In this document: positions 1-64,000 of the stretch, piece by piece | Numbering within the stretch: the first letter of the stretch is position 1 | Layout of the letters: each line of letters starts with the position of its first letter | DNA from: Escherichia phage P-GXEC-L2P5 | Length of the DNA stretch: 64,000 nt | Sequence record: PQ843332.1 | Reading direction: 5' to 3' (one strand) | Notes under the pieces: generated by a model | Database searches by the model: none | Told to the model about the DNA's origin: nothing | What the model saw: the letters and a program-made list of their open reading frames with translations, nothing else | Position numbers and translations under genes: made by a program

Positions 1-66
1 TTTAAAGATATCAAGCTAATGGAGCGAATCGCGCTTGATGAAATGGCGCAACAAAACCCCGCATAA
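1..66 (+). CDS. tail assembly chaperone, C-terminal end of the frameshifted gpT-like extension (partial; 5' end outside window)
   Basis: Frame 1 reads FKDIKLMERIALDEMAQQNPA-stop; the same peptide ends the T-frame extension after the G-like chaperone at 49363-49432. Confidence 0.5.
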   Translation, partial: FKDIKLMERIALDEMAQQNPA

Positions 67-604
67 TGAAGCGGGACAAGCGGGACGTCCCGTTTTGTCC
101 CGCCCCTCAAAAACTGCATACTTATTTACTATTATTGCATAAACTAAAAGCGGGACAAGCGGGACGTCCCGATCTGGCACCCCTCTGAAAAGCGCATACC
201 TATTCAGTTTTACTGCATAAACCAAACGGGACAAAAAGCGGGACAAACAAGGGGCGGGACAAAGCGGGACAGCACCCCCGCCCCGCCAGTGCTGCCGCGG
301 GGTTTAGCCGATCGGGACAGGCGGGACAAAGCCCAGTCTTTCAGACTAGACGGGGGTCAATGGCCCCCCTCGCGCGGTTTTTAGCCGATCGGGACAGGCG
401 GGACAAAGCCCAGTCTTTCAGACTAGACGGGGGTCAATGGCCCCCCTCGTCTGAGACTGAATAAGGTTTGTTTTAAATTCGCTGATACAATGTTTCAGAC
501 TAGACGGGGGTCAATGGCCCCCCTCGTCTGAGACTGAATAAGGTTTGTTTTAAATTCGCTGATACAATGTCAACCGGCAACTGCATAAAAAAGGGGGCTG
601 CATA
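67..604. repeat. non-coding repeat module R1: GCGGGACA(A) arrays in direct and inverted orientation, GC-rich tract, repeated strong hairpin, TGCATAAA boxes
   Basis: At least 10 GCGGGACA-type 8-mers; near-palindrome GCGGGACAAGCGGGAC/GTCCCGTTTTGTCCCGC at 70-102; no plausible ORF; paralogous modules at 31353-31610 and 49433-49893. Confidence 0.7.
411..459 (+). terminator. strong stem-loop (cagtctttcagactagacggggg...cccccctcgtctgagactg), terminator-like; also at about 334-371 and 487-535 through tandem duplication
   Basis: Long GC-rich inverted repeat seen directly; no clean U-tract, so terminator function is inferred only. Confidence 0.35.
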
Positions 605-3401
605 ATGGCAGATCAAGCAGCAGGCATCACGCTAAAGGCGGATGTCGCACAAATCAGAACGGCGAATACTGTGCTTGATTCATTCGCACAGAAATCCGAG
701 AACACAGAAAACAAGGTTAAGAAATTAAACGACACACTCGGCAAATCCAAAAAGGTTACGAGTGACGCCGCGGGTGGAATGGAGAAGCTGGCGACTGAAT
801 CGCAGCGCGCCGCAGATGGCATGACGAAACAGGAGCGACTTGCCAACAGGTTAGGCATGTCGACCAAAAACCTGGGCTTTGCCTCGCGTAACGCCGCATT
901 CCAGTTACAGGATATCGCAGTTACGCTTGAGATGGGGATGCCAGTTCACCGCGTCATGCTTCAGCAGTTACCACAGCTTACCGGGGCGTTCGGTGGATTG
1001 GGTAACACGCTGCGTTATGTTGCGGGCTTCCTCGGTCCGGTAGGGATCGGCATTGCAGCACTAACGGCAACGTTAGGCGTAGGAGTGGCGGTTACGTCCC
1101 GTGCCGAAAACCAGGTCGCAGCGCTTAACAAGACGCTGGCGCTGTCGGGTAACATTTCCGGACTCACTGCAAACCAGATCCTGGTGCTATCCGAGAACGC
1201 CGAGCGCATGGGCGGGTCGTTCCGCAAGACGCGTGACACAATCCAGGCGCTGGCGGCGGCGGGTGTGAAAGCGGGTGGTGACTTCGGCGCACTGGCGACC
1301 GCAAGACGCGTGACACAATCCAGGCGCTGGCGGCGGCGGGTGTGAAAGCGGGTGGTGACTTCGGCGCACTGGGGAAGGTAGTGAATGACTTCGCGAAGGT
1401 GTCCAGCCAGCCGATCGAGGATGTGGTCGCGGCGGTGGCGAAGCTGTCAACCGACCCGGTAGGCGGCTTACGGGCATTGGCGGATAAGTATCACGTCGTA
1501 AACGAAGCGCAGATCCAGCAGGTGCAGTCACTAGTGACGGCTGGTCGCGAAACCGAAGCGGTGGCGCTGGCTAACAAAACAGCCGCGGCGTCGTTTACCA
1601 CTATGACCAACGATATTAAGTCCAACATGGGTACGCTTGAGCGGTCGATGAACGTCGTTACATCGGCAGCTAAATCTATGTGGGACGCCATCCTGGATGT
1701 GGGCCGCGCGCAGTCCTCGAATGAGTCAGAGATGAAAGCGCGTGAATCATTGCAGCGACTGACCACGGCTTACTATGCCGAGATGAAAGCGGTCAACGCT
1801 GCCGGTGGGGTGATGACCGAAGCGCAGAAAGCACGTATTAACATGCTTTATAGCGAAATGGTCGCCCAGGAGAAAGTAGTCGCGTCGCTCACCCTGCGCA
1901 ACCGTGCAGAGCGTGACAACGCCAACGCCGCGGAACAATCAGCAAAGGCGAACGAGGAGGCAAACCGCACTGCCCGCGACCGCGCCGCGTTTGAGAAGGA
2001 GTACGCAACCAACGCTAAGCGGCGCGCCGACGAGATCGCCCGCCTCAATTTGCTTAATAAGCGCGGCGTGATTGACGAGAAAGAGCTTGCCGAGGCGGTG
2101 AAGCAGGTAAACGAGCGTTACAAAGACCCCGCCCCGAAGAAGGCCGCCGCTGTTCGAGTCGATGCCGGGCTGAAAATGCTGGAAGTCGCGCGAAGCGAAC
2201 TGGCACAGCTTCGTGAGTCTGGAAAGCAGATCGAAGCCAACTCCTCGACGCAGACCCGAACGCAACGCGCTCAAGCGGCCCTAAACAAGCTGATCGCGGA
2301 TAATGAGCAGTTAATCGCAGCAAGCAAAGAAAGAGCACTAACGGCAGCAGAAAAGCAGCAGATGGTCGAATTCGGACGCGTGAAGGAAGTACGCGAGCAG
2401 ATCGTCGAAGAAGCCAAATTGCTGGACGCGAAAGAGAAGCAGGTCAAGGCGCACGCGCAGATCGACTCCTTCGTTAAGAACCAGAACGCCGAGCTAAAAG
2501 CCACCGCGGCGGGCTATGCGCTTTCCACTCGCGAAGCGGCTAACCTGCGCGAAGAATTGCAGCTAATTGACCGCCTTAAGCGGGTGGGCGCTAGTGATAC
2601 CGATATTGATCTGGCGGTGTCTAAACTGCGCGAAGTGCAGGAAGCACAGACCGGTGCTAACGCCTCACTATGGGATGGATTCAGCCGTGGGCTTAAGGAT
2701 AGCGTGGATGAAATGGGTAACGGCTATACGCAGATGACGTCACTCACAAAATTCACGTTCGGCGCTATGCAGGACACGATGAACGAGTTTTTCGAGACTG
2801 GCAAGCTGAACGCAAAGGATATGGTTAAGTCCATCCTGAGCGAATTAATCAAGCTGGCTACCTCGCAGGCGTTCAAGTCCATCGTTAGCGCTTTCGGTGG
2901 CGACGGCGGCAAAAACGGATTGTTCGGCGCTATCTTCTCGGGCCTCACCAAGAATGCGGACGGCGGAGCGTACGTGGCGACGGCGGCAAAAACGGATTGT
3001 TCGGCGCTATCTTCTCGGGCCTCACTAAGAATGCGGACGGCGGAGCTTACGCAGGGGGCAATCTCGCGGCCTATTCTGGGAAAGTGGTAAGCCAGCCTAC
3101 CTTTTTCAGTTATGGCGTCCAGGCGTTCGCTAAGGGCGCAGGATTGATGGGCGAGGCTGGTCCCGAGGCCATCATGCCGCTGAAGCGCGGGCCGGACGGG
3201 AAACTGGGCGTTGCCGCGTCTGGCGCAGGCGGTGGTATGGTCGTGACGACTAACGTTTACACGGGGACCGGTAAAACGGATACCAGTGTCAGCGGGCCGG
3301 ATCCCCGTACCGCGCAGGCGTTCGGCAAGCAAATCACCGAGGCGGTGAAGGCCGAGATCGTGAAGGCGACGAAACCGGGTGGTGTACTTTACAAACGATG
3401 A
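605..3401 (+). CDS. tail length tape measure protein (frame broken by tandem duplications near 1218-1372 and 2894-3051)
   Basis: ORFs 605-1345, 1342-3090 and 2997-3401 are contiguous; long coiled-coil Ala/Lys/Glu-rich middle; Gly-rich C-terminus; sits upstream of gpM/L/K/I/J-like genes. Confidence 0.75.
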
Positions 3402-3435
3402 TAAAATGGCCCTCACTACAACGTGGGGGCTTTTT

Positions 3436-4112
3436 ATGTCACAAGGTACAATCACACTAACGAAAGGAAGTAAGACCGTCACGGGCGCGGGAACGGCGTT
3501 CCTTAGCGAGATCGGGAAGGTACTCGTATTCGCCCGCATCGACGGCAACGACTACACCGGCAAAATTGCGGCATTCAACTCGAACACGGTCATTACTCTG
3601 AAAGATAACTGGGCCGGTCCGACGAAATCCGGTGCGGCATATGAGCTAATCGAAGCACACGACCCGCGATCAAACGAATGGCCCTATTACTGGCACCGAC
3701 GAAATCCGGTGCGGCATATGAGCTAATCGAAGCACACGACCCACGGTCAAACGAATGGCCCTATTACTGGCACATGCAATTGCAGGGCGGCGGCGACGTG
3801 CAGTTAGCTTTCCGGTCGGAGGAATTGCAATTCGGTAATGGCTACGGACAGAACATCGCGGACGGACCGAACGCAGAAACGAAACAGTTCCCCGTGCAAT
3901 TCGTCGGACTGACTACTGATAAGTGGTGCGACCCTAAACTGGTTTATAACTTTCTGCGCGGTCACTTCGTCAAGCCGTTTGTTGTCACCGCTCCAGATGG
4001 CGAAACAGGTTTATTCGTGGTCGAGCGTTCGAGCTTGTCGTACACTGACAACGGGCACTACACGGCAACTGTGTCCGCCACCCTTAAGACAGCTATTGGA
4101 TTCGTAAGATGA
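3436..4112 (+). CDS. minor tail protein, lambda gpM-like C-terminal domain (frame broken by duplication 3619-3772)
   Basis: ORFs 3379-3726 and 3678-4112; GGAGG-like RBS before ATG 3436; position between tape measure and gpL-like gene. Confidence 0.55.
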
Positions 4113-4897
4113 ATAAACTATATCGCGAGGCGACGCGCTTTGACCCATCGGGACGCGTTCGCCTGATTCACATTGACGCGCAGGACGTGGAGCCTGGCGA
4201 CGGCGCGATCGGCGCGGGCCATCACTATTTTCACTACTGCTTTATTCCGCACACTGCCGAGGATATTGCTGCCGCGGGCGGAGACGAGGACAAGCTAAAG
4301 CCCAAATCTATCTTCTTCGGCGGGCAGGAATTCGAATTCTGGCCCTTCGATTTGTCCGGCCTTAACTTCTCCACATCAACGGCAGCAGAACCGCAGCTAA
4401 CCATCGTTGATATTGGCGGCATAATCACCCGGCTGTCGCTGAATCACGACCAGCTACTGGGCGCGAAGGTTGAAATAATCGACACGTTTGCGAAGTTCCT
4501 GGATAACGGGTCGGATCCAGACCCGACGCAAAAACGTGTCCAGGAGTATTACATCGACTCACAGGTTGGGCGCAATCCAGGCAAGCAGATCACCTTCGCA
4601 TTATCCTCACCCGCGGATATGGAGGGGCAAGTAGTTCCCCGCCGCCAGATCATGAACATGTGCGAATGGGCGCTCAATGGGAAGTACGCCAGCGGGGACG
4701 GCTGCACGTGGAACCTTGCGAAGCCTGGCATCAAGTATTACGACGAGCGAGGTAATGAAGTCATCGCGATGAACATGGACCGATGCGGCGGCTGTTTGTC
4801 CGACTGTTATCTTCGATTTGGGCAAGGGCTTGCGGACCCTAAAGCGGCGGTGCTGGACTTCGGCGGCTTTCCGGGGTCCAGATTAATTAAGGGGTAG
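4109..4897 (+). CDS. minor tail protein, lambda gpL-like
   Basis: Intact 262 aa ORF; C-terminal Cys cluster CGGCLSDC; conserved position; ATGA overlap with upstream gene. Confidence 0.75.
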   Translation: MNKLYREATRFDPSGRVRLIHIDAQDVEPGDGAIGAGHHYFHYCFIPHTAEDIAAAGGDEDKLKPKSIFFGGQEFEFWPFDLSGLNFSTSTAAEPQLTIVDIGGIITRLSLNHDQLLGAKVEIIDTFAKFLDNGSDPDPTQKRVQEYYIDSQVGRNPGKQITFALSSPADMEGQVVPRRQIMNMCEWALNGKYASGDGCTWNLAKPGIKYYDERGNEVIAMNMDRCGGCLSDCYLRFGQGLADPKAAVLDFGGFPGSRLIKG

Positions 4898-4899
4898 TC

Positions 4900-5640
4900 A
4901 TGTTAACGAAGAAGGTTAAAAGCGATATCGCCGCACACGTCGCGGCATGTCTGCCGGAAGAAGCCTGCGGCCTGGTTGTCATGGTGGGCCGCAAACAAGT
5001 TTTTATCCCGTGCGTTAACGTATTCGAAGATCCTACCGGTGCGCGCTCGCGTAAGGACGCGTTTACAATCAGTGATACGGCCTGGATGGATGCTGAGGAT
5101 ATGGGCGATGTCGTTCGCGTAGTCCACTCACACCCAGGTCAGCGCGAGTTAACCCCGTCATTGGGTGACGTCAACGGCTGCAACGGCAGCGGCGTCGTCT
5201 GGACAATTACCAATGAGTATGGCGACTTTATCGAGATCGACCCGGAAGACCCGCCACTGGTGGGTCGCCGATTTGTTCTCGGAATTACGGATTGTTATGG
5301 CCTCGTTATGGACTGGCATAAAAAGCATGGCGTAAACCTGCCAGACTTCCGCGTACCGTACAACTGGTGGGAGACAGGCGAAAACCTGTATATGGACAAT
5401 TGGTATGGAGCGGGCTTCCGGGAGTGTGCGGAGAATACGCCAGGGGCGATGGTCATCATGCAGATTAGCGCGCCAGTGCCTAACCACGCCGGAATCTACC
5501 TTCCGGGCAACCAACTACTACACCATATCTACGGCAGCCTGTCGAGCGTGATCCCCTTCCGGGCAGGATTTTTCCGCGACAATGTGGTTAAATGGGTACG
5601 TCATAAAGACTTACCGTGGGATATCACAGAATGGCAATGA
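4900..5640 (+). CDS. tail assembly protein, lambda gpK-like (JAB/MPN + NlpC/P60 domains)
   Basis: Intact 246 aa ORF; HSHPGQRELTPSLGD (JAMM-like His motif) followed by Cys/His peptidase-like region; position after gpL-like gene. Confidence 0.8.
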   Translation: MLTKKVKSDIAAHVAACLPEEACGLVVMVGRKQVFIPCVNVFEDPTGARSRKDAFTISDTAWMDAEDMGDVVRVVHSHPGQRELTPSLGDVNGCNGSGVVWTITNEYGDFIEIDPEDPPLVGRRFVLGITDCYGLVMDWHKKHGVNLPDFRVPYNWWETGENLYMDNWYGAGFRECAENTPGAMVIMQISAPVPNHAGIYLPGNQLLHHIYGSLSSVIPFRAGFFRDNVVKWVRHKDLPWDITEWQ

Positions 5641-6248
5641 CCACATTTAAATTATACGGCGTCTTAGGGCGTCGTTTTGGTAAAGTGCACAAGCTGGATT
5701 GCTTCACCCCGGGCGAAGGTATCACAGGCCTATGCGTGAAGCTGCCTGGCTTACAGGACTTTCTAATGTCGGCCCACCTGGAAAATATTATGTTCAAGGT
5801 GCGCAAAGGCAATCACACAATGACCGGATACGACGAGTTAGGAGAGTTCCACGGCGACCGCGTAGTTACCATCGCACCGGTTATGACCGGCGCAAAACGC
5901 GGACTAGGCCAATTACTGGCGGGCGTAGCCATCGTGGTGGCGTCGTTCTACACCGGCGGGCTTGCTACTGCCGCTTTCGGAGCTTCCGCCGCGACCGCTG
6001 CCGCTATCGGTACGGCAACGTTTTCGTTCGGGATGTCGATGGCGCTGGGTGGCGTTATGCAATTGCTGTCACCGCAACCGAAAGGATTGCAGACACGGCA
6101 GGACGTGGATAACAAGGCGTCTTATGCGTTCGGCGGACCGGTAAACACGACCGCGCAAGGTACGGCACTTGGTGTATTATGGGGCGAGCGTGAGATCGGC
6201 GGCGCTATTATTTCCGCCGGAATCGTAACCGAGGACTTGAACGAATGA
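5631..6248 (+). CDS. tail assembly protein, lambda gpI-like
   Basis: ORF 5616-6248; N-terminal TFKLYGVLGRRFGK ubiquitin-like region, Gly/Ala-rich hydrophobic C-terminal half; overlaps gpK-like stop. Confidence 0.65.
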   Translation: MAMTTFKLYGVLGRRFGKVHKLDCFTPGEGITGLCVKLPGLQDFLMSAHLENIMFKVRKGNHTMTGYDELGEFHGDRVVTIAPVMTGAKRGLGQLLAGVAIVVASFYTGGLATAAFGASAATAAAIGTATFSFGMSMALGGVMQLLSPQPKGLQTRQDVDNKASYAFGGPVNTTAQGTALGVLWGEREIGGAIISAGIVTEDLNE

Positions 6249-6321
6249 CGATTATCTACGACGTCACAGGCCATAAAGGCGGCGGCGGCAAAGCCGGAAT
6301 CGTAACCGAGGACTTGAACGA

Positions 6322-9300
6322 ATGACGATTATCTACGACGTCACAGGCCATAAAGGCGGCGGCGGCAAACAGCACACCCCACAGGAGACGCCGGACAGCC
6401 TGCATTCGCTGGCTAAAATCCGCATCTTGCTCGCACTGGGCGAAGGTGAGTTCGAAGGCATTACCGACCCTAACGAATTACGGCAGCGCGTATACCTGGA
6501 CGGAACACCGATCCAGAACGCCGACCTGTCAGAAAACTTCCCCGGCGCGCGCGTGGAGTTCCGCCCAGGCACACAGCACCAGGACGTGATCCACGGATTT
6601 TCAGCGGTGGAAAGTGAGCAATCCGTAGGCGTAAAACTGGAAAACGGCACGCCGTGGGTGCGCCAGATTAACGACACCAGTCTTGACGCCGTGCGCATTC
6701 GAATCGGCATTCCGGCCCTGTACACCAACGAAGACAACGGCGACCTGGTGGGCGGGCGCATCGACTACAAAATCGTTGTGTATACGGACAACGCTGATCC
6801 GCGTGAGTTTACCTTCGCTGCCGTTGGTAAAACAATGTCGCTGTACGAGCGCGACCACCGCATCGAGTTACCGCCGAACGTGAATACCGGCTGGCGCGTG
6901 GAAGTTCACCGCACAACGGCAGATTCCACATCGGCGAAAGTGGTGAACGATATTCAGGTACAGTCCATCACTGAGATTATTGACGCCCGCCTGCGTTACC
7001 CGCTAACCGCGCTGTTGTTTGTGGAGTTCGACGCCAAAGCGTTCCAGAACATCCCGCGCGTGTCCATTAAGTGCAAAGGTCGCAAAGTTCTAATACCGAA
7101 CAACTACGACCCGATCAATCATACCTATGCCGGGTACTGGGACGGCACGTTTAAACGCGCATGGACGGATAACCCTGCGTGGCACTGGTACGATATTTGT
7201 ATTACTGAGCGCTTCGGCCTCGGTCGGTTAAACGCGCATGGACGGATAACCCTGCGTGGCACTGGTATGATATTTGTATTACTGAGCGCTTCGGCCTCGG
7301 TCGCCGGATCAAGCCGCAAATGCTAAACAGATATGCGCTCTACCAGATTGCGAAGCGCTGCGATCAACTGGTCAGCGACGGCAACGGCGGGCAGGAAATC
7401 CGATTTAAGAATGATATGTACATCCAGTCGCAGACCGACGCCTGGACCGTGCTTAAGGATTTAGCCGCCATCTTTGCCGGTATGACCTGGTGGGGCAACC
7501 AGATGTTGAATATTGTAAGCGATCAGCCGGTCGCAGCGGTATCGCACACTATCACCAACGCCTCGGTCATTGATGGTCGATTCGACTACGCGTCAGGGAG
7601 CCAGAAAACTCGGTATTCCACGTTCGCTGTAGCATACGGCAACCCGAAGAACCACTATGAAGATGCCATTGCTACGGGACAGCGTGTCGAACTGGTACGC
7701 CGCCATAAGATTAACCGTCTGGATATAACGGCGATCGGCTGTACGCGTGAGTCAGAAGCGCAACGCCGCGGGCACTGGGCGCTAATCTCCAACCAGCTTG
7801 ACCAGCAAGTTAGCTTTAAGGTTGGCATGGAGGGACTTTTCTTTATTCCGGGTAGTGTAGTCGCGATCGCCGATACAAACATTTCTGGCGGCTTCGAGAC
7901 ACGCGGCGGTCGCCTGTTGTCAGATCCTGGCACGCGGACTGTGCTGAACACAGACAGCGAAATCACGTTCCGCCCTGGGGATAAATTCCTGGTACGCACC
8001 GATAGCGGTAATGTGGAGACTCGCGAGATTGCCAGCGTCAACGGCAACAAGGTTACGCTAAAAACCGCACTGGACGCCGACCCGATTCCTGATCAGCCGT
8101 TTTGCGTCGATGGCAACGATATCCAGTTGCAGAAGTTCCGCATCACCGACCTGGAATATGACGACTCTACCAGCACTTTTTCAGTGCGCGGGATCGAATA
8201 CAACGATAGCAAATATGATGCCGTTGATAATGGCGCTCGCCTTGACCCAGGCATCTTTACGCAAGTTCCTGACGGCGTAATGAAGGGGCCGGAGTCCGTG
8301 ACCATTACCCCGTCGCAGATTTCATCGCAAGGCCAGCTAATCACCAACGTGGATATTGTGTTCCCGCCGGTGAAGGATGCCGTTGTTTATGAGATCCAGT
8401 GGCGACGTACCAGCTTGCAGAATATGGCGGTACAGTGGGGAAACGACTGGGTAAACATCCCCCGCACGGCATCGAACGGCGCGCACATCCCTAACGTGTT
8501 CTCCGGTAACTACCAAGCGCGCGTCCGCGCGATCGGTATGGGCGAGATTTCATCCCCGTGGGTGTCGTCCGCTATCACGCCGGTGGAAGGTCGTCTCGGC
8601 GGTCTTAACGCGCCTATCATCACCAACGCGATTTCGGGCCTTCACCAAATTTTGTGGAAGTGGAACCACAACAACGCCGCGACGGATATTTCGTACACCG
8701 AGCTTGAAGTTCGCAAGACGGGTGAAACGGAATGGAAATTCCTAACCAACGTCCCATACCCGGGGTCGGAGTATGCGCAAACGTCGCTGGAGTTCGGCAT
8801 CTATCAGCAGTTGCGCGCCCGTGTAGCGGATAAAATCGGCAACCTGTCGGACTGGTCGGCCCCGTTTGAAGGGCAGGTGAGCAGCAGTTGCGCGCCCGTG
8901 TCGCGGATAAAATCGGCAACCTGTCGGACTGGTCGGCCCCGTTTGAAGGGCAGGTGAGTGACAATGTTGACGAGTACATGAAGGGGCTGGACGACGAGTT
9001 CTTGACTTCTGAGGACGGTAAACGCTTCCAGGAAGCGATCGACACCATGCCGCAAGGCATTTATGAGGCTATGCTCACCGACGCACAGCAATTGTTTAAC
9101 GCCCGCGCCGAGTACAAGGGGATTTATGCAGAAATCTCGGTCGCGTATAACGTGGCGGCAGATGCCCACCAGGCGGTAGCGCAACTGGAAACGTTGATCG
9201 GTACTCGCCTTGACGATGCGGAAGCGGCAATCCACACGTTGCAGACCGCGCAAAGCACGCACGAGCAAGCGTTCGCCCAGTACCAACAAACTGTTGCCGC

Positions 9301-9826
9301 TAAGTTCGGTCAGCAGTCCGCCGCGATCGAGCAGAAGATGACGTCCTCGTTTAACCACTCCGGTGGTAGCGCCACATACAGCCTTAAGGCGGGTGTGACG
9401 TATAACGGTACTTACTATGATGCGGGTATGCAGCTTTCCGTTGTAACGTCGGGCAGCGCGGTTAAATCTCGTATCGCGTTCAAAGCCGACCAGTTCTACA
9501 TCATGCACCCATCTAATGGGTCGCTTTCGTCCGCGTTCATCGTCGACGGAGGACAGGTGTACATCGACACGGCACGAATCAAGAACGCGTCCATTAACTT
9601 CGCACAGATCACGGACACGCTGCGGTCTAATAACTTCGTTGCGGGGTCGTCAGGGTGGAACCTGCCTAAATCGGGTAACGCGGAATTGAACAACGTAACG
9701 GTCCGCGGCAACCTGTACGCCACATCGGGTAACTTCGGGTTTTCTGGTGGGACCGTGACGATCGACAAGACAGGCGTAAACGTGCCGTTACCTGGCGGGG
9801 GGAGGGTGAAAGTCGGGACGTGGTAA
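6322..9826 (+). CDS. host specificity / tail tip protein, lambda gpJ-like (frame broken by duplications near 7151-7304 and 8806-8959; start codon duplicated at 6245 and 6322)
   Basis: ORFs 6322-7326, 7320-8957 and 8888-9826 are contiguous, about 1,100 aa after removing duplicates; conserved gpJ-like N-terminus MTIIYDVTGHKGGGGKQHTP; position after gpI-like gene. Confidence 0.8.
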
Positions 9827-9831
9827 ATGCG

Positions 9832-9853
9832 AAGGGGCCATCCGGCCCCTTTT
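9832..9853 (+). terminator. rho-independent terminator (aaggggccatccggcccctttt), usable on both strands
   Basis: GC stem, short loop, T-run; sits between convergent genes. Confidence 0.6.
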
Positions 9854-10818
9854 CAATACATATTCGGGATGACGAGTAGCGGGGTGGGTACGGCAATATT
9901 TTTACCTGGCATCTGGAATTGCTGCCGTGAGTAGTTGCCGATGACGCGGTTTTTAGCGACGCGCACATTATTACCCGCCATGCGTATTCCGTTCATGCGG
10001 ACGTGGTTATAGCCCCCGTTGTTCTGAATCAGCGCGCCGGTGTATGAAAGCTGGATCAGGCTGTTTCCTATATTCTGGTCGCCCGTGCCGATGTTAATCG
10101 TGCGGTCATATACGAACGGCTTGTTCACCGTCGAGAACGTGACCTGATTCTGGTTATTTGTCATAGTGATCCCGGCCCCTGGCGTGGGTGGTGTATTGTT
10201 GAATATGACAAGGTCCATGTCCACCGAAGCCGCCACATCGTCGATGCCACCATAGGCCGCGTTGCGGACGATAATACTGCCACCATCGAAGCCTACTGAT
10301 ACGTTGCCGTCATCCCAGCGGGCGAACGGGACACCGCTAACGGGCAAGGCCATACTACCGTTGACGCGTACTCGCTGTGCGTATCGGCAGGTCATTAGCT
10401 TAGACACGTTGGATATGGCGGTGAAGTCCGTCGAGTTCTCCACCAGTAAGCCCGCGTTGCGTGAACCAACCGGCAGCACTTCCATTATGACGCCAGCCCA
10501 TTGTGGTAAGCCAGAGTACGCGCCATACGCATCCTCCCCGCGCAGGGTGATACCACTATTCCCGTTGCGGGTAACAGACGTAACGTAAAACGGGTCGGGA
10601 ATTACCAGGGTCTGGTCGAATACCTCAATCACTTCTACCGGGCGAGTGAGCGCGACGACGACCTGCGACCCCTCCGTAAGCGGGGTGTTAATGGTTAGCG
10701 TCTTGTTGGACTGTGCCCGCTGGTTAAAGCTGGTGCAGTATGCTGGCGCGCGAAGCCCTGCGGTGATCTCCATGCGCGGTCTTCCGTCGTTGTAGTCGAT
10801 AAGTATTCCAGCACCCAT
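9853..10818 (-). CDS. hypothetical protein, Asn/Gly-rich with beta-helix-like repeats; co-transcribed with upstream lipoprotein
   Basis: Intact 324 aa ORF; start overlaps lipoprotein stop; repeated N-x-x-(V/I)-x-N segments; absent from second genome copy. Confidence 0.45.
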   Translation of the reverse strand: MGAGILIDYNDGRPRMEITAGLRAPAYCTSFNQRAQSNKTLTINTPLTEGSQVVVALTRPVEVIEVFDQTLVIPDPFYVTSVTRNGNSGITLRGEDAYGAYSGLPQWAGVIMEVLPVGSRNAGLLVENSTDFTAISNVSKLMTCRYAQRVRVNGSMALPVSGVPFARWDDGNVSVGFDGGSIIVRNAAYGGIDDVAASVDMDLVIFNNTPPTPGAGITMTNNQNQVTFSTVNKPFVYDRTINIGTGDQNIGNSLIQLSYTGALIQNNGGYNHVRMNGIRMAGNNVRVAKNRVIGNYSRQQFQMPGKNIAVPTPLLVIPNMY

Positions 10819-10820
10819 TA

Positions 10821-11042
10821 TTACCACTCCCGTGATTTAACTGATACTGTGCCTGAGAAATTGCCGTCGCTATCTGAAGACAGCCCAGTGAATCGCATGT
10901 CCACATCTCCTGCCGGGACTTTTTGCCCATCAACGTAGCGCAACATGCAGCTACCGTACGCAACCGTAATGCACTCGCCGTTGTTGCGTTCTACGGCGCA
11001 ACCGGATAAAAGAACCGCACAAATCATAATTAAAGTTTTCAT
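10821..11042 (-). CDS. small lipoprotein, candidate Llp/Cor-like superinfection exclusion protein
   Basis: Signal peptide MKTLIMICAVLLSGC with lipobox LSGC; AGGGGA RBS; lies between gpJ-like gene and tail fibre; mature part differs completely from paralogue at 61449-61667. Confidence 0.5.
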   Translation of the reverse strand: MKTLIMICAVLLSGCAVERNNGECITVAYGSCMLRYVDGQKVPAGDVDMRFTGLSSDSDGNFSGTVSVKSREW

Positions 11043-11122
11043 GGTATCATCCCCTATATTTGGTTGAGTTTTAGTATTACACCGCTCAACCAGGATTGCA
11101 ACCAATTTAAGAGGATTTAGCT

Positions 11123-12901
11123 ATGGCAGCGGGTACGCTATCCGTAACGAACAATAGCAAGGCTGTAGTAGGGGTCGGCACAACGTTTACCGCGTTTAAA
11201 GCGGGCGACTTCTTAACGCTGGTGGTAGGACAAGTCCCATACACCGTGGCAATCGCGTCCATTGAAAGCGCAACCGCGCTCACGCTGGTACTGCCGTTCG
11301 ACGGCCCAACGGCAACCGGCCTTGCGTGGGATGGCGTTAAGCGCGATACCATGTCGCTGGCAACGATGGGCGTTACCGTACAGGCCCAAAAAGCATTGCG
11401 CTTGATGATTGCAGATGAAAACAACTGGCGTGCAATCTTCGGCGATGCTGAAGAAATCACAGTCACGCTCCCGAACGGGCAAGTTATGCAGGGTATGTCG
11501 TGGGGCTACCTGTCGTCTTTGCTGAAGGAAGTAGACCCCGTTGAGATGCGCAACCTGCAACAACAAGCCGCCGCATCGGAAGCAGCCGCGCAAGGATTCC
11601 GTAACGAGGCGGAAGGCTTCAAGAACGACGCCAACACCATCAAGACGCAGACCAGCCAACTTAAGGCAGATACGCAGGCTATCAAGGACCAAACGAATCA
11701 GATCAAGACTGACACTGGCGTTATTCGTGATGAAGCCAATACCGCGAAGGAGGACGCGCAATCTGCCCGCACTGCCGCGCAAGGATTTCGCAATGAGGCT
11801 GAACAATTCGCTAATAGTGTTAACCCGGAAAACCTACTTGCGAAGGCCAACAACTTAAGTGATGTTGCGGATGTGGCTGTGGCGCGCGAAAACATTGGCG
11901 TAGACCGCCTAACGCAAAACATAACCAGCGGCGAAACACAAATCAGGACTGCGGCGAAGAATAAATGGATCTTCGTTAAGGAAAATGGCGACTGGGGCGG
12001 GTGGGATAATGCCAACAATAAAGCCATGCCGCTGCCGATTGCATTCGGTGGTACGGGGCGCGGCGATAACGTCGCCGAGTTCCGCCAATTCAAATCAAAC
12101 GGCGACACCCAAGATGGGTTAATCATTACGCAGAACGGGTCTGGATTTGGTGGTGTATGCTGGGGGGATTCCGCCAATAAAGTACGCTGGCGCATGGGGA
12201 TTAACGACGCCGCGGGTAATTTTAAGTTGCACTCATATGACGCGTCGGGCGCGTACCGCGATACCTTTATGGAGATCTCTGGATCGGGGATAAGCGGCAT
12301 GGTGTGTCATCGAGATATCATGGTCCGCCCAACAGAGACAGTTCCAGTGTTGTCTTTCGTCCTAAACAACGGAAAAGCTACCGTCCCGGCTGGTAACGTC
12401 CGCACGATGTGGGATACGGTTAACATCAATAGTAATATAATCTATAAATATTTTGAGAAGGGAGACGGCACTGGCTTCACAGTCAACTGGCCCTCATCTG
12501 GTGGTGTTATTGCCCTCCAGGGTACATCAGGAAGGGACTTTAAGAAAGATATTACCGACGCGGACGTTACAGAAGCGGTTGCACGCATTGAACAAATGCG
12601 CATGGTGCGCTACGTGTATAAGGACGATGTGCAGGAGCGCGTCCGCTTCGGCATCATTGCCGAGGAAGCAGAAGAGATTGCGCCTCAATACATCAAACAC
12701 CGTGAGGAGACGTACGATGTGGAGGTGGACCCCGAGACTAACGCCATCGTCGGGGGTAAGACGCGCGACCGTCCGTCGGTAGACGTTAACCCTATCGTGA
12801 TGGACTTGATGGGGTGCGCACAATATGCGATCGCTGAGTGTAAACGCCTGGCGGCGGAAGTGGAGGATTTGAAAGCCGAGATCGCGGCGTTGAAGAAATA
12901 A
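11123..12901 (+). CDS. tail fibre protein with C-terminal intramolecular chaperone (peptidase S74-like) domain
   Basis: Intact 592 aa ORF; coiled repeat region; C-terminal ...RFGIIAEEAEEIAPQYIK...DLKAEIAALKK resembles the auto-cleaving chaperone domain of endosialidase and L-shaped tail fibres. Confidence 0.7.
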   Translation: MAAGTLSVTNNSKAVVGVGTTFTAFKAGDFLTLVVGQVPYTVAIASIESATALTLVLPFDGPTATGLAWDGVKRDTMSLATMGVTVQAQKALRLMIADENNWRAIFGDAEEITVTLPNGQVMQGMSWGYLSSLLKEVDPVEMRNLQQQAAASEAAAQGFRNEAEGFKNDANTIKTQTSQLKADTQAIKDQTNQIKTDTGVIRDEANTAKEDAQSARTAAQGFRNEAEQFANSVNPENLLAKANNLSDVADVAVARENIGVDRLTQNITSGETQIRTAAKNKWIFVKENGDWGGWDNANNKAMPLPIAFGGTGRGDNVAEFRQFKSNGDTQDGLIITQNGSGFGGVCWGDSANKVRWRMGINDAAGNFKLHSYDASGAYRDTFMEISGSGISGMVCHRDIMVRPTETVPVLSFVLNNGKATVPAGNVRTMWDTVNINSNIIYKYFEKGDGTGFTVNWPSSGGVIALQGTSGRDFKKDITDADVTEAVARIEQMRMVRYVYKDDVQERVRFGIIAEEAEEIAPQYIKHREETYDVEVDPETNAIVGGKTRDRPSVDVNPIVMDLMGCAQYAIAECKRLAAEVEDLKAEIAALKK

Positions 12902-12905
12902 ATAG

Positions 12906-12930
12906 AAGGGGCCATGCGGCCCCTTTTTTA
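12906..12930 (+). terminator. rho-independent terminator (aaggggccatgcggcccctttttta), bidirectional
   Basis: Perfect GC stem plus T-run between convergent genes. Confidence 0.65.
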
Positions 12931-13580
12931 GTTTGAGTTTTCCCAGTCCATTTTGCGCCGCACCAGATGGCTTTCGTAATATTCCTTGCCCTCAACTTCC
13001 ACTAAGGGCCAATCGTTAACAATCACGTACGGTTCCGCAATATCCTCAATCACGCCGTGCGCGCTTTGCGGCCCTAACGACACGCCCACCAGGATAACAC
13101 CGGCAACACGACGGGCAAGATACTCACGAGCGCAGCGCGCCTCTACCAGTCCGCGACGGATGCCGCTGGTGGCCTTAACTTCGTAGGTCCATACGGCATC
13201 GATCACATGCTCGCGGAAGTCGGGACCGGACTTCACCTTGCGCTTGCCGACCATGATGATATCGCCGCGACGGCATCGATCACATGCTCGCGGAAGTCGG
13301 GACCGGACTTCACCTTGCGCTTGCCGACCATGATGATATCGCCGCGGTCAATGGTATTGGCGCTAAACAGGCCGGTACGCATGAGCAAGCCTTGAGGAAT
13401 ACAACTGCGCCCTCCTGCCTGCCCTTCAAGATACATGCCTGCAAACATCTCGCCCAGCACACCGACCAGTCGGCTTTGCTTGCACGCGTCAGACTTTAAG
13501 CGCCACTGGTCAAACTCGATGCTTGCTATCATTGCCGCCAGGTGGAATTGTTTACCGGATATTTCATATTCGCCGTACAT
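12928..13580 (-). CDS. hypothetical protein, possible PD-(D/E)xK-type nuclease fold (frame broken by duplication near 13195-13345)
   Basis: ORFs 13233-13580 and 12928-13254 are contiguous; GDII...YEVK resembles D...(E)xK; homologue at 63627-64000. Confidence 0.3.
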
Positions 13581-13622
13581 CGTGTGGTCCTCATTGATGC
13601 GGGCCGAAGCCCTCGATTAGAA

Positions 13623-14297
13623 TTATTTCAGTGCGCCAGTCACCAGTGTTTTTTCCATGTTGCGGAAATCTTCCGGCGTCATGAGGATTTTCGATCCGTC
13701 CTCGCCAGTGAGCACGACCATAGGCTGGACGTCCTGATCTGCGATGCCAAAATTAGCGGCTTTAACAGTCTTGCCCACAGATGAAGAAGGATGCCGCGTC
13801 CCGGCGGAGGCGATGGGCCGGCCTTTGAGGCTGTCGAATTGTGCTGCCGTTGTATCGATCTGAATCTCGTCATGTACGGTCATGTAAGACTCGCCCAGCA
13901 GGGCGGCATACCGAATTGTGCTGCCGTTGTATCGATCTGAATCTCGTCATGTACGGTCATGTAAGACTCGCCCAGCAGGGCGGCATACGCCACCAGATCC
14001 ACGATGTTATCTTCCTGGTGCTTACGGTGCTGGCGCACCAGCTTCAGGCAGATCAGGAAGGTCCAGGCTTCTTGCTCTGTAAGTTATCTTCCTGGTGCTT
14101 ACGGTGCTGGCGCACCAGCTTCAGGCAGATCAGGAAGGTCCAGGCTTCTTGCTCGGACAGGTCGCGACCGGTAATCGCGTTAAACACGGCCGCGATTTGT
14201 TTAGCGCTGCGTTCTTCTTTCGCGTTGTCATAGCCGTTTTCTTTCCCGCGCTGTTCCATAGTGGTGGCGGCGTTTTTGCAGTATTCGTATGCTTTCA
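13623..14297 (-). CDS. hypothetical protein (frame broken by duplications near 13835-13985 and 14005-14158)
   Basis: Removing the duplicated units joins ORFs 14053-14340 and 13623-13883 into one ~175 aa frame; GTG start with AAGGG RBS near 14297. Confidence 0.35.
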
Positions 14298-14348
14298 CAG
14301 TATTACCCTTTTTAGTGAAGGGGCGGTATTGCCCCGACACGTTTACTA

Positions 14349-14370
14349 TAGTGCAACCAACCTATTGGTT
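14349..14370. promoter_or_regulatory. perfect palindrome TGCAACCAA-TAGG-TTGGTTGCA (operator or intercistronic hairpin)
   Basis: 9-bp perfect inverted repeat seen directly; overlaps the stop codon of the HAD-like gene; same TTGGTTGCA core recurs in other intergenic regions. Confidence 0.5.
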
Positions 14371-14909
14371 GCAAGTGAATTTTGCAACGTTTATTGCGTA
14401 AATTTTCGGGACCAAATCACCACACGCCCGACGAATTGCCGCGATGTTCTTCTCGCAATCTTCAATGATGACCAGTTCAGACACGTCCGCGTAGCAGACC
14501 ATTTTGAACACGGCGCACGCTTTAAACTCAGGCGGCGTTCAATGATGACCAGTTCAGACACGTCCGCGTAGCAGACCATTTTGAACACGGCGCACGCCTT
14601 AAACTCTGGCGGCGGGGTGTCGTCCAGCATGTGGCGCATAAACAACCGGCCTACGGGGAAGACCTCCAATTGCTCGGCGGTGGTGTCCCAGCATTCTCGC
14701 TGCCGGTTGGTCAGATATGCGATCTCGAAGCCTTGCTCTTTATACATGCGCAGTAGCGGCAGCATATCCATGTTCAGGTCTTCGCGGACGTGCGCCTTGT
14801 GCCACTTCGCCCAAAAGGTGGATTTAGTTTTTATCCCCGGCACCAGGTCGGCGCGCGCATCGCTTGATCCATTAATAACGCCATCCAGGTCACAAATCAG
14901 TAATTTCAT
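14356..14909 (-). CDS. HAD-superfamily phosphatase (polynucleotide 3'-phosphatase / nucleotidase-like); frame broken by duplication near 14460-14615, start duplicated near 14853-15005
   Basis: N-terminal MKLLICDLDGVI (HAD motif I DxDG), downstream YLTNR and Lys motifs; GAGGAA RBS. Confidence 0.55.
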
Positions 14910-14999
14910 TTCAATTCCTCAATCAAATTTGCACGAACAATTGATCCATTAATAACGCCATCCAGATCACAAATCAGTAATTTCATTTCAATTCCTCAA

Positions 15000-15182
15000 T
15001 CAAATTTGCACGAACACTACGGGCGGAAAACGTGTCACACACACAAGATGACAGCGGGCAGTCATTACAAGCCAGCCAGTAAGGTCCATGCCCAGGATGT
15101 GTTCCGGACGTGACACACGACGCACTTTGTTCTCCCTCGGGTTTATTTGGTAGCGTTTAACAATTTCGTCCACGACGCGCAT
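15000..15182 (-). CDS. hypothetical small protein (60 aa)
   Basis: ATG at 15182 follows the Dam-like stop; ends TGA at 15000; contains a Cys/His cluster. Confidence 0.3.
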   Translation of the reverse strand: MRVVDEIVKRYQINPRENKVRRVSRPEHILGMDLTGWLVMTARCHLVCVTRFPPVVFVQI

Positions 15183-15189
15183 ACTGCGA

Positions 15190-15752
15190 TCAACGACTAA
15201 GATATTCAAGGAGTTCTCCTTCGCTCATTATTTCAATTTGTGCGCTGCCGGTGGGCGGCGCTTCGTCAAAGATTATCAATTGCTGGCACTTGTTATTGCT
15301 CGGCCCGTTTCAATTTGTGCGCTGCCGGTGGGCGGCGCTTCGTCAAAGATTATCAATTGCTGGCACTTGTTATTGCTCGGCCCGACTTCGCCGGTTACAG
15401 CATGTATGAATCGGATCCGCCAGTCCAGAAGAATTATCAGGTTTGCAGTCTTCCGGGCCAGCTTCGCCCACTTCGTCGACGTGTCCTGATTCAGTAGCAT
15501 GACGGTCCGGCGTCCGTGCGCCGCGCACTCGACCCACGGCAGCGGATCGGAATACGGCGGGTTGCACCACTTCCACCCTTTCAACTCTGACCAGTCCGCA
15601 TCGAGCGCGCTGTGCTCTGCCGTGAAGTAACGCGGTAGCAGGTGGTTGGCATCGCTCGCCGCCATGTCATAACGGAATCTGTACTTCCGGCGCAGCGGTT
15701 TAAATAAAGCTGGCGGCGTGCGCCAGCTATCTTTTTGCTCACTCTTCTGCAT
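15190..15752 (-). CDS. DNA N6-adenine methyltransferase, phage Dam-like (frame broken by duplication near 15231-15382; start duplicated 15752/15829)
   Basis: WRTPPALF N-terminus and NPPY catalytic motif typical of phage Dam family. Confidence 0.65.
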
Positions 15753-15815
15753 GATCGGTACTTCCGGCGCAGCGGTTTAAATAAAGCTGGCGGAGTGCGC
15801 CAGCTATCTTTTTGC

Positions 15816-16280
15816 TCACTCTTCTGCATGGTCTGTGTCTATCGCATAAAGTGGAGTCTTACCACCTTTATTGATGACGCGCTGCACGCGCTTTGCTTCT
15901 TCGACACTAAGCGGGCGCGCGTTATGGTAGATGCTGCCGTTTGTAGGGTTGCGCCACGCCATGAGCACAAGGTCTTTACGGTCGATCTTCGTTGTGCGAC
16001 CTTTTGGGCGCACGTACTCCTCGGCACGTTTGCAATGCTCGCGCAAACCTTCGGCAGTGATGCGGTTTAGTGCAACGCTGGTTGTGTATCCGGTGCGCTG
16101 CATAATCCCCATCAATTCGAAAAGCAGTTCGAAACGCTCCTCTAGCTCCTGGCGCACTTTCTTCTCTCCTTCATATAGCGCCTGGTTGGTGTCAGCCACC
16201 GCGTTCGCACGTTCGGCCTGTTCGCGGGCTTCGAGGCATTGCGCGGCCCAGTAATTTTTCTCTTCTTGTAAAATTTTCAT
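15816..16280 (-). CDS. hypothetical protein with N-terminal coiled coil
   Basis: 154 aa ORF; stop overlaps Dam-like start; terminator immediately upstream. Confidence 0.4.
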   Translation of the reverse strand: MKILQEEKNYWAAQCLEAREQAERANAVADTNQALYEGEKKVRQELEERFELLFELMGIMQRTGYTTSVALNRITAEGLREHCKRAEEYVRPKGRTTKIDRKDLVLMAWRNPTNGSIYHNARPLSVEEAKRVQRVINKGGKTPLYAIDTDHAEE

Positions 16281-16297
16281 CGTGTCGTCTCCGGGTA

Positions 16298-16326
16298 TTA
16301 AAAAGGGCGTCCAAACCGGACACCCT
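16298..16326 (-). terminator. rho-independent terminator on minus strand (gggtgtccggtttggacgccc + ttttta)
   Basis: Stem-loop followed by T-run when read on the minus strand. Confidence 0.5.
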
Positions 16327-16328
16327 CA

Positions 16329-16361
16329 ATATAATGCAACCAATCTAATTATGCAACCAAT
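16329..16361 (-). promoter_or_regulatory. two direct copies of ATTGGTTGCA (minus-strand orientation) upstream of gene 15816-16280
   Basis: TGCAACCAAT at 16335-16344 and 16352-16361 on plus strand; same motif in at least five other intergenic sites. Confidence 0.45.
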
Positions 16362-16685
16362 TTACGAATAAAAATTTGGGTCGCGTGCAACGTCTACCAG
16401 ATACAGATTGCTGATTCGGTTGCCGTAGTGGCCTGGTGTTCGCTGGCGGCACACAACGGCGTAGCCTGGAGGAATTGTATTGCCGGTCGCGATAATCCAC
16501 GCCACGCGTGCGCCAGACAGCGTCTTTCCGTTGCATTCGATACGTGTTCCGCCGTCGGCAGTATTGATGTTGCCAATCTTGCAGCCGGTGGACTTCAGAC
16601 GAATGACGCCGGTTTTGCTGTCGTAGGAGAATAACTGGTTAGTCATTGCGACCGAAAAGTCGATGGCTTCGAATGTCGTATTCAT
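16362..16685 (-). CDS. HNH-like homing endonuclease-related protein (possibly degenerate)
   Basis: 107 aa; DGGTRIECNGKT...ARVAWIIATGNTIPPGY...GNRISNLYLV resembles NUMOD4/HNH_3 layout but lacks a clear catalytic His. Confidence 0.4.
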   Translation of the reverse strand: MNTTFEAIDFSVAMTNQLFSYDSKTGVIRLKSTGCKIGNINTADGGTRIECNGKTLSGARVAWIIATGNTIPPGYAVVCRQRTPGHYGNRISNLYLVDVARDPNFYS

Positions 16686-17531
16686 TTTAAATTTTCCTCG
16701 TTAACCGCTATCGCGAAGCCGCGCGGAGTGAGCGACCGGATTAATTTTGTGCGGGCTGATTTGCCTCCGAGGCGACTATACTGCTTCGAGTACCCTTTTT
16801 CAACGAAAACAGGTTTCTTCTCTGGCATACGGAAGCCGTTGCCGGTCCATAAGCAGGTCAGCTTCGGATATGAATCGCGGGCGTTGATGTATTCTTCTCT
16901 GGCATACGGAAGCCGTTGCCGGTCCATAAGCAGGTCAGCTTCGGATATGAATCGCGGGCGTTGATGTATTCCGGGAAGAGCGGGTGTACGTCATCATCCG
17001 GCAGATATCCCCCATACTCCCACGGGTCGAATGAGTGATCCGGTTTGCGCCACTGTGTGGAAAGCACACTGCGCGGATTCTCAATCATATACGGCACTTC
17101 GAAGAAGTCACCCAGGTAAGCGGCGATCTTCGCGGTGCGCACCGCCTTAAGCTGAAAGGCTGGGTCTTTTGCACGCCGAAGAAGTCACCCAGGTAAGCGG
17201 CGATCTTCGCGGTGCGCACCGCCTTAAGCTGAAAGGCTGGGTCTTTTGCACGCTTGCGCGGGAAAGCTGGCGCACCGCTCACTGCCAGATCCGTGCACGG
17301 AGGAAACGCATAGATGATATCTGGCGTACCGAAATCGCCATTCATCGCACGGTCTACAAAGTCCAGATCGATAAACTCATTGCGATAGCGGATTCCGCGA
17401 CCATAAATCCGGTAGTCAAGGTACGACCCGTGATCGGCTTCGGAGTAGTTGAAGCAATAACACTTATGCCCCATCTCGGCAGCACGCTCAATCATCAAGC
17501 CGCTGCCGTCAAACAATGACCAGATTATCAT
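16682..17531 (-). CDS. DNA (cytosine-5)-methyltransferase-like protein (frame broken by duplications near 16816-16971 and 17098-17253; start duplicated near 17456-17608)
   Basis: Motif I LFDGSG, motif IV PPCTD (Pro-Cys), ENP motif; ORFs 17085-17531, 16858-17142 and 16682-16927 are contiguous. Confidence 0.55.
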
Positions 17532-17604
17532 TTATAACACTTATGCCCCATCTCGGCAGCACGCTCAATCATCAAGCCGCTGCCGTCAAACAATGACCAG
17601 ATTA

Positions 17605-19329
17605 TCATTTGCGCGCCTTTTTAGCTTTCATGTATTCCATCAAGTCGTCCTGTATATCTCGCTTACTGTCGCGACGCTCGGCGACCAGTTCGTCTAGTGT
17701 TCCGCGCGCCTGGATAATGTAGACGAATACCGGTCGAGGGTGTCCGGCCTGCATCTGGCGAACCGGCCCGATACGTTCAACGATCTGCGAAAAGTGCTCA
17801 AAGTTCCAGGTATCGGAGAAGATTGCCAGGTGATGACCGCCGTCCTGCAAGTTAAGGCCGTGGCCCGCCGATGCCGGGTGTGCAAACATGATGGGGATCT
17901 CGCCCCTGTTCCACGCTTCCATATCCTTATTGCCCTGCTTACCCTTACCCAACGCGACGCCGTGCGGAAATTTCTTCTTAAGACGTGCCAGGTCATGCTT
18001 ATACTGATACGCAACGAGCAACGGCGCGCCGTTCAACTCCTCCACGATACTTTCCAGTGCGTCCAGCTTCGCGTCGTGAATCTTCACCCACTCGTCGGTC
18101 CGTTCGCCGTCTTCGTCCACCTTATACACAGCGCCGGAAGCAAGCTGAAGGCACTTAATTGTCTTCGATGCCGCGTTCGCCGCTTCCACTGTTCCGCTTT
18201 CCAGTTCGGCAAATAGCTCGCTTTCAAACTGGTCGTAAATCTTGCGGGCTTTCTTCGGCAGGTCCACAACAACCGGCGTATAGATTGGCTTGTCGCACCC
18301 GAAGTATTCAGCCGCGTCAACGGTGAGGGATACATCTGACAGACGTTGTTGTATCTCTTTCTCGGAGTTCTTTAGCGGAGCGTGCTGCATAGTGAAGCTG
18401 CCAGGCTTAACAGGCTTGCTAATGAACCAGCGGTCGGTGAATGCCTTATAGCTACTACCGAGGCGTTCACCACCGTCGACGAACCACGTCTGACCCCATA
18501 AGTCTTTCAAGCCGTTTGGTGCGGGTGTGCCGGTCAAGTTAATCCAGCGCTTGACGTGCTTATGTGCAATCGCCGCCAGTGCGCGTGCGCGCTTACTGCC
18601 CTGCTTGCTTCGATAGCCTTTCAGCTTAGTCGATTCATCGGCAACAACGACCGTAAAGGGCCACGCATCGCCGTAATAGTCGACCAGCCACTCAACCACA
18701 TCGTAGTTAACACAAACCACGTTAGCGTCGCTCTCAAGCGCCGCAATACGGTCCTTCTCCGGCCCGGTGCCGTCTACAACCAGCAGGGATGAGAACCGCC
18801 ATTTCTCCTGCTCCGGGGGCCATGTACCTGACGCAACACGCAGCGGGGCCAGCACCAGTACGCGGTCCTCATGATGGGACAGGACGCCAGTCTGGAACAT
18901 TTTATTCAGCGCCCACATTGTCGCGCCGGTTTTACCCGATCCCATTGTCGCCCAGATATTACATCGCTTATGCTTGAGGATGAACGCGGTTATCAACTTC
19001 TGATATTCGCGGCGTCGGAATCGTGCCATATCTTTATTCCGCCTTTTTCCAGACTTCGGTTTCACTGTTCCAGTTCCTTTTTGTAGCGTCGTAGTTGGTG
19101 GCGTGTCCGATGTGGACGCCTTTTTCCAGACTTCGGTTTCACTGTTCCAGTTCCTTTTTGTGGCGTCGTAGTTGGTGGCGTGTCCGATGTGGACACCAGT
19201 AGCCCGGAAGCTCTTAAATTTTTGCCAGCACACCGTCAACGGCAGCGGGTCATTCATGCCAGCAATAAACCACACGCGATCGCCCGGTTTGCATTCGCCC
19301 AGCTTGGTGAGTCGGTAATGTTCTTTCAT
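17605..19329 (-). CDS. superfamily 2 DNA helicase (DEAD/DEAH-like N domain + helicase C domain); N-terminal region carries duplication near 19070-19160
   Basis: Walker A ATMGSGKTGA, DEST box (VVADESTKL), helicase C motifs (HPASAGHGLNLQ); start choice from GGGAGA RBS. Confidence 0.75.
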   Translation of the reverse strand: MKEHYRLTKLGECKPGDRVWFIAGMNDPLPLTVCWQKFKSFRATGVHIGHATNYDATKRNWNSETEVWKKASTSDTPPTTTLQKGTGTVKPKSGKRRNKDMARFRRREYQKLITAFILKHKRCNIWATMGSGKTGATMWALNKMFQTGVLSHHEDRVLVLAPLRVASGTWPPEQEKWRFSSLLVVDGTGPEKDRIAALESDANVVCVNYDVVEWLVDYYGDAWPFTVVVADESTKLKGYRSKQGSKRARALAAIAHKHVKRWINLTGTPAPNGLKDLWGQTWFVDGGERLGSSYKAFTDRWFISKPVKPGSFTMQHAPLKNSEKEIQQRLSDVSLTVDAAEYFGCDKPIYTPVVVDLPKKARKIYDQFESELFAELESGTVEAANAASKTIKCLQLASGAVYKVDEDGERTDEWVKIHDAKLDALESIVEELNGAPLLVAYQYKHDLARLKKKFPHGVALGKGKQGNKDMEAWNRGEIPIMFAHPASAGHGLNLQDGGHHLAIFSDTWNFEHFSQIVERIGPVRQMQAGHPRPVFVYIIQARGTLDELVAERRDSKRDIQDDLMEYMKAKKARK

Positions 19330-19355
19330 CGTCATGTCTCCCAAAAATGGCGGGA

Positions 19356-19372
19356 CAAGCCCGCCGTATTAA
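19356..19372 (-). terminator. hairpin ggcgggacaagcccgcc followed by T-run on minus strand (duplicated at 19425-19441)
   Basis: Perfect 6-bp GC stem; lies just upstream of helicase RBS. Confidence 0.35.
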
Positions 19373-19449
19373 TTATTTTTGCTCTGCGCCGGTAATGTTC
19401 TTTCATCGTCATGTCTCCCAAAAATGGCGGGACAAGCCCGCCGTATTAA

Positions 19450-19623
19450 TTATTTTTGTTCTGCACGGTAGCGGCGCTGCCGTTCGCGCTCTTTCTTATT
19501 GCGGCACGATTTGCACTCTGCCCGATACCCGTCTGGACTGCGCGCAGTCTTACCGGTGTATTTGTGGAACTGGGATAGCGGCTTTACACAGCCGCAATTA
19601 CTACAACGTTTTTCTTCAATCAT
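19450..19623 (-). CDS. small zinc-ribbon protein (CxxC...CxxC), hypothetical
   Basis: MIEEKRCSNCG...ECKSCRNKKERERQRR; GAGGA RBS before ATG 19623. Confidence 0.4.
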   Translation of the reverse strand: MIEEKRCSNCGCVKPLSQFHKYTGKTARSPDGYRAECKSCRNKKERERQRRYRAEQK

Positions 19624-19663
19624 CTCTAAAATCCTCGATATGGCTAACCGGCACACTATACCG

Positions 19664-19942
19664 CTATGCGACCAATTCAGCAACCAATAAATCGCAGTCG
19701 GATATGTTGTCGATAACGCGAACGTCAGCACCGCGGCGGGCCATTCGCTCATGTTCACGTACCTGGTGCGGCTTCGGTTTTCCTCCGGGGCGCTTCACTT
19801 CGACGAACACTATTTTGCCGTTGATGATAATAATCAGGTCGGGCGCACCCGCGCGCCCCTCCCATGCCAGTTTTCGGCAGAAGCCGCCAACCTCTTTCAC
19901 CCGTCGCATCAGGTGGCTTTGAATCTTGCCTTCTGGTGTCAT
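19664..19942 (-). CDS. VRR-NUC domain nuclease
   Basis: GAPDLIIIINGKIVFVEVKRPGGKPKPHQ matches VRR-NUC signature (PD...E-V-K). Confidence 0.6.
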   Translation of the reverse strand: MTPEGKIQSHLMRRVKEVGGFCRKLAWEGRAGAPDLIIIINGKIVFVEVKRPGGKPKPHQVREHERMARRGADVRVIDNISDCDLLVAELVA

Positions 19943-20541
19943 TGTCGGCTTTTCCTTACGGCCGCGATGGCCGGTCCGATAAACTTCTTCATTTCGTCCG
20001 GGGTAAACCGGTCCCCGCGGGCTATGTTGCACTCTACGCAGCACGGCACGCAGTTATCTTTCGTATGGCCTACTGCGTTGTCGAGTCGGTCCGCGCCATT
20101 GTCGCCGGTGAATCCGCAGTATGCGCATGGTTGAGAAGTAAGGCGTAGCACGTCCTCGGTGGTTAGGTCGGTGGTTAGCCCCTTCCTTTCGTCCGCCTTA
20201 CGGTACTGAAAGAGCTTATAGTAAGCTCGGATCTCTGGTGTCCGGTGGTTGTACTCACGGCGGGACTTATTAGAGCACGACCTGCATTCTTTACGAATGT
20301 GTGACTGGCTTGCCCGGTTTCCGGGCCGGAAGTTTTCCGGCGTAAGCGGCTTGCGTTCCCCGCACTGACGGCACGTTACGATCTCCCCGGTATACTCTCG
20401 CCATACTTCGCGCGGCGGCGCTCCTCTTTCCTTATCACGTCTCTCTTTCTTATACGCCGCCATGCATTTGGCACACCACGACTGACCCTTGTTGAAAGCG
20501 GACTCATCTTTATCCGTATTACAACGCCCACAATGTTTCAT
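19939..20541 (-). CDS. HNH endonuclease with N-terminal zinc-ribbon repeats
   Basis: Repeated CxxC pairs; C-terminal CAYCG...DRLDN...H...CCVECN resembles HNH core; ATGA overlap with VRR-NUC gene. Confidence 0.5.
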   Translation of the reverse strand: MKHCGRCNTDKDESAFNKGQSWCAKCMAAYKKERRDKERGAPPREVWREYTGEIVTCRQCGERKPLTPENFRPGNRASQSHIRKECRSCSNKSRREYNHRTPEIRAYYKLFQYRKADERKGLTTDLTTEDVLRLTSQPCAYCGFTGDNGADRLDNAVGHTKDNCVPCCVECNIARGDRFTPDEMKKFIGPAIAAVRKSRQ

Positions 20542-20607
20542 ATACCCCCCGAAAAAGAAAACGCCAGACAATATTGCCTGACGTTTCCGCTAAAAGCAAC
20601 ATTTCCG

Positions 20608-23600
20608 CTACTTGCGGTATCGATACATACAATCGCCCTCTGCGGCAAGTGGGAAGCCTTTCGCCCAAATCGGCAGGTCGCACATCAGCGCGCAAAGTTC
20701 CTCGGTCGTGTAGTCGTCAGTGTCCGGCACTTCGGTGATCAATTCATCGTGCACTGACAGGACGATTTCATAGCCCGCAGCTTCAACGCCAGGCATGGAC
20801 CACGCGAGAATATCGCGACACAACGCTTGCACGATGTTCTCCGTAAGTTTGCCGCCGTAGGTGTACTGGAATCCCCACTGGCGCGTCGTCTGATTCTCGC
20901 CCTGATATTTGATGCGGGTACTGGTGCGCTTCTTGCCGGTGTCTTCGTCGATCTCGGTCGTGACAGACAGTGCGATGCCGGGGTAGCTCATGATGCGCCC
21001 CGACGGCAACTCAATTTTTAACCACCACCCCGCGGCGTTCGGGTCGTCGCGCTCCTCGTCAAAGGTTGGGTCGTGCTTCGCCTTCGTACGGACAATCTTG
21101 AGCGCTTTTCTACCGTCCGGGCGAACGTTCGCACCAGCCCAGTATGCTTTGCCCGGATTGCGGATTGCACACAACACCGCGTCCTCAAGCTCGGCCCAAA
21201 AGGCTACCGTCTTCGGGTGAGCCTCACGCCACATACGTTTGATCGCGTCACAAGTAAGCCATACGTTTTTCGGCAGTATGTAAGTCGGGCGCTCGTCCTT
21301 CTTGCCCGGCTTCGGTGGGCGTTTCGCTTCGTTAATGCGGGCGTACTCATAACCGCGCTTCGCCGCCGCCCAAATGTGATCCGGGAACGTGCCTTTCATC
21401 ACGTCCGCCATAGTGTAAAGGTCGAGTCCCAGGTTTTTAGCGAACTGCAAGAACGCCGCGACGCCGCCACCATAGCCCAGGCCAAGCTCGCAGTTATGCG
21501 CCACCAGAAAACCAGACTTAGACGCAATAAGGAACCGGTTTCCGTCTTCCACATCAATCAGGTCGTAAACCGGCTCGCAATAGGTTAACTTCCCGTTCCA
21601 GTTCAGCAATGCGGGTAAGGGCTTCATCGTACTTTCTCTGAAGCTCGGGCACGCTGCGCCGGTTACGGCAGTTTTCCGAACGGCTGACAAACCGAAGGTT
21701 TCCAGGCTCATAGTTGCCGTCTGTATCGATCCGGTCCATTTCGAAGTCGGGATTATCCCAGCCGTCCAGCGTTTGAACGTAGAGAAGAAACGACCTTTTA
21801 TCTCTCTTCCATTCGTCACATACGGCAATCCCACGACTGCCGTAGTTTTTATACCCTTTGGCGCGGGGGTTTGTCGTTCGTGATATTGCCGCTGACAGCC
21901 GGTTGAGCAGCCGCGTTCTGTGCGCATCGTCTGGCATTGCGTCATCGTAGCAAAAATACTGTTTACGATACCGCTTTGTCGCTTCAATTGCGCAGAGGTT
22001 GCATTGGGATGTTTTACCCCTTCGGACGTTGTCATACCCGACGCGTCCTGGCATCGCTCCGCAATCACATTGGGCCAGCAGTTGTCTGTGCCCCTGTCGT
22101 TTTGGTAATTCGCGCAGGATAACCAGGCGTCCATACCTCTCGCCAGGGCGCGGGCCATCGTGCACCTGTCTGAAACGAGTTGCCTTGCCTCCTTCCATGA
22201 ATGCGTCAAGATTTTGTGGTCTTCTGTCATCAAGACCCCGTCCACGTCTATCACTGGTTTCCACCCCATAAGGTGCGCGCCTTGTGTACTCACCCATTTT
22301 TCGCCGTTCCATACTTTATCCGTTGATGTTACGGCCATAATATCCTTGAACCCGCCATTGGTCAATACTTGGGTATGGCGGTGCAAGCAAGCCTTACCGA
22401 TCTGGCGTAAGTCCTTGCGGTTAGCTTTAATGTAATCCGGGTCCAGGCCGAACATTTTACCGGCAGTCTCGCAATAAATATCGCGACCGGCCTTAAACAC
22501 CATTAACGCGGTTTTCTCGCCAGCGACCCAGGCAAGGCCGCGCCCTTCCACGTTGGAGTAGTCCGCGACGACAAACTTCTTGCCCTTAGCCGGAATGATG
22601 CACCCGCGAACGGTCGAGGCGGTTAGCTTCGATATGTCATACGCCCAGTGCGCTGTCCCGCGTAACAGGGAGTTGATGCCGTTGGTGAGCATGTGCGACC
22701 GAACCCAAAACGAGACGTCGCTTTCACCCTCGCGGCGTTTAATCTTCCCTTCGTGGTCGTCGCTGTACTCGCCACGCGCCAGGTTTTGAGGTTGAAAGCC
22801 TTTACCGGCCCAGCGTAGCGTGCGCTTTGCCCCACCATACTGAAGACACCCACGGCGGCGACCATCTGCGGATAAGCCGTTAACTAGCGGATTGTACTTA
22901 GTCGATGCCGTTGATGACGCTCCGAGGCGCATTTCTATAAGCGCTTTGCCTTCGTCGGGGAAGTCCGGGTCTTCAAGCAGGTCGTTAAGTGTGGATTTCT
23001 GCGCGTTGTGGATTGTGAACGCCGGGGCGATATCACGCAGGATTGGCAGGAAGTCATTGCCTGTCAGTTTACCACCAAATCGCTCCCAGGCTTCTTCCTT
23101 CAATTCTTCCTTATGCGCCTGCACCGCTTTGATCGCGGCGTTCGCCAGGTCAACGTCGACGTAGAAGCCGCGGTCGTTAATCAACTGGTCGATGAGCAGG
23201 ATTTCATCTTCCTTAGGCGAGTTTCCCCAGTCCGGTATGCGCCAGTAGACTTCACGCATTGCGATAATATCCAGCGCGGCATAGCGCAGAAATTTGGCCC
23301 ATTCTTCCGGGTGAGTCTCGCGAGTGTAGCGGCGGATTTTGTAGGTCTTAGGGGTAGGCTTACAGAATCGGTTAATCAGCGCCTTGCCTGCCTTATCCTT
23401 CGCGTGCTCTGCGTCAACGCCCAGAACCTGGCACTGCATATCGAGGCTACCGGGCAGCGCGTGGCGAAAGGCCATAATCATAGTGTCTTCGATCTGGCTT
23501 ACCGGCAGGTCAATACCCCACTTCTCGCGGATAACCAGGCGGTCAAACAGGAGGCCGTTAGCCATCACTATTTTAGCCTTCTTGCGGGATACCCGGCGGA

Positions 23601-23796
23601 GCGCCTTGCGCAGTTCACGCGGCATTGTGGGGGATTCAGTGGCATCCCATGTCTGCACGCGGCCCTCGTCTATGGCGTAGGTGCAAATCATAATCTCTGT
23701 GGTTGGGTGCTCCGCGTAGGCGTACGCCCCAACTTTCTTCAGGTCCACCCCGCTAAATGTCTCGGTGTCGAGAAACAGGCGTTCGAAGTCTTTCAT
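20608..23796 (-). CDS. family A DNA polymerase with 3'-5' exonuclease domain, interrupted by an in-frame intein
   Basis: Intact 1062 aa ORF; exo motif FLDTETFSG; motif A VVADYSNVEGRG; motif B split as RQIGKA/intein/CELGLGYGG; motif C VHDEL. Confidence 0.85.
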   Translation of the reverse strand: MKDFERLFLDTETFSGVDLKKVGAYAYAEHPTTEIMICTYAIDEGRVQTWDATESPTMPRELRKALRRVSRKKAKIVMANGLLFDRLVIREKWGIDLPVSQIEDTMIMAFRHALPGSLDMQCQVLGVDAEHAKDKAGKALINRFCKPTPKTYKIRRYTRETHPEEWAKFLRYAALDIIAMREVYWRIPDWGNSPKEDEILLIDQLINDRGFYVDVDLANAAIKAVQAHKEELKEEAWERFGGKLTGNDFLPILRDIAPAFTIHNAQKSTLNDLLEDPDFPDEGKALIEMRLGASSTASTKYNPLVNGLSADGRRRGCLQYGGAKRTLRWAGKGFQPQNLARGEYSDDHEGKIKRREGESDVSFWVRSHMLTNGINSLLRGTAHWAYDISKLTASTVRGCIIPAKGKKFVVADYSNVEGRGLAWVAGEKTALMVFKAGRDIYCETAGKMFGLDPDYIKANRKDLRQIGKACLHRHTQVLTNGGFKDIMAVTSTDKVWNGEKWVSTQGAHLMGWKPVIDVDGVLMTEDHKILTHSWKEARQLVSDRCTMARALARGMDAWLSCANYQNDRGTDNCWPNVIAERCQDASGMTTSEGVKHPNATSAQLKRQSGIVNSIFATMTQCQTMRTERGCSTGCQRQYHERQTPAPKGIKTTAVVGLPYVTNGREIKGRFFSTFKRWTAGIIPTSKWTGSIQTATMSLETFGLSAVRKTAVTGAACPSFRESTMKPLPALLNWNGKLTYCEPVYDLIDVEDGNRFLIASKSGFLVAHNCELGLGYGGGVAAFLQFAKNLGLDLYTMADVMKGTFPDHIWAAAKRGYEYARINEAKRPPKPGKKDERPTYILPKNVWLTCDAIKRMWREAHPKTVAFWAELEDAVLCAIRNPGKAYWAGANVRPDGRKALKIVRTKAKHDPTFDEERDDPNAAGWWLKIELPSGRIMSYPGIALSVTTEIDEDTGKKRTSTRIKYQGENQTTRQWGFQYTYGGKLTENIVQALCRDILAWSMPGVEAAGYEIVLSVHDELITEVPDTDDYTTEELCALMCDLPIWAKGFPLAAEGDCMYRYRK
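21493..22389 (-). mobile_element. intein (299 codons) inserted in polymerase motif B
   Basis: Block A CLHRHTQVLTNGG, block B DGVLMTEDHKILT, block F/G VYDLIDVEDGNRFLIASKSGFLVAHN followed by +1 Cys; removal restores RQIGKACELGLGYGG. Confidence 0.7.
21554..22198 (-). CDS. HNH homing endonuclease encoded in an alternate frame inside the intein
   Basis: ORF 21554-22312 in a different frame from the polymerase; GERYGRLVIL...QCDCG...GKTSQCNLC and GYKNYGSRGIAVCDEW...DRIDTDGNYEPGNLRFVSRSENCRNRR match the common phage HNH family; ATG at 22198. Confidence 0.6.
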   Translation of the reverse strand: MEGGKATRFRQVHDGPRPGERYGRLVILRELPKRQGHRQLLAQCDCGAMPGRVGYDNVRRGKTSQCNLCAIEATKRYRKQYFCYDDAMPDDAHRTRLLNRLSAAISRTTNPRAKGYKNYGSRGIAVCDEWKRDKRSFLLYVQTLDGWDNPDFEMDRIDTDGNYEPGNLRFVSRSENCRNRRSVPELQRKYDEALTRIAELEREVNLLRAGLRPD

Positions 23797-23963
23797 TGCT
23801 TTATCCTCACTACGGCGTCAGCGCTGCCGATCATGGAGAAGATGCCGTCGGACAGGGCGATCTCTTCGCCGTTGTTGCGAATCTCGGCAACTGTGAAATA
23901 TTCCCCCAGTAGCTTGGACCATACTTGCATTCCGACTTTTACTTCGCTGGCTTTAATACGCAT
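23793..23963 (-). CDS. hypothetical small protein (56 aa)
   Basis: ORF MRIKASEVKVGMQVW...; stop overlaps polymerase start (ATGA). Confidence 0.3.
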   Translation of the reverse strand: MRIKASEVKVGMQVWSKLLGEYFTVAEIRNNGEEIALSDGIFSMIGSADAVVRIKQ

Positions 23964-23978
23964 TTTTCATTGTCCTGT

Positions 23979-24002
23979 TAAAAAGCCCGCATTAAGCGGG
24001 CT
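23979..24002 (-). terminator. rho-independent terminator on minus strand (aagcccgc-ttaat-gcgggctt + ttttta); the unit is triplicated to about 24215
   Basis: Perfect 8-bp stem seen directly; T-run on minus strand. Confidence 0.55.
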
Positions 24003-24175
24003 TGAATAGTGGGCTTTGCCCTTAACGGCGGCGACGGTTACGTGGTGCTTCGTCTTAAAAAGCCCGCATTAAGCGGGCTTGAATAGTGGGCTTTGCCCTT
24101 AACGGCGGCGACGTTTACGTGGTGCTTCGTCTTCGTCGTCGTCCATTAAGCGGGCTTGAATAGTGGGCTTTGCCC

Positions 24176-24850
24176 TTAACGGCGGCGACGTTTACGTGGC
24201 GCTTCGTCTTCGTCGTCGTCTTCGTCATCGTCATCACGACGTTTTGACTTTTTGGACTTACGCGGGCTTTCATCTTCGTCATCGTCGCCCAGGTCTTCGT
24301 CGGAACATGAAGACCCGCCACCGCCGAAGGCTTCGCCGTCATCACGGAAGCGCATACCCAGCAGACCACAGCCTAAGCCTTTGCCGTTGGTATTGTTCCA
24401 GGCCCAAATATCTAAGGAAACGTTGCAATAGCAACCGGAATAGATTTCCTTCCCTTCGATTTCGTCGCCGTCGATGGTCAGACCCTGCTCCGTCTGCTTC
24501 TCGCCTTCGGAAGTCTGGATGATCGGCTGTTTGAACGATTTGGCGTTGATGTACAACATGCCTTCGAATTCTTCGGTTACTTCGTCGCGCTCGTCACCGT
24601 CGCGAACTGCGCATTCCTTAGAATCCTGGGCGTAGTGGCGGTCCATCCACTTATCGGCATTCTTCTCGGATTTCAGCTTGTCGGTGAGCACTGCGCGCGC
24701 TGCCGCTTCCACTTTGTCCACCTGCGGATCTTCTTTATCAAGAAGAATCACGGCGCGGTATGCCGGTTTTTGTCCATCCTGTTTAGGGGTATCACGTTCC
24801 CAAATTTTAAGGAAACATACACGCACATTTTTCAGGTTGACTTTAGCCAT
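24176..24850 (-). CDS. single-stranded DNA-binding protein candidate, DUF2815-like with acidic C-terminal tail
   Basis: MAKVNLKNVRVCFLKIWE...IYSGCYCNVSLDIWAWN...GKGLGCGLLGMRFRDDGEAFGG followed by D/E-rich tail; GAGGAA RBS; C-terminus affected by the triplicated unit. Confidence 0.5.
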   Translation of the reverse strand: MAKVNLKNVRVCFLKIWERDTPKQDGQKPAYRAVILLDKEDPQVDKVEAAARAVLTDKLKSEKNADKWMDRHYAQDSKECAVRDGDERDEVTEEFEGMLYINAKSFKQPIIQTSEGEKQTEQGLTIDGDEIEGKEIYSGCYCNVSLDIWAWNNTNGKGLGCGLLGMRFRDDGEAFGGGGSSCSDEDLGDDDEDESPRKSKKSKRRDDDDEDDDEDEAPRKRRRR

Positions 24851-25017
24851 TTTCCAATTCCTCATTTTCACATGTATCGGGGTTATTGGAAGCCACCCCG
24901 TTCGGCTTGGTTGCTAATTTACTCCATTTTCCAATTCCTCATTTTCACATGTATCGGGGTTATTGGAAGCCACCCCGTTCGGCTTGGTTGCTAATTTACT
25001 TGGTTGCGCCTGAGCGG

Positions 25018-25260
25018 TCAAGCATTTTCATTAAAAAGATTTCGGGTAACGTAGTTGGTCGCGTTCTCGATCCAGCTTAACGGCGGGCGGTTGATGTTCT
25101 TCTCCACCCAATCGACGGCAGCTTCGCTATAGCCGTCATCCAGCCAGCGGGTCGGATGTCTAATCATCCATGCCACCATTAACACGCCTTGCACACAATG
25201 CAGGATAAAGCCCAGCGCGCCGATAACAAACATCAATAAGATTGCGAATACTTTATTCAT
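25018..25260 (-). CDS. small membrane protein, hypothetical
   Basis: 80 aa with one clear transmembrane helix (AILLMFVIGALGFIL). Confidence 0.4.
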   Translation of the reverse strand: MNKVFAILLMFVIGALGFILHCVQGVLMVAWMIRHPTRWLDDGYSEAAVDWVEKNINRPPLSWIENATNYVTRNLFNENA

Positions 25261-26760
25261 TGCTTAAGTCCTCGTCAGTAGCTACAGACCACGCAGGGCG
25301 CGGGTCGTCGATGGGTGCTAATACCGGTTTAGCTGGTGCGCGCGTGATTTTATCACACAGCTTCGCCCATACTTTCGGCTTCTCGTCCTTCAATACCTTC
25401 TCGGCATCAGTAGGGCTGAGTAATGTTTCTTTGTACATCACATCGCGCTTGATCCGGGCCTTCGTGAAGATTTCAATCACTTCGCTTTCGTCCGCCCACT
25501 TGCGAATCCCTTCCTTACCTGCAACCATCTTGAGGCCCAGCGATTCGCCGTCGCCCGCCATCACAGCCTTGAATACCGCGGACTCGATAGCCTTGATGTG
25601 CTGGCGCATTGCGTCCAGGCCTTCATAAGCCTTGCGCAGTTCCGCGGCGGTCATAGCGCCGGGGGCCGCTTCTTTCTTGCCACGCTTCGCACGTCGTGCC
25701 GCTTTGCGGGCTTCGCGGGCCATATTGCGGTCGTGATTGGCGCATTCTTCCTCTGTCGCAATACTCACGTCGTCGCCCAGGTCTTCGTCTGTTGCCGTTG
25801 GTGGGGTCATCGTGCCGATTGCAGCCTTAGCGCGGGCGCTACACTGATCCGCAAATCTGCACCACTGACACGCATCAACGCTCGGTCGGAAGTCGGCGCG
25901 GGTGAGTCCCTTTTTTCCGCGGGAGTACGCTTCCAGGGCGGCGATAGCACGCTTGGACGCAAACTTAGCGAATATCTCCAGGGCTTCTACCGAAATATCC
26001 CACTCCGACGCCCCGCCGCAATACGGCTGGAAGATAACAAGGCGCACGGTTGTAATGTCGTACATAGTTTTCAGCTTGCGCAGCAAGCCCAGCGCATACA
26101 ACATAAGCTGTTTGTTTTCTTTCGCCTCGACCTTATGCCGCCCCGTCTTCAGGTCGCCAACAATCAGCATGTACGTGCCGTCGGTCTTCTTCATGACCAT
26201 GACCATATCGGCAGTACCGAACGTCTTAACCCGGTTGCCGTCGATCTCGAAGCCTGAGTGAAGGACGCGGGTCAGATCGGCGCGCATCTCAAGCTGAACA
26301 AACTCCGCCACTTCGAGGAGCGGTCGCCAGTGGTCGATGTACGCGTCGCACTGTTTCACCATGTCGTCGTTGACCAATACGCCGCCTTTCGGTGCTTTAG
26401 GGTGTGCCTTTCGATGTACGCGTCGCACTGTTTCACCATGTCGTCGTTGACCAGTACGCCGCCTTTCGGTGCTTTCGGGTGGGCCTTTACCGGCCCCTTA
26501 CCTTCGTTCTCTACGTAGCACCCTTTGTACGTCTTAGCGGTTATCAGCTTCTCCCCGGCAATGATGCGGTTTAGCACCACTTCAGATACGGTGTGCATAC
26601 TCGTACCGTTAATCGCCGCTTGCCCGGATTCGTTCGGGATATCTTTTTCCACCACCAGGGCGGCGGGACACCCCATCCATTTTTTAGCACCGGATGGGCC
26701 AAGTAATGAGTGTTCTGTATTGCTACCGGATTGCGTTTTACGTTTTGGTTTAATCGCCAT
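25253..26760 (-). CDS. PD-(D/E)xK exonuclease, DUF2800/Cas4-like (frame broken by duplication near 26340-26480)
   Basis: N-terminal HSLLGPSGAKKWMGCPAAL; Cys cluster C-x-W-C-R-F...C; ORFs 26356-26760 and 25253-26428 are contiguous. Confidence 0.6.
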
Positions 26761-26845
26761 TATTCCACCCGTGTAAACTGGACAATTACATATTTCACAT
26801 TACCGGATTGCGTTTTACGTTTTGGTTTAATCGCCATTATTCCAC

Positions 26846-27022
26846 CCGTGTAAACTGGACAATTACATATTTCACATTCGCCAAGCCCGCTTTTTCGACA
26901 CGGCTGCGCACTTCATGCTGCGCATCGGTCCAGCACATCGAGGCGTCCTTGTTAACAACAAGAAAAGAGAAATGGTCGTTTAATTCGTGGCAAGTTGCCA
27001 GCACGAAAAATTTCATTATTTT
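26846..27022 (-). CDS. hypothetical small protein
   Basis: 58 aa ORF; stop overlaps the DUF2800-like start. Confidence 0.3.
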
Positions 27023-27267
27023 GTCTCCCAGCGGTCAATTGTTTTTGCTTCGGATGCAACGGCGAAGCGAACATATTCCAGATTGGAGTCAGCCCAAATA
27101 TAAAAATCGGGGTTAGTAAAGGTGGTGCGCTTAATTTGCGCGGGGGTGTTGCGGCGTTTATCTATTACGGCAACGCGGGATTGAAAGCTGCCGATGCGTT
27201 CGAATAGCCAATAGTACGGGCGCTGGTCGCGGGAATCCACCGCCTCGATTAGCGTGAATCGTGCCAT
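27016..27267 (-). CDS. hypothetical protein
   Basis: 83 aa ORF in operon context; no recognised motif. Confidence 0.35.
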   Translation of the reverse strand: MARFTLIEAVDSRDQRPYYWLFERIGSFQSRVAVIDKRRNTPAQIKRTTFTNPDFYIWADSNLEYVRFAVASEAKTIDRWETK

Positions 27268-27276
27268 TGTCTCGTC

Positions 27277-27306
27277 CTCTAAAAAGAGGCCCGCTAATAT
27301 GCGGGC
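27277..27306 (-). terminator. hairpin ggcccgc-atatta-gcgggcc followed by T-rich run on minus strand
   Basis: Perfect 7-bp stem seen directly. Confidence 0.45.
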
Positions 27307-27445
27307 CGGATAATATTAATCTTCACCGCCGAGTTGTTTATAAACCTCGTCCGGGTCGTCGCCTCTTTCTTCGCAGAAGGCGGTGAATGCCGCCCAATTT
27401 TCTGCTATGAAATCGAGCATGATTCTCATTTCATAGTCCATGATA

Positions 27446-28040
27446 TTAATCTTCCAGTTCGAAATAAGTTTCGACGATTTCTTTTAGCTCTTTGTGGAAG
27501 TCTTCGACGTCGTCATCTTCCAGCTTAGCGATTGATTTGATCTCGAACGATTCCAGAAGGTCGTCGAATTCGTCGTTCGCATCGTCGTCATCGCCACCGG
27601 CGATAATCGCGGCATACTGTTTGATTTCGTCGCGCATCTCCGCCAGCGGATCGGCATCTTTCTTACCTTTGCCTTTCGCCGGTGCTTTCTTAGACTTAGC
27701 CGGTTTTTCGTCTTCGGCATCGGCATCGTCGTCGTCATCTTCTACGACTTCTTTTTTGGCCTTACCTTTCGCCGGTGCTTTTTTGGTTTTCGCCGGTGCT
27801 TCGTCTTCAGCGTCGTCATCTTCTACGACTTCTTTTTTTTACCTTTCGCCGGTGCTTTTTTGGTTTTCGCCGGGGCTTCGTCTTCAGCGTCGTCATCTTC
27901 TACGACTTCTTTTTTGGCCTTAGACGGCTTCTTGTCTTCCTGTTTACCAACGGCAGCGCCAACGGTTTCATAATGCTTAGCGATGATTTCCAGTGCTACT
28001 ACGCCGCGAGTGATCAGGTTTACGATTTGCTCAAACATGG
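27446..28040 (-). CDS. highly acidic protein with Lys-rich repeats (frame broken by duplication near 27740-27880)
   Basis: MFEQIVNLITRGVVALEIIAKHYE... then repeated AKKEVVEDDD / PAKTKKAPAKGKK blocks and a D/E-rich C-terminus; GGAGA RBS; first gene of the minus-strand operon. Confidence 0.45.
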
Positions 28041-28065
28041 TATATCTCCGATTGGTTAAGTTTAG

Positions 28066-28516
28066 GTGTCGACCATTAACTTCGTCGGTGGCCTTAACAT
28101 AGTGCCAGGTTACGCGTTCTCCCTTTCGGGTAGTGGACCTGGTTATATAATCACGGTTGGGAATCCTGACACTTCGATCCGGCCCCTGCGTTGCCCCTCT
28201 CCAGTTTGCGTCCTGCATCCTGTCGACGAGGTGAATATTAGATTGGTTGCAGAAGGGAGTCAACAACTAATTTCAAAAAAAAAGCGCCGAAGCAAAATGC
28301 GACGGCGCTAACCAATAAGAGACAATGAGACGGGAGTATTATTACACGCGTGCGCGCCCGTTTCAATATTCCAAAGGAGTTGACACCACCAATAAGAGAC
28401 AATGAGACGGGAGTATTATTACACGCGTGCGCGCCCGTTTCAATATCCCAAAGGAGTTGACACCCTGCGGTTTTAGGTGTAGTTTCATTGGTCATTAACC
28501 AACCGGAGACAGAATA
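28066..28516. promoter_or_regulatory. divergent intergenic control region between minus-strand replication operon and plus-strand regulator/primase operon
   Basis: About 450 bp without a convincing ORF; TTGACA (28453-28458), 17-bp spacer, TAGTTT upstream of ATG 28517; AGATTGGTTGCA at 28240-28251; minus-strand hairpin plus T9 at about 28272-28305; internal 77-bp duplication. Confidence 0.5.
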
Positions 28517-28846
28517 ATGAATATCAACGACGCAATCGAAATGCTAACGAAGACTGTCTGCAGTGAGACTAGCCGGTCCTGGGCGTATACCGATGCCGTG
28601 GGGGCGGTGCTATTTGAAATCGAACGTCTGCGACTTACCGAAAAAGAATTGCGCGCCAGGCTGGAATTACTCAACGGTACGGCAGCCAGCAAGCTGCAAA
28701 AGCACAATGAAGAAATGGAAGAATACAAAAAACAGGTTATCCGTCTACGTGAGGAAGGTAAATCCTGGGCTATGATCGCCGAGCTAACCGGAATCAACCA
28801 GAGCACCGTGCGCTCCTGGGTACGCAATAATAAAACTTCGAAGTAA
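28517..28846 (+). CDS. HTH DNA-binding protein, putative transcriptional regulator
   Basis: 109 aa; C-terminal GKSWAMIAELTGINQSTVRSWVRNN helix-turn-helix; coiled-coil middle. Confidence 0.5.
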   Translation: MNINDAIEMLTKTVCSETSRSWAYTDAVGAVLFEIERLRLTEKELRARLELLNGTAASKLQKHNEEMEEYKKQVIRLREEGKSWAMIAELTGINQSTVRSWVRNNKTSK

Positions 28847-28856
28847 GGCAACGGCA

Positions 28857-31352
28857 ATGAGCTTAATTAAATTCGCTGTAACACGACCCGCTAAAAAAGG
28901 CGAAAAAGCCAGGGCGGAAAACTTCCAGATGACCACCGATGAATTTTTCGAATTTATCAATGATGCGAAAGAAATCGCGAAAAAGCCAGGGCGGAAAACT
29001 TCCAGATGACCACCGATGAATTTTTCGAATTTATCAATGACGCGAAAGAAATATCATCGGTGCATATCAACAAGACCGAGGATAAAGCGGAGTATGCGCG
29101 CCGCAAGCGTAAGGCCGATGGCATCGTAGCGTATACCAGTGACGGCTTACGCCGCAAGACCAGCGCGGTGGACCGCTCGATCCTGTTCTTTGATATTGAC
29201 CGCACCGACACTCGCACCTTACGCCGCTGCCGTAAGGCGTTCATTGACGCGGGTCTGGAACACGTATTCCACACAACCACCGGCGACCGCCACCCGCTTA
29301 AAGGCGGCACGCGTTGCGCTCGCTTCCTGGTACTCACTGATAAGCCGGTCCCGGCTGAAGACCTGGGCCGTGTCCAGTATGCGCTATTACATCAACTTGG
29401 TCTGTCGGATGTGGACTTCGACGATTGCACGAAAGACACAAACCGCCTGATGTACCTGCCGCACCAGCAATCGGTTATTAAGTGCCACTACGGCAAACGT
29501 GCCCGCGTCCGTCGTCTGCTTCGCCTGGCGGATACGCTTGGCGTGGAGAAGGAAGAAGTACGCCGCGAGCTTACCCAGGGCGACGACGCAGTGGCGGACG
29601 GGATTCTGGACTGGTGCTTCCAGGCAGGATTCGAGGAGTTATCTTCCGGTCGCGGTTATGAAGTGCCGTGCCCGAACGAACATCTGCACAGCGGCGAAGG
29701 GTCGACGGCTATCATGGTCAAGGATGGCGAGATCCGTTTCAAGTGTATGCACACCGGCAACGAGTGTTGCTCTGAGCTGAACAGACACCAGCACCTGGCG
29801 CTACGTCTTATCGGGATACCGGACCACCTGAACGTCGAGCCGCACAACATGTCACGTAAGCAAATCGCCGCCATCCTCCCAGGGCTGGACGACGAGGAAG
29901 TCGAATCCTTATATGAACATATTGTTGATGCGGTTGGCGACGGCGAAGAATACGGCGTGTGCACCGATGCGGATCTGGATAACGAGCCGGTCGCACTGTT
30001 GTTGATGCAGTTGGCGACGGCGAAGAATACGGCGTGTGCACCGATGCGGATCTGGATAACGAGCCGGTCGCACTATTCAGTAAGCACGACCCGATCATCG
30101 AAGGCCTGGTCAACTTCAAATCGACCTGGTACATGGCTGGCGAGTCGAACATCGGTAAATCGTTCTACGTGCTGGGCCAAATGGGCGCGGTTGCCGCGGG
30201 GATTCCGTTCGGCGGTGCGAAGGTCGTCCAGTCTCATTGCTTCTATTTCGACGCGGAAGGTGGCGAAGCCTCCAACCAGCGTAAGGAAGCATTGCAGATC
30301 AAATATGAGCACGACCTGGACAAGCTGCACATTATTGACCTGCAATCACGCGGCTGGGATATCACCAGCAAATCAGGCTTGCGTGAAGTTATCAGCTTCA
30401 TCAACCGCACCGCTAACGGCGAGCCGGTTGGCCTGGTGGCGTTCGACTCACTCAACCAGACTGTTGCGCTGCGGTCCGCCGATGCAAAACCGTTCGACGA
30501 GAACAACGCCAGCGATATGGGCGAAGTGGTCAAAGCGCTGAAGGCCATTGCGGAAAATACAGGCGGCAGTGCGGGCGTCATCCACCACCCGGCGAAAGGT
30601 GCAAACGGCCGCAGATCTCCCCGTGGGTCCGGCGCGCTGCATGGTGCTGTCGATTCTGCGTTCTTCCTGGAGCAACCGGACGACAACCAGCCAGGTCAAT
30701 TGAACCTGTATCACGAAAAGGCACGTAACGGCATCAAGCAAGCGCCGCGCGGCTTCGTCCTGCTCAAGTGCAAGGTTAAGGTGGATCTCCGCAAGTCCGA
30801 AGCGTTCGAAGCCCACCAGTCCACCAGCACCGGGCCAGACTTCGGCGATGTGGTTGCCGGTTGGGACGTCAAACCAATTGCGTCCACCCCGCGCGACGAG
30901 ACTCTATACCTCGTACCGGTAGCCCTGGCACCGTTCGCGATAGAACAGGCGAAGGCGGCGGGCAAAGCCGCAGTTAAGGAAGAGAACACCGCCGGTCCGC
31001 GCAACGAAAAAGAGAAAGTGCTTTATGCGGCCCTGGAAAAACTGATGGCAGATAACCCTGACCATACTGGATTCAGTAAATCGGCAATTGTACGCCAGGC
31101 GGGACTCGCTAAGGGTGGCACTTCGACGAAGGCAATAGACGATATGGTCGAGCGCGGCGTGATTGGTTTCTATACAGATCCGCACACCGGGGCCATATAT
31201 GGGTCGTCGAATTTAGTCATCAAATCTGATATCCCCTGATTGGTTTCTATACAGACCCGCACACCGGGGCCATATATGGGTCGTCGAATTTAGTCATCAA
31301 ATCGGAGATCCCCATAACGCTTTCGGCGACCGATGACGACCTGAAAGACTAA
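28857..31352 (+). CDS. primase-helicase: primase-polymerase-like N domain, zinc-binding region, RecA-like C domain (frame broken by duplications near 28910-29050, 29940-30070 and 31170-31290)
   Basis: ILFFDIDR and VFHTTTGDRH primase-like motifs; Cys/His cluster; Walker A GESNIGKS and Walker B VAFDSLN. Confidence 0.7.
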
Positions 31353-31610
31353 ATCCTATTTTGAGTGTTTTTAGCTGGTCGCATTGGTTGCCGTGCAGTA
31401 TAAATATAGTGAATAGTTATGCAATAAAACTGCATAAAGTAAGCGGGACAAAAAGCGGGACAAACTTGGGGCGGGACAAAGCGGGACAGCACCCCCGTCC
31501 CGCCCCGGATGACGCGGCCTGGAGAGGAGCGGGACAGGCGGGACAACTCCCAGTCTTTCAGACTAGACGGGGGTCAGCGGCCCCCCTCGTCTGAGACTGC
31601 ATAAAATCCG
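31353..31610. repeat. non-coding repeat module R2, paralogue of R1
   Basis: aagcgggacaaaaagcgggacaaacttggggcgggacaaagcgggacagcacccccgtcccgcc is nearly identical to R1 226-290; same hairpin at about 31553-31607. Confidence 0.7.
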
Positions 31611-31753
31611 GGATTGCAAAATACACGGCAGCACATTGGAAATCGCGGTCGTCGATGAACTGGGCAACCAATGCGAGTTGCAGAATGTGGTGTGAAAAAT
31701 GCAGTTTGCAGTCACAGCTGATAGCGATCAACTTTTTCATGCGCATGATTAAT

Positions 31754-31794
31754 ATTGGTTGCATTCATGCCAGCACCCTGCTAGATTGGTTGCA
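31754..31794 (+). promoter_or_regulatory. two copies of ATTGGTTGCA upstream of gene 31816
   Basis: ATTGGTTGCA at 31754-31763 and AGATTGGTTGCACACCAACA at 31783-31802; identical extended 17-mer upstream of minus-strand gene start 43131. Confidence 0.45.
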
Positions 31795-31815
31795 CACCAA
31801 CATGAGGGCTGAACA

Positions 31816-32142
31816 ATGAAAGCGATTATCTGGAATTACGCAATGGCTATGGCGAAGGCACAAGAAGCGGCGGAGTTCGCCGGGGAGGGGGCGGAAGCAG
31901 TAGAGAGACTATCGGCAGCGTGGTCCGTTGTTCGCGTCACGCAGCAGGCCATCGCCTGTATGCTTGAGCGCCGCTTCGACACGATGGCGGAGATCCAGCC
32001 GTTGGCGAACGCTATCCAGGACTACGCGCTTGCATTTGCCCGTGAACGCCTGGCGTATCGCTTCGGGATCGGAGAGACGGCAGTGACAAACGTTGCCCGG
32101 ATTAAAGCCCAGCGTGAGCTATTCGCCCAGCTTGCGAAATAA
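31816..32142 (+). CDS. hypothetical protein (early region)
   Basis: 108 aa intact ORF directly downstream of motif pair. Confidence 0.4.
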   Translation: MKAIIWNYAMAMAKAQEAAEFAGEGAEAVERLSAAWSVVRVTQQAIACMLERRFDTMAEIQPLANAIQDYALAFARERLAYRFGIGETAVTNVARIKAQRELFAQLAK

Positions 32143-32151
32143 GAGGCCAAA

Positions 32152-32421
32152 ATGACCCGTAGACGCGCAAAACAGCTTTCGTGGCATATCCCCCTGCATT
32201 GCATACGAATATGGGCTAAGAATGCGAATGCGGGGGACTCTGTGTACTGGTGCTATCGCGACGACGTTAAGCCGTTGACGCAGACTCGCTACTTGCACCA
32301 GTTCGCCGCGCAACATGATTTCTATGTGCGGACCTCCTTGCAACCAATGGGGATCCGTATTACATTACGCCGGAAGCCCGCAGTCGAGCGGGTAGGCAAA
32401 CACTGGAGACTGAGCAAATGA
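32152..32421 (+). CDS. hypothetical protein
   Basis: 89 aa intact ORF, tightly spaced. Confidence 0.35.
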   Translation: MTRRRAKQLSWHIPLHCIRIWAKNANAGDSVYWCYRDDVKPLTQTRYLHQFAAQHDFYVRTSLQPMGIRITLRRKPAVERVGKHWRLSK

Positions 32422-32960
32422 AATTACTATTCCGCCGAAAATCAGATGGCCGCATTCTTAAGCCAATACAGACCCTTGACACCCATGTGCGACTTCACCA
32501 CGCCGCAAGCGATCGTGTCTGGTGGGCGAATAAGGCAAAGCTGCCGGAGAAATACGAAATCCTCACGCATGATATTGAGCGCGGCGATGTGCTGCGTGAT
32601 ATTCGCGACGGGCAATTGTGGGTCGTTGAGCACACCAGCCAGCACGGCTTGCGTATGCAAACCCGCAAGGGCGGAGTAGTGGGTAACATACAGAGGGTTA
32701 TGACGTACTTCGGGCTAATCCACTACGAGCGCGTGGGGCGCAAATACTGCCTGCGCAACCGCCAGCCTCATGAGCGCGCAACCTACGACTCCCACCAGGT
32801 GCAAGCGAAGATGGGCCGCGCCGTACACCAAATCGTCAATCGCTTTGATGCCGTGACGAACGCACAACGCCATGCGCAGGAATACGGTGTTGGATTCATC
32901 CAGGTGGAACGAGACGGCAGCATGAAAGCCATCGACCCGCGCTCGGTGATTCTGAAATGA
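32418..32960 (+). CDS. hypothetical protein
   Basis: 180 aa intact ORF; ATGA overlap with upstream gene. Confidence 0.4.
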   Translation: MKLLFRRKSDGRILKPIQTLDTHVRLHHAASDRVWWANKAKLPEKYEILTHDIERGDVLRDIRDGQLWVVEHTSQHGLRMQTRKGGVVGNIQRVMTYFGLIHYERVGRKYCLRNRQPHERATYDSHQVQAKMGRAVHQIVNRFDAVTNAQRHAQEYGVGFIQVERDGSMKAIDPRSVILK

Positions 32961-33167
32961 GTGCGACGATCCGTGATATGCTTCAGCACAACCGCTTTGA
33001 GATAGGCGGTCGGGTGTTTCGCAATTACTTCGTGGCGCGTGCATGGGCGCGCCATATTGGCAAACCGGAAGGGGCAATTCGATGCTATACGTCTTCGCGG
33101 TAGTATGTGGCGGTAGTCTGGCGGCCCTGGTGCTGTTGGCGTCGGTTATTAGTCTGGTTAAATACCT

Positions 33168-33467
33168 ATGGGGCAGATTATGATTCATGATGTGATTTAT
33201 TGGTTTGGTATGGCCAGCATGTTATGCCTGGTTACGGGAGTGCTGGGCGCAATATGGGTATTCCTGGTATGGCCTGCGGTGGAAGCTGCCAGCATTACCC
33301 GGATGACATTCGAGATCTACAAGCGCCGTGGAATAACGGAGCACCCGACCAGGCTTCGGATGTGGTGGCTGTGGTATCGGGATATGATAGGCGGTCGAAC
33401 ATTCGAAGCCGTCCGCTCATCCGGGTGGGAGTGGAAAGGCGTCGGCAAGTTGTCCGTTTTCGATTAA
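33168..33467 (+). CDS. membrane protein, hypothetical (C-terminal region duplicated near 33420-33560)
   Basis: Hydrophobic N-terminal segment MASMLCLVTGVLGAIWVFLVW. Confidence 0.35.
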   Translation: MGQIMIHDVIYWFGMASMLCLVTGVLGAIWVFLVWPAVEAASITRMTFEIYKRRGITEHPTRLRMWWLWYRDMIGGRTFEAVRSSGWEWKGVGKLSVFD

Positions 33468-33566
33468 TTATGCAAGCGTGATATAGTCCCAGTGAGCTCG
33501 GGTGGGAGTGGAAAGGCGTCGGCAAGTGGTCCGTTTTCGATTAATTATGCAAGCGTGATATAGTCC

Positions 33567-33597
33567 CAGTGAGCTAAAACTTACTGGGACTTTTTTA
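33567..33597 (+). terminator. rho-independent terminator (agtcccagt...actgggact + tttttt)
   Basis: 9-bp perfect stem plus T-run immediately before the holin-like start. Confidence 0.6.
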
Positions 33598-33887
33598 TGG
33601 ATAAGCTAAACGAGTGGCTATTCGCCCTGGCATGTCTGGCGGGTGGCTTCGTAGGCGCACGCATTCATGGTGAGGCTACGAAGGGGCCGCTAAACTTCGT
33701 TTTGTATGTTGTAGTTGGCTTCCTGTGTGCCATATTTGGCGCACCGGCTATTGCCGAGTGGGCTGGTTTGTCGGGTGAGCGCACTGTCGCCGGTTTGGGC
33801 TTCGTAACTGCGATCTTCTGGATGCCAATCGCCGACCGGATCAGGGAGACTATTGCGTCGTTCCGACTTCCGGGGGGCGCAAAATGA
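33597..33887 (+). CDS. holin-like membrane protein
   Basis: 96 aa with three hydrophobic segments; immediately upstream of second membrane protein and lysozyme. Confidence 0.5.
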   Translation: MDKLNEWLFALACLAGGFVGARIHGEATKGPLNFVLYVVVGFLCAIFGAPAIAEWAGLSGERTVAGLGFVTAIFWMPIADRIRETIASFRLPGGAK

Positions 33888-34129
33888 TTATCTCCGTCCT
33901 GTTGTTTGTTATCATCGGGGCTTCGTCCCTGTTTAACGTGTATGCGCCGTCCGTCCGGGATGGCATTTTCGGTCGGGTGCTGTATCTGTTAACGGCAATG
34001 GTCTGTATTATCGGATTGTTGCAAACAGGAGACGTATCGGATACCACCTGGACCGCGTTAATCTGGCTGTTTGCATTGCGCACCCTGCGTAATGCTGTTT
34101 TAAATGGGGTAAAACATGCGATTCAGTGA
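33884..34129 (+). CDS. membrane protein, holin/antiholin candidate
   Basis: 81 aa, 2-3 hydrophobic segments; stop overlaps endolysin start. Confidence 0.4.
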   Translation: MIISVLLFVIIGASSLFNVYAPSVRDGIFGRVLYLLTAMVCIIGLLQTGDVSDTTWTALIWLFALRTLRNAVLNGVKHAIQ

Positions 34130-34192
34130 TAACGGTCTTCTGGCTGTTTGCATTGCGCACCCTGCGTAATGCTGTTTTGAATGGGGTAAAAC

Positions 34193-34838
34193 ATGCGATT
34201 CAGTGATAACGGTCTACGATTTACGGCAGCCTGGGAGGCTTTCAGCCCGGTGCCGTATTTCGCGACCAAGAAAGAGCAGGCCCGCGGCCTGTACACCTGG
34301 GGCTATGGTCACAGGCTTTCAGCCCGGTGCCGTATTTCGCGACCAAGAAAGAGCAGGCCCGCGGCCTGTACACCTGGGGTTATGGTCATACCGGCACTAA
34401 TCCGCCTCGAAGCATTACCCGCGAGGAAGCGCTGGCACTGCTCAAGCGCGATGTGGCGTATGCTGAGGACTGGGTTAACAAATACGCACATCCGAGCATT
34501 AACCAGGCGCAATTCGACGCGCTGGTGGACCTGGTAATCAACGCCGGTCCGGGTCCGATCGTACCGGATGACGTCGCGAATGATTTCGATGATGCGGTGT
34601 GGTGGACCTGGTAATCAACGCCGGTCCTGGTCCGATCGTACCGGATGACGTCGCGAATGATTTCGATGATGCGGTACGGTTGGGCGACTGGGCGAAGGTC
34701 CGTGCTACGCTGCCGCAGTTCCGCAAGCAAGGCGGCGAAGTGCTTAAGGGTCTGGTACGCCGTGCAATCGGCAGACAGGCGTTGTTTGATGGTAAGCAGT
34801 GGGACGTTGCCGAACGAATCGGTCGTAACGCTGCATAA
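34193..34838 (+). CDS. endolysin, lysozyme-like (frame broken by duplications near 34270-34360 and 34540-34640; start duplicated at 34112 and 34193)
   Basis: WEAFSPVPYFATKKEQARGLYTWGYGHTG resembles the lysozyme E...Y...G-x-GHT signature. Confidence 0.65.
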
Positions 34839-34854
34839 TACGAGGTAACACAGT

Positions 34855-35022
34855 ATGTTAAAAAGTATTCTTGATCATAATGCGGACGCGCTTGCTGCAC
34901 TGGCTAAAACCGAAGATCCGGGCGCTCGCGCTATCATCGCGGACTCTATAAACCACGCTGGGGTCTTCGATGCGAAGCTGCCTAGCCCACCACCGCAGGA
35001 GGAATCTGGTCCTGCAGCGTAA
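34855..35022 (+). CDS. hypothetical small protein
   Basis: 55 aa ORF with GAGGT RBS, followed by a duplication and terminator. Confidence 0.3.
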   Translation: MLKSILDHNADALAALAKTEDPGARAIIADSINHAGVFDAKLPSPPPQEESGPAA

Positions 35023-35105
35023 ACAATCAAGCCCGGGGGGTCTTCGATGCGAAGCTGCCAAGCCCACCACCGCAGGAGGAATCTGGTCCTGCAGCGTAAA
35101 CAATC

Positions 35106-35133
35106 AAGCCCGGAATTAACCGGGCTTTTTATT
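35106..35133 (+). terminator. rho-independent terminator (aagcccgg-aattaa-ccgggctt + tttta)
   Basis: Perfect 8-bp stem plus T-run. Confidence 0.65.
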
Positions 35134-35136
35134 GCT

Positions 35137-35172
35137 TGACTTGCAACCAACATAGACTCTATACTGCGACCA
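35137..35172 (+). promoter_or_regulatory. sigma70-like promoter TTGACT - 18 bp - TATACT; spacer contains TGCAACCAA
   Basis: Hexamers read directly from sequence; located after terminator. Confidence 0.45.
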
Positions 35173-35336
35173 ATCAACGAGAGGAGTAATCAAGATGGCA
35201 CGTAAAGATATTTGGGTATTAGCGATCTGGACCACCACGGCTTTTATCGACATGGTTATTTGCGAATTGATATAGCCCGCCGCCATACGGACCGTGGTAT
35301 ATTGTCCGCGGTCCACTAATCAGGAATTAATTAAAT

Positions 35337-36556
35337 ATGCACCCGCAAACTAAAATTACCGATGAGCAATTGATCGCAGAAATTCAGGAAGGGACTACAG
35401 TTAAAGAGATTGCGAAGAAGTACGGCATCGCACTTCGAAATGTCTATATGCGCAAAGCCCGCCTGTCTAAAAAGGGGATTGGTCACGGCAATGATGCAGT
35501 GATCCGTAAGCGCGTTGCCGATGGTTTTGGTGTTAAGCGCGTATCGGCCCTGGTACGCGGCAATGGCGAAGAGGTCATGTCGTGGGTCATCACTGAGCAG
35601 GACAAAGAGCGCCAACTCGAAGCCATGCGCGCTGTTGCAATGGCGAAGAGGTCATGTCGTGGGTCATCACTGAGCAGGACAAGGAGCGCCAACTCGAAGC
35701 CATGCGCGCTGTTGTCGAGGGTATGAACAGCGAAATCACACCGGCAGCGCCCGTAAACGCCACGCCAGTCCCGATTCAGGCGCTCGACTTGCTCAACCTG
35801 TACACAGTGTCCGACTTCCACCTGGGTATGCTGGCGTGGGGCGAGGAGACTGGCGAAGACTGGGATATGGCGATTGCTGAAGACCTGTTCTACCGCTGGT
35901 TTGTCGAAGCCTTCGCCCGCGCACCGGACGCAGGAACTGCCGTTATCAATATCCTCGGGGATATGGCCCACTTTGATAGCCTTGATGCCGTCACACCGGC
36001 AAGCGGTCACGTACTGGACGCCGACACACGATACCAGAAGTTGGTCCGCTATATGATTCGCATGGTGCGCAACGTGGTTGACCTGGCGCTGCAAAAACAC
36101 CACAAAGTAAAACTGCTAATCGTCCAGGGTAATCATGACGAGTCGGGCATGATTTGGCTTGCTGAGATGTTCAATACCCTGTATGAGAACGAGCCGCGCG
36201 TCGATGTGGACACGTCCCCGGACGTCTACAAAATGGTGCAGCACGGTAAGACCACGCTATTTTTCCACCACGGGCACAAAGCGCGATTCGATGTTATCGA
36301 GCAGGTTATGATCGCTAAATTCAGACAGGCGTTCGGGGCGAGCGAATACAGCTACGCGCACGTAGGCCATTTGCACCACCAGAAGATTGTTGAATCCCGC
36401 AACATGATTGTCGAACAGCACAGGACGCTCGCAGCGAAAGACGCCTACGCCAGTCGTGGCGGCTGGATGAGCGGTCGCAGCGCAAACGTCATCACCTATA
36501 GCGCCAACTACGGAGAAGTAGCGCGCTTAACCATTAGCCCGGAAATGTTGAAGTAA
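35337..36556 (+). CDS. metallophosphoesterase (calcineurin-like) with N-terminal HTH domain (frame broken by duplication near 35560-35710)
   Basis: N-terminal TVKEIAKKYGIALRNVYMRKARL; phosphoesterase motifs ILGDMAHFDS, VQGNHDE, FFHHGHK, HVGHLHH. Confidence 0.55.
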
Positions 36557-36570
36557 CGGCGACCCGTAAC

Positions 36571-36603
36571 CAGCCCAGCCTGCCGATTTGGTGGGCTTTT
36601 TTG
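36571..36603 (+). terminator. rho-independent terminator (cagcccagc...gtgggct + tttttt)
   Basis: Stem-loop plus T6 after the phosphoesterase gene. Confidence 0.5.
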
Positions 36604-36605
36604 TG

Positions 36606-36620
36606 CCTGTTATAATCCCC
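36606..36620 (+). promoter_or_regulatory. extended -10 promoter element TGT-TATAAT upstream of the terminase operon (duplicated near 36690)
   Basis: Consensus TATAAT with upstream TG read directly; no good -35. Confidence 0.4.
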
Positions 36621-36763
36621 GTTAGATGGCAGGGCCGTCTCCTATGTTGCCGATGGCTGCCGATTTGGTGGGCTTTTTTGTGCCTGTTATAATCCCCCTT
36701 AGATGGCAGGGCCGTCTCCTATGTTGCCGATGGTCGGCGCATATGAACAAAAGGGCATATATC

Positions 36764-37315
36764 ATGGCAGAAATCAAAGTTAAGGGCCGACGCGCCAAAC
36801 TGGACGGACGAGTAGCAGTTACCCCGCGCCGTAAACCAGGCGAGCAAACCGAGCATACCAATCTCGGACCTGAAATCGAGTACGGAAAGCGCCGTAAAGG
36901 CGGCAAATGTGGACGCCCTACGGACTACCGATCCGTTTACTGCGACCAGCTTCGCCGCTATTTTGCCGACGCCGACGCCTGGCAGGTCAACTACTCCGAT
37001 AAAGGCGCTGCGCAAGTAATCCCCCGCAACAAAATGCCAACCTTTGGTCGATTTGCCGCGGAAATCGGTGTGGGCGTAGCTTGCCTGTATCGCTGGGCGC
37101 GCGCACATGAGGAGTTCGCCGAGGCGATGGCGGATGCTATGGAGTTGCAGAAAACTTTCCTGATGGAAGCTGGTGGCGTAACCATCGCGGCGGGCTTCGC
37201 TACGTTCCTGCTTAAAGCAAACCACGGCGTCCGCGACGATGTACCGCTGGACGACGACGAAGATGATAACGGCGACGTCGTTGTGGAACCTACCGGCAAA
37301 GGTCAGGGTGATTAA
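36764..37315 (+). CDS. terminase small subunit candidate
   Basis: 183 aa immediately upstream of and overlapping terminase large subunit; basic N-terminus, acidic C-terminus; AAGGG RBS. Confidence 0.5.
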   Translation: MAEIKVKGRRAKLDGRVAVTPRRKPGEQTEHTNLGPEIEYGKRRKGGKCGRPTDYRSVYCDQLRRYFADADAWQVNYSDKGAAQVIPRNKMPTFGRFAAEIGVGVACLYRWARAHEEFAEAMADAMELQKTFLMEAGGVTIAAGFATFLLKANHGVRDDVPLDDDEDDNGDVVVEPTGKGQGD

Positions 37316-38777
37316 TGCGTAACTATGCGGCAGAACACCGCGCACTGGAACGCGCGATCGCAAAGCGCAACCGACCACCACGCCCCACACGCGTTGCGCA
37401 GGCTGTGCGTCTTTACCAGCCAGATTGCCTTCCTCACCAGGTTGAACTACTGCGCGACACGAAGACTAAAATCCTCGGCCTGTGTTCCGGCTTCGGCGGT
37501 GGCAAGTCATGGGTTGCCGCACGTAAGGTCATCCAGCTTCTGACACTTAACCCTGGTTATGACGGCATCGTGACCGAACCGACTATTCCACTCCTGGTCA
37601 AAATCATGTACCCGGAACTGGAGAAGGCATTCGACGAGGCTGGCTTACGGTGGAAGTTCAATAAGCAGGACAAGATCTACAACGTGCTGGTGAAAGGCAA
37701 ATGGACTCGCGTTATCTGTGAGTCAATGGAGAACTATACCCGCCTGATCGGGGTCAACGCCGCGTGGATTGTTGCCGACGAGTTCGACACCACGAAACAA
37801 GACGTCGCAATGGCGGCATACCACAAATTGCTCGGTCGTCTGCGTGCGGGCTTCGTCCGCCAGTTTGTCATCGTGTCCACGCCGGAAGGCTACCGGGCGA
37901 TGTATCAAATATTCGAGGTGGAGAAGGGTAGCCAGAAGCGCCTGATCCGGGCGAAGACCACGGACAACCACCATTTACCGGCAGACTTTATCGACACGCT
38001 GCGCAGTCAGTACCCGGCTAACCTGATTGATGCGTACCTGAACGGCCTGTTTGTTAACCTTACGTCGGGCGCGGTGTACAAGATGTTCAACCGCGAGGAG
38101 AACGCCAGCACCGAAGAAGTGCAGCCGGACGACACGCTGATTATCGGTATGGACTTTAACGTCACGAAAATGGCGGCGGTTGTGTATGTCAGACGGCAGC
38201 GCATCACCGAGAACAAGGAGTTCCGCGACGAGATCCACGCAGTGGATGAATTTGTGGACCTGTTTGACACCCCGGCTATGATTGAGGCGATCGAGGAGCG
38301 CTACCCGGAACATTGTGCCGCCGGTAGGGTCGTCGTTTACCCGGATAGCAGCGGCAAATCCCGCAAGACGGTCAACGCGTCGTCGTCCGATATCGCACAA
38401 CTGGAAGACGCGGGCTTCGAGGTGGAGTATGACAGCGTTAACCCGCCTGTGAAAGACCGATTGATCGCGATGAATACGATGATGTGCAACTCGAAGGGCG
38501 TGCGCCAGTATTTGTTAACCCGCCTGTGAAAGACCGATTGATTGCGATGAATACGATGATGTGCAACTCGAAGGGCGTGCGCCAGTATTTTGTCAACCTG
38601 GATAAATGCCCTACACTAGCGAAATGTCTGGAACAGCAGGTTTACGACCTGAAGAAAGGCGAGCCGGATAAAACCGCCGGGGTGGACCACATGAACGATG
38701 CCGCGGGCTACCCTATTGCGCACTTGTTCCCTGTGATTCGTCCGATCGCCGTTGTTCCAACTGTAGACTTCTACTAA
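37315..38777 (+). CDS. terminase large subunit (frame broken by duplication near 38450-38570)
   Basis: Walker A GLCSGFGGGKS, Walker B-like IVADEFD; nuclease-like C-terminal half; ORFs 37315-38529 and 38484-38777 are contiguous. Confidence 0.75.
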
Positions 38778-38788
38778 GGAAACCGACC

Positions 38789-40691
38789 ATGACCGTTAAC
38801 GTTGACAACCAGCACCCGCTCTATGCGCGCATAGCGCCAGAGTGGAAAATGATCCGTGACTGCGTAGCAGGGGAGCGCGCCGTGAAGGCGTGCGGGCCAT
38901 TGTACCTGCCACACCCCGCAAGCGGGGACACCACCGACCCGAAATCACGGGCACGCTATAAGGCATATAAGCAACGCGCTGTCTTCCTGAACGCCACCGC
39001 CCGCACACTGAATGCGCTGTTAGGTGTCGCCTTCGCCAAACCGGTGAGTATGGACCTTTCCGGGGCAATGGCTGACCTGATTGATGACGTAGACGGCAGC
39101 GGGATGCCACTGGCGCAACTACTGCGCGGCGCTATGTCGGAAGTGCTGCAATCAGGCCGTGCCGGTTTTATGGTGGACTACGACCGCCAGGCGCATTTTG
39201 ACGAACTGGGTAACGTAGTGCCGCAGACCGCCGCTGAAATGGCGGCACACCGCCCGCTTATCCGCCTGTATACGGCTGAACAGATCATCAACTGGCGGCG
39301 CAGACCGCCGCTGAAATGGCAGCACACCGCCCGCTTATCCGCCTGTATACGGCTGAACAGATCATCAACTGGCGGCAGACCCACGGGGTAGACACGCTAA
39401 TCGTGCTGAAGGAGACGGACGAAATCAGCACCGAAGACCCGGACGACTTCGCAAACCACGAAGTTACGATCTGGACCGAGTGCTGAAGGAGACGGACGAA
39501 ATCAGCACCGAAGACCCGGACGACTTCGCAAACCACGAAGTAACGATCTGGACCGAGCTTCGCATGATTGCAGGTGCGGCACATGCCCGCCGCTGGTTTT
39601 ACAACGCGGACACGTCCGAGGTGCAAATGGACTTGCCGCGGGGATTCACCCGCACCGATCTTGTACCGCTGGTGGATGCCTCCGGTAATGCGCTTACTCA
39701 ACTGCCATTTTGCTGGTGTGGTGCGGTGGACAACAACGCGACACCGGACGCCGCACCGCTGGCGGATATTGCGTCCATCAACATTAAGCACTACAACGCC
39801 GAGTGGACAACAACGCGACGCCGGACGCCGCACCGCTGGCGGATATTGCGTCCATCAACATTAAGCACTACAACGCCGAAGCAGACGTCGCCGAGATTGC
39901 GCACATTGTGGGCCAACCTACACTCATTGCGACCGGTCTGACCCAATCATGGGCCGATAAAAACCTGAAGGGAGGCATCGCGCTCGGTGCAACTAAGGGC
40001 GTTATCTTGGGCCAGAACATGGACGCTAAACTGCTTCAAGCTGAGGAGAGAAACCTGTCAGTTGCGCTGTGTGAGCGACGCGAATTGCAAATGGCTAAAC
40101 TGGGCGCGGCCCTGGTCGAGAAGGGGGAAACCTGTCAGTTGCGCTGTGTGAGCGACGCGAGTTGCAAATGGCTAAACTGGGCGCGGCCCTGGTCGAGAAG
40201 GGGACCGCACCTAAGACGGCAACTGAAGCGGCCTACGATGCGCAGACTGATAACAGTATCCTGTCACTGATTGCCGGTAACGTTGAGAAGGCTTTCAACC
40301 GTGCGCTGCAGATCGTCAAGCTGTTCACGGGGGACACCGCAGATCAACGTGTAACGCTGAATAAGTTCTACACCGAGATCACGGTGGATGCACAGCTTAT
40401 GACCGCAATGATGGCGGGTGTGCAGACCGGTACGGTCCGTCTGGCGGACTTTATCAAGTGGATGATGCACAGCTTATGACCGCGATGATGGCGGGTGTGC
40501 AGACCGGTACGGTCCGTCTGGCGGACTTTATCAAGTGGATGATGGCCCAGGGCGTTATTGATGACTCGCAAACCGTCGAGCAGGTGGAAGACGAACTGCG
40601 AAATCAGAATCCATTGCCTCAAATGTCCCCGGATGCGGTAGAATCTACCGAAGAAGACCAGGACAAGGTAGCGGACAATGGCGAAGACAAT
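38789..40691 (+). CDS. portal protein (frame broken by five duplications between about 39260 and 40500)
   Basis: About 560 aa after removing duplicates; position directly after terminase large subunit; acidic C-terminus. Confidence 0.55.
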
Positions 40692-42012
40692 TAATCAATA
40701 TATGGCGGATCGAATGATCCGCCGTCACATCTTCACCCAGCGCCTTAGCAATGACCAGGCGCGAAGGGTGCTGTCCATGTGGGAGAAGTTCCGGCCCACA
40801 TTACTGGGAAAGCTGACCGAGTTGCTTGATGGCAAATCGTCAATGAATAACAGGGCACTTTCCACCCTGCTAACGCAAATCGACAAGACCGTTAAATCAG
40901 AATTGCGCACCGAGTTTAAGGCGTTGGCTGAAAGCCTTCAGGAGTTCGCCGACACGGAGGCTGATTATCTCACCGACACATTAACGGCAGCGATCCAGCC
41001 GGTGGTGAAAGCCTTCAGGAGTTTGCCGACACGGAGGCTGATTATCTCACCGACACATTAACGGCAGCGATCCAGCCGGTGGTCGCTGTACCTGCGGTCG
41101 AGGTGGTTGGCGTAGTGACCGGTGCGCAGATCGCAGCGACGGCAATGAAAAACCCGTTTCAGGGCAATACCCTGATGCAATGGCCCGATTCACTTTCAGA
41201 ATGGACCAGGACGCAGATCGGCAATCAGGTGCGCGCGGGATTCATCCAGGGTAAGCCGACTTTGGAAATTATAGCGGACGTGAGGCGCGCGCTCGGCGGT
41301 CGTAGTGCGCAAGCTCTCTCAAGCGTTGTTAAGTCCGCAGTCAACCACTATGCGGCGACCGCCCGCGAACTAATGGTAAAAGCAAATGACGATATTCTCG
41401 AAGGTCGCCAACAGCAGTCAACCACTATGCGGCGACCGCCCGCGAACTAATGGTAAAAGCAAATGACGATATTCTCGAAGGTCGCCAATGGTTATCTACA
41501 TTGGACACGCATACTTCTCCCATGTGCCAGCTACGCGATCGCCTGTTTTATCCGGTTGATGTTACTCCCGACACCAAAGGAAAGCGCGGCGGGAAAATGG
41601 TGGCTGGGTCACAATATGGCGCTGGTCCGGGCAAGTTGCATTATTGCTGCCGGTCTACGGAGACGTGGAAGGTTAAAGGCATGGAAGATTGGCCCAGTGG
41701 TAAGCGGGCAAGTTGCATTATTGTTGCCGGTCTACGGAGACGTGGAAGGTTAAAGGCATGGAAGATTGGCCCAGTGGTAAGCGTCCGGCACTGAAGGCTG
41801 ACGCTGGTCGATTGCTGAGTGAGCAGGTCGACGCGCAGACTGATTTCTTCTCATGGGTGCAGCGCCAGCCGCGCCATATCCTGGAAGAATTATACGGAGT
41901 GCAACGCGCCGACCAGATTATGCGCGGCGTGAAAGTGCCGAAGATGTTCACCGATTCAGGCGAACTAATGACTATCGCACAGCTTAAAAACCGGGGGTTA
42001 TGGCGTGATTAA
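40678..42012 (+). CDS. head morphogenesis protein, Mu F / SPP1 gp7-like (frame broken by duplications near 40960-41080, 41340-41460 and 41640-41760)
   Basis: WLSTLDTHTSPMCQLRDRLFY signature region; position after portal. Confidence 0.6.
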
Positions 42013-42334
42013 ATATGCAGCGATTGGACTGATTATCGGTCTGGCGGTAGGATTCTGGCTAGGTGACTCCTATCGCACTGGCGTAGTGGCGGAGGCGGCG
42101 CAAGAAGCGCAAGCCCAAGCCCAACGGCAGCAAACTAAAGTTGTTGAGCGCTCCGTGCAGGCCGAACAAGCCCGCGACGTAGAATACCGGACTATCACGA
42201 AAGAGGTTGTTAAATATGTTACGCGCCCTAACCGCCCTGATTGTAGTTTTGATGCTGAGCGCGTGCGGATCAAGCAACGCGCCGTTGATGCCGCTAACGG
42301 AGTCGGCACTGCGACCGCCGTGCAAGTTCGATAA
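42005..42334 (+). CDS. Rz-like inner-membrane spanin candidate
   Basis: N-terminal TM helix IKYAAIGLIIGLAVGFWLG then Gln/Ala-rich coiled coil; embedded lipoprotein ORF in +1 frame. Confidence 0.45.
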   Translation: MIKYAAIGLIIGLAVGFWLGDSYRTGVVAEAAQEAQAQAQRQQTKVVERSVQAEQARDVEYRTITKEVVKYVTRPNRPDCSFDAERVRIKQRAVDAANGVGTATAVQVR

Positions 42335-42440
42335 CCCGTCTGCGGACCCCGACGAAGATTTGATGATTGATGTTAAAAATATGGAATGCGGGGGCCGTGC
42401 AAGTTCGATAGCCCGTCTGCGGACCCCGACGAAGATTTGA
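42207..42440 (+). CDS. Rz1-like outer-membrane lipoprotein spanin candidate, embedded in and extending past Rz-like gene (C-terminus affected by duplication near 42300-42440)
   Basis: Signal peptide MLNMLRALTALIVVLMLSACGSS with lipobox LSAC; Pro-rich mature part. Confidence 0.45.
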   Translation: MLNMLRALTALIVVLMLSACGSSNAPLMPLTESALRPPCKFDNPSADPDEDLMIDVKNMECGGRASSIARLRTPTKI

Positions 42441-42475
42441 TGATTGATGTTAAAAATATGGAATGCGGGGCGAAG

Positions 42476-42700
42476 CTAAGGGCGCAGGTGCTGGAGTTGC
42501 AGCAAATAATTAAGGGGCCGTAATGGCCCCTTTTTCGTTAGCGCGGCGAATGTGCGAATGCCGTCCGGCATACAGTCCAGCGTGATTGCGTACGCCAGAT
42601 CGCGTGAGTCCATCATGATTTGTTTGGCTTCGGTTGCGATTTCGTGGTCGCGCAGGATGTTAGCCAGGATCTGATGTTTAATATCTTTCGTCAGTCTCAT
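42476..42700 (-). CDS. hypothetical small protein on minus strand within head module
   Basis: 74 aa ORF; 3' end runs into the terminator hairpin, so true stop is uncertain. Confidence 0.3.
   Translation of the reverse strand: MRLTKDIKHQILANILRDHEIATEAKQIMMDSRDLAYAITLDCMPDGIRTFAALTKKGPLRPLNYLLQLQHLRP
42512..42537 (+). terminator. bidirectional rho-independent terminator (aaggggccgtaatggcccc + ttttt)
   Basis: Perfect GC stem with A-run before and T-run after. Confidence 0.6.
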
Positions 42701-42771
42701 TTTTGTGTCCTCATTATTGGGGCTTTCGCCCCGATTGGTTTAGTTAAATTTGATGTTGCCGCTGGTTGAGG

Positions 42772-43131
42772 TTAAGCGAGCACATACAGCTTCAACGGCA
42801 TCGACGCACATGAAATCGTTAAAGGCTTCGACCAGCCACCGGTGGAAGTTAAGCGGGCACATACAGCTTCAACGGCATCGACGCACATGAAATCGTTAAA
42901 GGCTTCGACCAGGGCGTTTATGAAAGATGCCGGAACCAGGCCGCAAGCCGGATTATCGAATATCGCGGAGTTGATCGCCGCTTTTGCCGCTTCAGAAGCA
43001 TTCATGCTCTGGCACAGATTCAGCGCTTCCGCGTTACGCATTGCGTGAAAGGTAAAGGTATTCGCTACGGTAGCTTTATTGAAACGGGCCATTGCGGCGT
43101 CTACTGGAGTTGCTACGGTCATGTTAGTCAT
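42772..43131 (-). CDS. hypothetical protein on minus strand (frame affected by diverged duplication near 42768-42912)
   Basis: Start ATG 43131 with AGGAAG RBS; ATTGGTTGCACACCAACA about 28 nt upstream. Confidence 0.35.
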   Translation of the reverse strand: MTNMTVATPVDAAMARFNKATVANTFTFHAMRNAEALNLCQSMNASEAAKAAINSAIFDNPACGLVPASFINALVEAFNDFMCVDAVEAVCARLTSTGGWSKPLTISCASMPLKLYVLA

Positions 43132-43348
43132 TTTGTCTTCCTTCATATCTCTGTTGGTGTGCAACCAATTCCAGCAGCGCAAGCGAATTTTGCGATTATT
43201 TTTATCACTGATAATATTAAGGCGTGAAGTCAAGCGGGTGGCCCGCTTTGCCACAATCAGCGAATTTTGCGATTATTTTTATCGCTGATAATATTAAGGC
43301 GTGAAGTCAAGCGGGTGGCCCGCTTTGCCACAATCCCAGGGGGATAGC

Positions 43349-44050
43349 ATGAAACTTACTAAAGCAGAATATGACGCGTTGCCAGAAGGCATGAAGGCTT
43401 TATTTGTTGCCGATGGCGATGGGTATAAATCCACGTTCATGACCGCCGAAGAAGTACAGGCGGAGATCAAGGGTCTGAAAGACAACAACGCGAAGCTGGT
43501 TAGCGAGAAGAAAGCAGAAGCCGAACGTCGCGCCGAAGCCGAGCGCCTTGCGAAAGAGAAAGAGGAAGCCGCCGCGCGCAAAAATGGCGACCTCGAAGCG
43601 ATCGATAAGTCCTGGAAAGATAAGTTCGCAAAACATGAAGCGGACACATCGGGGAAGATCGAAGCCTACCGCAAGCAGATCCACGACCTAACCATCGGCA
43701 GCGCTGCCAAAGATTTGGCCTCGAAGCTGTTCGGTAAGAATGCCGGCATCATGCAACGCCACGTTATGGACCGCCTCACGCTGGAAGACGGCGAGGACGG
43801 CAGCTTGAAGGTGCGGGTACTGAAGGACGGCAAACCCTCCGCGCTGACTATGGAAGAGCTAGAAAAAGAGTTCCGTAGTAACGCCGATTTTGCATCCGTC
43901 CTGGCTGGCACGCCAGCCGGTGGTGCTCCGAGCAAACCGACGCAGGTCGTCGAAGATGTGAAGTCGAAAATCACTATGGGACACAGCTTCGGTATCACTG
44001 ACTTGACGAAACAGGCCGGGGATATCATTGCTAAAATGGGCGACGAGTAA
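43349..44050 (+). CDS. scaffolding-like protein (coiled coil, upstream of major capsid gene)
   Basis: MKLTKAEYDALPEGMKALF then Lys/Glu/Ala-rich helix; GGGGGA RBS; position before capsid gene. Confidence 0.45.
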   Translation: MKLTKAEYDALPEGMKALFVADGDGYKSTFMTAEEVQAEIKGLKDNNAKLVSEKKAEAERRAEAERLAKEKEEAAARKNGDLEAIDKSWKDKFAKHEADTSGKIEAYRKQIHDLTIGSAAKDLASKLFGKNAGIMQRHVMDRLTLEDGEDGSLKVRVLKDGKPSALTMEELEKEFRSNADFASVLAGTPAGGAPSKPTQVVEDVKSKITMGHSFGITDLTKQAGDIIAKMGDE

Positions 44051-44147
44051 GCAGGCCGCCCGCGAAAGCGGGCGATTTTGCGAGCGCGTAAATCTAAGGT
44101 AACATTAACGGCACTGGGCGAATGCTCACAACTCAAAGGATTCTAAT

Positions 44148-45325
44148 ATGTCTTTAACAGTGTTCCAGCGTAAACTCGTCACCGCGGTTACGCAAATGAT
44201 TCCCGATAACCTGAACGTGTTCAACGCTGCCGCTAACGGCGCTGTTGTTCTCGGTACGGGTGAAGTGCTTAAGGACGTTGTAGAAAAAATGTCCGTAGGC
44301 TTGATCGCCAACCTCGTTACCGACCGTAACGCCTATGCCCCTGTCGGTACACCGGCAACCGCAAAAGTGCTGGCGCGTATGCTGACCAACTCGGTTAACC
44401 TTTCCGCGAAAGTGGGTCCGGTTGCGATCACGAAGGCCATGATGGCTAAAATCGAAACCAACGTTAACAGCGTTGCGGCTGAGATTGCGGCACAGGCAAC
44501 TCAAGCGATTATGCTGCACTATCTGAAAGCTGGTATCGGCGCGGGTAAAGCGGCTATCGAAAGCAACACAGCGGCAAACTACACCCAACCGGCTCGCGTT
44601 GACGGCGTTGGCGGTCGTACATTCCCGACCCTGGCAGACTTCCCGCTGGCGGCTTCTAAGTTCGGCGATCAGGCGTCTTTGATTAAGTCCTGGTTTATGG
44701 ATGGCGTTACCTGGGCAAACTTCATCGCTTACCAGGCGCTTCCATCTGCCGAGCAGGTATTCGCGATCGGCGATCTGCAGGTAATGGGCGATGGTCTGGG
44801 CCGCCGTTTCATTATCTCCGATGCCGCTGCCGATGCAATGGGCGCGGGTAAAATGCTGGGTCTGGTCCCTGGCGCGGTTGCAGTTACCACCAACGGCCTT
44901 GATATGCTGGCGCAGGAGGCGCGGGTAAAATGCTGGGCCTGGTCCCTGGCGCGGTTGCAGTTACCACCAACGGCCTTGATATGCTGGCGCAGGAAAAAGG
45001 CGGTAACGAGAACATTGAGCGCTGGTGGCAGGGCGAGTTCGACTTCAACGTGGCTGTTAAAGGCTATCGTCTGAAGGCGTCCGCTCGTACTCCGATCGAA
45101 GGGGTACGCTCGTTCACGCTGTCCGATATCACCACTAAGGACAACTGGGAGCTGGATCAGGGCCAGGTAGACAACGCACCGGCAACCGTTCAGGACGTTG
45201 GTGCGGTGGGTGATGGCGATACTAAAGTCCGTCGTAAGACCCAGGCCGCACAGGCAGTGCCTACCCGTCACATCAAGGAAACGGCGGGCGTACTGGTTAC
45301 GCTGACTGCGACCACAGCGTCCTAA
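44148..45325 (+). CDS. major capsid protein candidate (frame broken by duplication near 44860-44995)
   Basis: About 365 aa after removing duplicate; position after scaffold, followed by strong terminator. Confidence 0.5.
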
Positions 45326-45339
45326 CAGGCGCACATCCC

Positions 45340-45370
45340 AAAGGGGCGGGCTTATGCCCGCCTTTTTTAT
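45340..45370 (+). terminator. rho-independent terminator (aaaggggcgggcttatgcccgcc + tttttt); duplicated copy near 45418-45448
   Basis: Stem-loop plus T-run after capsid gene. Confidence 0.6.
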
Positions 45371-45460
45371 AGGAGTGAATACAATGTATGGCGACCCGCA
45401 AACATTTGTCGATTACAAATGGGCGGGCTTATGCCCGCCTTTTTTATAGGAGTGAATGAA

Positions 45461-45961
45461 ATGTATGGCGACCCGCAAACATTTGTCGATTATGCCGCGG
45501 CGCGAGGCGTTGAAGTCACGCTGAGCGATGCAACGCGACACCTTACCGTAGTTAATGACTTCCTTAACGGCATCAACTGGATCGGAGAACCCGCAGACCA
45601 GACCGGAATCGACGCATGGCCTCGCATCAATTACCAATCGGACGGTAAGCCGGTGCGCGACACGCTCACTGACGTCGTGGCAGTAGTGCCCGCAGGGCAG
45701 ATCGTAGATTTTGCATCAATCCCCATTGCCGTCGAGCAAGCCGTTTACAGGTTGGCGATGTTGGTGGCGGACGAGGTCGATATTTCTCCTGTTGGCAGTG
45801 GTAAGGAGACTATCCGCGAAACTGTCGGCCCGATCACGATGGAATATGACCCTGCGACGATTGGTAGCGGTGTCTCGTTCCCGTGGTGGGATGGCTTGCT
45901 GGGCCACTGGATTGACTCAGACGGCAACGCAGCGGGTAATTTTGATGTATTCCGGGGGTAA
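45461..45961 (+). CDS. hypothetical head-tail joining region protein
   Basis: 166 aa ORF (MYGDPQTF...) between capsid and tail genes. Confidence 0.35.
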   Translation: MYGDPQTFVDYAAARGVEVTLSDATRHLTVVNDFLNGINWIGEPADQTGIDAWPRINYQSDGKPVRDTLTDVVAVVPAGQIVDFASIPIAVEQAVYRLAMLVADEVDISPVGSGKETIRETVGPITMEYDPATIGSGVSFPWWDGLLGHWIDSDGNAAGNFDVFRG

Positions 45962-46136
45962 TATGAATCCTGCATTACTGGCGGCTATTATCGCCGCAAA
46001 TACTAAACGCCAACCAGAACCGGGTATTCCGGGGGTGATATGAATCCTGCATTACTGGCGGCTATTATCGCCGCAAATACTAAACGCCAACCAGAACCGG
46101 AACCAGCGCCAGAACCGGAACCACCGGTACAGGAGG

Positions 46137-46496
46137 ATGATAATGGCGGGCTTTAATTACGCTGGGTTAAAGCGGAAAGTCAATCCGCTGATTAAAAAGT
46201 TCGGCATGACGGCTACGGTGACGCGTCCGGGGTCGGTTGACCGCGTAGACGGCGACGAAGTGATAATCCCGCCAACGTCGTTCGACGTCATCGGTCTTCG
46301 AGAGGAGTACAAGCCAAGCGAGATCGACGGGACGCGTATCGTTGCCGGTGATGTGAAGTTTTTGTGTCAGGCCGTCAAGCAGGTAAAGGTCGGGGATTTG
46401 GTTAGCCTGAACAATACAGACTACCGGGTTATCAATCCAAACCCCCTGCAACCGGCGGGCCAGACCATGCTGTTTCAACTACAGCTAAGGGGCTAA
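46137..46496 (+). CDS. hypothetical structural protein (head-tail connector region)
   Basis: 119 aa intact ORF in morphogenesis operon. Confidence 0.35.
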   Translation: MIMAGFNYAGLKRKVNPLIKKFGMTATVTRPGSVDRVDGDEVIIPPTSFDVIGLREEYKPSEIDGTRIVAGDVKFLCQAVKQVKVGDLVSLNNTDYRVINPNPLQPAGQTMLFQLQLRG

Positions 46497-46497
46497 C

Positions 46498-47243
46498 GTG
46501 GCTGAAGTCTACTCATTCGCCGCCACTATTGCTACATGGGTGGATAAGACGAAGGAGAACAACGATAAGATAACGTGGCTGAAGTCTACTCATTCGCCGC
46601 CACTATTGCTACGTGGGTGGATAAGACGAAGGAGAACAACGATAAGGCGGTGCGGGCGTACGGAATGCAAATACTCGGACGCCTTATTGAGATCTCCCCG
46701 GTGGGCGACCCTCGCCGGTGGAAAATTAACAAGGCTTATGCAATGGCCCGCCAGCACGCGAACAAGGTGAACGCCGCACAGCGCCGCAAGAATGGCGGCA
46801 AACTGAAGCGCGGGCAGAAGAAGCACGCCAGTGTGCTGGTATCATTCAAGACTAAAAACGGCAATGTGACATTCCGCCAGCGCGGCTGGGCCGCGAAGAA
46901 CTACACCGGGGGGCGCTTCCGGGGGAACTGGCAGGTGACATTTGATCGCCCGGCTGTCGGTGCTATTGACCGCGTTGACAAGGCCGGAACGGCAACATTA
47001 GCCGCGGGGCGTGAAGTGCTGGCGCATTACGATTCGAGTGAATACGGGTCGATCTGGTTTACTAACAACGTGCCATACGCGCAGCGACTTGAGTATGGCT
47101 GGAGTAAACAACCGGTGAATACGGGTCGATCTGGTTTACTAACAACGTGCCATACGCGCAGCGACTTGAGTATGGCTGGAGTAAACAAGCGCCCGCGGGG
47201 ATTGTTCGCGTCGTAGCGGCAGAAATTAATTCGAAGGTGAAAT
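46498..47243 (+). CDS. hypothetical neck / tail completion protein (frame broken by duplications near 46500-46640 and 47060-47180)
   Basis: GTG start at 46498 immediately after upstream stop; stop TAA 47241-47243 abuts next ATG. Confidence 0.35.
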
Positions 47244-47244
47244 A

Positions 47245-47744
47245 ATGAGCAATACCGCAATCCGCAAAGCGCTTAACAGCGTGGTAGAAGAGTTATCGGT
47301 AAGCCTGAGCACTAGCCAGCGCCCGATCCAGGTTAACTGGGAGAACGTGAGCGGCGACCACGCAAACGGCAGCGGTGTCTACCTGGAGCCGTACCTGCTA
47401 CCGGCAGGGTTAACTGGGAGAACGTGAGCGGCGACCACGCAAACGGCAGCGGTGTCTACCTGGAGCCGTACCTGCTACCGGCCCCGACCCAGTTTGTGGG
47501 CTTACAGCAGAAGGGCCGGATCTATGCTGGCGTATATCAGGTTGCCGTAGTGTTTCCCGCGGGCACTGGTACACAGTATGCGAGCGAACTGGCGGACGCC
47601 ATCGCGACGTCGGATAAATGGCAGGCCGTAAGGATTTCCGGAGCGGCCTTCCAGCTTCAGGACTCGCCTTATACCAGTTCGGTGGTCGAGGACGTTGATC
47701 GCGCCCGCATCGTGGTTACAGTCCCCTACACCTGTTGCGCCTGA
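47245..47744 (+). CDS. hypothetical tail terminator-like protein (frame broken by duplication near 47330-47460)
   Basis: ORF directly upstream of major tail protein gene. Confidence 0.35.
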
Positions 47745-47805
47745 TTTGGCGCAATTATGCGCGTGCTGTATCATTAAACCGTATATCTAAACAGGAGCGT
47801 TCATT

Positions 47806-48531
47806 ATGGGTTATCAACTTCCTAACGGGTCCAGCGTGCAGATCGGGTCCGTATTGGGTGCAGGCATCGCAGTTACGGCAGCGACCAACGCCGCGGCGTC
47901 AATCTCCGATCTTACGCAAGGCTGCGTTATCACCTGCGCGGAGTCGCATGGTCTTGCTGTGGGAGACGTGGTTATGTTCACTAAAACCCCGTGGGTACGT
48001 GCGCTTAACCGCGCGTTCATCGTGGGTAAAGTGGATGCTAACGACGTGACGCTGGCGCGCTTCGATACTCAAGACGTAACCAAATACCCGACCGGTGCTT
48101 TCGGCGTAGGCACACCGGGTGAGGTGGTGAAGGTGTCGAGCTTTATCGACTTCCCGTTTATCACTAACGTTGGTGTGTCGGGTGGCGACCAGCAGACCAC
48201 CACCTTCCAGCCGTTGCAGGTGAATACCGCGATCAGTCTGAACACCACGAAAAACCCGTTGGTCCAGACCTACACTTTCACCCACGACGAAGAAGACCCG
48301 ATCCGCCCGATTCTGGAAGACCTGGACGACACACAGAAAACCACTGTGATTAAGTTCACCAACCCGGCAGCGGCAAGCGGCAAAGGTGAGATCCGCATTT
48401 ACCCGGCTAAGGTGTCTTTCCAGAAGATTCCATCTGCTGAAGTAAACAACGTGGAGACGGTGGAGTCCACCCTCACTATGCAGTCCGATATGGTTATTTA
48501 CCGTAAGGACTTGGTCGAGGCGCTGTCGTAA
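47806..48531 (+). CDS. major tail protein candidate
   Basis: Intact 241 aa ORF; position directly upstream of G/GT chaperone genes; followed by terminator. Confidence 0.5.
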   Translation: MGYQLPNGSSVQIGSVLGAGIAVTAATNAAASISDLTQGCVITCAESHGLAVGDVVMFTKTPWVRALNRAFIVGKVDANDVTLARFDTQDVTKYPTGAFGVGTPGEVVKVSSFIDFPFITNVGVSGGDQQTTTFQPLQVNTAISLNTTKNPLVQTYTFTHDEEDPIRPILEDLDDTQKTTVIKFTNPAAASGKGEIRIYPAKVSFQKIPSAEVNNVETVESTLTMQSDMVIYRKDLVEALS

Positions 48532-48561
48532 TTTGGTCGCTTAAATAGCGGGTGTTAATAT

Positions 48562-48587
48562 GGGGCCAGTACGGCCCCTTTTTTATT
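48562..48587 (+). terminator. rho-independent terminator (ggggccagtacggcccc + tttttt)
   Basis: Perfect stem plus T-run. Confidence 0.6.
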
Positions 48588-48600
48588 GGAGAATTACATA

Positions 48601-48963
48601 ATGGCTAAATCACCACTCTTCACACTTGACCCTAAGCCGACCTTTAAGCTACCGATTGAGATCCCGCGCCCCGGAGAAAACGAACCTGGCAAAATGACGT
48701 TTACCGTGCGCCACCGTCCGATCGACGAGTTTTCGCAGACCATGCAGGATACTGAGCGCAAGTTGTCAGAATATGACGACAATGACCCGGACGGCTTTAA
48801 TGTTATGGTCGAGGCCATCATGCACGTCGCAGAAGGCTGGAATCTGCCGGACGAATTTAACGCGGAGAACGTCCGCCGCCTGGTGGTCAACTACCCGCGC
48901 GCGTTCGGCGTGTTCCATACGTCGTACTACCTCGAATTGATGGGGTTGCGTGAAAAAAACTAA
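48601..48963 (+). CDS. tail assembly chaperone, lambda gpG-like
   Basis: 120 aa ORF (MAKSPLFTLDPKPTF...) with GGAGA RBS; ends with slippery A-AAA-AAC then TAA. Confidence 0.6.
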   Translation: MAKSPLFTLDPKPTFKLPIEIPRPGENEPGKMTFTVRHRPIDEFSQTMQDTERKLSEYDDNDPDGFNVMVEAIMHVAEGWNLPDEFNAENVRRLVVNYPRAFGVFHTSYYLELMGLREKN

Positions 48964-49432
48964 TTGAGGCGGCGCGGCGCTTTTATGGCCCGCCCACTTC
49001 GTACTATCTCGAACTGATGGGATTGCGTGAAAAAAACTAATTGAGGCGGCGCGACGCTTTTATGGCCCGCCGCCACCCTCCGAAGATTTAGCCGCGAGTT
49101 TATGGGGCGCGGCCCCTGAAGATGTTTGCCCACCAGTTGCGCTATGGCCCGACAACGCGAAGGTAGTCGCCGTCTTCACGGATTGCTCCACGCAATGGCG
49201 CACCGGATTCGGCGGCGCATACGGCATCGACTACGGCGTACTGGAATGGCTTTTTAAGATGCACGGCATCGAAAACGCGCCGGATTCGGTGGCGCATACG
49301 GCATCGACTACGGCGTACTGGAATGGCTATTTAAGATGCACGGCATCGAAAACGCGCAACGTGCGTTTAAAGATATCAAGCTAATGGAACGCGTTGCGCT
49401 GGATGAAATGGCGCGGCAGAACCCCGCATAAC
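48954..49432 (+). CDS. gpT-like extension reached by -1 frameshift from the G-like gene (region contains duplications near 48937-49080 and 49180-49330)
   Basis: The -1 frame after AAAAAAC reads KKLIEAARRFYGPPPPSEDLAASLWGAAPEDV... and ends ...KLMERVALDEMARQNPA-stop at 49432. Confidence 0.5.
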
Positions 49433-49893
49433 GGAGCGGGACAGGCGGGACGTCCCGTTTTGTCCCGCCACCACTAAACCGCATATATACTCACTTTCAT
49501 TGCATAAATTAAAAGCGGGACAGGGGTGCTGTCCCGCTTTGTCCCGCCCCCAAAATGTGAATATCTATTCGATTTTCGTGCATAAAACAAACGGGACAAA
49601 AAGCGGGACAGAATTGGGCGGGACAAAGCGGGACAGCACCCCTGTCCCCGCCAGTGCTGCCGCGGGTTTTAGCCGATCGGGACAGGCGGGACAAAGCCCA
49701 GTCTTTCAGACTAGACGGGGGGTCTGTCACCCCCCTCGTCTGAGACTGAATAAGGTTTGTTTTAAATTCGCTGATACAATGACCGACGGCAACTGCATAA
49801 AAAGGGCCCCCCTCGTCTGAGACTGAATAAGGTTTGTTTTAAATTCGCTGATACAATGACCGACGGCAACTGCATAAAAAGGGGGACTGCATA
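49433..49893. repeat. non-coding repeat module R3, second-copy counterpart of R1
   Basis: Same GCGGGACA arrays, inverted pair GCGGGACAGGGGTGCTGTCCCGC, hairpin and TGCATAAA boxes; ORFs called here are spurious. Confidence 0.7.
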
Positions 49894-52800
49894 ATGGCAG
49901 ATCAGGCAGCGGGCATCACGCTCAAGGCGGACGTCGCGCAAATTAAAACGGCGAATACTGTGCTGGACACATTTGCGCAGAAATCCGAGAACACAGAACA
50001 GAAAGTCAAAAAATTAAACGACACCCTCGGCAAGTCGAAAAAGGTCACTGGCGACGCCGCGGGCGGAATGGAAAAGTTAGCGACTGAATCGCAGCGCGCC
50101 GCCGACGGCATGACGAAACAGGAGCGACTAGCCAGCCGATTAGGCATGTCGACCAAGAACCTGGGATTCGCATCGCCGCCGACGGCATGACGAAACAGGA
50201 GCGACTCGCCAGCCGATTAGGCATGTCGACCAAAAACCTGGGATTCGCATCGCGGAACGCCGCATTCCAGTTACAGGATATCGCGGTTACGCTTGAGATG
50301 GGTATGCCGGTGCACCGCGTCATGCTTCAGCAGCTACCGCAGCTTACTGGGGCGTTTGGCGGACTGGGAAACACGCTGCATTATGTCGTCGGCACACTCG
50401 GCCCGTTAGGGATTGGCATCGCTGCATTAACGGCAACGCTCGGCGTAGGGGTGGCAATTACGACCCGCGCAGAGAACCAGGTGGCGGCGCTTAATAAGAC
50501 GCTGGCGCTGTCCGGTAATATTTCAGGCCTGACAGCTAACCAGATCCTTGTGCTGTCCGAGAACGCCGAGCGCATGGGCGGGTCATTTCGCAAGACGCGT
50601 GACACAATCCAGGCGCTGGCGGCGGCGGGTGTGAAAGCGGGTGGTGACTTTGGCGCATTGGCTAAGGTAGTGAATGACTTTGCGAAGGTGTCCAGCCAGC
50701 CGATCGAGGATGTGGTGGCGGCGGTGGCGAAGCTGTCAAGAAGGTAGTGAATGACTTCGCGAAGGTGTCCAGCCAGCCGATCGAGGATGTGGTAGCGGCG
50801 GTGGCGAAGCTGTCAACCGACCCCGTTGGCGGACTGCGTGCGCTGGCGGATAAGTATCACGTCGTAAACGAAGCGCAGATCCAGCAGGTACAGTCGCTCG
50901 TTGATGCGGGTCGTGAGACAGACGCAGTTGCGTTGGCTAACAAAACAGCCGCTGCGTCGTTCACCAGCATGACCAATGAGATCAAGGCGAACATGGGTAC
51001 GCTTGAGCGATCTATGAACGTCGTCACATCGGCAGCCAAATCAATGTGGGACGCTATCCTGGATGTGGGTCGCGCGCAGTCCTCCAATGAGTCCGAGATG
51101 AAAGCGCGCGAATCACTCCAGCGCATGACCACGGCTTACTATGCCGAGATGAAAGCGGTAAACGCTGCCGGTGGGGTAATGACTGAAGCGCACTGCAGCG
51201 GCTGACCACGGCTTACTATGCCGAGATGAAAGCGGTAAACGCTGCCGGTGGGGTAATGACTGAAGCGCAGAAAGCACGTATTAACATGCTTTACAGCGAA
51301 CTGGTCGCCCAGGAAAAAGTGGTGGCGTCGCTCACCCTGCGTAACCGTGCGGAGCGAGACAACGCCCGCGCCGCAGATGAATCCGCAAAGGCGAACGAGG
51401 AGGCCAACCGCACCGCCCGCGACCGCGCCGCGTTTGAAAAGGAGTACGCAACTAACGCGAAGAAGCGCGCCGACGAGATCGCCCGCCTCAATTTGCTGAA
51501 TAAGCGCGGCGTTATTGATGAGAAAGAGCTTGCCGAGGCGGTTAAGCAGGTAAACGAGCGTTACAAAGACCCGGCCCCGAAGAAGGCCGCGGCTGTTCGC
51601 GTGGATGCCGGTATGAAAATGCTGGAAGTCGCACGGAGCGAACTGGCCCAGCTCCGAAAAAGGCCGCGGCTGTTCGCGTGGATGCCGGTATGAAAATGCT
51701 GGAAGTCGCACGGAGCGAACTGGCCCAGCTTCGAGAATCCGGCAAGCAGATCGAAGCCAACGCGTCTACGCAGACCCGCACGCAACGCGCGCAAGCGGCC
51801 TTAAACAAGCTGATCGCCGACAATGAGCAGTTAATCGCCGCAAGCAAAGAAAGAGCGCTAACGGCAGCCGAAAAGCAGCAATTAGTCGAGTTCGGGCGCG
51901 TGAAGGAAGTCCGCGAGCAGATCGTCGAAGAAGCCAAATTGCTGGACGCGAAAGAGAAGCAGGTTAAGGCGCACGCGCAGATCGATGCCTTCGTTAAGAA
52001 CCAGAACGCCGAACTATGCTGGATGCGAAAGAGCAGCAGGTTAAGGCGCACGCGCAGATCGATGCCTTCGTTAAGAACCAGAACGCCGAACTAAAAGCCA
52101 CCGCCGCGGGGTATGCGCTTTCCACTCGCGAAGCGGCAAACCTGCGCGAAGAATTGCAGCTAATCGACCGCCTGAAGCGTGTAGGCGCTAACGATACCGA
52201 TATTGACAAGGCGGTGTCTAAGCTGCGAGAATGCAGCTAATTGACCGCCTGAAGCGGGTTGGCGCTAACGATACCGATATTGATAAGGCGGTGTCTAAGC
52301 TGCGAGAAGTGCAGGAAGCACAGACCGGCGCTAACGCCTCGTTATGGGATGGATTCAGTCGCGGGCTTAAGGATAGCGTGGATGAAATGGGTAACGGATA
52401 TACGCAGATGGCGTCTCTCACGAAATTCACATTCAGCGCTATGCAGGACACGATGAACGAGTTTTTCGAGACTGGCAAGCTGAACGCAAAGGATATGGTT
52501 AAGTCCATCCTGAGCGAATTAATCAAGCTGGCTACCTCGCAGGCGTTCAAGTCCATCGTTAGCGCTTTCGGTGGCGACGGCGGCAAAAACGGATTGTTCG
52601 GCGCTATCTTCTCGGGCCTCACCAAGAATGCGGACGGCGGAGCGTACGTGGCGACGGCGGCAAAAACGGATTGTTCGGCGCTATCTTCTCGGGCCTCACT
52701 AAGAATGCGGACGGCGGAGCGTACACCGGAGGCAATCTCGCGGCCTATTCGGGGCAAGTGGTGAGCCAGCCTACCTTTTTCAGTTATGGCGTCCAGGCGT

Positions 52801-53152
52801 TCGCTAAGGGCGCTGGGTTGATGGGTGAGGCTGGACCCGAGGCCATCATGCCGCTGAAGCGCGGGCCGGACGGGAAACTGGGCGTTGCCGCGTCTGGCGC
52901 AGGCGGTGGTATGGTCGTGACGACTAACGTTTACACGGGGACCGGTAAAACGGATACCAGTGTGCCGCGTCTGGCGCAGGCGGTGGTATGGTCGTGACGA
53001 CTAACGTTTACACGGGGACCGGTAAGACGGATACCAGTGTCAGCGGGCCGGATCCCCGTACCGCGCAGGCGTTCGGCAAGCAAATCACCGAGGCGGTGAA
53101 GGCCGAGATCGTGAAGGCGACGAAACCGGGTGGTGTACTTTACAAACGATGA
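49894..53152 (+). CDS. tail length tape measure protein, second copy (fragmented by tandem duplications)
   Basis: ORFs 49894-50190 through 52671-52997 are collinear with 605-3401 at about 95% aa identity. Confidence 0.7.
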
Positions 53153-53186
53153 TAAAATGGCCCTCACTACAACGTGGGGGCTTTTT

Positions 53187-54017
53187 ATGTCACAAGGTAC
53201 AATCACACTAACGAAAGGAAGTAAGACCGTCACGGGCGCGGGAACGGCGTTCCTTAGCGAGATCGGGAAGGTACTCGTATTCGCCCGCATCGACGGCAAC
53301 GACTACACCGGCAAAATTGCGGCATTCAACTCGAACACGGTCATTACTCTGAAAGATAACTGGGCCGGGACGGCAACGACTACACCGGCAAAATTGCGGC
53401 ATTCAACTCGAACACGGTCATTACTCTGAAAGATAACTGGGCTGGGCCGACGAAATCCGGTGCGGCATATGAGCTAATCGAAGCACACGACCCGCGATCA
53501 AACGAATGGCCCTATTACTGGCACATGCAATTGCAAGGCGGCGGAGTGAGCTAATCGAAGCACACGACCCGCGATCAAACGAATGGCCATATTACTGGCA
53601 CATGCAATTGCAGGGCGGTGGCGACGTGCAGTTAGCTTTCCGGTCGGAGGAATTGCAATTCGGTAACGGTTACGGACAGAACATCGCGGACGGCCCGAAC
53701 GCCGAAACGAAACAGTTCCCCGTGCAATTCGTCGGGCTGACTACGGACAAATGGTGCGCATCGCGGACGGCCCGAACGCCGAAACGAAACAGTTCCCCGT
53801 GCAATTCGTCGGGCTGACTACGGACAAATGGTGCAATCCTAAACTGGTTTACAACTTCCTTCGCGGTCACTTCGTAAAACCGTTTGTCGTCACAGCACCA
53901 GATGGCGAAACAGGTTTATTCGTGGTCGAGCGTTCGAGCTTGTCGTACACGGACAACGGGCACTACACGGCAACGGTATCCGCCACCCTTAAGACTGCTA
54001 TTGGATTCGTAAGATGA
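53187..54017 (+). CDS. minor tail protein, gpM-like, second copy (frame broken by duplications near 53330-53430, 53470-53620 and 53690-53840)
   Basis: Collinear with 3436-4112. Confidence 0.5.
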
Positions 54018-54879
54018 ATAAACTTTATCGCGAGGCGACGCGCTTTGACCCATCGGGCCGCGTTCGCCTGATTCACATTGACGCGCAGGACGTGGAACCA
54101 GGCGACGGCGCGATCGGAGCGGGCCATCACTATTTTCATTACTGCTTCATTCCGCTGACGCGCAGGACGTGGAACCCGGAGACGGCGCGATCGGCGCGGG
54201 CCACCACTATTTTCATTACTGCTTTATCCCACACACTGCGGAGGATATCGCTGCCGCGGGTGGTGACGAGGATAAGCTAAAACCTAAATCAATCTTCTTC
54301 GGCGGGCAGGAGTTCGAATTTTGGCCCTTCGATTTGTCCGGCCTTAACTTTTCCACATCGACGGCAGCAGAACCGCAACTAACAATCGTCGATATTGGCG
54401 GCATAATAACCCGGCTGTCACTGAATCACGACCAGCTACTGGGCGCGAAGGTTGAAATAATCGACACATTCGCGAAGTTCCTGGATAACGGGTCGGACCC
54501 AGACCCGACGCAGAAACGAGTGCAGGAGTATTACATCGACTCGCAGGTCGGGCGCAATCCAGGCAAGCAAATCACCTTCGCACTATCCTCCCCCGCGGAT
54601 ATGGAAGGGCAGGTCGTTCCCCGTCGCCAGATCATGAACATGTGCGAATGGGCGCTCAACGGGAAGTACGCCAGCGGGGACGGTTGCACATGGAACCTTG
54701 CACAGCCTGGAATAAAGTATTACGACGAGCGAGGTAATGAAGTCATCGCAATGAATATGGACCGATGCGGCGGCTGTTTGTCCGACTGCTATCTTCGTTT
54801 TGGGCAAGGGCTTGCGGATCCTAAAGCTGCGGTGCTGGACTTCGGTGGTTTTCCTGGGTCCAAATTAATCAAGGGGTAG
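54014..54879 (+). CDS. minor tail protein, gpL-like, second copy (frame broken by duplication near 54090-54200)
   Basis: Collinear with 4109-4897. Confidence 0.7.
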
Positions 54880-54881
54880 CC

Positions 54882-55622
54882 ATGTTAACGAAAAAGGTTA
54901 AAAGCGATATCGCCGCGCACGTTGCGGCATGTCTGCCTGAAGAAGCCTGTGGCCTTGTTGTCATGGTGGGCCGCAAACAAGTATTTGTCCCGTGCATGAA
55001 CGTATTCGAAGACCCGACCGGCGTGCGCTCACGCAGAGACGCATTCACGATTAGTGATATGGCCTGGATGGATGCCGAGGATATGGGCGACGTCGTGCGA
55101 GTAGTCCACTCGCATCCAGGCCAGCGAGAGCTTACACCCTCACTTGGCGACGTTAACGGATGCAACGGCAGCGGCGTAGTCTGGACCATCACTAACGAAT
55201 ATGGCGACTTTATCGAGATCGACCCTGAAGACCCGCCGCTGGTAGGCCGCCGATTTGTTCTCGGAATTACAGATTGTTATGGCCTCGTCATGGACTGGCA
55301 CAAAAAGCAGGGTGTAAACCTGCCAGACTTCCGCGTGCCGTATAACTGGTGGGAGACAGGCGAAAATCTGTATATGGATAATTGGTACGGTGCTGGCTTC
55401 AGGGAATGCGAGGAGAATACGCCGGGGGCAATGGTCATCATGCAGATTAGCGCGCCTGTGCCTAACCACGCTGGGATATTCCTTCCGGGCAACCAACTAC
55501 TACACCATATCTACGGCAGCCTGTCGAGCGTGATTCCCTTCCGGTCAGGATTTTTCCGGGACAATGTGGTTAAATGGGTACGTCATAAAGACCTACCGGG
55601 GAATATAACAGAATGGCAATGA
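54882..55622 (+). CDS. tail assembly protein, gpK-like, second copy
   Basis: Intact 246 aa ORF; about 11 substitutions relative to 4900-5640. Confidence 0.8.
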   Translation: MLTKKVKSDIAAHVAACLPEEACGLVVMVGRKQVFVPCMNVFEDPTGVRSRRDAFTISDMAWMDAEDMGDVVRVVHSHPGQRELTPSLGDVNGCNGSGVVWTITNEYGDFIEIDPEDPPLVGRRFVLGITDCYGLVMDWHKKQGVNLPDFRVPYNWWETGENLYMDNWYGAGFRECEENTPGAMVIMQISAPVPNHAGIFLPGNQLLHHIYGSLSSVIPFRSGFFRDNVVKWVRHKDLPGNITEWQ

Positions 55623-56384
55623 CCACATTTAAATTATACGGCGTTTTAGGACGTCGATTCGGTAAAGTGCATAAGCTGGACTGCTTCACTCCGGGCGAGG
55701 GTATCACCGGCCTGTGCGTGAAGTTACCCGGCTTACAGGACTTTCTAATGTCGGCCCACCTGGACAATATGATGTTCAAGGTGCGCAAAGGCGACCACAC
55801 GATGACCGGCTATGATGAGCTGGGCGAGTTCCACGGCAACCGCGTATGATGTTCAAGGTGCGCAAAGGCGACCACACGATGACCGGCTATGATGAGCTGG
55901 GTGAGTTCCACGGCAACCGCGTCGTTACCATCGCGCCGGTTATGACGGGCGCAAAAAGAGGGTTGGGACAATTGCTGGCGGGTGTCGCGATCGTAGTGGC
56001 GTCGTTCTATACGGGCGGACTTGCTACTGCCGCTTTCGGGGCTTCGGCTGCAACCGCTGCCGCTATCGGGACGGCGACGTTTTCGTTCGGGATGTCGATG
56101 GCGCTGGGTGGCGTTATGCAATTGCTGTCGCCACAACCGAAAGGATTGCAGACAAGGCAGGACGTGGATAACAAAGCGTCGTACGCGTTCGGCGGGCCTT
56201 GCTGTCGCCACAACCGAAAGGATTGCAGACAAGGCAGGACGTGGATAACAAAGCGTCGTATGCGTTCGGAGGCCCAGTAAACACTACCGCGCAAGGCACG
56301 GCGCTTGGTGTATTATGGGGCGAGCGTGAGATCGGCGGCGCTATTATTTCAGCCGGAATCGTAACCGAGGACTTGAACGAATGA
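55613..56384 (+). CDS. tail assembly protein, gpI-like, second copy (frame broken by duplications near 55790-55880 and 56150-56260)
   Basis: Collinear with 5631-6248. Confidence 0.6.
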
Positions 56385-59300
56385 CGATTATCTACGACGT
56401 CACAGGGCATAAAGGCGGCGGCGGCAAACAGCACACCCCGCAGGAGACGCCCGATAGCCTGCATTCGCTGGCTAAAATCCGCATCTTGCTTGCGCTGGGG
56501 GAAGGGGAATTCGAAAGTATTACCAGCGCCAGCGAATTGCGGCAGCGTGTATATCTGGACGGAACACCGATCCAGAACGCGGACTTGTCCGAAAACTTCC
56601 CCGGCGCGCGTGTGGAGTTCCGCCCCGGAACACAGCACCAGGATGTGATCCACGGATTTTCAGCGGTGGAAAGTGAGCAATCTGTCGGCGTAAAACTGGA
56701 AAACGGCACGCCGTGGGTGCGCCAGATTAACGACACCAGCTTGGACGCCGTGCGCATTCGCATCGGCATTCCGGCACTGTACACAAACGAAGATAATGGC
56801 GACCTGGTGGGCGGGCGCATCGACTATAAGATCGTTGTGTATACGGATAACGCCGACCCGCGTGAGTTCAGATTCGCCGCCGTTGGTAAAACAATGTCGA
56901 CTATAAGATCGTTGTGTATACGGATAACGCCGACCCGCGTGAGTTCAGATTCGCCGCCGTTGGTAAAACAATGTCGCTGTATGAGCGCGACCACCGCATA
57001 GAATTACCTCCGAACGTTAACACCGGCTGGCGCGTGGAGGTGCACCGCATAACGGCAGACTCCACATCGGCGAAAGTGGTTAATGATATCCGGGTGCAGT
57101 CCATCACTGAGATTATTGACGCCCGCCTGCGTTACCCGCTAACCGCGCTGTTGTTTGTGGAGTTCGACGCCAAAGCGTTCCAGAACATCCCGCGCGTGCC
57201 CGCCTGCGTTACCCGCTAACCGCGCTGTTGTTTGTGGAGTTCGACGCCAAAGCGTTCCAGAACATCCCGCGCGTGTCCATCAAGTGCAAAGGCCGCAAAG
57301 TTCTAATACCGAACAACTACGACCCGATCAATCATACCTATGCCGGGTACTGGGACGGCACGTTTAAACGCGCATGGACGGATAACCCTGCGTGGCACTG
57401 GTACGATATTTGTATTACTGAGCGCTTCGGCCTCGGTCGGCGTATCAAACCGCAAATGCTAAACCGATACGCGCTCTGTACGATATTTGTATTACTGAGC
57501 GCTTCGGCCTCGGTCGGCGTATCAAACCGCAAATGTTAAACCGGTACGCGCTCTACCAGATTGCGCAGCGCTGCGATCAGTTGGTCAGCGACGGCAACGG
57601 TGGTCGAGAAATCCGCTTTAAGAATGATATGTACATTCAGTCACAGACGGATGCCTGGACCGTGCTTAAGGATTTAGCCGCCATCTTCGCTGGGATGACC
57701 TGGTGGGGAAACCAAATGTTGAATATCGTCAGTGACCAACCGGTCGCAGCAGTGTCGCACACTATCACCAACGCCTCGGTTATTGATGGCCGATTCGACT
57801 ACGCATCAGTGACCAACCGGTCGCAGCAGTGTCGCACACTATCACCAACGCCTCGGTTATTGATGGTCGATTCGACTACGCGTCCGGTAGCCAGAAAACT
57901 CGGTATTCCACATTCGCGGTAGCATACGGCAACCCGAAGAACCACTATGAAGATGCCATCGCAACGGGGCAACGTGTCGAACTGGTACGCCGCCATAAGA
58001 TTAACCGTCTTGATATAACGGCGATCGGCTGTACGCGTGAGTCAGAAGCGCAACGACGTGGGCACTGGGCGCTAATCTCCAACCAGCTTGACCAGCAAGT
58101 TAGCTTTAAGGTGGGCATGGAGGGACTTTTCTTTATTCCTGGTAGCGTAGTCGCGATCGCCGATACAAACATTTCTGGCGGCTTCGAGACACGCGGCGGT
58201 CGCCTGTTGTCGGACCCTGGCACGCGTACCGTGCTTAACACGGACAGCGAAATCACATTCCGCCCAGGTGATAAATTCCTGGTACGCACCGATAGTGGTA
58301 ATGTAGAGACTCGCGAGATCGCCAGCGTCAACGGCAACAAGGTTACGCTAAAAACCGCACTGGACGCCGACCCGATTCCTGATCAGCCGTTTTGCGTCGA
58401 TGGCAACGATATCCAGTTGCAGAAGTTCCGCATCACCGACCTGGAATATGACGACTCTACGAGCACTTTCTCGGTGCGCGGGATTGAATACAACGATAGC
58501 AAGTATGATGCCGTTGATAATGGCGCTCGCCTTGATCCTGGTATCTTCACGCAAGTGCCCGACGGGGTAATGAAGGGGCCGGAATCCGTGACCATCACCC
58601 CGTCGCAGATTTCATCGCAAGGACAGCTAATCACCAACGTGGATATTGTTTTCGGCCGGAATCCGTGACCATCACCCCGTCGCAGATTTCATCGCAAGGA
58701 CAGCTAATCACCAACGTGGATATTGTATTCCCTCCGGTGAAGGATGCCGTGGTGTATGAAATCCAGTGGAGGCGTACCAGCCTTCAGAATATGGAAATCC
58801 AGTGGGGTAACGACTGGGTGAATATCCCACGCACGGCGTCGAACGGCGCGCACATCCCTAACGTGTTCTCCGGTAACTACCAGGCACGCGTCCGCGCGAT
58901 CGGTATGGGCGAGATTTCATCTCCGTGGGTGTCGTCCGCCATCACGCCGGTGGAAGGTCGTCTCGGTGGGCTTAACGCACCAATCATCACCAACGCTATT
59001 TCGGGCCTTCACCAGATCTTGTGGAAGTGGAACCACAACAACGCCGCTACTGATATCTCGTACACCGAGCTTGAAGTGCGCAAGACCGGTGAGACTGAAT
59101 GGAAATTCCTTACCAACGTCCCATATCCGGGGGCGGAGTATGCGCAAACATCGCTGGAGTTCGGAATTTACCAGCAGTTGCGCGCCCGTGTAGCGGATAA
59201 AATCGGCAACCTGTCGGACTGGTCGGCCCCGTTTGAAGGGCAGGTGAGTGACAAAGTTGACGAGTACATGAAGGGGCTTGATGACGAGTTCTTGACTTCC

Positions 59301-60339
59301 GAGGATGGTAAACGCTTCCAGGAAGCAATCAAGTTGACGAGTACATGAAGGGGCTTGATGACGAGTTCTTGACTTCCGAGGATGGTAAACACTTCCAGGA
59401 AGCTATTAACACGATCCCGCAAGGCATTTATGAGTCAATGCTCACCGACGCCCAGCAGCTATTCAACGCCCGCGCCGAGTACAAAGGGATTTATGCGGAA
59501 ATCAAGGTCGCGTATAACGTGGCGGCGGACGCCCACAAGGCGGTCGCTCAACTGGAGACGTTGATCGGCACGCGACTTGATGACGCGGAAGCTGCGATCC
59601 ACACGTTGCAGACGGCGCAGACGCTCAACTGGAGACGTTGATCGGCACGCGACTTGATGACGCGGAAGCTGCGATCCGCACGTTGCAGACCGCGCAGAGC
59701 ACACAGGAACAAGCGTTCGCCCAGTACCAGCAAACTGTTGCCGCTAAGTTCGGGGAACAGGAAGCCGCCATCCAGCAGGTACAAACGGCAACCGCAGACG
59801 TGGCGGGAGCGCTGGCGGAATATAAGACCCAGGTCGCTACACAGTTCGGTCAGCAGTCCGCCGCTATCGAGCAGAAGATGACGTCCTCGTTTAACCACTC
59901 TGGTGGTAGCGCCACGTATAGCCTTAAGGCTGGCGTGACATATAACGGGACTTATTATGATGCGGGTATGCAGCTCTCCGTCGTGACGTCTGGCAACGCG
60001 GTTAAATCGCGTATTGCGTTCAAGGCGGACCAGTTCTACATCATGCATCCGTCCAATGGGACGCTGTCGTCTGCGTTTATTGTGGACGGTGGCGCGGTGT
60101 ATATCGACACGGCACGCATCAAGAACGCGTCCATCAACTTCGCGCAGATAACAGACACGCTGCAATCGAATAACTACGACGGCAGCACGCGCGGCTGGCG
60201 CTTAGGGAAAGATGGAACGTTTATCAACCTGGGCACCGGTAGCGGCGGCGGGATGAAACAGACGAACACAAGAATCAGCGTGAAGGACGGAAACGGCGTT
60301 CTCCGCGTGCAGATTGGTGAGCTTACTGGTAGCTGGTAG
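56381..60339 (+). CDS. host specificity protein, gpJ-like, second copy with divergent C-terminal domain (fragmented by at least seven duplications)
   Basis: N-terminal about 1,000 aa collinear with 6322-9826; extra repeat block and a different last ~60 aa. Confidence 0.75.
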
Positions 60340-60375
60340 TATAGGGGCTTCGGCCCCTTTTTAACGAGGTTATTT

Positions 60376-60678
60376 ATGGCATTCGGTATCGCAACGTGGG
60401 ACGCGCAAGGACGCCCAAACAACTACGGCATTAAACCGGTAAGCGTGATCGGAAGGATTCATCTTGCGGAAGGACAAAAATCAGGCGCATGGTCATTCCC
60501 TGTACCGGCGGGGATGAAGGTCGGATACGTGGTCGCACTGGATAAAGGCGCGGTCGGGCCAGGACGCAGAATATCTGCCAGCGGGAACACTATCACGGTT
60601 TCCGCGGCAAGTGCAGTAGGTGGCGGGGTTTACTCCGCATCTGAATGTGACGTTATTGTTTTTGTGGAGCGAGCATAA
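60376..60678 (+). CDS. hypothetical protein specific to second copy
   Basis: Intact 100 aa ORF replacing the minus-strand cassette found after gpJ in copy 1. Confidence 0.4.
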   Translation: MAFGIATWDAQGRPNNYGIKPVSVIGRIHLAEGQKSGAWSFPVPAGMKVGYVVALDKGAVGPGRRISASGNTITVSAASAVGGGVYSASECDVIVFVERA

Positions 60679-61429
60679 TGGCTAATTACGGCGCGTTGAT
60701 TGACTTACCAAACGGCAACCCGTTTATCACGCCAGAATCGACGCCGTTTTGTCTCTTCCGCCGTGTGGTTGTTGGGTCTTCGGCTAACGGCACTGCGCAG
60801 TCGGCGGCTGCCGATATTAATTTGGGTGGTGACTACCCTGCAATAGCGTTTGTTAAAACTACGCACACCGCCCAGCCGACCGTCGTAGGGTCTTCTCGCG
60901 TTGGTAATGTGGTGAAGGTGAGCGCCAGCAATCCATTCGGGCAGGGCTTCACGATGACGGCTTACATCTTTGCTATATTCCCACAGACCCTTCCGCGGTG
61001 GGGCTTCGCTATTTGGGATAAGACGGGGAAGCTAGTGCTTACTAATGAGAGTCGCGTACTAAGTCCCTTCCGCGGTGGGGCTTCGCTATTTGGGATAAGA
61101 CGGGGAAGCTAGTGCTTACTAATGAGAGTCGCGTACTGAGCGATTTAGTTACCGTCGGGTCGCCTGGCGCTAACGGGGGGATTAACATTGATCAGACGCT
61201 AAACGGCAGCTACGCCGTCGCACCGGGAATATTGGGGTCTACGCTGATCCGGTTTTTTGTGCAGGGCCAGCCGCAGGTAATATCGGTAACGGCGTACACG
61301 GGGGCCAGATTTGATGGGTCGCGAACTCGTATATCGGCAGCGTCGTCGGGGAACGCCACGGGGGATGTGGTGGGGTATACTAACAACGGCAACGCGATTA
61401 TGGCGATTAACACTGCCAATTATGATTGA
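60678..61429 (+). CDS. hypothetical protein specific to second copy (duplication near 61030-61130)
   Basis: ORFs 60678-61112 and 61112-61429; ATGA-type overlap with upstream gene. Confidence 0.4.
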
Positions 61430-61430
61430 A

Positions 61431-61456
61431 GAAAGCCCCGAAAGGGGCTTATTTGC
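61431..61456 (+). terminator. bidirectional rho-independent terminator (aaagccccgaaaggggctt)
   Basis: Perfect stem between convergent genes. Confidence 0.55.
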
Positions 61457-61667
61457 AGGTTGTGCTTTTGAAATGGTCTACAGACACGTACTGGAAGCTA
61501 AACGGATAACCCGCCCTTAGCATTTTATGCCCGGAGAAGTCCGCAACACCATACACAGGTACCGCATAATCCATGCCGCTATTCTGGTATGTGGCGTCGC
61601 AGACTTTAGCGGGCATGTTGGCACAACCGGACAAAAGAACCGCACAAATCATAATTAAAGTTTTCAT
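61449..61667 (-). CDS. small lipoprotein, second-copy variant with unrelated mature domain
   Basis: Same signal peptide MKTLIMICAVLLSGC as 10821-11042; mature part ANMPAKVCDATYQNSG... is unrelated. Confidence 0.5.
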   Translation of the reverse strand: MKTLIMICAVLLSGCANMPAKVCDATYQNSGMDYAVPVYGVADFSGHKMLRAGYPFSFQYVSVDHFKSTTCK

Positions 61668-61747
61668 GGTATCATCTCCTATATTTGGTCGAGTTTCAGT
61701 ATTACACCGCTCAACCAGGATTGCAACCAATTTATGAGGATTTAGCT

Positions 61748-63526
61748 ATGGCAGCGGGCACACTATCCGTAACGAATAACAGCAAGGCGGTTGTAGGGGT
61801 CGGCACAACGTTTACCTCGTTTAACGCTGGCGACTTCTTAACGCTGGTGGTAGGACAAGTCCCCTACACCGTAGCAATCGCGTCCATTGAAAGCGAAACC
61901 GCGCTTACGCTGGTGTTGCCGTTCGACGGCCCAACGGCAACCGGCCTCGCGTGGGATGGCGTTAAGCGCGATACCATGTCACTGGCGACGATGGGTGTAA
62001 CCGTACAGGCACAGAAAGCATTGCGCTTGATGATTGCAGATGAAAACAACTGGCGTGCAATCTTCGGCGACGCTGAAGAAATCACCGTGACGCTGCCTAA
62101 CGGGCAGGTAATGCAGGGTATGTCATGGGGCTACCTGTCGCAGTTGATGAAACAGATCGACCCCGTTGAGATGCTAAACCTGCAACAACAAGCCGCCGCA
62201 TCGGAAGCAGCCGCGCAAGGATACCGCGACCAGGCCGAAGGCATTAAAACCGAGACGGCAGGCATCCGCGACGACACCAGGTTGATTAATGCTGATACGC
62301 TGGCGATCCGCAACGACACCGATGCCATCAGGACGAATACCAACCAGATTAAATCAGATACGCAGGCCATTAAGGACCAGACGAACCAGATCAAGACGGA
62401 CACCGGCGTTATTCGCGACGAAGCCAATACCGCGAAGACGGACGCGCAATCCGCCCGCGATGCTGCGCTGGGATACCGGAACGAGGCCGAACAGTTCAAG
62501 AATGAGATCGACCCGTCGAAACTTCTGGCAAAGGCCAACAACCTTAGCGACGTTGCCGACCCCGCGGCAGCGCGCGACCACTTAGGCATCGGGCCTGACG
62601 ACACCCTTAACCTTGGTGGCCTGGTAACGTCCGGCAGTATCTCCGCGGGCCGCAACACATGGGATGGGTCTAACTGGGGGAGCCAGGGACTTCTCGCCTC
62701 ATTAGTGGTCCTATACCCGGACGGAAGCTCAGCCCCAGGCTTATACGTGCGAAAATCCAACGGCGACAGCGGATATGCGGCGGGATGGTTGTATAACGAG
62801 AACAGTATCAGTTGGGCTACTAACGCGCGTATTGCGGGCTTTCAGTTCCGGTCCCCTAAAGGCGCGATGGGGTATAACCAGCTATGGTCAGAGGCTGTGG
62901 TGCGTGCGGACGACTTCATGGCACAGAATGGCGCGGAAAACTATAAGTCGTTAATCGCGGGGGCCGCTACAACGCAAGGTCACGGATACTCGGGCGGTGT
63001 CTCGTTCGGGATAATGACAACTGGCATAAACAACTGGCCCCGGGCGCAGATCTCGATCGGCACAGCAGACCGTGACGCCGCTGGGAATATGGCTTCGCAG
63101 ATGCACTTCCGCTTTAATGAATATGGGCAGATTTCTTACACAGGGCCACTGGGGACGGGGTCGTTCCAGCAAGTACCTGCGTCGGATCGCAACCTGAAGC
63201 ATGACATTGCCGATGACGCAAGCAGCACCGCCTACGACAATATCAAGGCTTTGCGGTTCCGCACGTTCGTATTCAACAACGATGAACAGGAACGGCAGCG
63301 TCGCGGTATTATTGCGCAGGAAGCGGAAGAAATCGACCCGCTGTATGTGAAGCACCGCGTGTATAACAATCACGAATTAAATGGGCCTCTGGTGCACCAG
63401 CTTGAACTGGATACGACACCGCTGTTACTCGACACTATGCGAGCGTTGCAGGATACGATTAAGCAGGTGGAGGATTTGAAGGCGGAGATCGCAGCGATGA
63501 AGCAGGCGGAAGAGTTGAAGAAATAA
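61748..63526 (+). CDS. tail fibre protein, second copy, with different distal domain and same type of C-terminal chaperone
   Basis: N-terminal about 300 aa collinear with 11123-12901; distal domain non-homologous; C-terminal ...RRGIIAQEAEEIDPLYVK...DLKAEIAAMKQAEELKK. Confidence 0.7.
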   Translation: MAAGTLSVTNNSKAVVGVGTTFTSFNAGDFLTLVVGQVPYTVAIASIESETALTLVLPFDGPTATGLAWDGVKRDTMSLATMGVTVQAQKALRLMIADENNWRAIFGDAEEITVTLPNGQVMQGMSWGYLSQLMKQIDPVEMLNLQQQAAASEAAAQGYRDQAEGIKTETAGIRDDTRLINADTLAIRNDTDAIRTNTNQIKSDTQAIKDQTNQIKTDTGVIRDEANTAKTDAQSARDAALGYRNEAEQFKNEIDPSKLLAKANNLSDVADPAAARDHLGIGPDDTLNLGGLVTSGSISAGRNTWDGSNWGSQGLLASLVVLYPDGSSAPGLYVRKSNGDSGYAAGWLYNENSISWATNARIAGFQFRSPKGAMGYNQLWSEAVVRADDFMAQNGAENYKSLIAGAATTQGHGYSGGVSFGIMTTGINNWPRAQISIGTADRDAAGNMASQMHFRFNEYGQISYTGPLGTGSFQQVPASDRNLKHDIADDASSTAYDNIKALRFRTFVFNNDEQERQRRGIIAQEAEEIDPLYVKHRVYNNHELNGPLVHQLELDTTPLLLDTMRALQDTIKQVEDLKAEIAAMKQAEELKK

Positions 63527-63528
63527 GA

Positions 63529-63555
63529 GAGGGGCCATACAGCCCCTTTTTAGTT
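63529..63555 (+). terminator. rho-independent terminator (gagaggggccatacagcccc + ttttt)
   Basis: Stem-loop plus T-run after tail fibre gene. Confidence 0.55.
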
Positions 63556-63626
63556 TGAGTTTTCCCAGTCCATTTTGCGCCGCACCAGCGGGCTTTCGTA
63601 ATATTCCTTCCCCTCCACTTCCATTT

Positions 63627-64000
63627 TTAGTTTGAGTTTTCCCAGTCCATTTTGCGCCGCACCAGCGGGCTTTCGTAATATTCCTTTCCTTCCACTTCCA
63701 CCAAAGGCCAGTCGTTCACAATCACGTATGGCTCCGCGATATCCTCAATCACGCCGTGCGCGCTTTGCGGCCCTAACGACACACCAACCAGGATAACACC
63801 GGCAACGCGACGGGTCAGATATTCGCGAGCGCAACGTGCCTCAACCAGCCCACGACGGATGCCGCTGGTGGCCTTAACCTCGTAGGCCCATACGGCATCA
63901 ATCATGTGTTCTTTGTAGTCAGGGCCGGACTTAACCTTGCGCTTGCCGACCATGATAATATCGCCGCGGTCGATAGTGTTAGCGCTAAACAGGCCAGTAC
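63627..64000 (-). CDS. hypothetical protein, homologue of 12928-13580 (partial; 5' end beyond window; duplication near 63550-63680)
   Basis: ORF 63627-63953 closely matches 12928-13254. Confidence 0.3.
   Translation of the reverse strand, partial: TGLFSANTIDRGDIIMVGKRKVKSGPDYKEHMIDAVWAYEVKATSGIRRGLVEARCAREYLTRRVAGVILVGVSLGPQSAHGVIEDIAEPYVIVNDWPLVEVEGKEYYESPLVRRKMDWENSN

Follow-up and report, generated by a model that had tools for sequence, protein, structure and literature searches.

The two minus-strand ORFs studied here very probably belong to an accessory-gene slot of the genus Dhillonvirus, set between two plus-strand units and carrying, in the lineage of phage JL1, a dead nmad5 gene and a damaged promoter-like element next to one intact gene for a 104-aa orphan protein. 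The window, i.e., the whole stretch of 64,000 nucleotides from Escherichia phage P-GXEC-L2P5 (PQ843332.1) that was analysed, does contain these two ORFs (42476–42700 and 42772–43131) amid plus-strand head genes, at about the positions given by an earlier sequence-only reading. Their length alone is no evidence of function, since antisense ORFs of 60–200 aa are common in the window, and it is homology that identifies both as genes of relatives—the former being JL1 gp57 and the latter matching JL1 gp56. In related phages, a sigma-70-like element would read leftward (TTGCAx, a 17–18 nt spacer, TATATT and the leader GGTTGCACACCAACA) into one or two interchangeable cargo genes, and the unit would stop at a hairpin that is also used from the opposite side. 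In the JL1-lineage state, the first cargo gene is intact, the second, nmad5, was inactivated by a 602-bp deletion between 8-bp direct repeats, which left 54 codons reading into the terminator, and a 14-bp deletion between two ATTGGTTGC repeats took the putative −10 element. The independent accessory unit envisaged by the sequence-only reading is thus recognisable in the genus, where the locus is framed and variable, but not in the window, where the unit is degenerate.

To place the locus, the 3-kb stretch around it was compared with phage genomes. A total of 158 phage records matched, nearly all of them E. coli siphophages of the genus Dhillonvirus, with JL1 at 99.0% and SSL-2009a at 97.7% identity as the best matches. 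The window represents a JL1-like Dhillonvirus, its genome being interspersed with 82 tandem duplications of 77 bp that are artefacts and that the JL1 genome (NC_019419.2 / JX865427.2) lacks. Window and JL1 have both deletions (602 bp and 14 bp) and the flanking genes in common, and the annotations of JL1 and SSL-2009a show the same layout at the locus; nevertheless, they are not the same phage, the identity outside the head region being only 83–92%. Tandem Repeats Finder returned some 85 two-copy arrays in the window, every one with a period of 77, and our own scan counted 82 duplications at this period and none at periods of 60, 70, 75, 76, 78, 79, 80, 90 or 100. When the window was aligned with JL1, every segment began again exactly 77 bp back (in JL1 coordinates), with both coding and non-coding DNA affected. 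Since 77 is not divisible by 3, the duplications frameshift essential genes, e.g., the major head protein gene (44841–44994). In the two duplications whose copies were compared (at 42317 and 43182), the differences between copies fall on sites that also vary among relatives, with the JL1/SSL-2009a allele in one copy and, at 43182, the HK578/SECphi18 allele in the other. We take the window to be an assembly path through a mixed population of Dhillonvirus phages with 77-bp overlaps left untrimmed, and its collapsed length of 57.7 kb—about 1.3 genome lengths—indicates that it wraps around the genome. Such a sequence is not readable at face value, as the 82 untrimmed overlaps frameshift most genes and produce false ORF ends and false promoter matches. 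Given this mixed-strain path, the linkage of the 602-bp and 14-bp deletions on one molecule is deduced from JL1. The features of the locus, together with the duplications that touch it, are compiled in Table 1.

Table 1. Features of the accessory slot and its surroundings (window coordinates).
Feature	Position	Strand	Basis or remark
nmad5 5′ stump, codons 1–54 of 254	42539..42700	−	PF18757; alignment with SSL-2009a gp07; identity with JL1 gp57
Read-through tail, 20 codons + stop	42476..42538	−	Not nmad5 sequence
Deletion junction, single TAGCGCGG left	42539..42546		SSL-2009a has two copies 602 bp apart
104-aa orphan gene (JL1 gp56 / SSL-2009a gp08, phrog_24635)	42740..43131	−	Interrupted by artefactual duplicate
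Bidirectional intrinsic-terminator hairpin AAGGGGCC-GTAAT-GGCCCCTT	42512..42532		Putative
GGGGC-GAAA-GCCCC hairpin	42716..42735	−	Separates the two genes; 3′ edge of the 104-aa cassette; −11.5 kcal/mol, z −3.0
AAGCGGG-TGG-CCCGCTT hairpin	43232..43248	+	Scaffold-gene leader; z −1.0
17-mer ATTGGTTGCACACCAACA	43152..43169	−	In relatives, 3′ part of the 21-mer TATATTGGTTGCACACCAACA (putative −10 element + leader)
14-bp deletion site (ATTGGTTGCGCTAT missing between 43169 and 43170) and displaced −35-like TTGCGC (43177–43182)	43169..43182	−	Alignment
Sister promoter-like element: ATTGG-TTGCAT (−35, 31759–31764), 17-nt spacer, TAGATT (31782–31787)	31754..31802	+	Overlaps the second 17-mer
Candidate divergent scaffold/capsid promoter TTGCGA, 16-nt spacer, TGA-TAATAT	43190..43217	+	By eye only; below scan threshold
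Duplication in spanin genes	42317-42470		Artefact touching the locus
Duplication inside the 104-aa gene	42758-42911 (42758-42834 / 42835-42911)		Artefact; 72/77 bases identical
Duplication in intergenic region	43182-43335 (second copy 43259-43335)		Artefact

The presence or absence of the ORFs in relatives, a check proposed by the sequence-only reading, revealed a polymorphic cargo, with at least six slot states among close relatives. The first gene of the slot is nmad5 in L011, L022, L028, SECphi18 and Kenya-K19, the 104-aa gene in L012, L014, L026 and SSL-2009a, an unrelated 140-aa gene (as HK578 gp06) in L019, L025 and L027, and a 170-aa beta-clamp-like gene in L010, L020 and L023; the cargo consists of nmad5 alone, the 104-aa gene followed by nmad5, the 140-aa gene or the clamp-like gene. 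The surroundings of the slot are formed by the lysis/terminase/portal/head-morphogenesis/spanin unit on the left and the scaffold/capsid unit, from 43349, on the right. The G+C content of the genome is 0.548 and that of the flanking genes 0.53–0.56, as compared with 0.488 for the 104-aa gene, 0.444 for HK578 gp06 and 0.472 for the clamp-like gene; nmad5, at 0.535, does not deviate. The same comparison bore on ORF conservation, with a divided outcome—the 104-aa gene is conserved, but the truncated allele of nmad5 recurs only in JL1.

Of the two limits assigned to the longer ORF, the start at 43131 was right and the end at 42772 was a product of the duplication: once 42758–42911 is collapsed, the true stop falls at 42740, and the gene measures 315 bp and encodes 104 aa instead of the 119 aa read in the window, where the frameshift swaps the true C-terminus ...RLTSTSGNIKFN for 22 spurious residues. 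The ATG at 43131 carries the Shine–Dalgarno sequence AAGGAAG and is where public-data gene callers begin the protein; the JL1 annotation starts gp56 at ATG 43146, hence 109 aa. As HK578 gp06, an unrelated gene, sits behind the same leader ATGAAGGAAAACAA(A/G)ATG, the ATG at 43146 is probably part of the leader sequence. A single residue separates the collapsed 104-aa ORF from JL1 gp56 and SSL-2009a gp08, and the ORF matches phrog_24635 (function unknown) over its full length (positions 1–109 of 109, E 1.4e-71). This family is narrow, with ten clusters at 90% identity in a set of 5.8 billion and four representatives in one of 1.84 billion proteins. Its alignment has 41 invariant columns at identities down to 58%, and unsaturated Dhillonvirus pairs have dN/dS values of 0.07–0.11—evidence from which the ORF is judged a real and intact gene under purifying selection.

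Some 60 Dhillonvirus records contain the 104-aa gene. Homologues with 59–64% identity were found in the Dibbivirus Pantoea phage AAM37 and in myophages of roughly 150 kb, of which ZQ1 was inspected (classified in Ackermannviridae); further homologues, 60% and 74% identical, come from two metagenomic phage contigs, where they neighbour primase/helicase genes or a gene for DNA ligase. We considered an obligate pairing of the gene with nmad5 and rejected it, because nmad5 is absent from the neighbourhoods examined (the stretches of L003, L004, AAM37 and ZQ1), in which the homologues lie amid replication or small early-type genes. The best AlphaFold2 model of the protein displays a helical bundle with a C-terminal beta-hairpin (pLDDT 84.7, the other four models being poor); a search with it returned no informative structural neighbour and no fold match, and the defence models of PADLOC gave no match. 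Identity with anti-Tmn was likewise rejected, since anti-Tmn is ORF35, at a different Dhillonvirus locus according to the papers. Our best guess is that the protein acts as an early-expressed host-interaction or counter-defence factor, and its gene is the sole candidate phage–host interaction gene in the slot of this window.

Upstream of this gene lies a 17-mer that occurs exactly twice in the window (31785–31802 on the plus strand and 43152–43169 on the minus strand), with 0.03 copies expected and none of 100 shuffles reaching two. Both copies are oriented towards the downstream gene. The sequence-only reading had described the motif as lying upstream of start 43131 exactly as upstream of gene 31816; it does precede both starts, but the distance from its end to the ATG is 20 nt in the former case and 13 nt in the latter. 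The observation is otherwise correct and general, since in relatives the 21-mer TATATTGGTTGCACACCAACA is found twice per genome, before gene 31816 and before the slot, where any of four alternative first genes follows it. In IMG/VR, this 21-mer was present in 19 stretches from 12 contigs, seven of which carry two copies; paired copies within one stretch lie on opposite strands, about 10.8 kb apart, one before the slot and the other before the small gene that opens the long lysis/terminase/portal unit (gene 31816 in the window, the first of its long plus-strand unit, with the sister element of Table 1 in front). The two copies of the 17-mer would thus represent sister promoter-like elements, the transcripts of which would converge on the bidirectional terminator.

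The core 9-mer ATTGGTTGC is 17-fold over-represented (13 copies against 0.75 expected), and in JL1, which is free of artefacts, most copies are intergenic, just upstream of genes and in the same orientation, preceding, for example, a Lar-like gene, gp32, gp36, the gp39 lipoprotein, gp17, gp15, gp14 and gp56. At several sites, the TTGCAx of the decamer is placed 17 nt from TATATT, TATAGT or TAATAC, and an intergenic alignment of seven phages displays, in five of the seven, TTGCA(A/T/C) or TTGCGC, a 17–18 nt spacer and TATATT, followed by GGTTGCACACCAACA. On the strength of this conservation, we infer that the slot element is a promoter. A consensus promoter scan picked up only the SECphi18 version, TTGCAA-17-TATATT (9 of 12 bases), a single match being the chance expectation, and called no promoter at the slot element in JL1; another scan match, at 43248–43276, was discarded as an artefact spanning a duplication junction. 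A sigma-54 promoter, considered because the motif contains TTGCA, was rejected by eye, as GG lies 3–4 nt from GC and not about 12 nt.

In both the window and JL1, a 14-bp stretch between two ATTGGTTGC-containing decamer repeats is deleted, and the TATA of the putative −10 element TATATT is lost. Since this deletion removed the putative −10 element, independent transcription is less likely in the window than in relatives, and transcription of the slot would be reduced in the JL1 lineage. The slot unit may still be expressed, either from an unrecognised element or by read-through, given that the intact 104-aa gene hardly differs from its SSL-2009a counterpart; the literature yielded no transcriptome or proteome data for the locus, nor transcripts of any Dhillonvirus. 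A different reading of the same motif is that the ATTGGTTGCA decamers, including the 17-mer, serve as operators of a phage-encoded DNA-binding regulator—instead of or besides a core promoter—in which case the 14-bp deletion would alter regulation without abolishing transcription. Copies of ATTGGTTGC are indeed often paired, at spacings of 14, 17 or 31 bp or as an inverted pair, the 17-mer contains TTGGT-N5-ACCAA, and, as it forms no stable RNA hairpin (−3 kcal/mol, z about 0), it probably acts at the DNA level. However, the variable spacing speaks against one cooperative dimer, no regulator has been identified, and the promoter reading already explains why TTGCAx lies exactly 17 nt from a good −10 (TATATT, TATAGT) in several sites; we regard a role as operators as possible, albeit rather unlikely.

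Turning to the second cargo gene, the ORF at 42476–42700 encodes a 74-aa sequence that does not differ from JL1 gp57. It scores 54.5 bits (E 2.1e-14) against the Pfam family Nmad5 (PF18757), the gathering threshold of which is 27 bits. The match is limited to positions 1–56 of the 206 in the profile, and codons 1–54 align with residues 1–54 of SSL-2009a gp07, a 254-aa protein encoded at the same position and matching the whole profile (E 6.7e-62). The rest of nmad5 was removed by the 602-bp deletion between two copies of TAGCGCGG (2385–2392 and 2987–2994 in the SSL-2009a locus, L002); the stop codon of the gene sat in the left repeat and is now out of frame, and the tail of the ORF reads TKKGPLRPLNYLLQLQHLRP, which comes from translating the terminator hairpin and the 3′ end of the o-spanin gene in antisense. 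Residues 55–254, including the invariant K216, are deleted in the window, and the full-length domain, with its conserved C-terminal block (T213, K216, L217, W221-P222-E223 ... TLNxxCGxP), is gone from the ORF. With these residues missing and only profile positions 1–56 covered, what is left is a gene fragment and not a functional Nmad5 member; by alignment, we classify it as a pseudogene stump of the accessory gene nmad5, so that, of the two accessory genes originally proposed, the 104-aa gene alone stands. The contiguous deletion junction was detected in JL1 alone among 50,697 phage records, with no match in IMG/VR. Ksap1, the Dhillonvirus trigger of KpAvs2, which also has 74 aa, was considered as an identity for the stump and rejected, for it sits elsewhere, between methyltransferase and phosphatase genes.

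The hairpin of the bidirectional terminator postulated at this end of the locus was borne out. The hairpin at 42512–42532 is strong on both strands (folding at −18.6 and, on the minus strand, −19.2 kcal/mol, with z of −2.2 and −3.6), it is kept in JL1, SSL-2009a, HK578 and SECphi18, and in the HK578 record this site is annotated as a terminator for both strands. The o-spanin stop codon (42521–42523) falls within the loop; on the plus strand the stem is followed by UUUUUCG, and on the minus strand by AAUUAUUU, a weak U-tract. SECphi18 has GGGGGCC...GGCCCCC in place of the AAGGGGCC...GGCCCCTT of the window, which looks like a compensatory change within the stem. The plus-strand lysis/terminase/portal/head-morphogenesis/spanin unit would end at this hairpin, as would, in relatives, the slot unit on the minus strand. 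It does not bracket the genes as had been suggested: owing to the 602-bp deletion, it now lies inside the ORF at 42476–42700, formerly having followed the gene. The hairpin near 43240–43260, regarded as the opposite boundary, fared no better, since the stem at 43232–43248 lies on the upstream side of the minus-strand unit, lacks a T-tract and folds no more stably than shuffled sequences do, and its second copy at about 43310 is a duplication artefact. A third hairpin, between the two genes (42716–42735), has no minus-strand U-tract and is missing from phages that carry only nmad5. An Rfam search of 41900–43600 gave a single chance-level match.

These results bear on the idea of two intact accessory genes that are transcribed independently and lie between two terminators. 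While JL1 annotates both ORFs as genes and the genus uses the locus as a variable accessory slot, the shorter ORF covers only positions 1–56 of the 206-position Nmad5 profile and ends in an antisense terminator, one terminator lies within that ORF, the second hairpin lacks a T-tract and lies outside the unit, and the putative −10 element is deleted; we therefore consider this idea very unlikely. A pseudogene stump beside an intact 104-aa gene, as preferred here, would agree with how nmad5 has fared elsewhere. The full-length gene occurs in about 145 phage records, but it has been truncated independently in different phages—at residue 54 in JL1, about 33 in Teewinot and about 170 in SM_S24—and metagenomic variants include one with an internal deletion that keeps the frame (P0014), one in which the 104-aa gene is fused to the nmad5 C-terminus (P0010) and a frameshifted copy (P0016).

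Still less credible is that the 74-aa stump has become a neo-functional small protein that retains the N-terminal helical hairpin of Nmad5, e.g., as a decoy for a defence sensor. The Shine–Dalgarno sequence and start codon are kept, residues 1–42, predicted as two helices, are the part of the Nmad5 model with the highest local confidence (pLDDT 76–84), and JL1 and the window share the allele. Yet Nmad5 as a whole is modelled poorly (pLDDT 56), the tail owes its sequence to chance, the allele has turned up, apart from the window, only in JL1, and other lineages cut nmad5 elsewhere (the points being 33, 41, 54 and about 170 residues), which points to random loss and not to a selected product. 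Finally, the suggestion that the nmad5 and 14-bp deletions are themselves assembly artefacts, the real phage having the SSL-2009a arrangement, is the most improbable of all, for although the window clearly has assembly artefacts and mixes alleles of different strains, both deletions recur base for base in the independently deposited JL1 genome, and the segment boundaries (42394, 42835 and 43259) do not coincide with the junctions (42539–42546 and 43169/43170), which marks the 602-bp deletion as biological.

Both ORFs are already in GenBank as JL1 gp56 and gp57, and nmad5 of Dhillonvirus was already studied in 2025; the finding is real but ordinary, and would not surprise a phage genomicist. 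What novelty is left lies in the function of the 104-aa protein, the exchange of slot cargo and the decamer motif. On a more speculative note, the gap between the spanin terminator and the scaffold promoter might be a dedicated cargo-exchange site, with the invariant 21-mer promoter/leader TATATTGGTTGCACACCAACA and the terminator as fixed anchors for swapped host-interaction genes; the 104-aa orphan (also found in Dibbivirus, Ackermannviridae and a possible Z-genome phage) might be an undescribed counter-defence or host-takeover factor; and the repeated nmad5 truncations might be adaptive escapes from an Nmad5-sensing host system. We advance this combination tentatively, deeming it improbable as a whole. 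In any case, the slot offers a compact, promoter-framed place to seek new phage–host interaction genes.

The nmad5 stump can be compared directly with its full-length counterparts. Escape of Dhillonvirus from Tmn maps to nmad5 (K216E/K296E, with K216E in the 254-aa form), deletion of the gene leaves the phage viable and does not abolish Tmn sensitivity, and cloning failed, apparently owing to toxicity (Yamashita et al. 2025, PMC11846954); the residue K216 is invariant in the Nmad5 alignment. The nmad5 genes of PhiSMS22 (CDS6) and PhiSMA8 (CDS7) in that study, along with SSL-2009a gp07, share with the window the locus ('near the capsid gene'), the orientation and the first 54 residues, whereas they retain the full length of 254 aa (the PhiSMS22 annotation makes the protein longer) and the window lacks residues 55–254. 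The locus complements the Tmn-escape result of 2025 as natural evidence that nmad5 is dispensable and repeatedly lost. The Nmad5 proteins of Pseudomonas phages M6 and SN1 (PMC9476957), the source of the name 'nucleotide modification associated', belong to the same Pfam family and are encoded beside aGPT-Pplase, kinase, radical-SAM and PLP enzymes in a thymidine-hypermodification cassette. No such cassette appears in the JL1 annotation, which has just two DNA methyltransferases far from the slot, the neighbours of which are head and lysis genes. In tblastn searches, similarity to Pseudomonas-phage homologues was confined to the C-terminus (30–40% identity over about 85 residues), and a PDB sequence search with Nmad5 returned chance-level lipoyl-domain matches only. 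The label 'DNA modification enzyme' stems from inference on gene neighbourhoods in other phages (such as M6 and SN1), and work by Iyer et al. in 2013 is said to be a further basis for it.

Finally, the locus resembles a class of elements familiar from lambdoid phages. Morons, reportedly described in 2000 by Juhala et al. and Hendrix et al., are said to be additional genes that sit within late operons and bring a promoter and a terminator of their own. By analogy, we regard the locus as a moron-like variable accessory slot that appears to be decaying in this lineage. Lambdoid morons and the slot have in common a small unit with a promoter-like element and a terminator placed between structural-gene units, polymorphism of presence and cargo among close relatives, and a G+C content below that of the surroundings. 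The terminator of the slot is the shared hairpin at 42512–42532, with its weak minus-strand U-tract, and the promoter of its own would be TTGCAx-17/18-TATATT in relatives, the −10 of which is deleted in the window and JL1. In contrast to lambdoid morons, the slot resides in a virulent and not a temperate phage, it is antisense to the flanking genes, with which it shares a bidirectional terminator, and its promoter-like element is conserved as the cargo changes—although damaged in the window.

Throughout the window we found two-copy tandem duplications (n = 82) with a period of exactly 77 bp and between 0 and 7 mismatches separating the copies; none was detected in the whole window at nine other periods tested. 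In JL1 coordinates, each segment of the window begins again 77 bp back, and the duplications have the appearance of k=77 assembly overlaps left untrimmed, with a mixed-strain sample as their source. Their effect is considerable, as most genes are frameshifted and both false ORFs and false promoter hits arise. The duplication at 42317-42470, for instance, splits the embedded o-spanin gene, whose stop codon is contained in the loop of the terminator hairpin bordering the accessory slot. The window also wraps around the genome (1-14300 vs 49650-64000), such that the unit at 2897-3051 is found again at 52571-52724. Once the duplicates are merged, 57.7 kb remain vs about 44 kb in relatives. The match to JL1 forms a mosaic, with 97% identity across the head region and 83-92% over the rest.

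Coordinates of the features discussed (examples only for the 77-bp duplications)
Feature	Sequence	Position	Remark
Embedded o-spanin	Window	42207-42523	Lipobox (LSAC); overlap with i-spanin gene
77-bp duplications	Window	1222-1372; 42317-42470; 44841-44994	
Decamer ATTGGTTGC(A)	Window	11098, 14364, 16336, 16353, 19680, 28242, 31383, 31664, 31754, 31785, 32340, 43161, 61723	
GCGGGACA-type motif and hairpin	Window	69-234; 296-570; about 31440-31600; 49730-49883	
Truncated nmad5	L031 (phage SM_S24)	1231-1785	
Truncated nmad5	L007 (Teewinot)	about 1470-1610	
Adenylosuccinate-synthetase-like protein	L004	344-2287	
HD/YfbR-like phosphohydrolase	L004	5001-5309	

Copies of the decamer ATTGGTTGC(A) are 17 times as frequent in the window as expected, and most have a gene directly downstream, in the orientation of the decamer itself. 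Pairing is frequent, at 14, 17 or 31 bp or as an inverted pair (14364). The decamer corresponds to the -35 region in a family of promoters or else to a site for a putative phage regulator. Separately, repeated GCGGGACA-type motifs, accompanied by a shared hairpin (CAGACTAGACGGGGGTCA..GGCCCCCCTCGTCTGAGACTG), occupy two genome positions, one directly upstream of the promoter-like element at 31754; these could be packaging or regulatory repeats.

Regarding the cargo of the slot, independent 3' truncations of nmad5, both running into the terminator, were found in two further isolates, SM_S24 (among the phages used in a study of the host defence system Tmn, PMC11846954) and Teewinot. These truncations suggest that nmad5 is deletion-prone or counter-selected. 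In some Dhillonviruses (L010, 2609-3121; also WF5505 and 101114BS4), the slot is occupied by a 170-aa protein that resembles, though below threshold, the central domain of the DNA polymerase III beta clamp. The RusA-like label that PHROGs gives its family (phrog_3007) is apparently a misannotation. Finally, a homologue of the 104-aa gene (74% identical) was identified on a 47-kb phage contig, L004 (Logan SRR23967305), whose adenylosuccinate-synthetase-like and HD/YfbR-like genes form a pair reminiscent of PurZ/DatZ phages, in which the genome carries 2-aminoadenine (Z).

What the first reader, a model, noticed from the sequence alone, without database searches (positions are those of the whole stretch)
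48954..48960. Programmed -1 frameshift site A-AAA-AAC joining the G-like chaperone to a T-like extension
The G-like ORF ends ...REKN-stop with the slippery heptamer A AAA AAC directly before TAA. The -1 frame continues into a ~150 aa extension ending at 49432, and the identical C-terminal peptide at 1-66 shows the same arrangement at the other copy. This matches the conserved G/GT frameshift of long-tailed phages. A duplication (about 48937-49080) repeats the slippery site and would interrupt the fusion in this exact sequence.
Basis: partly seen in the sequence, partly recalled or inferred. Interest (0 to 1): 0.4.

Follow-up and report, generated by a model that had tools for sequence, protein, structure and literature searches.

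The report
Phage tail-chaperone frameshift, assembly-garbled
This is the ordinary, well-known -1 ribosomal frameshift that long-tailed phages use to make a short and a long tail-assembly chaperone, here in an HK578-like (Dhillonvirus) coliphage, and the "duplication" that breaks it is one of 80 identical-length (77-nt) assembly artefacts scattered through the window.

Summary
The heptamer A_AAA_AAC is at 48954-48960, in phase, directly before the TAA stop of a 120-aa ORF (48601-48963). That ORF is a Pfam Phage_TAC_4 tail assembly chaperone. The -1 frame encodes a DUF1799 domain. The window is a Dhillonvirus, 99.5% identical to phage JL1 here.

The raw sequence cannot make the fusion. Two 77-nt tandem duplications interrupt the -1 frame, at about 48918-49071 and at 49199-49352. 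They are two of 80 duplications of exactly 77 nt in the window. JL1, HK578, SSL-2009a and 19 IMG/VR relatives lack them. They are assembly joins, not biology.

With the second copies removed, the T extension is 105 aa (not about 150) and GT is 225 aa. The two frames overlap by only 10 nt, bounded by TGA and TAA, which pins the shift to the A-run.

Comparative support is strong:
- 37 relatives, down to about 30% identity, keep an in-phase slippery site at the G stop and a -1 ORF of 100-106 codons.
- The T region evolves as coding sequence.
- It has no conserved start codon.
- A GC-rich hairpin lies 7 nt downstream, where synonymous variation is suppressed.

The homologous phage Tls already has this frameshift annotated.

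The parts
48562..48584 (+). Intrinsic-terminator-like hairpin plus T-run between the major tail protein gene (47806-48531) and G
   Evidence: stem GGGGCCAGTACGGCCCC followed by TTTTTT. Also present in JL1.
48588..48591 (+). GGAG ribosome-binding site, 9 nt upstream of the G start codon
   Evidence: Read directly from the sequence. The start matches the annotated start in JL1, Kenya-K19 and HK578.
48601..48963 (+). G: tail assembly (tape-measure) chaperone, 120 aa, 0 frame, intact in the window
   Evidence: Translation. Pfam PF08748 Phage_TAC_4, E 1.4e-23, full-length match. PHROG 569.
48951..48953 (+). TGA in the -1 frame; upstream limit of the frame overlap
   Evidence: the -1 frame is open from only 2 codons before the shift point, so the overlap with G is 10 nt.
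48954..48960 (+). Slippery heptamer A_AAA_AAC (native copy)
   Evidence: Identical and in phase in 34 of 37 related loci.
48961..48963 (+). TAA stop of G, directly 3' of the heptamer
   Evidence: A stop directly follows the heptamer in 36 of 37 loci.
48960..48995 (+). T extension, native segment 1 (-1 frame: LIEAARRFYGPP...)
   Evidence: Collinear with JL1.
48996..49072 (+). Artefactual second copy of a 77-nt unit. It holds a second heptamer (49031-49037) and a second TAA (49038-49040), and carries SSL-2009a-type alleles. Boundaries are ambiguous by about 1 nt.
   Evidence: Absent from JL1, Kenya-K19 and SSL-2009a and from 19 IMG/VR loci. This copy has 6 mismatches to JL1; copy 1 has 0.
49045..49074 (+). 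Complete GC-rich hairpin (5' arm GGCGGCG 49045-51, 3' arm CGCCGCC 49068-74), 7 nt after the heptamer. After the first heptamer (from 48968) the 3' arm is cut short by the artefact junction.
   Evidence: -22.1 kcal/mol, z -2.67 on the collapsed sequence.: -17.1 kcal/mol, z -2.08 for the commoner allele. Third-position variation is suppressed over this zone.
49073..49275 (+). T extension, native segment 2 (start of the DUF1799 domain)
   Evidence: 100% identical to JL1 (H56).
49276..49352 (+). Second artefactual 77-nt copy inside T; shifts the frame again
   Evidence: Absent from all relatives.
49353..49431 (+). T extension, native segment 3, ending at TAA 49429-49431
49894..50190 (+). Start of the tape measure protein gene (itself broken by further 77-nt artefacts). 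It defines the downstream end of the G-T-TMP module.
   Evidence: MADQAAGITLK.... JL1 gp46 annotation.

Best explanation
The locus encodes the two tail-assembly (tape-measure) chaperones of an HK578-like siphophage.

Most ribosomes translate G (120 aa) and stop at TAA 48961-63. A minority slip back one nucleotide on A_AAA_AAC. The lysine and asparagine tRNAs re-pair from AAA-AAC to AAA-AAA. Those ribosomes then read CTA ATT GAG... in the -1 frame, adding a 105-aa DUF1799 'T' domain to give a 225-aa GT protein.

A GC-rich hairpin 7 nt downstream probably pauses the ribosome and raises the slip rate.

By analogy with lambda gpG/gpGT, many copies of G and a few of GT coat the tape measure protein. 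The T domain recruits the major tail protein, so the fixed slip frequency sets the G:GT ratio.

Shown here: the anatomy, its conservation, the coding status of T, and the lack of an independent start. Inferred: the slip itself, its efficiency, the stimulatory role of the hairpin, and the protein functions.

The two 77-nt duplications that break the fusion in the window are assembly joins, not part of the phage.
For: - Anatomy: the heptamer is in phase, and the frames overlap by only 10 nt between a -1-frame TGA and the 0-frame TAA.
- Families: Phage_TAC_4 for G and DUF1799 for T; PHROG 569 and 680.
- Gene order is major tail protein, G, T, tape measure.
- tblastn with GT finds 1138 phage records; 734 cover at least 80% of GT. 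In the listed examples G and T align as two separate pieces.
- In 37 of 37 loci examined, a slippery motif sits at the G stop: 34 A_AAA_AAC, 1 G_GGA_AAC, 2 A_AAG types. All have a -1 ORF of 100-106 codons, while the +1 frame closes early.
- T-frame variable sites fall 23/9/69 by codon position. 48 codon columns vary only synonymously and 26 change the amino acid.
- No conserved start-like codon occurs before T codon 75, and there is no SD.
- Hairpin: -22.1 kcal/mol, z -2.67. Analogous hairpins lie at the same distance in Tls, a Serratia phage and an IMG/VR clade (z -2.9 to -3.3).
- Third-position variation falls to 2-3 per 12 codons across slip site plus hairpin, against 7-11 elsewhere (Fisher p 3.7e-5).
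- The Tls record annotates the homologous pair as a joined CDS. T1-like genome papers note the conserved frameshift (PMC4319613, PMC8104045). The lambda mechanism is reviewed in PMC5009743.
- Artefact: 80 duplications of exactly 77 nt. The window aligns to JL1 as blocks that each restart 77 nt back. Copy 1 matches JL1 and copy 2 carries the variants.
Against: - No protein-level or reporter evidence exists for this phage or genus. None was found in the searchable literature.
- A_AAA_AAC is reported as much less shift-prone in E. coli than A_AAA_AAG (PMC5009743), so efficiency may be low.
- The hairpin is not universal. Five of nine diverse relatives show no significant structure.
- The suppressed-variation zone was defined after seeing the hairpin.
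- The Dhillonvirus records inspected do not annotate a joined product, and HK578 annotates T as a separate gene with an ATT start.
- In the raw window no intact GT can be made.
Confidence: 0.9

Rival explanations
1. T is a separate gene, translated on its own from the ATT codon (48963-48965) that overlaps the G stop by termination-reinitiation. This is how the HK578 GenBank record annotates it. No fusion protein is made.
For: HK578_016 is annotated from that ATT. ATT is present in all 24 Dhillonvirus loci, and ATA or ATC in 6 others.
Against: - ATT is a very weak initiator in E. coli (general knowledge), and no SD precedes it.
- Seven relatives have AAA, AAG or ACC at that codon yet keep the slippery heptamer and the full -1 ORF.
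- This model does not explain the conserved in-phase heptamer, the 10-nt overlap bounded by stops, or the suppressed synonymous variation.
Confidence: 0.04
2. The frame change happens at the RNA level. RNA polymerase stutters on the A7 run and adds one A to a fraction of transcripts, which puts T in frame. Ribosomal slippage is not involved.
For: The site is a run of seven A residues. Transcriptional slippage on A/T runs is an established route to such fusions (reviewed in PMC5009743).
Against: - Relatives keep the X_XXY_YYZ phase rather than the run length. Most have A6, the Ralstonia phage has G_GGA_AAC, and two have CAAAAG.
- Efficient slippage in E. coli generally needs longer runs (general knowledge).
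- A hairpin 7 nt downstream fits ribosomal frameshifting.
Confidence: 0.05
3. The 77-nt duplication is a real feature of this phage genome. It gives two tandem slip sites and an inactivated or re-wired chaperone gene.
For: It is present in the window as given.
Against: - It is one of 80 duplications of exactly 77 nt spread over all genes. No other period occurs.
- Each corresponds to a block restart 77 nt back relative to JL1.
- It is absent from every relative examined and from the 158 phage records matched; in all 15 listed hits the alignment breaks into three pieces at the two duplications.
- Copy 2 carries other-strain alleles.
- Such a genome would have most of its genes frameshifted.
- 77 is a standard final k-mer size of short-read assemblers (general knowledge).
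Confidence: 0.01

Closest known systems
Phage Tls / T1-like (Drexlerviridae) tape-measure chaperones tfmA/tfmS
   Same: The proteins are homologous: tblastn with GT gives about 37% identity to Tls across both halves. Tls has the same A_AAA_AAC heptamer directly before the stop, the same -1 relation, a T extension of about 105 codons, and a hairpin at the same distance. The frameshift is annotated as a joined CDS in Tls (AAR09274.1) and noted in T1-like genome papers (PMC4319613, PMC8104045).
   Different: This is a different genus (Dhillonvirus) at about 37% identity. The hairpin sequence differs. A non-coding gap of about 460 nt with GCGGGACA repeats separates T from the tape measure gene here, whereas in Tls and its relatives the gap is about 25-110 nt.
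Phage lambda gpG/gpGT programmed -1 frameshift (Levin et al. 1993; Xu et al. 2004, 2013, 2014, as cited in PMC5009743)
   Same: Same position between the major tail and tape measure genes. Same logic: a short product by normal termination and a long product by a -1 slip near the end of G on an X_XXY_YYZ heptamer.
   Different: Pfam does not detect any relationship to lambda G or T. The only hits up to E = 1 are Phage_TAC_4 and DUF1799. From my own knowledge, the lambda heptamer is G_GGA_AAG. No efficiency or functional data exist here.
E. coli dnaX -1 frameshift (A_AAA_AAG plus downstream hairpin)
   Same: A lysine-codon A-rich heptamer decoded by the same tRNA-Lys, with a downstream stem-loop at a similar spacing.
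   Different: dnaX uses the more shift-prone AAG second codon and an upstream SD-like stimulator, and the shift shortens the product. Here the second codon is AAC, no conserved upstream SD-like element was seen (GGG/GGA/GGC vary), and the shift lengthens the product.

Membership tests
Conserved G/GT-type tail assembly chaperone frameshift of long-tailed phages (Xu et al. 2004) | Two overlapping ORFs located between the major tail protein gene and the tape measure gene | tested here: met
   Major tail protein 47806-48531, G 48601-48963, T to 49431, tape measure from 49894.
Conserved G/GT-type tail assembly chaperone frameshift of long-tailed phages (Xu et al. 2004) | The second ORF is in the -1 frame relative to the first and lacks its own start signal | tested here: met
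   A -1 relation holds in all 37 loci. No ATG/GTG/TTG before T codon 75 and no SD. The only candidate is a non-conserved ATT.
Conserved G/GT-type tail assembly chaperone frameshift of long-tailed phages (Xu et al. 2004) | A canonical slippery sequence lies in phase within the overlap | tested here: met
   A_AAA_AAC at 48954-48960 within a 10-nt overlap. The motif class is conserved in 37 of 37 loci.
Conserved G/GT-type tail assembly chaperone frameshift of long-tailed phages (Xu et al. 2004) | A fusion protein is actually produced at a low, fixed ratio and is required for tail assembly | not testable with these tools
   Needs mass spectrometry, western blotting or a reporter assay, plus genetics. 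No such data were found for Dhillonvirus.
Pfam PF08748 Phage_TAC_4 (G half) | Score above the curated gathering threshold over the full-length profile | tested here: met
   83.9 bits against a cut-off of 21.1; residues 1-120 on profile positions 1-124 of 124.
Pfam PF08809 DUF1799 (T half) | Score above the curated gathering threshold over the full-length profile | tested here: met
   75.7 bits against a cut-off of 26; T residues 23-99 on profile positions 1-80 of 80.
Lambda gpG / gpT sequence families | Detectable sequence homology to lambda G and T | tested here: not met
   The Pfam scan up to E = 1 returned only Phage_TAC_4 and DUF1799. No PDB sequence relative was found. The locus works like lambda G/GT but is not in the same sequence family. 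Fold-level comparison was not attempted.
Curated RNA frameshift elements (Rfam) | Match to a curated covariance model at the slip site or hairpin | tested here: not met
   No Rfam match at or near the slip site. The only hits are sub-threshold and fall on an intergenic palindrome downstream.

The most novel reading that the evidence does not exclude
The 0-frame stop codon directly abutting the heptamer (36 of 37 loci) and the downstream hairpin may be functional parts of the signal. Slow termination with the stop in the A site would promote P-site slippage of tRNA-Asn from AAC to AAA. That would make this Phage_TAC_4/DUF1799 family a distinct 'slip-at-stop' subclass of the G/GT frameshift, compensating for the weak AAC second codon in E. 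coli. The evidence neither demonstrates nor excludes this.
Probability: 0.2. Interest if true: 0.3.

Novelty: already known. Interest (0 to 1): 0.1.

Why it matters
Biologically this adds little. It is the expected G/GT chaperone frameshift, homologous to the one already annotated in phage Tls.

Two practical points follow.

1. Public Dhillonvirus records, including RefSeq JL1 and SSL-2009a and the type phage HK578, do not annotate the joined product. They mislabel G, and fragments of T, as 'tail length tape measure protein' or 'hypothetical protein'. A simple annotation fix applies to more than 100 genomes.

2. The window is a corrupted, strain-mosaic assembly with 80 untrimmed 77-nt overlaps. 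Any ORF-level or repeat-level finding from this window must be checked against a collapsed sequence before it is interpreted.

Tried and rejected
- Exact search for the artefact junction string in IMG/VR, JGI metagenome contigs and GTDB genomes gave no hits. The source contig and the assembler could not be identified.
- The search for related loci with a nine-sequence G alignment failed because no stretch was conserved enough. I used the single protein instead.
- A PDB sequence search with GT found nothing meaningful. I did not run a structure prediction because the Pfam matches were already decisive.
- An Rfam scan found no curated element at the slip site.
- I looked for an upstream SD-like stimulator of the dnaX type. 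The GGGG 8 nt upstream is not conserved even within the genus (GGG/GGA/GGC), so I rejected it.
- The hairpin is not a universal feature of the family. It was not significant in 5 of 9 diverse relatives. Column-wise covariation was not attempted because the stems are not column-homologous between lineages.
- Phage Dru_SM5 appeared as a one-piece tblastn hit, which suggested a natural in-frame fusion. Its locus has the same two-frame arrangement.
- A real duplication, independent initiation of T and transcriptional slippage were each considered and are ranked low (see the rival explanations).

Full report
**What the window is.** The region around the finding is 99.5% identical to Escherichia phage JL1 (Dhillonvirus, the HK578-like siphophages). 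158 phage records match it. The 1651-nt query maps onto only 1497 nt of JL1. The difference is 154 nt, or 2 x 77.

Tandem Repeats Finder and a direct period scan find 80 tandem duplications of exactly 77 nt across the 64-kb window. None occurs at any other period tested between 50 and 127.

Aligned to the whole JL1 genome, the window breaks into about 90 collinear blocks. Nearly every block restarts about 77 nt back in the reference. Block identities range from 84% to 99.9%.

At 22 junctions in the JL1-like part, the first copy is JL1-identical (1 mismatch in total). The second copy carries 40 mismatches, at scattered offsets. At the slip site these mismatches are SSL-2009a-type alleles.

The window also runs past one genome length. 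Positions 1-14.7 kb and 49.3-64 kb cover the same genes but are only 85-95% identical.

The simplest reading is a path through a mixed-strain assembly graph whose k = 77 overlaps were not trimmed. This is an inference. The junction string is absent from IMG/VR, JGI metagenomes and GTDB genomes, so the source could not be traced.

**Checking the observation.** The heptamer A_AAA_AAC is at 48954-48960. Codons AAA (48955-57) and AAC (48958-60) are in phase, followed by TAA (48961-63). This ends a 120-aa ORF that starts at ATG 48601 behind a GGAG site.

Several details of the finding need correction:
- The duplication is 77 nt (about 48918-48994 / 48995-49071).
- A second 77-nt duplication at 49199-49352 also breaks the -1 frame. 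In the raw sequence even two slips would not give an intact product.
- With the second copies removed, as in JL1, Kenya-K19 and SSL-2009a, the extension is 105 aa and GT is 225 aa.
- The T stop is at 49429-49431.
- The peptide at 1-66 differs from the other copy at 2 of 21 residues.

**What it is.** G matches Pfam Phage_TAC_4 over its full length (E 1.4e-23). The extension matches DUF1799 (E 3.3e-21). PHROGs places both halves in tail families. The genes sit between the major tail protein and the tape measure protein.

In the collapsed sequence the -1 frame is closed by TGA at 48951-53 and the 0 frame by TAA at 48961-63. The two frames overlap by only 10 nt, which is essentially the A-run itself.

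**Comparative evidence.**
- tblastn with GT finds 1138 phage records, and 734 cover at least 80% of GT. In the listed examples G and T align as two separate pieces.
- I examined 37 loci: 24 Dhillonvirus records or IMG/VR contigs, four more distant IMG/VR contigs, Drexlerviridae (Tls, BlueShadow, NBD2, ESP2949-1, 26174II, a Klebsiella phage), and Serratia, Pectobacterium, a further Klebsiella phage and Ralstonia phages.
- 34 of them end G with A_AAA_AAC plus a stop. One has G_GGA_AAC plus a stop. Two have A_AAG-type sites.
- All have a -1 ORF of 100-106 codons, while the +1 frame closes early. The motif class and its phase are conserved while the flanking nucleotides diverge.
- Across 21 Dhillonvirus sequences, variable sites in the T frame fall 23/9/69 by codon position. 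48 codon columns vary only synonymously and 26 change the amino acid. The T region is therefore protein-coding in that frame.
- No ATG, GTG or TTG is conserved before T codon 75, and that ATG has no Shine-Dalgarno sequence.

**RNA context.** A hairpin (GGCGGCG...CGCCGCC) starts 7 nt after the heptamer. It folds at -22.1 kcal/mol (z -2.67), or -17.1 kcal/mol (z -2.08) for the commoner allele.

Hairpins at the same distance but with different sequences occur in Tls, a Serratia phage and one IMG/VR clade (z -2.9 to -3.3). Five other relatives show nothing significant, so the hairpin is a lineage-variable stimulator at best.

Third-position variation within Dhillonvirus drops to 2-3 per 12 codons over the last G codons and the first 12 T codons. 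Elsewhere it is typically 7-11 (Fisher p 3.7e-5; zone chosen post hoc). The frames overlap by only 10 nt, so dual coding cannot explain this. It points to an RNA-level constraint. No Rfam family covers the site.

**Mechanism.** The best explanation is a programmed -1 ribosomal frameshift on A_AAA_AAC that yields G and GT at a fixed ratio, as in lambda. There, G and the G part of GT bind the tape measure protein and the T domain recruits the major tail protein (PMC5009743). In E. coli A_AAA_AAC is less shift-prone than A_AAA_AAG (same review), which fits a low GT fraction. The slip, its efficiency and the protein roles are inferred, not shown.

**Rival explanations.**
- Independent initiation at the ATT overlapping the stop, as the HK578 record annotates it. 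This fails to explain seven relatives with AAA, AAG or ACC at that codon.
- Transcriptional slippage on A7. This is disfavoured because phase, not run length, is conserved; the Ralstonia site G_GGA_AAC is the clearest case.
- A real duplication. This is excluded for practical purposes by the 80 x 77 pattern.

**Comparison and novelty.** The closest known system is the tfmA/tfmS pair of phage Tls and the T1-like phages. The proteins are homologous, the heptamer is the same, and the product is annotated as a joined CDS. The frameshift is noted in genome papers (PMC4319613, PMC8104045).

The locus works like lambda G/GT, but Pfam does not place it in the lambda sequence families.

None of the Dhillonvirus records I inspected annotates the joined product, and several mislabel the pieces. 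No paper in the searchable library describes the frameshift for this genus. That is an annotation gap, not a discovery.

**Verdict.** The feature is already known in kind and interest is low (0.1). The more useful result is that the window is riddled with 77-nt assembly artefacts.

Noticed in passing
whole window, e.g. 416-570, 13193-13346, 46494-46646, 52571-52724: There are 80 tandem duplications of exactly 77 nt, about one per 800 nt, in genes and intergenic regions alike. One is triplicated at 23978-24210. Each matches a block restart about 77 nt back relative to JL1. They frameshift most ORFs in the window. They look like untrimmed k = 77 assembly-graph overlaps.
   Followed up: yes
window 1-14700 vs 49300-64000: The window covers about 1.3 genome lengths. 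The two passes over the T-tape measure-tail region are only 85-95% identical. Block identity to JL1 jumps between 84% and 99.9%. The sequence is therefore a mosaic of several Dhillonvirus strains, not one genome.
   Followed up: partly
49436-49693; also 71-405 and 31443-31545: The GCGGGACA motif occurs 27 times against 3.3 expected. It clusters in the unusually long (~460 nt) non-coding gap between the T stop and the tape measure start, and again just upstream of the helicase-primase gene. The function is unknown; it could be a regulator-binding array or an origin-like element.
   Followed up: partly
49517-49549 / 49616-49648: A perfect 33-nt inverted repeat with a 66-nt AT-rich spacer lies inside the same gap. 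It explains the sub-threshold miRNA-like Rfam hits on both strands.
   Followed up: no
L001 (JL1) 2302-2978; L003 (SSL-2009a); L036 (HK578) 506-1182: Public annotation of this locus is inconsistent. RefSeq calls G a 'tail length tape measure protein' and annotates only a 32-codon (96-nt) fragment of T. HK578 annotates T as a separate gene with an ATT start. No Dhillonvirus record inspected carries a joined CDS.
   Followed up: yes
48562-48584: A strong terminator-like hairpin plus T-run lies between the major tail protein gene and G. It would lower chaperone transcription relative to the tail tube protein.
   Followed up: no

Follow-up and report, generated by a model that had tools for sequence, protein, structure and literature searches.

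A conserved repeat and hairpin module before the tape-measure gene of Dhillonvirus as a putative second iteron-type replication origin

Introduction

P4 possesses, separate from its ori, a second repeat cluster designated crr. The winged helix of the P4 alpha protein binds the origin repeats, and the origin of pRN1 is a stem-loop placed 3' of ORF904, a gene encoding a primase-helicase-winged-helix protein (PMC4234260). In lambda ori, the iterons lie inside the O gene and are followed by AT-rich DNA. The oriV of IncQ RSF1010 is laid out as iterons, AT-rich DNA and hairpins; it uses three separate proteins and two ssi hairpins that face each other.

Dhillonviruses are among the E. coli phages most often isolated for therapy and biocontrol. 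To our knowledge, the replication origin of Dhillonvirus has never been defined. The DNA analyzed here is a stretch of 64,000 nucleotides from Escherichia phage P-GXEC-L2P5 (PQ843332.1), hereafter the window. It contains three related repeat modules, R1, R2 and R3. R3 is the non-coding gap between the chaperone frameshift product and the tape-measure gene, and R1 occupies the same position. R3 is real and its motifs are under selection. It most likely belongs to a known class of elements, with a putative origin function, and lies at an unusual second site. More specifically, it is probably the second of two iteron-type replication-origin modules of Dhillonvirus.

The Dhillonvirus modules share with P4 ori and crr the octamers in direct and inverted orientation and the two clusters kilobases apart. 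The presumed initiator, like P4 alpha, would combine primase, helicase and a C-terminal winged helix, the latter being a prediction. Unlike in P4, the helicase core is AAA_25/RepA-like and each module has an additional conserved hairpin; the repeats are unrelated in sequence to those of P4, and 17-27 kb separate the clusters, one of which is in the tail operon. Homology to P4 alpha was not found with Pfam, PHROGs or a PDB sequence search with the helicase-primase, the last of which gave weak matches only (1g8y, RepA-type) and none to P4 alpha; the relation is one of analogy and not of membership.

With the ORF904-type origin of pRN1, the Dhillonvirus system shares an element directly 3' of a multifunctional replication gene and a structurally conserved stem-loop whose sequence diverges among relatives. 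On the other hand, pRN1 lacks iterons and has an SF3 helicase, whereas here the iterons dominate and the hairpin has about 50 nt. The combination of iterons and AT-rich DNA is also that of lambda, and 15 viral contigs described below carry arrays inside initiator ORFs; R2 and R3, however, lie between genes, and a helicase-primase takes the place of the O protein as the presumed initiator. Finally, the layout resembles RSF1010 oriV and AAA_25 is the RepA-type helicase family, but here the protein is a single fused one and each module has one hairpin.

Composition of the window and identity of the locus

Positions 49000-50400 of the window are 99.1% identical to Escherichia phage JL1 (genus Dhillonvirus), with 1401 window bases corresponding to 1170 JL1 bases; the excess of 231 is three times 77. 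The region 28800-31900 is 99.5% identical to Shigella phage EP23 and again 231 bases longer. Tandem Repeats Finder detects about 80 exact or near-exact tandem duplications of 77 bp throughout the window, and these are missing in the reference phages compared (JL1 and EP23). The window was also tiled against the complete EP23 and JL1 genomes, which divides it into the segments listed in Table 1. The window is stitched from at least three Dhillonvirus strains and covers more than one lap of a genome of about 44 kb. Because of this mosaic, R1 and R3 are allelic rather than copies within a genome. A sequence-only reading of this DNA had described R3 as the module retained in a divergent second copy; the shared position between chaperone and tape-measure genes stands, and the second copy is an allele in a chimeric assembly.

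The 77-bp duplication inside R3 is artefactual, therefore three of its four TGCATAAA boxes and one promoter-like box are real and the module has 386 nt. The TGCATAAA boxes that had been reported for R3 are thus present, with one of them owed to the duplication. Once the duplications are removed, the identity between R1 (384 nt) and R3 amounts to 85.6%, and their alignment has 6 gap columns. Over its first 600 nt, the tape-measure gene is 85.7% identical. Since the identity of R1 and R3 is close to that of the adjacent coding DNA, the conservation sits in the motifs and not in the whole region. Assemblies of this type, which mix strains and contain 77-bp duplication artefacts, can disguise alleles as paralogues.

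Table 1. Segments and features of the window, with positions from its first letter
Feature	Position	Strand	Remarks
Segments without close match to EP23 or JL1	1-22 kb and 53-64 kb		tiling
R1, chaperone/tape-measure module of another strain	61-604	+	inflated by two overlapping 77-bp duplications
EP23-like segment	23-36 kb		99-100% (tiling)
Helicase-primase gene	29006-31352	+	AAA_25 core, predicted C-terminal winged helix; interrupted here by 77-bp duplications
R2, in-genome paralogue	31431-31632	+	TGCATAAA, six repeats, same hairpin (31551-31599), ACGGCAGC (31625-31632)
JL1-like segment	40-52 kb		99-100% (tiling)
TAA stop of the tail-assembly-chaperone frameshift extension (gpT-like)	49429-49431	+	left module border; R3 begins 2 nt later
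R3	49433-49893		
Repeat cluster A	49436-49468	+	GCGGGACA, 12-bp palindrome CGGGACGTCCCG (49446-49457), inverted TGTCCCGC (49461-49468)
AT-rich tract 1	49469-49514	+	up to 76% AT; TGCATAAA box 49501-49508
Repeat cluster B	49515-49547	+	inverted pair GCGGGACA-N7-TGTCCCGC (49515-49537) and second TGTCCCGC (49540-49547)
AT-rich tract 2	49548-49591	+	TGTGAATAT; TGCATAAA box 49579-49586
Four direct repeats	49592-49652	+	starts at 49592, 49603, 49618, 49628, repeats themselves 49592-49635; end in palindrome GGGACAG-CACCC-CTGTCCC (49630-49648)
Two direct repeats CGGGACA-G-GCGGGACA	49678-49693	+	kept in R1-type and R2-type copies
50-nt imperfect hairpin/palindrome	49699-49748		AGTCT, loop, AGACT, G6, GTCTGTCA-type loop, C6, GTCTGAGACTG
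Promoter-like region	49772-49801	+	extended -10-like TGATACAAT 49772-49780; conserved box ACGGCAAC 49786-49793; TGCATAAA box 49794-49801
Second unit of a 77-bp tandem duplication, an artefact	49807-49883		copies 49730-49806 exactly; missing in JL1; outside the biological element
ATG of the tape-measure protein (JL1 gp46)	49894-49896	+	right module border

Organization of R3 and R2

R3 contains 13 repeats of the GCGGGACA type, AT-rich tracts, the 50-nt hairpin and the TGCATAAA boxes. The GCGGGACA motif occurs 27 times in the window, where 3.3 occurrences are expected, and none of 100 shuffles reaches this number. The matches form three clusters, at 71-405 (R1), 31443-31545 (R2) and 49436-49693 (R3), so that the arrays are indeed kept in R3, and the spacing between copies is mostly 9-16 nt, as in iteron-type clusters. 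TGCATAAA is present 10 times against 2.0 expected. Two further GCGGGACA matches, at 19350 and 19427, are a duplicated ordinary GC hairpin and were set aside as being outside the system. The 317 nt upstream of R3 are coding, with a codon-periodic diversity of 0.020/0.193/0.044.

Both inverted clusters of R3 can be folded as DNA hairpins, cluster A with a dG of -12.9 (z -4.3) and cluster B with a dG of -14.5 (z -5.6). The inverted pair of cluster B had been described with a spacing of N8, which has to be corrected to N7, and this pair is missing in the R1 of the window; the inverted pair that R1 and R3 have in common is spaced by N17. The AT-rich tracts placed between the inverted repeat clusters reach 72-76% AT against a genome mean of 45%, as in iteron origins. 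In the second tract, TGTGAATAT is a candidate DnaA box that matches, by eye, 8 of the 9 consensus positions. At the other end of the module, the boxes at 49772-49801 are probably a restart promoter and leader for the tape-measure gene, to judge by their motifs. The promoter-like box lacks a -35 element and for that reason was not called by the consensus scanner. The module is always co-oriented with transcription and ends in this box, an arrangement that also suits a transcriptional role.

The segment that R3 has in common with R2, of about 180 nt, begins at the direct repeats at 49592, and R2 forms with the 3' half of R1 and R3 a paralogous pair. The likeness of R1 and R2 is slightly greater within a genome (0.815) than between genomes (0.794; permutation p = 0.003). 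R2 begins 79 nt past the stop of the helicase-primase gene in the window, and in EP23, JL1 and SO-1 it likewise follows the 3' end of this gene. Thus, R2 adjoins the presumed initiator gene whereas R3, located in the tail operon, does not. The helicase-primase corresponds to EP23p46 and has 754 aa; AAA_25 is its only Pfam domain and its PHROG is named 'replicative helicase-primase'. A winged helix is predicted at its C-terminus with moderate confidence, in a model built from 7 sequences. GC skew was discarded as origin evidence, given that it follows the gene orientation and is uninformative.

The hairpin

The hairpin at 49699-49748 folds as DNA almost equally on the two strands (dG -15.2 and -15.5, z -4.2 and -4.0). 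Its loop is GTCTGTCA in R3 and TCAATGG in R1, on an identical stem, which bears out the description of a kept hairpin with a different loop. In 29 copies that were picked without selection for the stem, there is one terminal mismatch. Among 24 distinct copies, 15 of the 20 pairs never vary, 98% of the cells pair, and only the apical pair varies, as UG, GC or UA. The loop variants differ among genomes and also between the two modules of one genome. Because the stem is fixed within the genus, the loop change is not compensatory evidence, and the argument that had been based on it, a varying loop on an unchanged stem, has to be withdrawn. The JL1/R3 loop TCTGTC is seen again in the loops of distant lineages.

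At the level of the family, the hairpin region was taken as the DNA between the repeats and the ACGGCARC box in six lineages, all of which have one design: the 5-mer X comes first, then a loop of 3-5 nt and X', the reverse complement of X, and a second X' stands behind a G-rich hairpin. Dhillonvirus and two further lineages have AGTCT as X, and three other groups have TCATC, TCCTC and TCTCC, respectively. A triple of this kind arises by chance in 1.1% of shuffled sequences. X and both X' copies switch together, in four versions across the helicase-primase family, which supports a hairpin or cruciform; co-evolving copies of a repeated protein half-site would look identical and fit the pattern equally well. 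Coordinated change of the kind suggested as a check on homologues appears only in the wider family, in the outer 5-mer. An RNAalifold analysis on a MAFFT alignment of the family hairpins was mis-registered and was discarded.

Rfam was searched at gathering scores, and neither the window nor EP23, VLCpiS11a and Otaku has a match; a search of the module by E-value found nothing either, and the only signals were sub-threshold noise resembling microRNA hairpins. The hairpin is not called as an intrinsic terminator and is not followed by a T-run on either strand. The equal folding of both strands and the lack of an Rfam match point to a DNA-level origin element rather than to a structured RNA.

Selection on the module

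The locus was aligned from 15 distinct Dhillonviruses (IMG/VR loci and JL1) and the mean pairwise diversity was calculated for each type of position. Third codon positions have diversities of 0.198 and 0.261, and the remaining spacer (0.205) and the hairpin loop (0.300) are comparably variable. The repeat positions (0.088), the promoter-like box (0.074) and the TGCATAAA boxes (0.048) are lower, and the two hairpin arms, with 41 nt, are near-invariant (0.006 and 0.000). Repeats, boxes and hairpin arms are constrained in these 15 Dhillonviruses, whereas spacers and hairpin loop are neutral. An evolution no slower than that of neutral sites, which would have spoken against a selected element, is thus not what the motifs display, as they lie far below the third-codon diversity.

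Distribution in relatives

In the Guernseyvirinae, the helicase-primase gene is syntenic and is followed by a non-coding gap in which the repeats are different. Klebsiella phage VLCpiS11a carries TTGCGAGT as its helicase-side repeat, Salmonella phage VSiA carries GGGGGAGA and Serratia phage Otaku TTCCGCACA. Compared with EP23, these relatives are 65-71% identical in the helicase core and 31-34% in the C-terminal ~85 residues. A set of 29 family members from IMG/VR adds the repeats GGCGGACAA, CGGACAA, TTCCGACA, AGGGATAAA and GGGATGAA, and in 20 of them an ACGGCA(G/A)C box is located 210-300 nt past the stop. Motif and presumed initiator vary together, with at least seven different repeats along the helicase-primase family.

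All 14 complete Dhillonvirus contigs contain both modules and exactly two copies of the hairpin 17-mer, which corresponds to the two-cluster arrangement of P4, with one R1-type and one R2-type module. Two of the relatives also have a second cluster, in both cases in an intergenic gap of the head gene block: a second TTGCGAGT cluster in VLCpiS11a (35818-35899) and a second inverted TTCCGCACA pair in Otaku (15472-15493). Each is accompanied by a long GC-rich hairpin and a ACGGCAGCA box, as is the first cluster in either phage. No second cluster turned up in VSiA and no clear arrays in TS6 and Golestan, and in more distant chaperone homologues the tape-measure position is free of arrays. One relative of 68% identity has the helicase-side copy only, within the part of its sequence that was examined.

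The module matches 158 phage records, essentially all of them Dhillonvirus. It is missing from 5,426 E. coli genomes, with no sign of a satellite or prophage carrier. Two matches to the hairpin 17-mer in large contigs (L225 and L233) come without arrays and were taken as chance.

Arrays in unrelated viral contigs

IMG/VR was scanned with the pattern GCGGGACA-N1-12-GCGGGACA and 120 loci were fetched from unrelated contigs of 51-68% GC. Clusters of at least four CGGGACA are present in 63 of the 120. In 28 of these 63, the cluster is placed -221 to +460 nt from the 3' end of an AAA_25 primase-helicase gene, mostly within 50 nt of it and several times inside the last codons. The encoded proteins have Prim-Pol or Toprim/Zn-ribbon N-termini. 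An AAA_25 primase-helicase gene is found in only one of the 57 loci that are free of clusters.

In 15 further loci, the array is contained in an O-like or DnaD-like initiator ORF, with 11-bp phasing in one orientation and in two groups, an arrangement like that of lambda; PHROGs names these ORFs either DnaD-like helicase loader or replication initiation O-like protein. One more locus has the array within a DUF1376 replication protein. Altogether, an initiator gene contains or adjoins 43 of the 63 unrelated arrays.

A profile-profile comparison between the N-termini of the O-like initiators and the Dhillonvirus C-terminal domain gave no similarity (probability 0.2%), and no sequence homology was detected between this domain and the DNA-binding parts of the other CGGGACA-associated initiators. 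Given this lack of homology, one heptamer would be read by domains that look unrelated. The small HTH protein EP23p45 was considered as a common binder and rejected, as among the array-bearing loci its homologue is found in the Dhillonvirus contig only.

Interpretation and alternative explanations

R3 is read here as an iteron-type origin because the arrays are linked to two kinds of initiator gene, the repeat changes together with the C-terminal domain of the helicase-primase, and this domain is predicted to be a winged helix. The anatomy leads to the same reading, with repeats in both orientations, AT-rich tracts and a hairpin, as do the recurrence of the two-cluster design, the selection on the motifs, the slightly greater likeness of R1 and R2 within genomes and the precedents of P4 and pRN1.

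The main rival is a role in the control of late-gene transcription, which we hold to be unlikely. In this view an activator or repressor would bind the arrays, the hairpin would hold back read-through from the chaperone genes as an insulator or attenuator, and TGATACAAT would be a regulated promoter of the tape-measure and tail genes, with R2 acting likewise on the lysis and head genes. The orientation of both modules is that of a long rightward transcription unit, and just before the next gene they end in a conserved promoter-like box and ACGGCA(G/A)C. The GenBank record of WF5505 marks a 'terminator' in the region, and EP23p45, a small protein resembling HTH_23 and sigma-70 region 4, is encoded beside the helicase-primase. 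However, the hairpin has no T-run and is not called by the terminator scan, and a sigma-70 scan finds no canonical promoter. Among the pattern-fetched loci, a homologue of EP23p45 is confined to a Dhillonvirus contig. In unrelated phages the arrays track replication-initiator genes and are often inside their coding sequence. The structured element of the sequence-only reading corresponds to a hairpin that acts as RNA in the late polycistronic transcript, either as an RNase III site for processing or stabilizing the chaperone/tape-measure message or as part of a small RNA. The RNase III sites of T7 are long imperfect stems, and the present stem is of this type, nearly invariant in its 29 copies around a free loop and with arms that covary in the family. 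Such a function is nevertheless quite improbable: besides the equal folding of the two strands and the lack of an Rfam match, no promoter is evident within the module upstream of the hairpin, the hairpin always occurs with repeat arrays beside an initiator gene, and neither these arrays nor the three-copy layout X, X', X' would be explained.

Small terminases bind repeated sites, and several GenBank records of Dhillonvirus begin or end within R1-type or R2-type modules, as could be imagined for a packaging (pac) region bound by the small terminase. The record ends, however, are at the only long repeat, where assembly breaks are expected, the terminase genes are 11 kb from the module, and the link across phages is to replication genes. 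In addition, headful packaging from circularly assembling genomes has been reported (PMC9022532), and the packaging explanation is considered very improbable. Least probable of all is that the module is a repeat insertion, selfish or relic, that does nothing for the phage. The neutral spacers and the absence of the module at this position in more distant chaperone homologues are compatible with it, but the module is present in 158 of 158 matching phage records and in all Dhillonvirus contigs examined, it has no occurrence in the 5,426 E. coli genomes, and its 41 hairpin-arm positions are near-invariant at about 10% genome divergence.

If R3 is an iteron-type origin, its operation may be pictured as follows. 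The octamers, direct and inverted and spaced by about one helical turn, alternate with AT-rich tracts and precede the palindrome. The helicase-primase that the phage itself encodes would bind them through its predicted C-terminal winged helix. Once bound, it would unwind the AT-rich DNA and then load itself, and the hairpin may be a structure-specific signal for loading or priming. R2, which adjoins the 3' end of the helicase-primase gene, would represent the ancestral state. R1 and R3 would derive from a duplicate of the ~180 nt of R2 which, with two further repeat/AT units of 79 nt, was inserted between chaperone and tape-measure genes. This locus would either be a further origin or assist R2 in cis, in the way crr is a partner of ori in P4. 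The extended -10 promoter at its 3' end would restart the transcription of the tail genes.

A more elaborate and rather doubtful proposal extends this to a bipartite origin in Dhillonviruses and some Guernseyvirinae. The helicase-primase would bridge the module at its own gene and the one in the late operon, and the firing or occupancy of the second module would gate the adjacent promoter, coupling the expression of tail or head genes to replication. The X/X'/X' hairpin would be a conformational switch in the loading of helicase or primase.

Should the modules be origins, they would provide cis elements for building replicons and would have to be left intact in phage engineering. They would also yield an annotation rule: an AAA_25 helicase-primase gene is closely followed, on its 3' side, by an array of short repeats specific to the lineage, with a hairpin and a conserved box. 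By this rule, origins could be annotated in many uncultured phages.

Literature searches on Dhillonvirus, SO-1, HK578 and origins yielded no paper that discusses the repeats, and searching by motif string returned primer noise only. The GenBank record of SO-1 (NC_013600.1) contains a 'region A' at 11214-11597, before the tape-measure gene, which is the R1/R3 locus, and a 'region B' at 40178-40657, after the helicase-primase gene, which is the R2 locus. In the available portion of its feature text, both are noted as 'direct, inverted and palindromic repeat sequences' that resemble one another, followed by the word 'possible ...'. The loci are thus already flagged in that record as a feature note, and the one before the tape-measure gene is most likely a second module of origin type in an unusual place.

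Motifs at the Repeat Modules and Elsewhere

The box ACGGCA(G/A)C(A) is conserved 210-300 nt downstream of the helicase-primase stop codon and is present in 20 of the 29 family loci compared. It is also found at the 3' end of second repeat clusters, and it stays conserved while the hairpins and repeats that surround it differ. It might serve as a priming site, or else mark the start or the leader of a transcript. Such second clusters, each formed by the phage's own lineage-specific repeat and accompanied by a GC-rich hairpin, occupy a gap within the block of head genes in Klebsiella phage VLCpiS11a and Serratia phage Otaku.

The apical loop TCTGTC, of the type seen in Escherichia phage JL1 and in R3 (the chaperone/tape-measure module), is found again in hairpin loops of distant helicase-primase lineages and, for this reason, the loop may not be wholly free to vary.

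In unrelated viral contigs, CGGGACA arrays with 11-bp phasing, in two groups approximately 66-80 nt apart, lie within O-like/DnaD-like initiator genes, where they encode a repetitive SGT/AGQ linker.

A 9-mer distinct from the module repeats, ATTGGTTGC/GCAACCAAT, occurs in 12 copies in Shigella phage EP23, nearly all of them intergenic. This 9-mer flanks on both sides a promoter-like TTGCAT-N17-TAGATT and is probably an operator for a phage regulator. The analogous motif in relatives is CAGCCAAC/ATGTTGGCTG.

Coordinates of the features (L handles, fetched viral loci; L160, VLCpiS11a; L162, Otaku)
Feature	Window	Other loci
ACGGCA(G/A)C(A) box	31625-31632, 49786-49793	L160 5009, 35677; L162 26243, 15336
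Second repeat cluster		L160 35818-35899; L162 15472-15493
Hairpin with TCTGTC-type apical loop	49705-49742	L200, L204, L205, L208, L211
CGGGACA arrays inside initiator genes		L026, L030, L035, L047, L052, L053, L055, L057, L067, L074, L075, L082, L085, L102, L115
9-mer ATTGGTTGC/GCAACCAAT	~31360-31810	L122 36282, 39116, 39397, 39487, 39518; further intergenic sites
77-bp tandem duplications (examples)	1222-1372, 29922-30074, 31160-31313, 49199-49357, 49730-49883, 50097-50253	
Ordinary GC hairpin GGCGGGACAAGCCCGCC, doubled; contains both GCGGGACA matches	19313-19464	

Composition of the Window and Record Ends

Sequence from at least three Dhillonvirus strains makes up the window (1-64000), a mosaic that covers more than one lap of an approximately 44 kb genome: the segment at 23-36 kb is EP23-like, that at 40-52 kb is JL1-like and the remainder is not close to either. 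Approximately 80 exact or near-exact tandem duplications of 77 bp, none of which occurs in the reference phages, are spread across the whole window and break ORFs, the helicase-primase and tape-measure genes among them. These duplications look like an artefact, of assembly or other origin. The GCGGGACA matches at 19350 and 19427 were rejected as part of the repeat modules, to which they are unrelated: a single ordinary GC hairpin was doubled by a 77-bp duplication.

Many deposited Dhillonvirus GenBank records begin or end within or beside one of two modules, either the R1-type, at the chaperone/tape-measure locus (PNS1, BEK2-2, CHD5UKE2, Maverick, Kente and Lzu_P3), or the R2-type, 3' of the helicase-primase gene (PTXU06, WFI and 22664B1). 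If assembly breaks fall at the sole long repeat, ends of this kind are to be expected; a physical end is a possible alternative.

Follow-up and report, generated by a model that had tools for sequence, protein, structure and literature searches.

What is the three-gene cassette at 60376-61667 of the window (the whole 64,000-nucleotide stretch of DNA analysed here), and why does the same window hold, between the same flanking tail genes, a second and different set at 9853-11042? A preliminary description took the flagged region for the second copy of a tail locus, in which two plus-strand ORFs stand in place of a minus-strand gene and a lipoprotein has kept its signal peptide while exchanging its mature domain. 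With a probability of roughly 0.88, we read 60376-61667 as the FhuA-type allele of a host-recognition module lying between gpJ and the lateral tail fibre genes, and the other copy as the LptD-type allele of that module, the two standing in one window only through the assembly of mixed genotypes. The window covers a ~45 kb Dhillonvirus genome 1.28 times, its laps coming from different genotypes, and we refer to the copies as lap 1 and lap 2.

The flagged cassette has the gpJ homologue and the lateral tail fibre gene as its immediate neighbors. The gpJ-like central tail tip protein of lap 2 (56381-60339, plus strand) is scattered over many ORFs in the raw window, has 1139 aa after collapse of the 77-bp duplications described below, and is collinear with gp56 of Escherichia phage Gluttony; its last 58 aa (60163-60339) form the FhuA-type C-terminal tip, which co-varies with the cassette; PF09327 (Phage_Tail_Tip) is found in the C-terminal part of gpJ in both laps. 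Relative to copy 1, gpJ of copy 2 also has an additional ~32-aa coiled-coil repeat unit (EQEAAIQQVQTATADVAGALAEYKTQVATQFG) at 59722-59840. Hairpins follow the gpJ stop in both laps; that of lap 2, directly 3′ of the stop (60343-60358, plus strand), is GC-rich, followed by a U run, and terminator-like, with weak folding (-11.7 kcal/mol, z -1.5). The first cassette gene, orfA (60376-60678, plus strand), is present as described and encodes a small beta-sandwich protein of 100 aa belonging to phrog_557 (‘outer membrane protein’). A gene also exists at 60678-61429 (orfB, plus strand, phrog_425, ‘membrane associated protein’), as the preliminary description held, but not as an intact ORF: the 752 nt are split by a frameshift into 60678-61112 and 61112-61429, the cause being a 77-bp tandem duplication (60988-61064 and 61065-61141) whose second copy is an assembly overlap absent from Gluttony, and collapse restores 675 nt and 224 aa, exactly as in Gluttony gp58. 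Between the convergent orfB and cor genes, a hairpin at 61433-61450 folds on both strands (-13.5 and -12.1 kcal/mol, z -4.1 and -3.2) and resembles a bidirectional terminator; scans with promoter and terminator consensus sequences did no better than on shuffles. The third gene, on the minus strand (61449-61667), encodes a 72-aa lipoprotein of the Cor superinfection-exclusion family (phrog_1119, E 2.7e-27; NF047972 equivalog, 57.4 bits against a cut-off of 31, residues 2-71), annotated as Cor in Gluttony (gp59); its signal peptide and lipobox, MKTLIMICAVLLSGC, occupy 61623-61667, and the lipobox (LLSGC followed by A) has the expected cysteine and a non-Asp residue, alanine, at position +2. The lateral tail fibre of lap 2 follows on the plus strand (61748-63526, 592 aa), with a conserved N-terminus, a variable distal domain, and a Peptidase_S74 chaperone domain; its repeat region has an additional ~20-aa unit relative to copy 1 (62252-62311).

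This arrangement is found in isolated phages. Over 59700-63540, the sequence shares 99.6% identity and its gene order with Escherichia phages Gluttony, Pride, and Lust; the alignment falls into two pieces because the 77-bp repeat is absent from those genomes. In the Gluttony annotation, gpJ is followed by an ‘outer membrane protein’ (303 nt), a ‘membrane associated protein’ (675 nt), a minus-strand Cor, and the tail fibre. The same cassette is carried, at 93-95% identity, by JLBYU37, JLBYU60, and Teewinot, which are experimentally FhuA-dependent (PMC10373560).

Lap 1 belongs to another set of relatives. Copy 1 (9000-12930) shares 96.8% identity with Sodalis phage SO-1 and 95.5% with Oekolampad (Bas18), the allele itself being 95-97% identical to that of Oekolampad, which is LptD-dependent (PMC8594841). 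Here the gpJ tip comprises the last 67 aa (9623-9826, plus strand), and the minus-strand ORF of 324 aa described earlier is indeed present at 9853-10827; read from the ATG at 10818 (9853-10818), it encodes a 321-aa receptor-binding protein (RBP) with a full-length match to DUF6453 (PF20051, 405 bits), which corresponds to Oekolampad bas18_0025 and is ~97% identical to chain C of PDB 9RPT, the Oekolampad RBP as solved at the extracellular side of LptDE (PMC12685063). Directly upstream, also on the minus strand (10821-11042), is a putative LptD-type superinfection-exclusion lipoprotein of 73 aa (phrog_4281; PF24052, 76.6 bits against a gathering cut-off of 27; 98% identical to bas18_0026) that matches Rtp45 (PDB 9RPS_D, E 1.5e-8) with the Cys-x8-Cys spacing kept; Rtp45 binds the periplasmic side of LptD and blocks RBP binding (PMC12685063). 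The fibre gene (11123-12901, plus strand, 592 aa) has an SO-1/Oekolampad-type distal domain and a Peptidase_S74 chaperone domain. The earlier suggestion that the lipoprotein is matched to receptor specificity is thus supported, copy 1 pairing an LptD-type RBP with an Rtp45 homologue and copy 2 pairing the cassette of FhuA phages with Cor.

Which protein of lap 2 would recognize FhuA? We regard orfB as the probable FhuA-binding RBP. Its structure was modeled from the Teewinot homologue, which is 98% identical, and the model appears to match a proven RBP encoded at the same position; this apparent match supports, although it does not prove, an RBP role for orfB, and it hints at, again short of proof, a common ancestry of orfB and the DUF6453 RBP. 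At the sequence level the FhuA and LptD cassettes are unrelated: orfA and orfB have no DUF6453 match in Pfam, and comparing them with the LptD RBP by hhalign resulted in a probability of ~1% with shallow alignments and with deeper ones (35-48 sequences) alike, yielding only a consistent register, in which a weak alignment places orfB 45-135 opposite RBP 148-243 as expected from the apparent structural match, and a 14-residue N-terminal motif. Phmmer against PDB sequences found no match to either protein, and a Foldseek search of the PDB with the orfB model returned nothing at E < 0.04.

The alternative that survives best, which we nevertheless consider unlikely, is that orfA and orfB are membrane or accessory factors of Cor exclusion and that the gpJ tip itself binds FhuA. 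Such roles are suggested by the database names of the two proteins and by PMC13164509, where the two small proteins of the cor cassette are guessed to serve exclusion; orfA and orfB always accompany Cor in FhuA phages, both in our survey and in PMC13164509; and gpJ is treated as the RBP in PMC10373560. Set against this, neither protein has a signal peptide or a hydrophobic segment, both are encoded in the direction of the late tail genes and opposite to Cor, the gpJ tip in question is just 58 aa long, published AlphaFold models favor binding of orfB to FhuA (PMC12309495; bioRxiv 10.64898/2026.04.02.716166), and the orfB model, as noted, resembles an RBP from the very same position.

If orfB is indeed an RBP that shares the DUF6453 fold, the RBP families encoded downstream of gpJ could be divergent versions of one scaffold, the FhuA cassette being an inverted and split form of a single-gene RBP. 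We put this forward tentatively, at somewhat less than even odds. Consistent with it, the combined length of orfA (100 aa) and orfB (224 aa), 324 aa, equals that of the copy-1 ORF read from its GTG start (the solved protein starts from the ATG, giving 321 aa), and a strand motif, G-x-x-I-x-D-x-x-G-x-P, is repeated where each putative domain starts. The 2026 preprint calls these RBP families unrelated (bioRxiv 10.64898/2026.04.02.716166). A structural link between orfB and the LptD RBP would back the RBP label for the 224-aa protein, on which recent papers disagree.

To place the two alleles among their relatives, we compared 29 related loci taken from viral and metagenomic collections, and five isolate genomes. 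Data were complete for 33 loci once the two window copies were included, and these stand for 28 distinct genotypes. Four module types were found. Type A, as in lap 2, has the 58-aa gpJ tip, orfA, orfB, and Cor; type B, as in lap 1, has the 67-aa tip, the 324-aa ORF (321-aa RBP from ATG), and the 73-aa lipoprotein; type C has a 69-aa tip, an RBP of 313 or 314 aa that is 33% identical to that of type B, and an Rtp45-like lipoprotein; and type D has a gpJ extended by ~190 aa, a different lipoprotein, and no separate RBP. The types of gpJ tip, RBP, and lipoprotein are linked without exception across the 28 distinct genomes. The fibre behaves differently: four of the seven fibre clusters seen in at least two distinct genomes occur with two module types, and the fibre type of copy 1 itself accompanies an LptD module in SO-1 and Oekolampad and an FhuA module in SM_W22 (97% identity), EE09 (93%), and SECphi18 (82%). 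Co-variation of the lipoprotein with both gpJ and fibre, proposed in the preliminary description, is therefore upheld for the gpJ tip but not for the fibre, whose distal domain assorts independently of the module; the independent assortment that the description had named as evidence against itself is seen for the fibre and not for gpJ.

Some features of the rarer types deserve record. The type C loci (L006, L011, L014, L026, L028) have an Rtp/HK578-like LptD module with the lipoprotein signal peptide MKTLIKSAIIAAVVVMTVGC; those of type D (L007, L021), with their extended gpJ and an 80-aa lipoprotein, are possibly of LamB type. Within type B, the first ~28 residues of the gpJ tip vary, for example RSNNFVAGSSGWNLPKSGNAELNNVTVRG and QSNNFASGSRGWRIQKGGAAEFNEVTVRG (compare the copy-1 locus, WIN_c1, and L008 with L010 and L012), and the RSNNFVAGSSGWNLPKSGNAELNNVTVRG variant is almost the same as the beginning of the type D tips; type specificity is confined to the last ~40 residues of type B tips, and recombination has therefore occurred inside the tip too.

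The edges of the exchanged segment can be mapped directly by comparing the two laps. On the left, likeness stops ~60 codons before the gpJ stop, at window ~9635 and ~60175, leaving unalignable tips of 67 and 58 aa, in agreement with the earlier observation that the gpJ C-termini differ. On the right, the copies share ~95% of their nucleotides from the beginning of the fibre gene up to and including the signal peptide, with a fall to background right after the Cys-Ala codons; in a BLASTP comparison the two lipoproteins match at 100% over residues 1-16 (MKTLIMICAVLLSGCA) and are not aligned beyond them. A retained signal peptide, a replaced mature domain, and a breakpoint at the lipobox were all anticipated in the preliminary description, and all are borne out by the aligned loci. 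The fibre distal domains also differ between copies, as had been stated: the genes are alike over ~800 nt at the 5′ end, where copy 2 has a 60-nt insertion, and then diverge until the last ~30 nt.

The right-hand edge is not peculiar to these two laps. The signal peptide is identical in all 27 loci of types A and B (27/27), with synonymous codon differences only; its nucleotide identity is 94% between the two types and 96% within a type, while the 150 nt that follow are 34% identical between types and 88% within them. The right-hand edge of the exchangeable unit therefore always lies inside the signal-peptide codons. Types C and D have only MKTLI(K) in common with the signal peptide of types A and B. 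Whatever becomes of the shared-scaffold idea, the strictly conserved lipoprotein signal peptide would serve as the right-hand homology arm for exchange of the whole module. The parts of PMC8594841 and bioRxiv 10.64898/2026.04.02.716166 available to us make no mention of a lipobox breakpoint or of a signal peptide common to Cor-type and LptD-type lipoproteins.

Why both alleles appear in a single window is explained by the way the sequence was assembled. A direct scan found 81 two-copy duplications at lag 77 across the window, and Tandem Repeats Finder reported ~80 two-copy repeats with period 77 throughout; the same direct scan found zero junctions at lags 55, 76, 78, 99, and 127, and zero at lag 77 in shuffled sequence. 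The duplications (for example 6216-6369, 13193-13346, 49730-49883, and 60988-61141) are spaced 77-4665 bp apart with a median of ~480 bp, and nearly every long gene in the raw window is broken by them. Since 77 is a standard de Bruijn k, we read them as untrimmed overlaps between assembly-graph segments. Thirteen of the 81 are exact, 62 have 1-3 mismatches, and 6 have more; the 68 non-exact repeats have 1-10 mismatches, chiefly at the ends of the 77-mers, which a plain graph overlap would not yield. With one copy removed at each junction, the sequence shortens to 57,763 nt and all long genes become whole again, among them the tape measure (880 aa, twice), gpJ (1116 aa in lap 1 as well as the longer form in lap 2), the portal, and a 1062-aa ORF over the DNA polymerase region. 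In the collapsed sequence, 1-12685 (window 1-13378) matches 44977-57763 (window 49366-64000) at ~91.5% identity, and throughout its length the sequence is collinear with Dhillonvirus genomes of 44.5-44.9 kb that are circularly permuted. We rejected an origin as a prophage or tandem prophage: there are no bacterial flanks in the window, and the sequence is collinear with virulent Dhillonvirus genomes.

The ‘second copy’ is thus a second genotype from a mixed sample rather than a duplication within one genome, and on this point the preliminary description must be set aside: identity between the laps reaches only ~91.5%, their spacing equals a genome length, and they are strewn with the lag-77 junctions. 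A single ~45 kb genome per genotype is strongly implied. We regard as very improbable the contrary reading that one genome has two real tail modules, in which cassette, lipoprotein domain, gpJ tip, and fibre tip were replaced jointly as a co-adapted block; all four parts do differ between the window copies, and gpJ tip, RBP, and lipoprotein do co-vary in relatives, but the distance between the copies is that of a whole genome on a walk riddled with k=77 overlaps, each isolate Dhillonvirus genome (44-45 kb) contains a single module, and fibre distal types are found with both module types. Least probable of all is that assembly itself made the cassette difference by mis-joining the lap-2 cassette from an unrelated phage at the 77-bp junctions (such junctions lie at 59545, 60988, and 63547, and the walk is mosaic), a reading already refuted by isolate genomes, since the same arrangement of gpJ tip, orfA, orfB, Cor, and fibre occurs at 99.6% identity in three of them and also in many others.

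We wish to stress that the walk through lap 2 is a mosaic, so that module linkage could not safely be read from the window by itself; it is the isolate genomes that uphold the linkage. The region 52648-63623 is 98-99.8% identical to Gluttony, and the remaining window only ~85-95%; two origins fit such a walk, natural recombination or a chimeric path across a mixed population. Separately, an intergenic element rich in GCGGGACA motifs recurs at 69-570, 31429-31604, and 49579-49883, that is, at two places per genome lap, with a 79-bp tandem repeat at 69-234 and 12-mers (AAGCGGGACAAA), its copies being ~84-87% identical; it may be a regulatory or packaging-related repeat.

We propose that the FhuA-type module works as follows. 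The orfB protein, probably together with orfA, would dock on the matching 58-aa gpJ tip and bind the outer-membrane transporter FhuA, triggering DNA injection. Cor, made from the opposite strand and exported by means of its lipoprotein signal peptide, would be anchored in the inner leaflet of the outer membrane, as its +2 alanine suggests, and bind FhuA from the periplasmic side, so that infected cells and their debris would cease to adsorb FhuA-dependent phages. In the other lap, the single 321-aa RBP and the Rtp45-like lipoprotein, both on the minus strand, make up the corresponding LptD-type allele. The alleles would be swapped by recombination, with the conserved gpJ body as the left homology arm and the fibre 5′ end, intergenic region, and lipoprotein signal peptide as the right; since these arms would flank the gpJ tip, RBP, and mature lipoprotein, the three would move as one unit, and the fibre distal domain would recombine separately. 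Finally, an assembler that walked 1.28 laps round a mixture of two Dhillonvirus genotypes, leaving the 77-bp overlaps in place, has brought both alleles into one window.

Module type should predict from sequence alone both the terminal receptor of a coliphage (FhuA or LptD) and the phages excluded by the infected cell; the practical value for phage cocktail design and host-range engineering is modest and already in the literature. Contigs with a regular 77-bp stutter need to be collapsed before gene calling; if they are not, long genes look broken and a mixed population mimics duplication.

Several known systems resemble the module. In T5, pb5 and Llp work in the same way, a dedicated RBP on the tail tip being encoded next to a small lipoprotein that acts on the periplasmic face of the receptor and blocks adsorption (PMC9586334); pb5 is unrelated to the RBP discussed here, and Llp is only ~20% identical to Cor proteins (PMC9586334). 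Closer still is the cor cassette of T1, phi80, N15, HK022, and ES18, in which two small ORFs and Cor lie downstream of the tail tip gene (Wietzorrek 2006, as cited in PMC13164509): the lap-2 cassette has the same three genes in the same order and orientation and the same association with FhuA, and differs in being carried by a virulent Dhillonvirus, the small ORFs having putative roles in all of these phages. T1 and phi80 Cor exclude FhuA-dependent phages (cited in PMC13164509 and PMC9586334), and the cassette and its two small proteins are discussed in PMC13164509 and PMC12309495. The likeness to Oekolampad (Bas18) and Rtp45 concerns copy 1 (RBP ~97% identical, lipoprotein 98% identical to bas18_0026) and not the flagged region 60376-61667; Dunbar et al. 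(2025) solved an LptD-type RBP and an exclusion lipoprotein on the receptor, and expression of the Oekolampad-type lipoprotein failed in that study, so that exclusion by this protein itself is a prediction (PMC12685063).

The nearest parallel is the RBP locus of the BASEL phages. Maffei et al. (2021) described allelic RBP loci downstream of gpJ in Drexlerviridae, Dhillonvirus, Nonagvirus, and Seuratvirus, with alleles that match the receptor, move horizontally, and adjoin cognate exclusion proteins, and with separate dips in similarity at the RBP locus and the fibre locus (PMC8594841); the 2026 preprint confirmed this scheme in 101 siphoviruses and associated the C-terminal tip of gpJ with specificity (bioRxiv 10.64898/2026.04.02.716166). 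A modular RBP locus with a cognate exclusion lipoprotein has therefore already been published (PMC8594841, PMC12685063, bioRxiv 10.64898/2026.04.02.716166), and our finding is a rediscovery: the BASEL locus has the same position, the same FhuA and LptD alleles, the same pairing with exclusion lipoproteins, and the same horizontal exchange as the module in the window, from which it shows no difference of substance, the window merely juxtaposing two alleles through an artefact of assembly.
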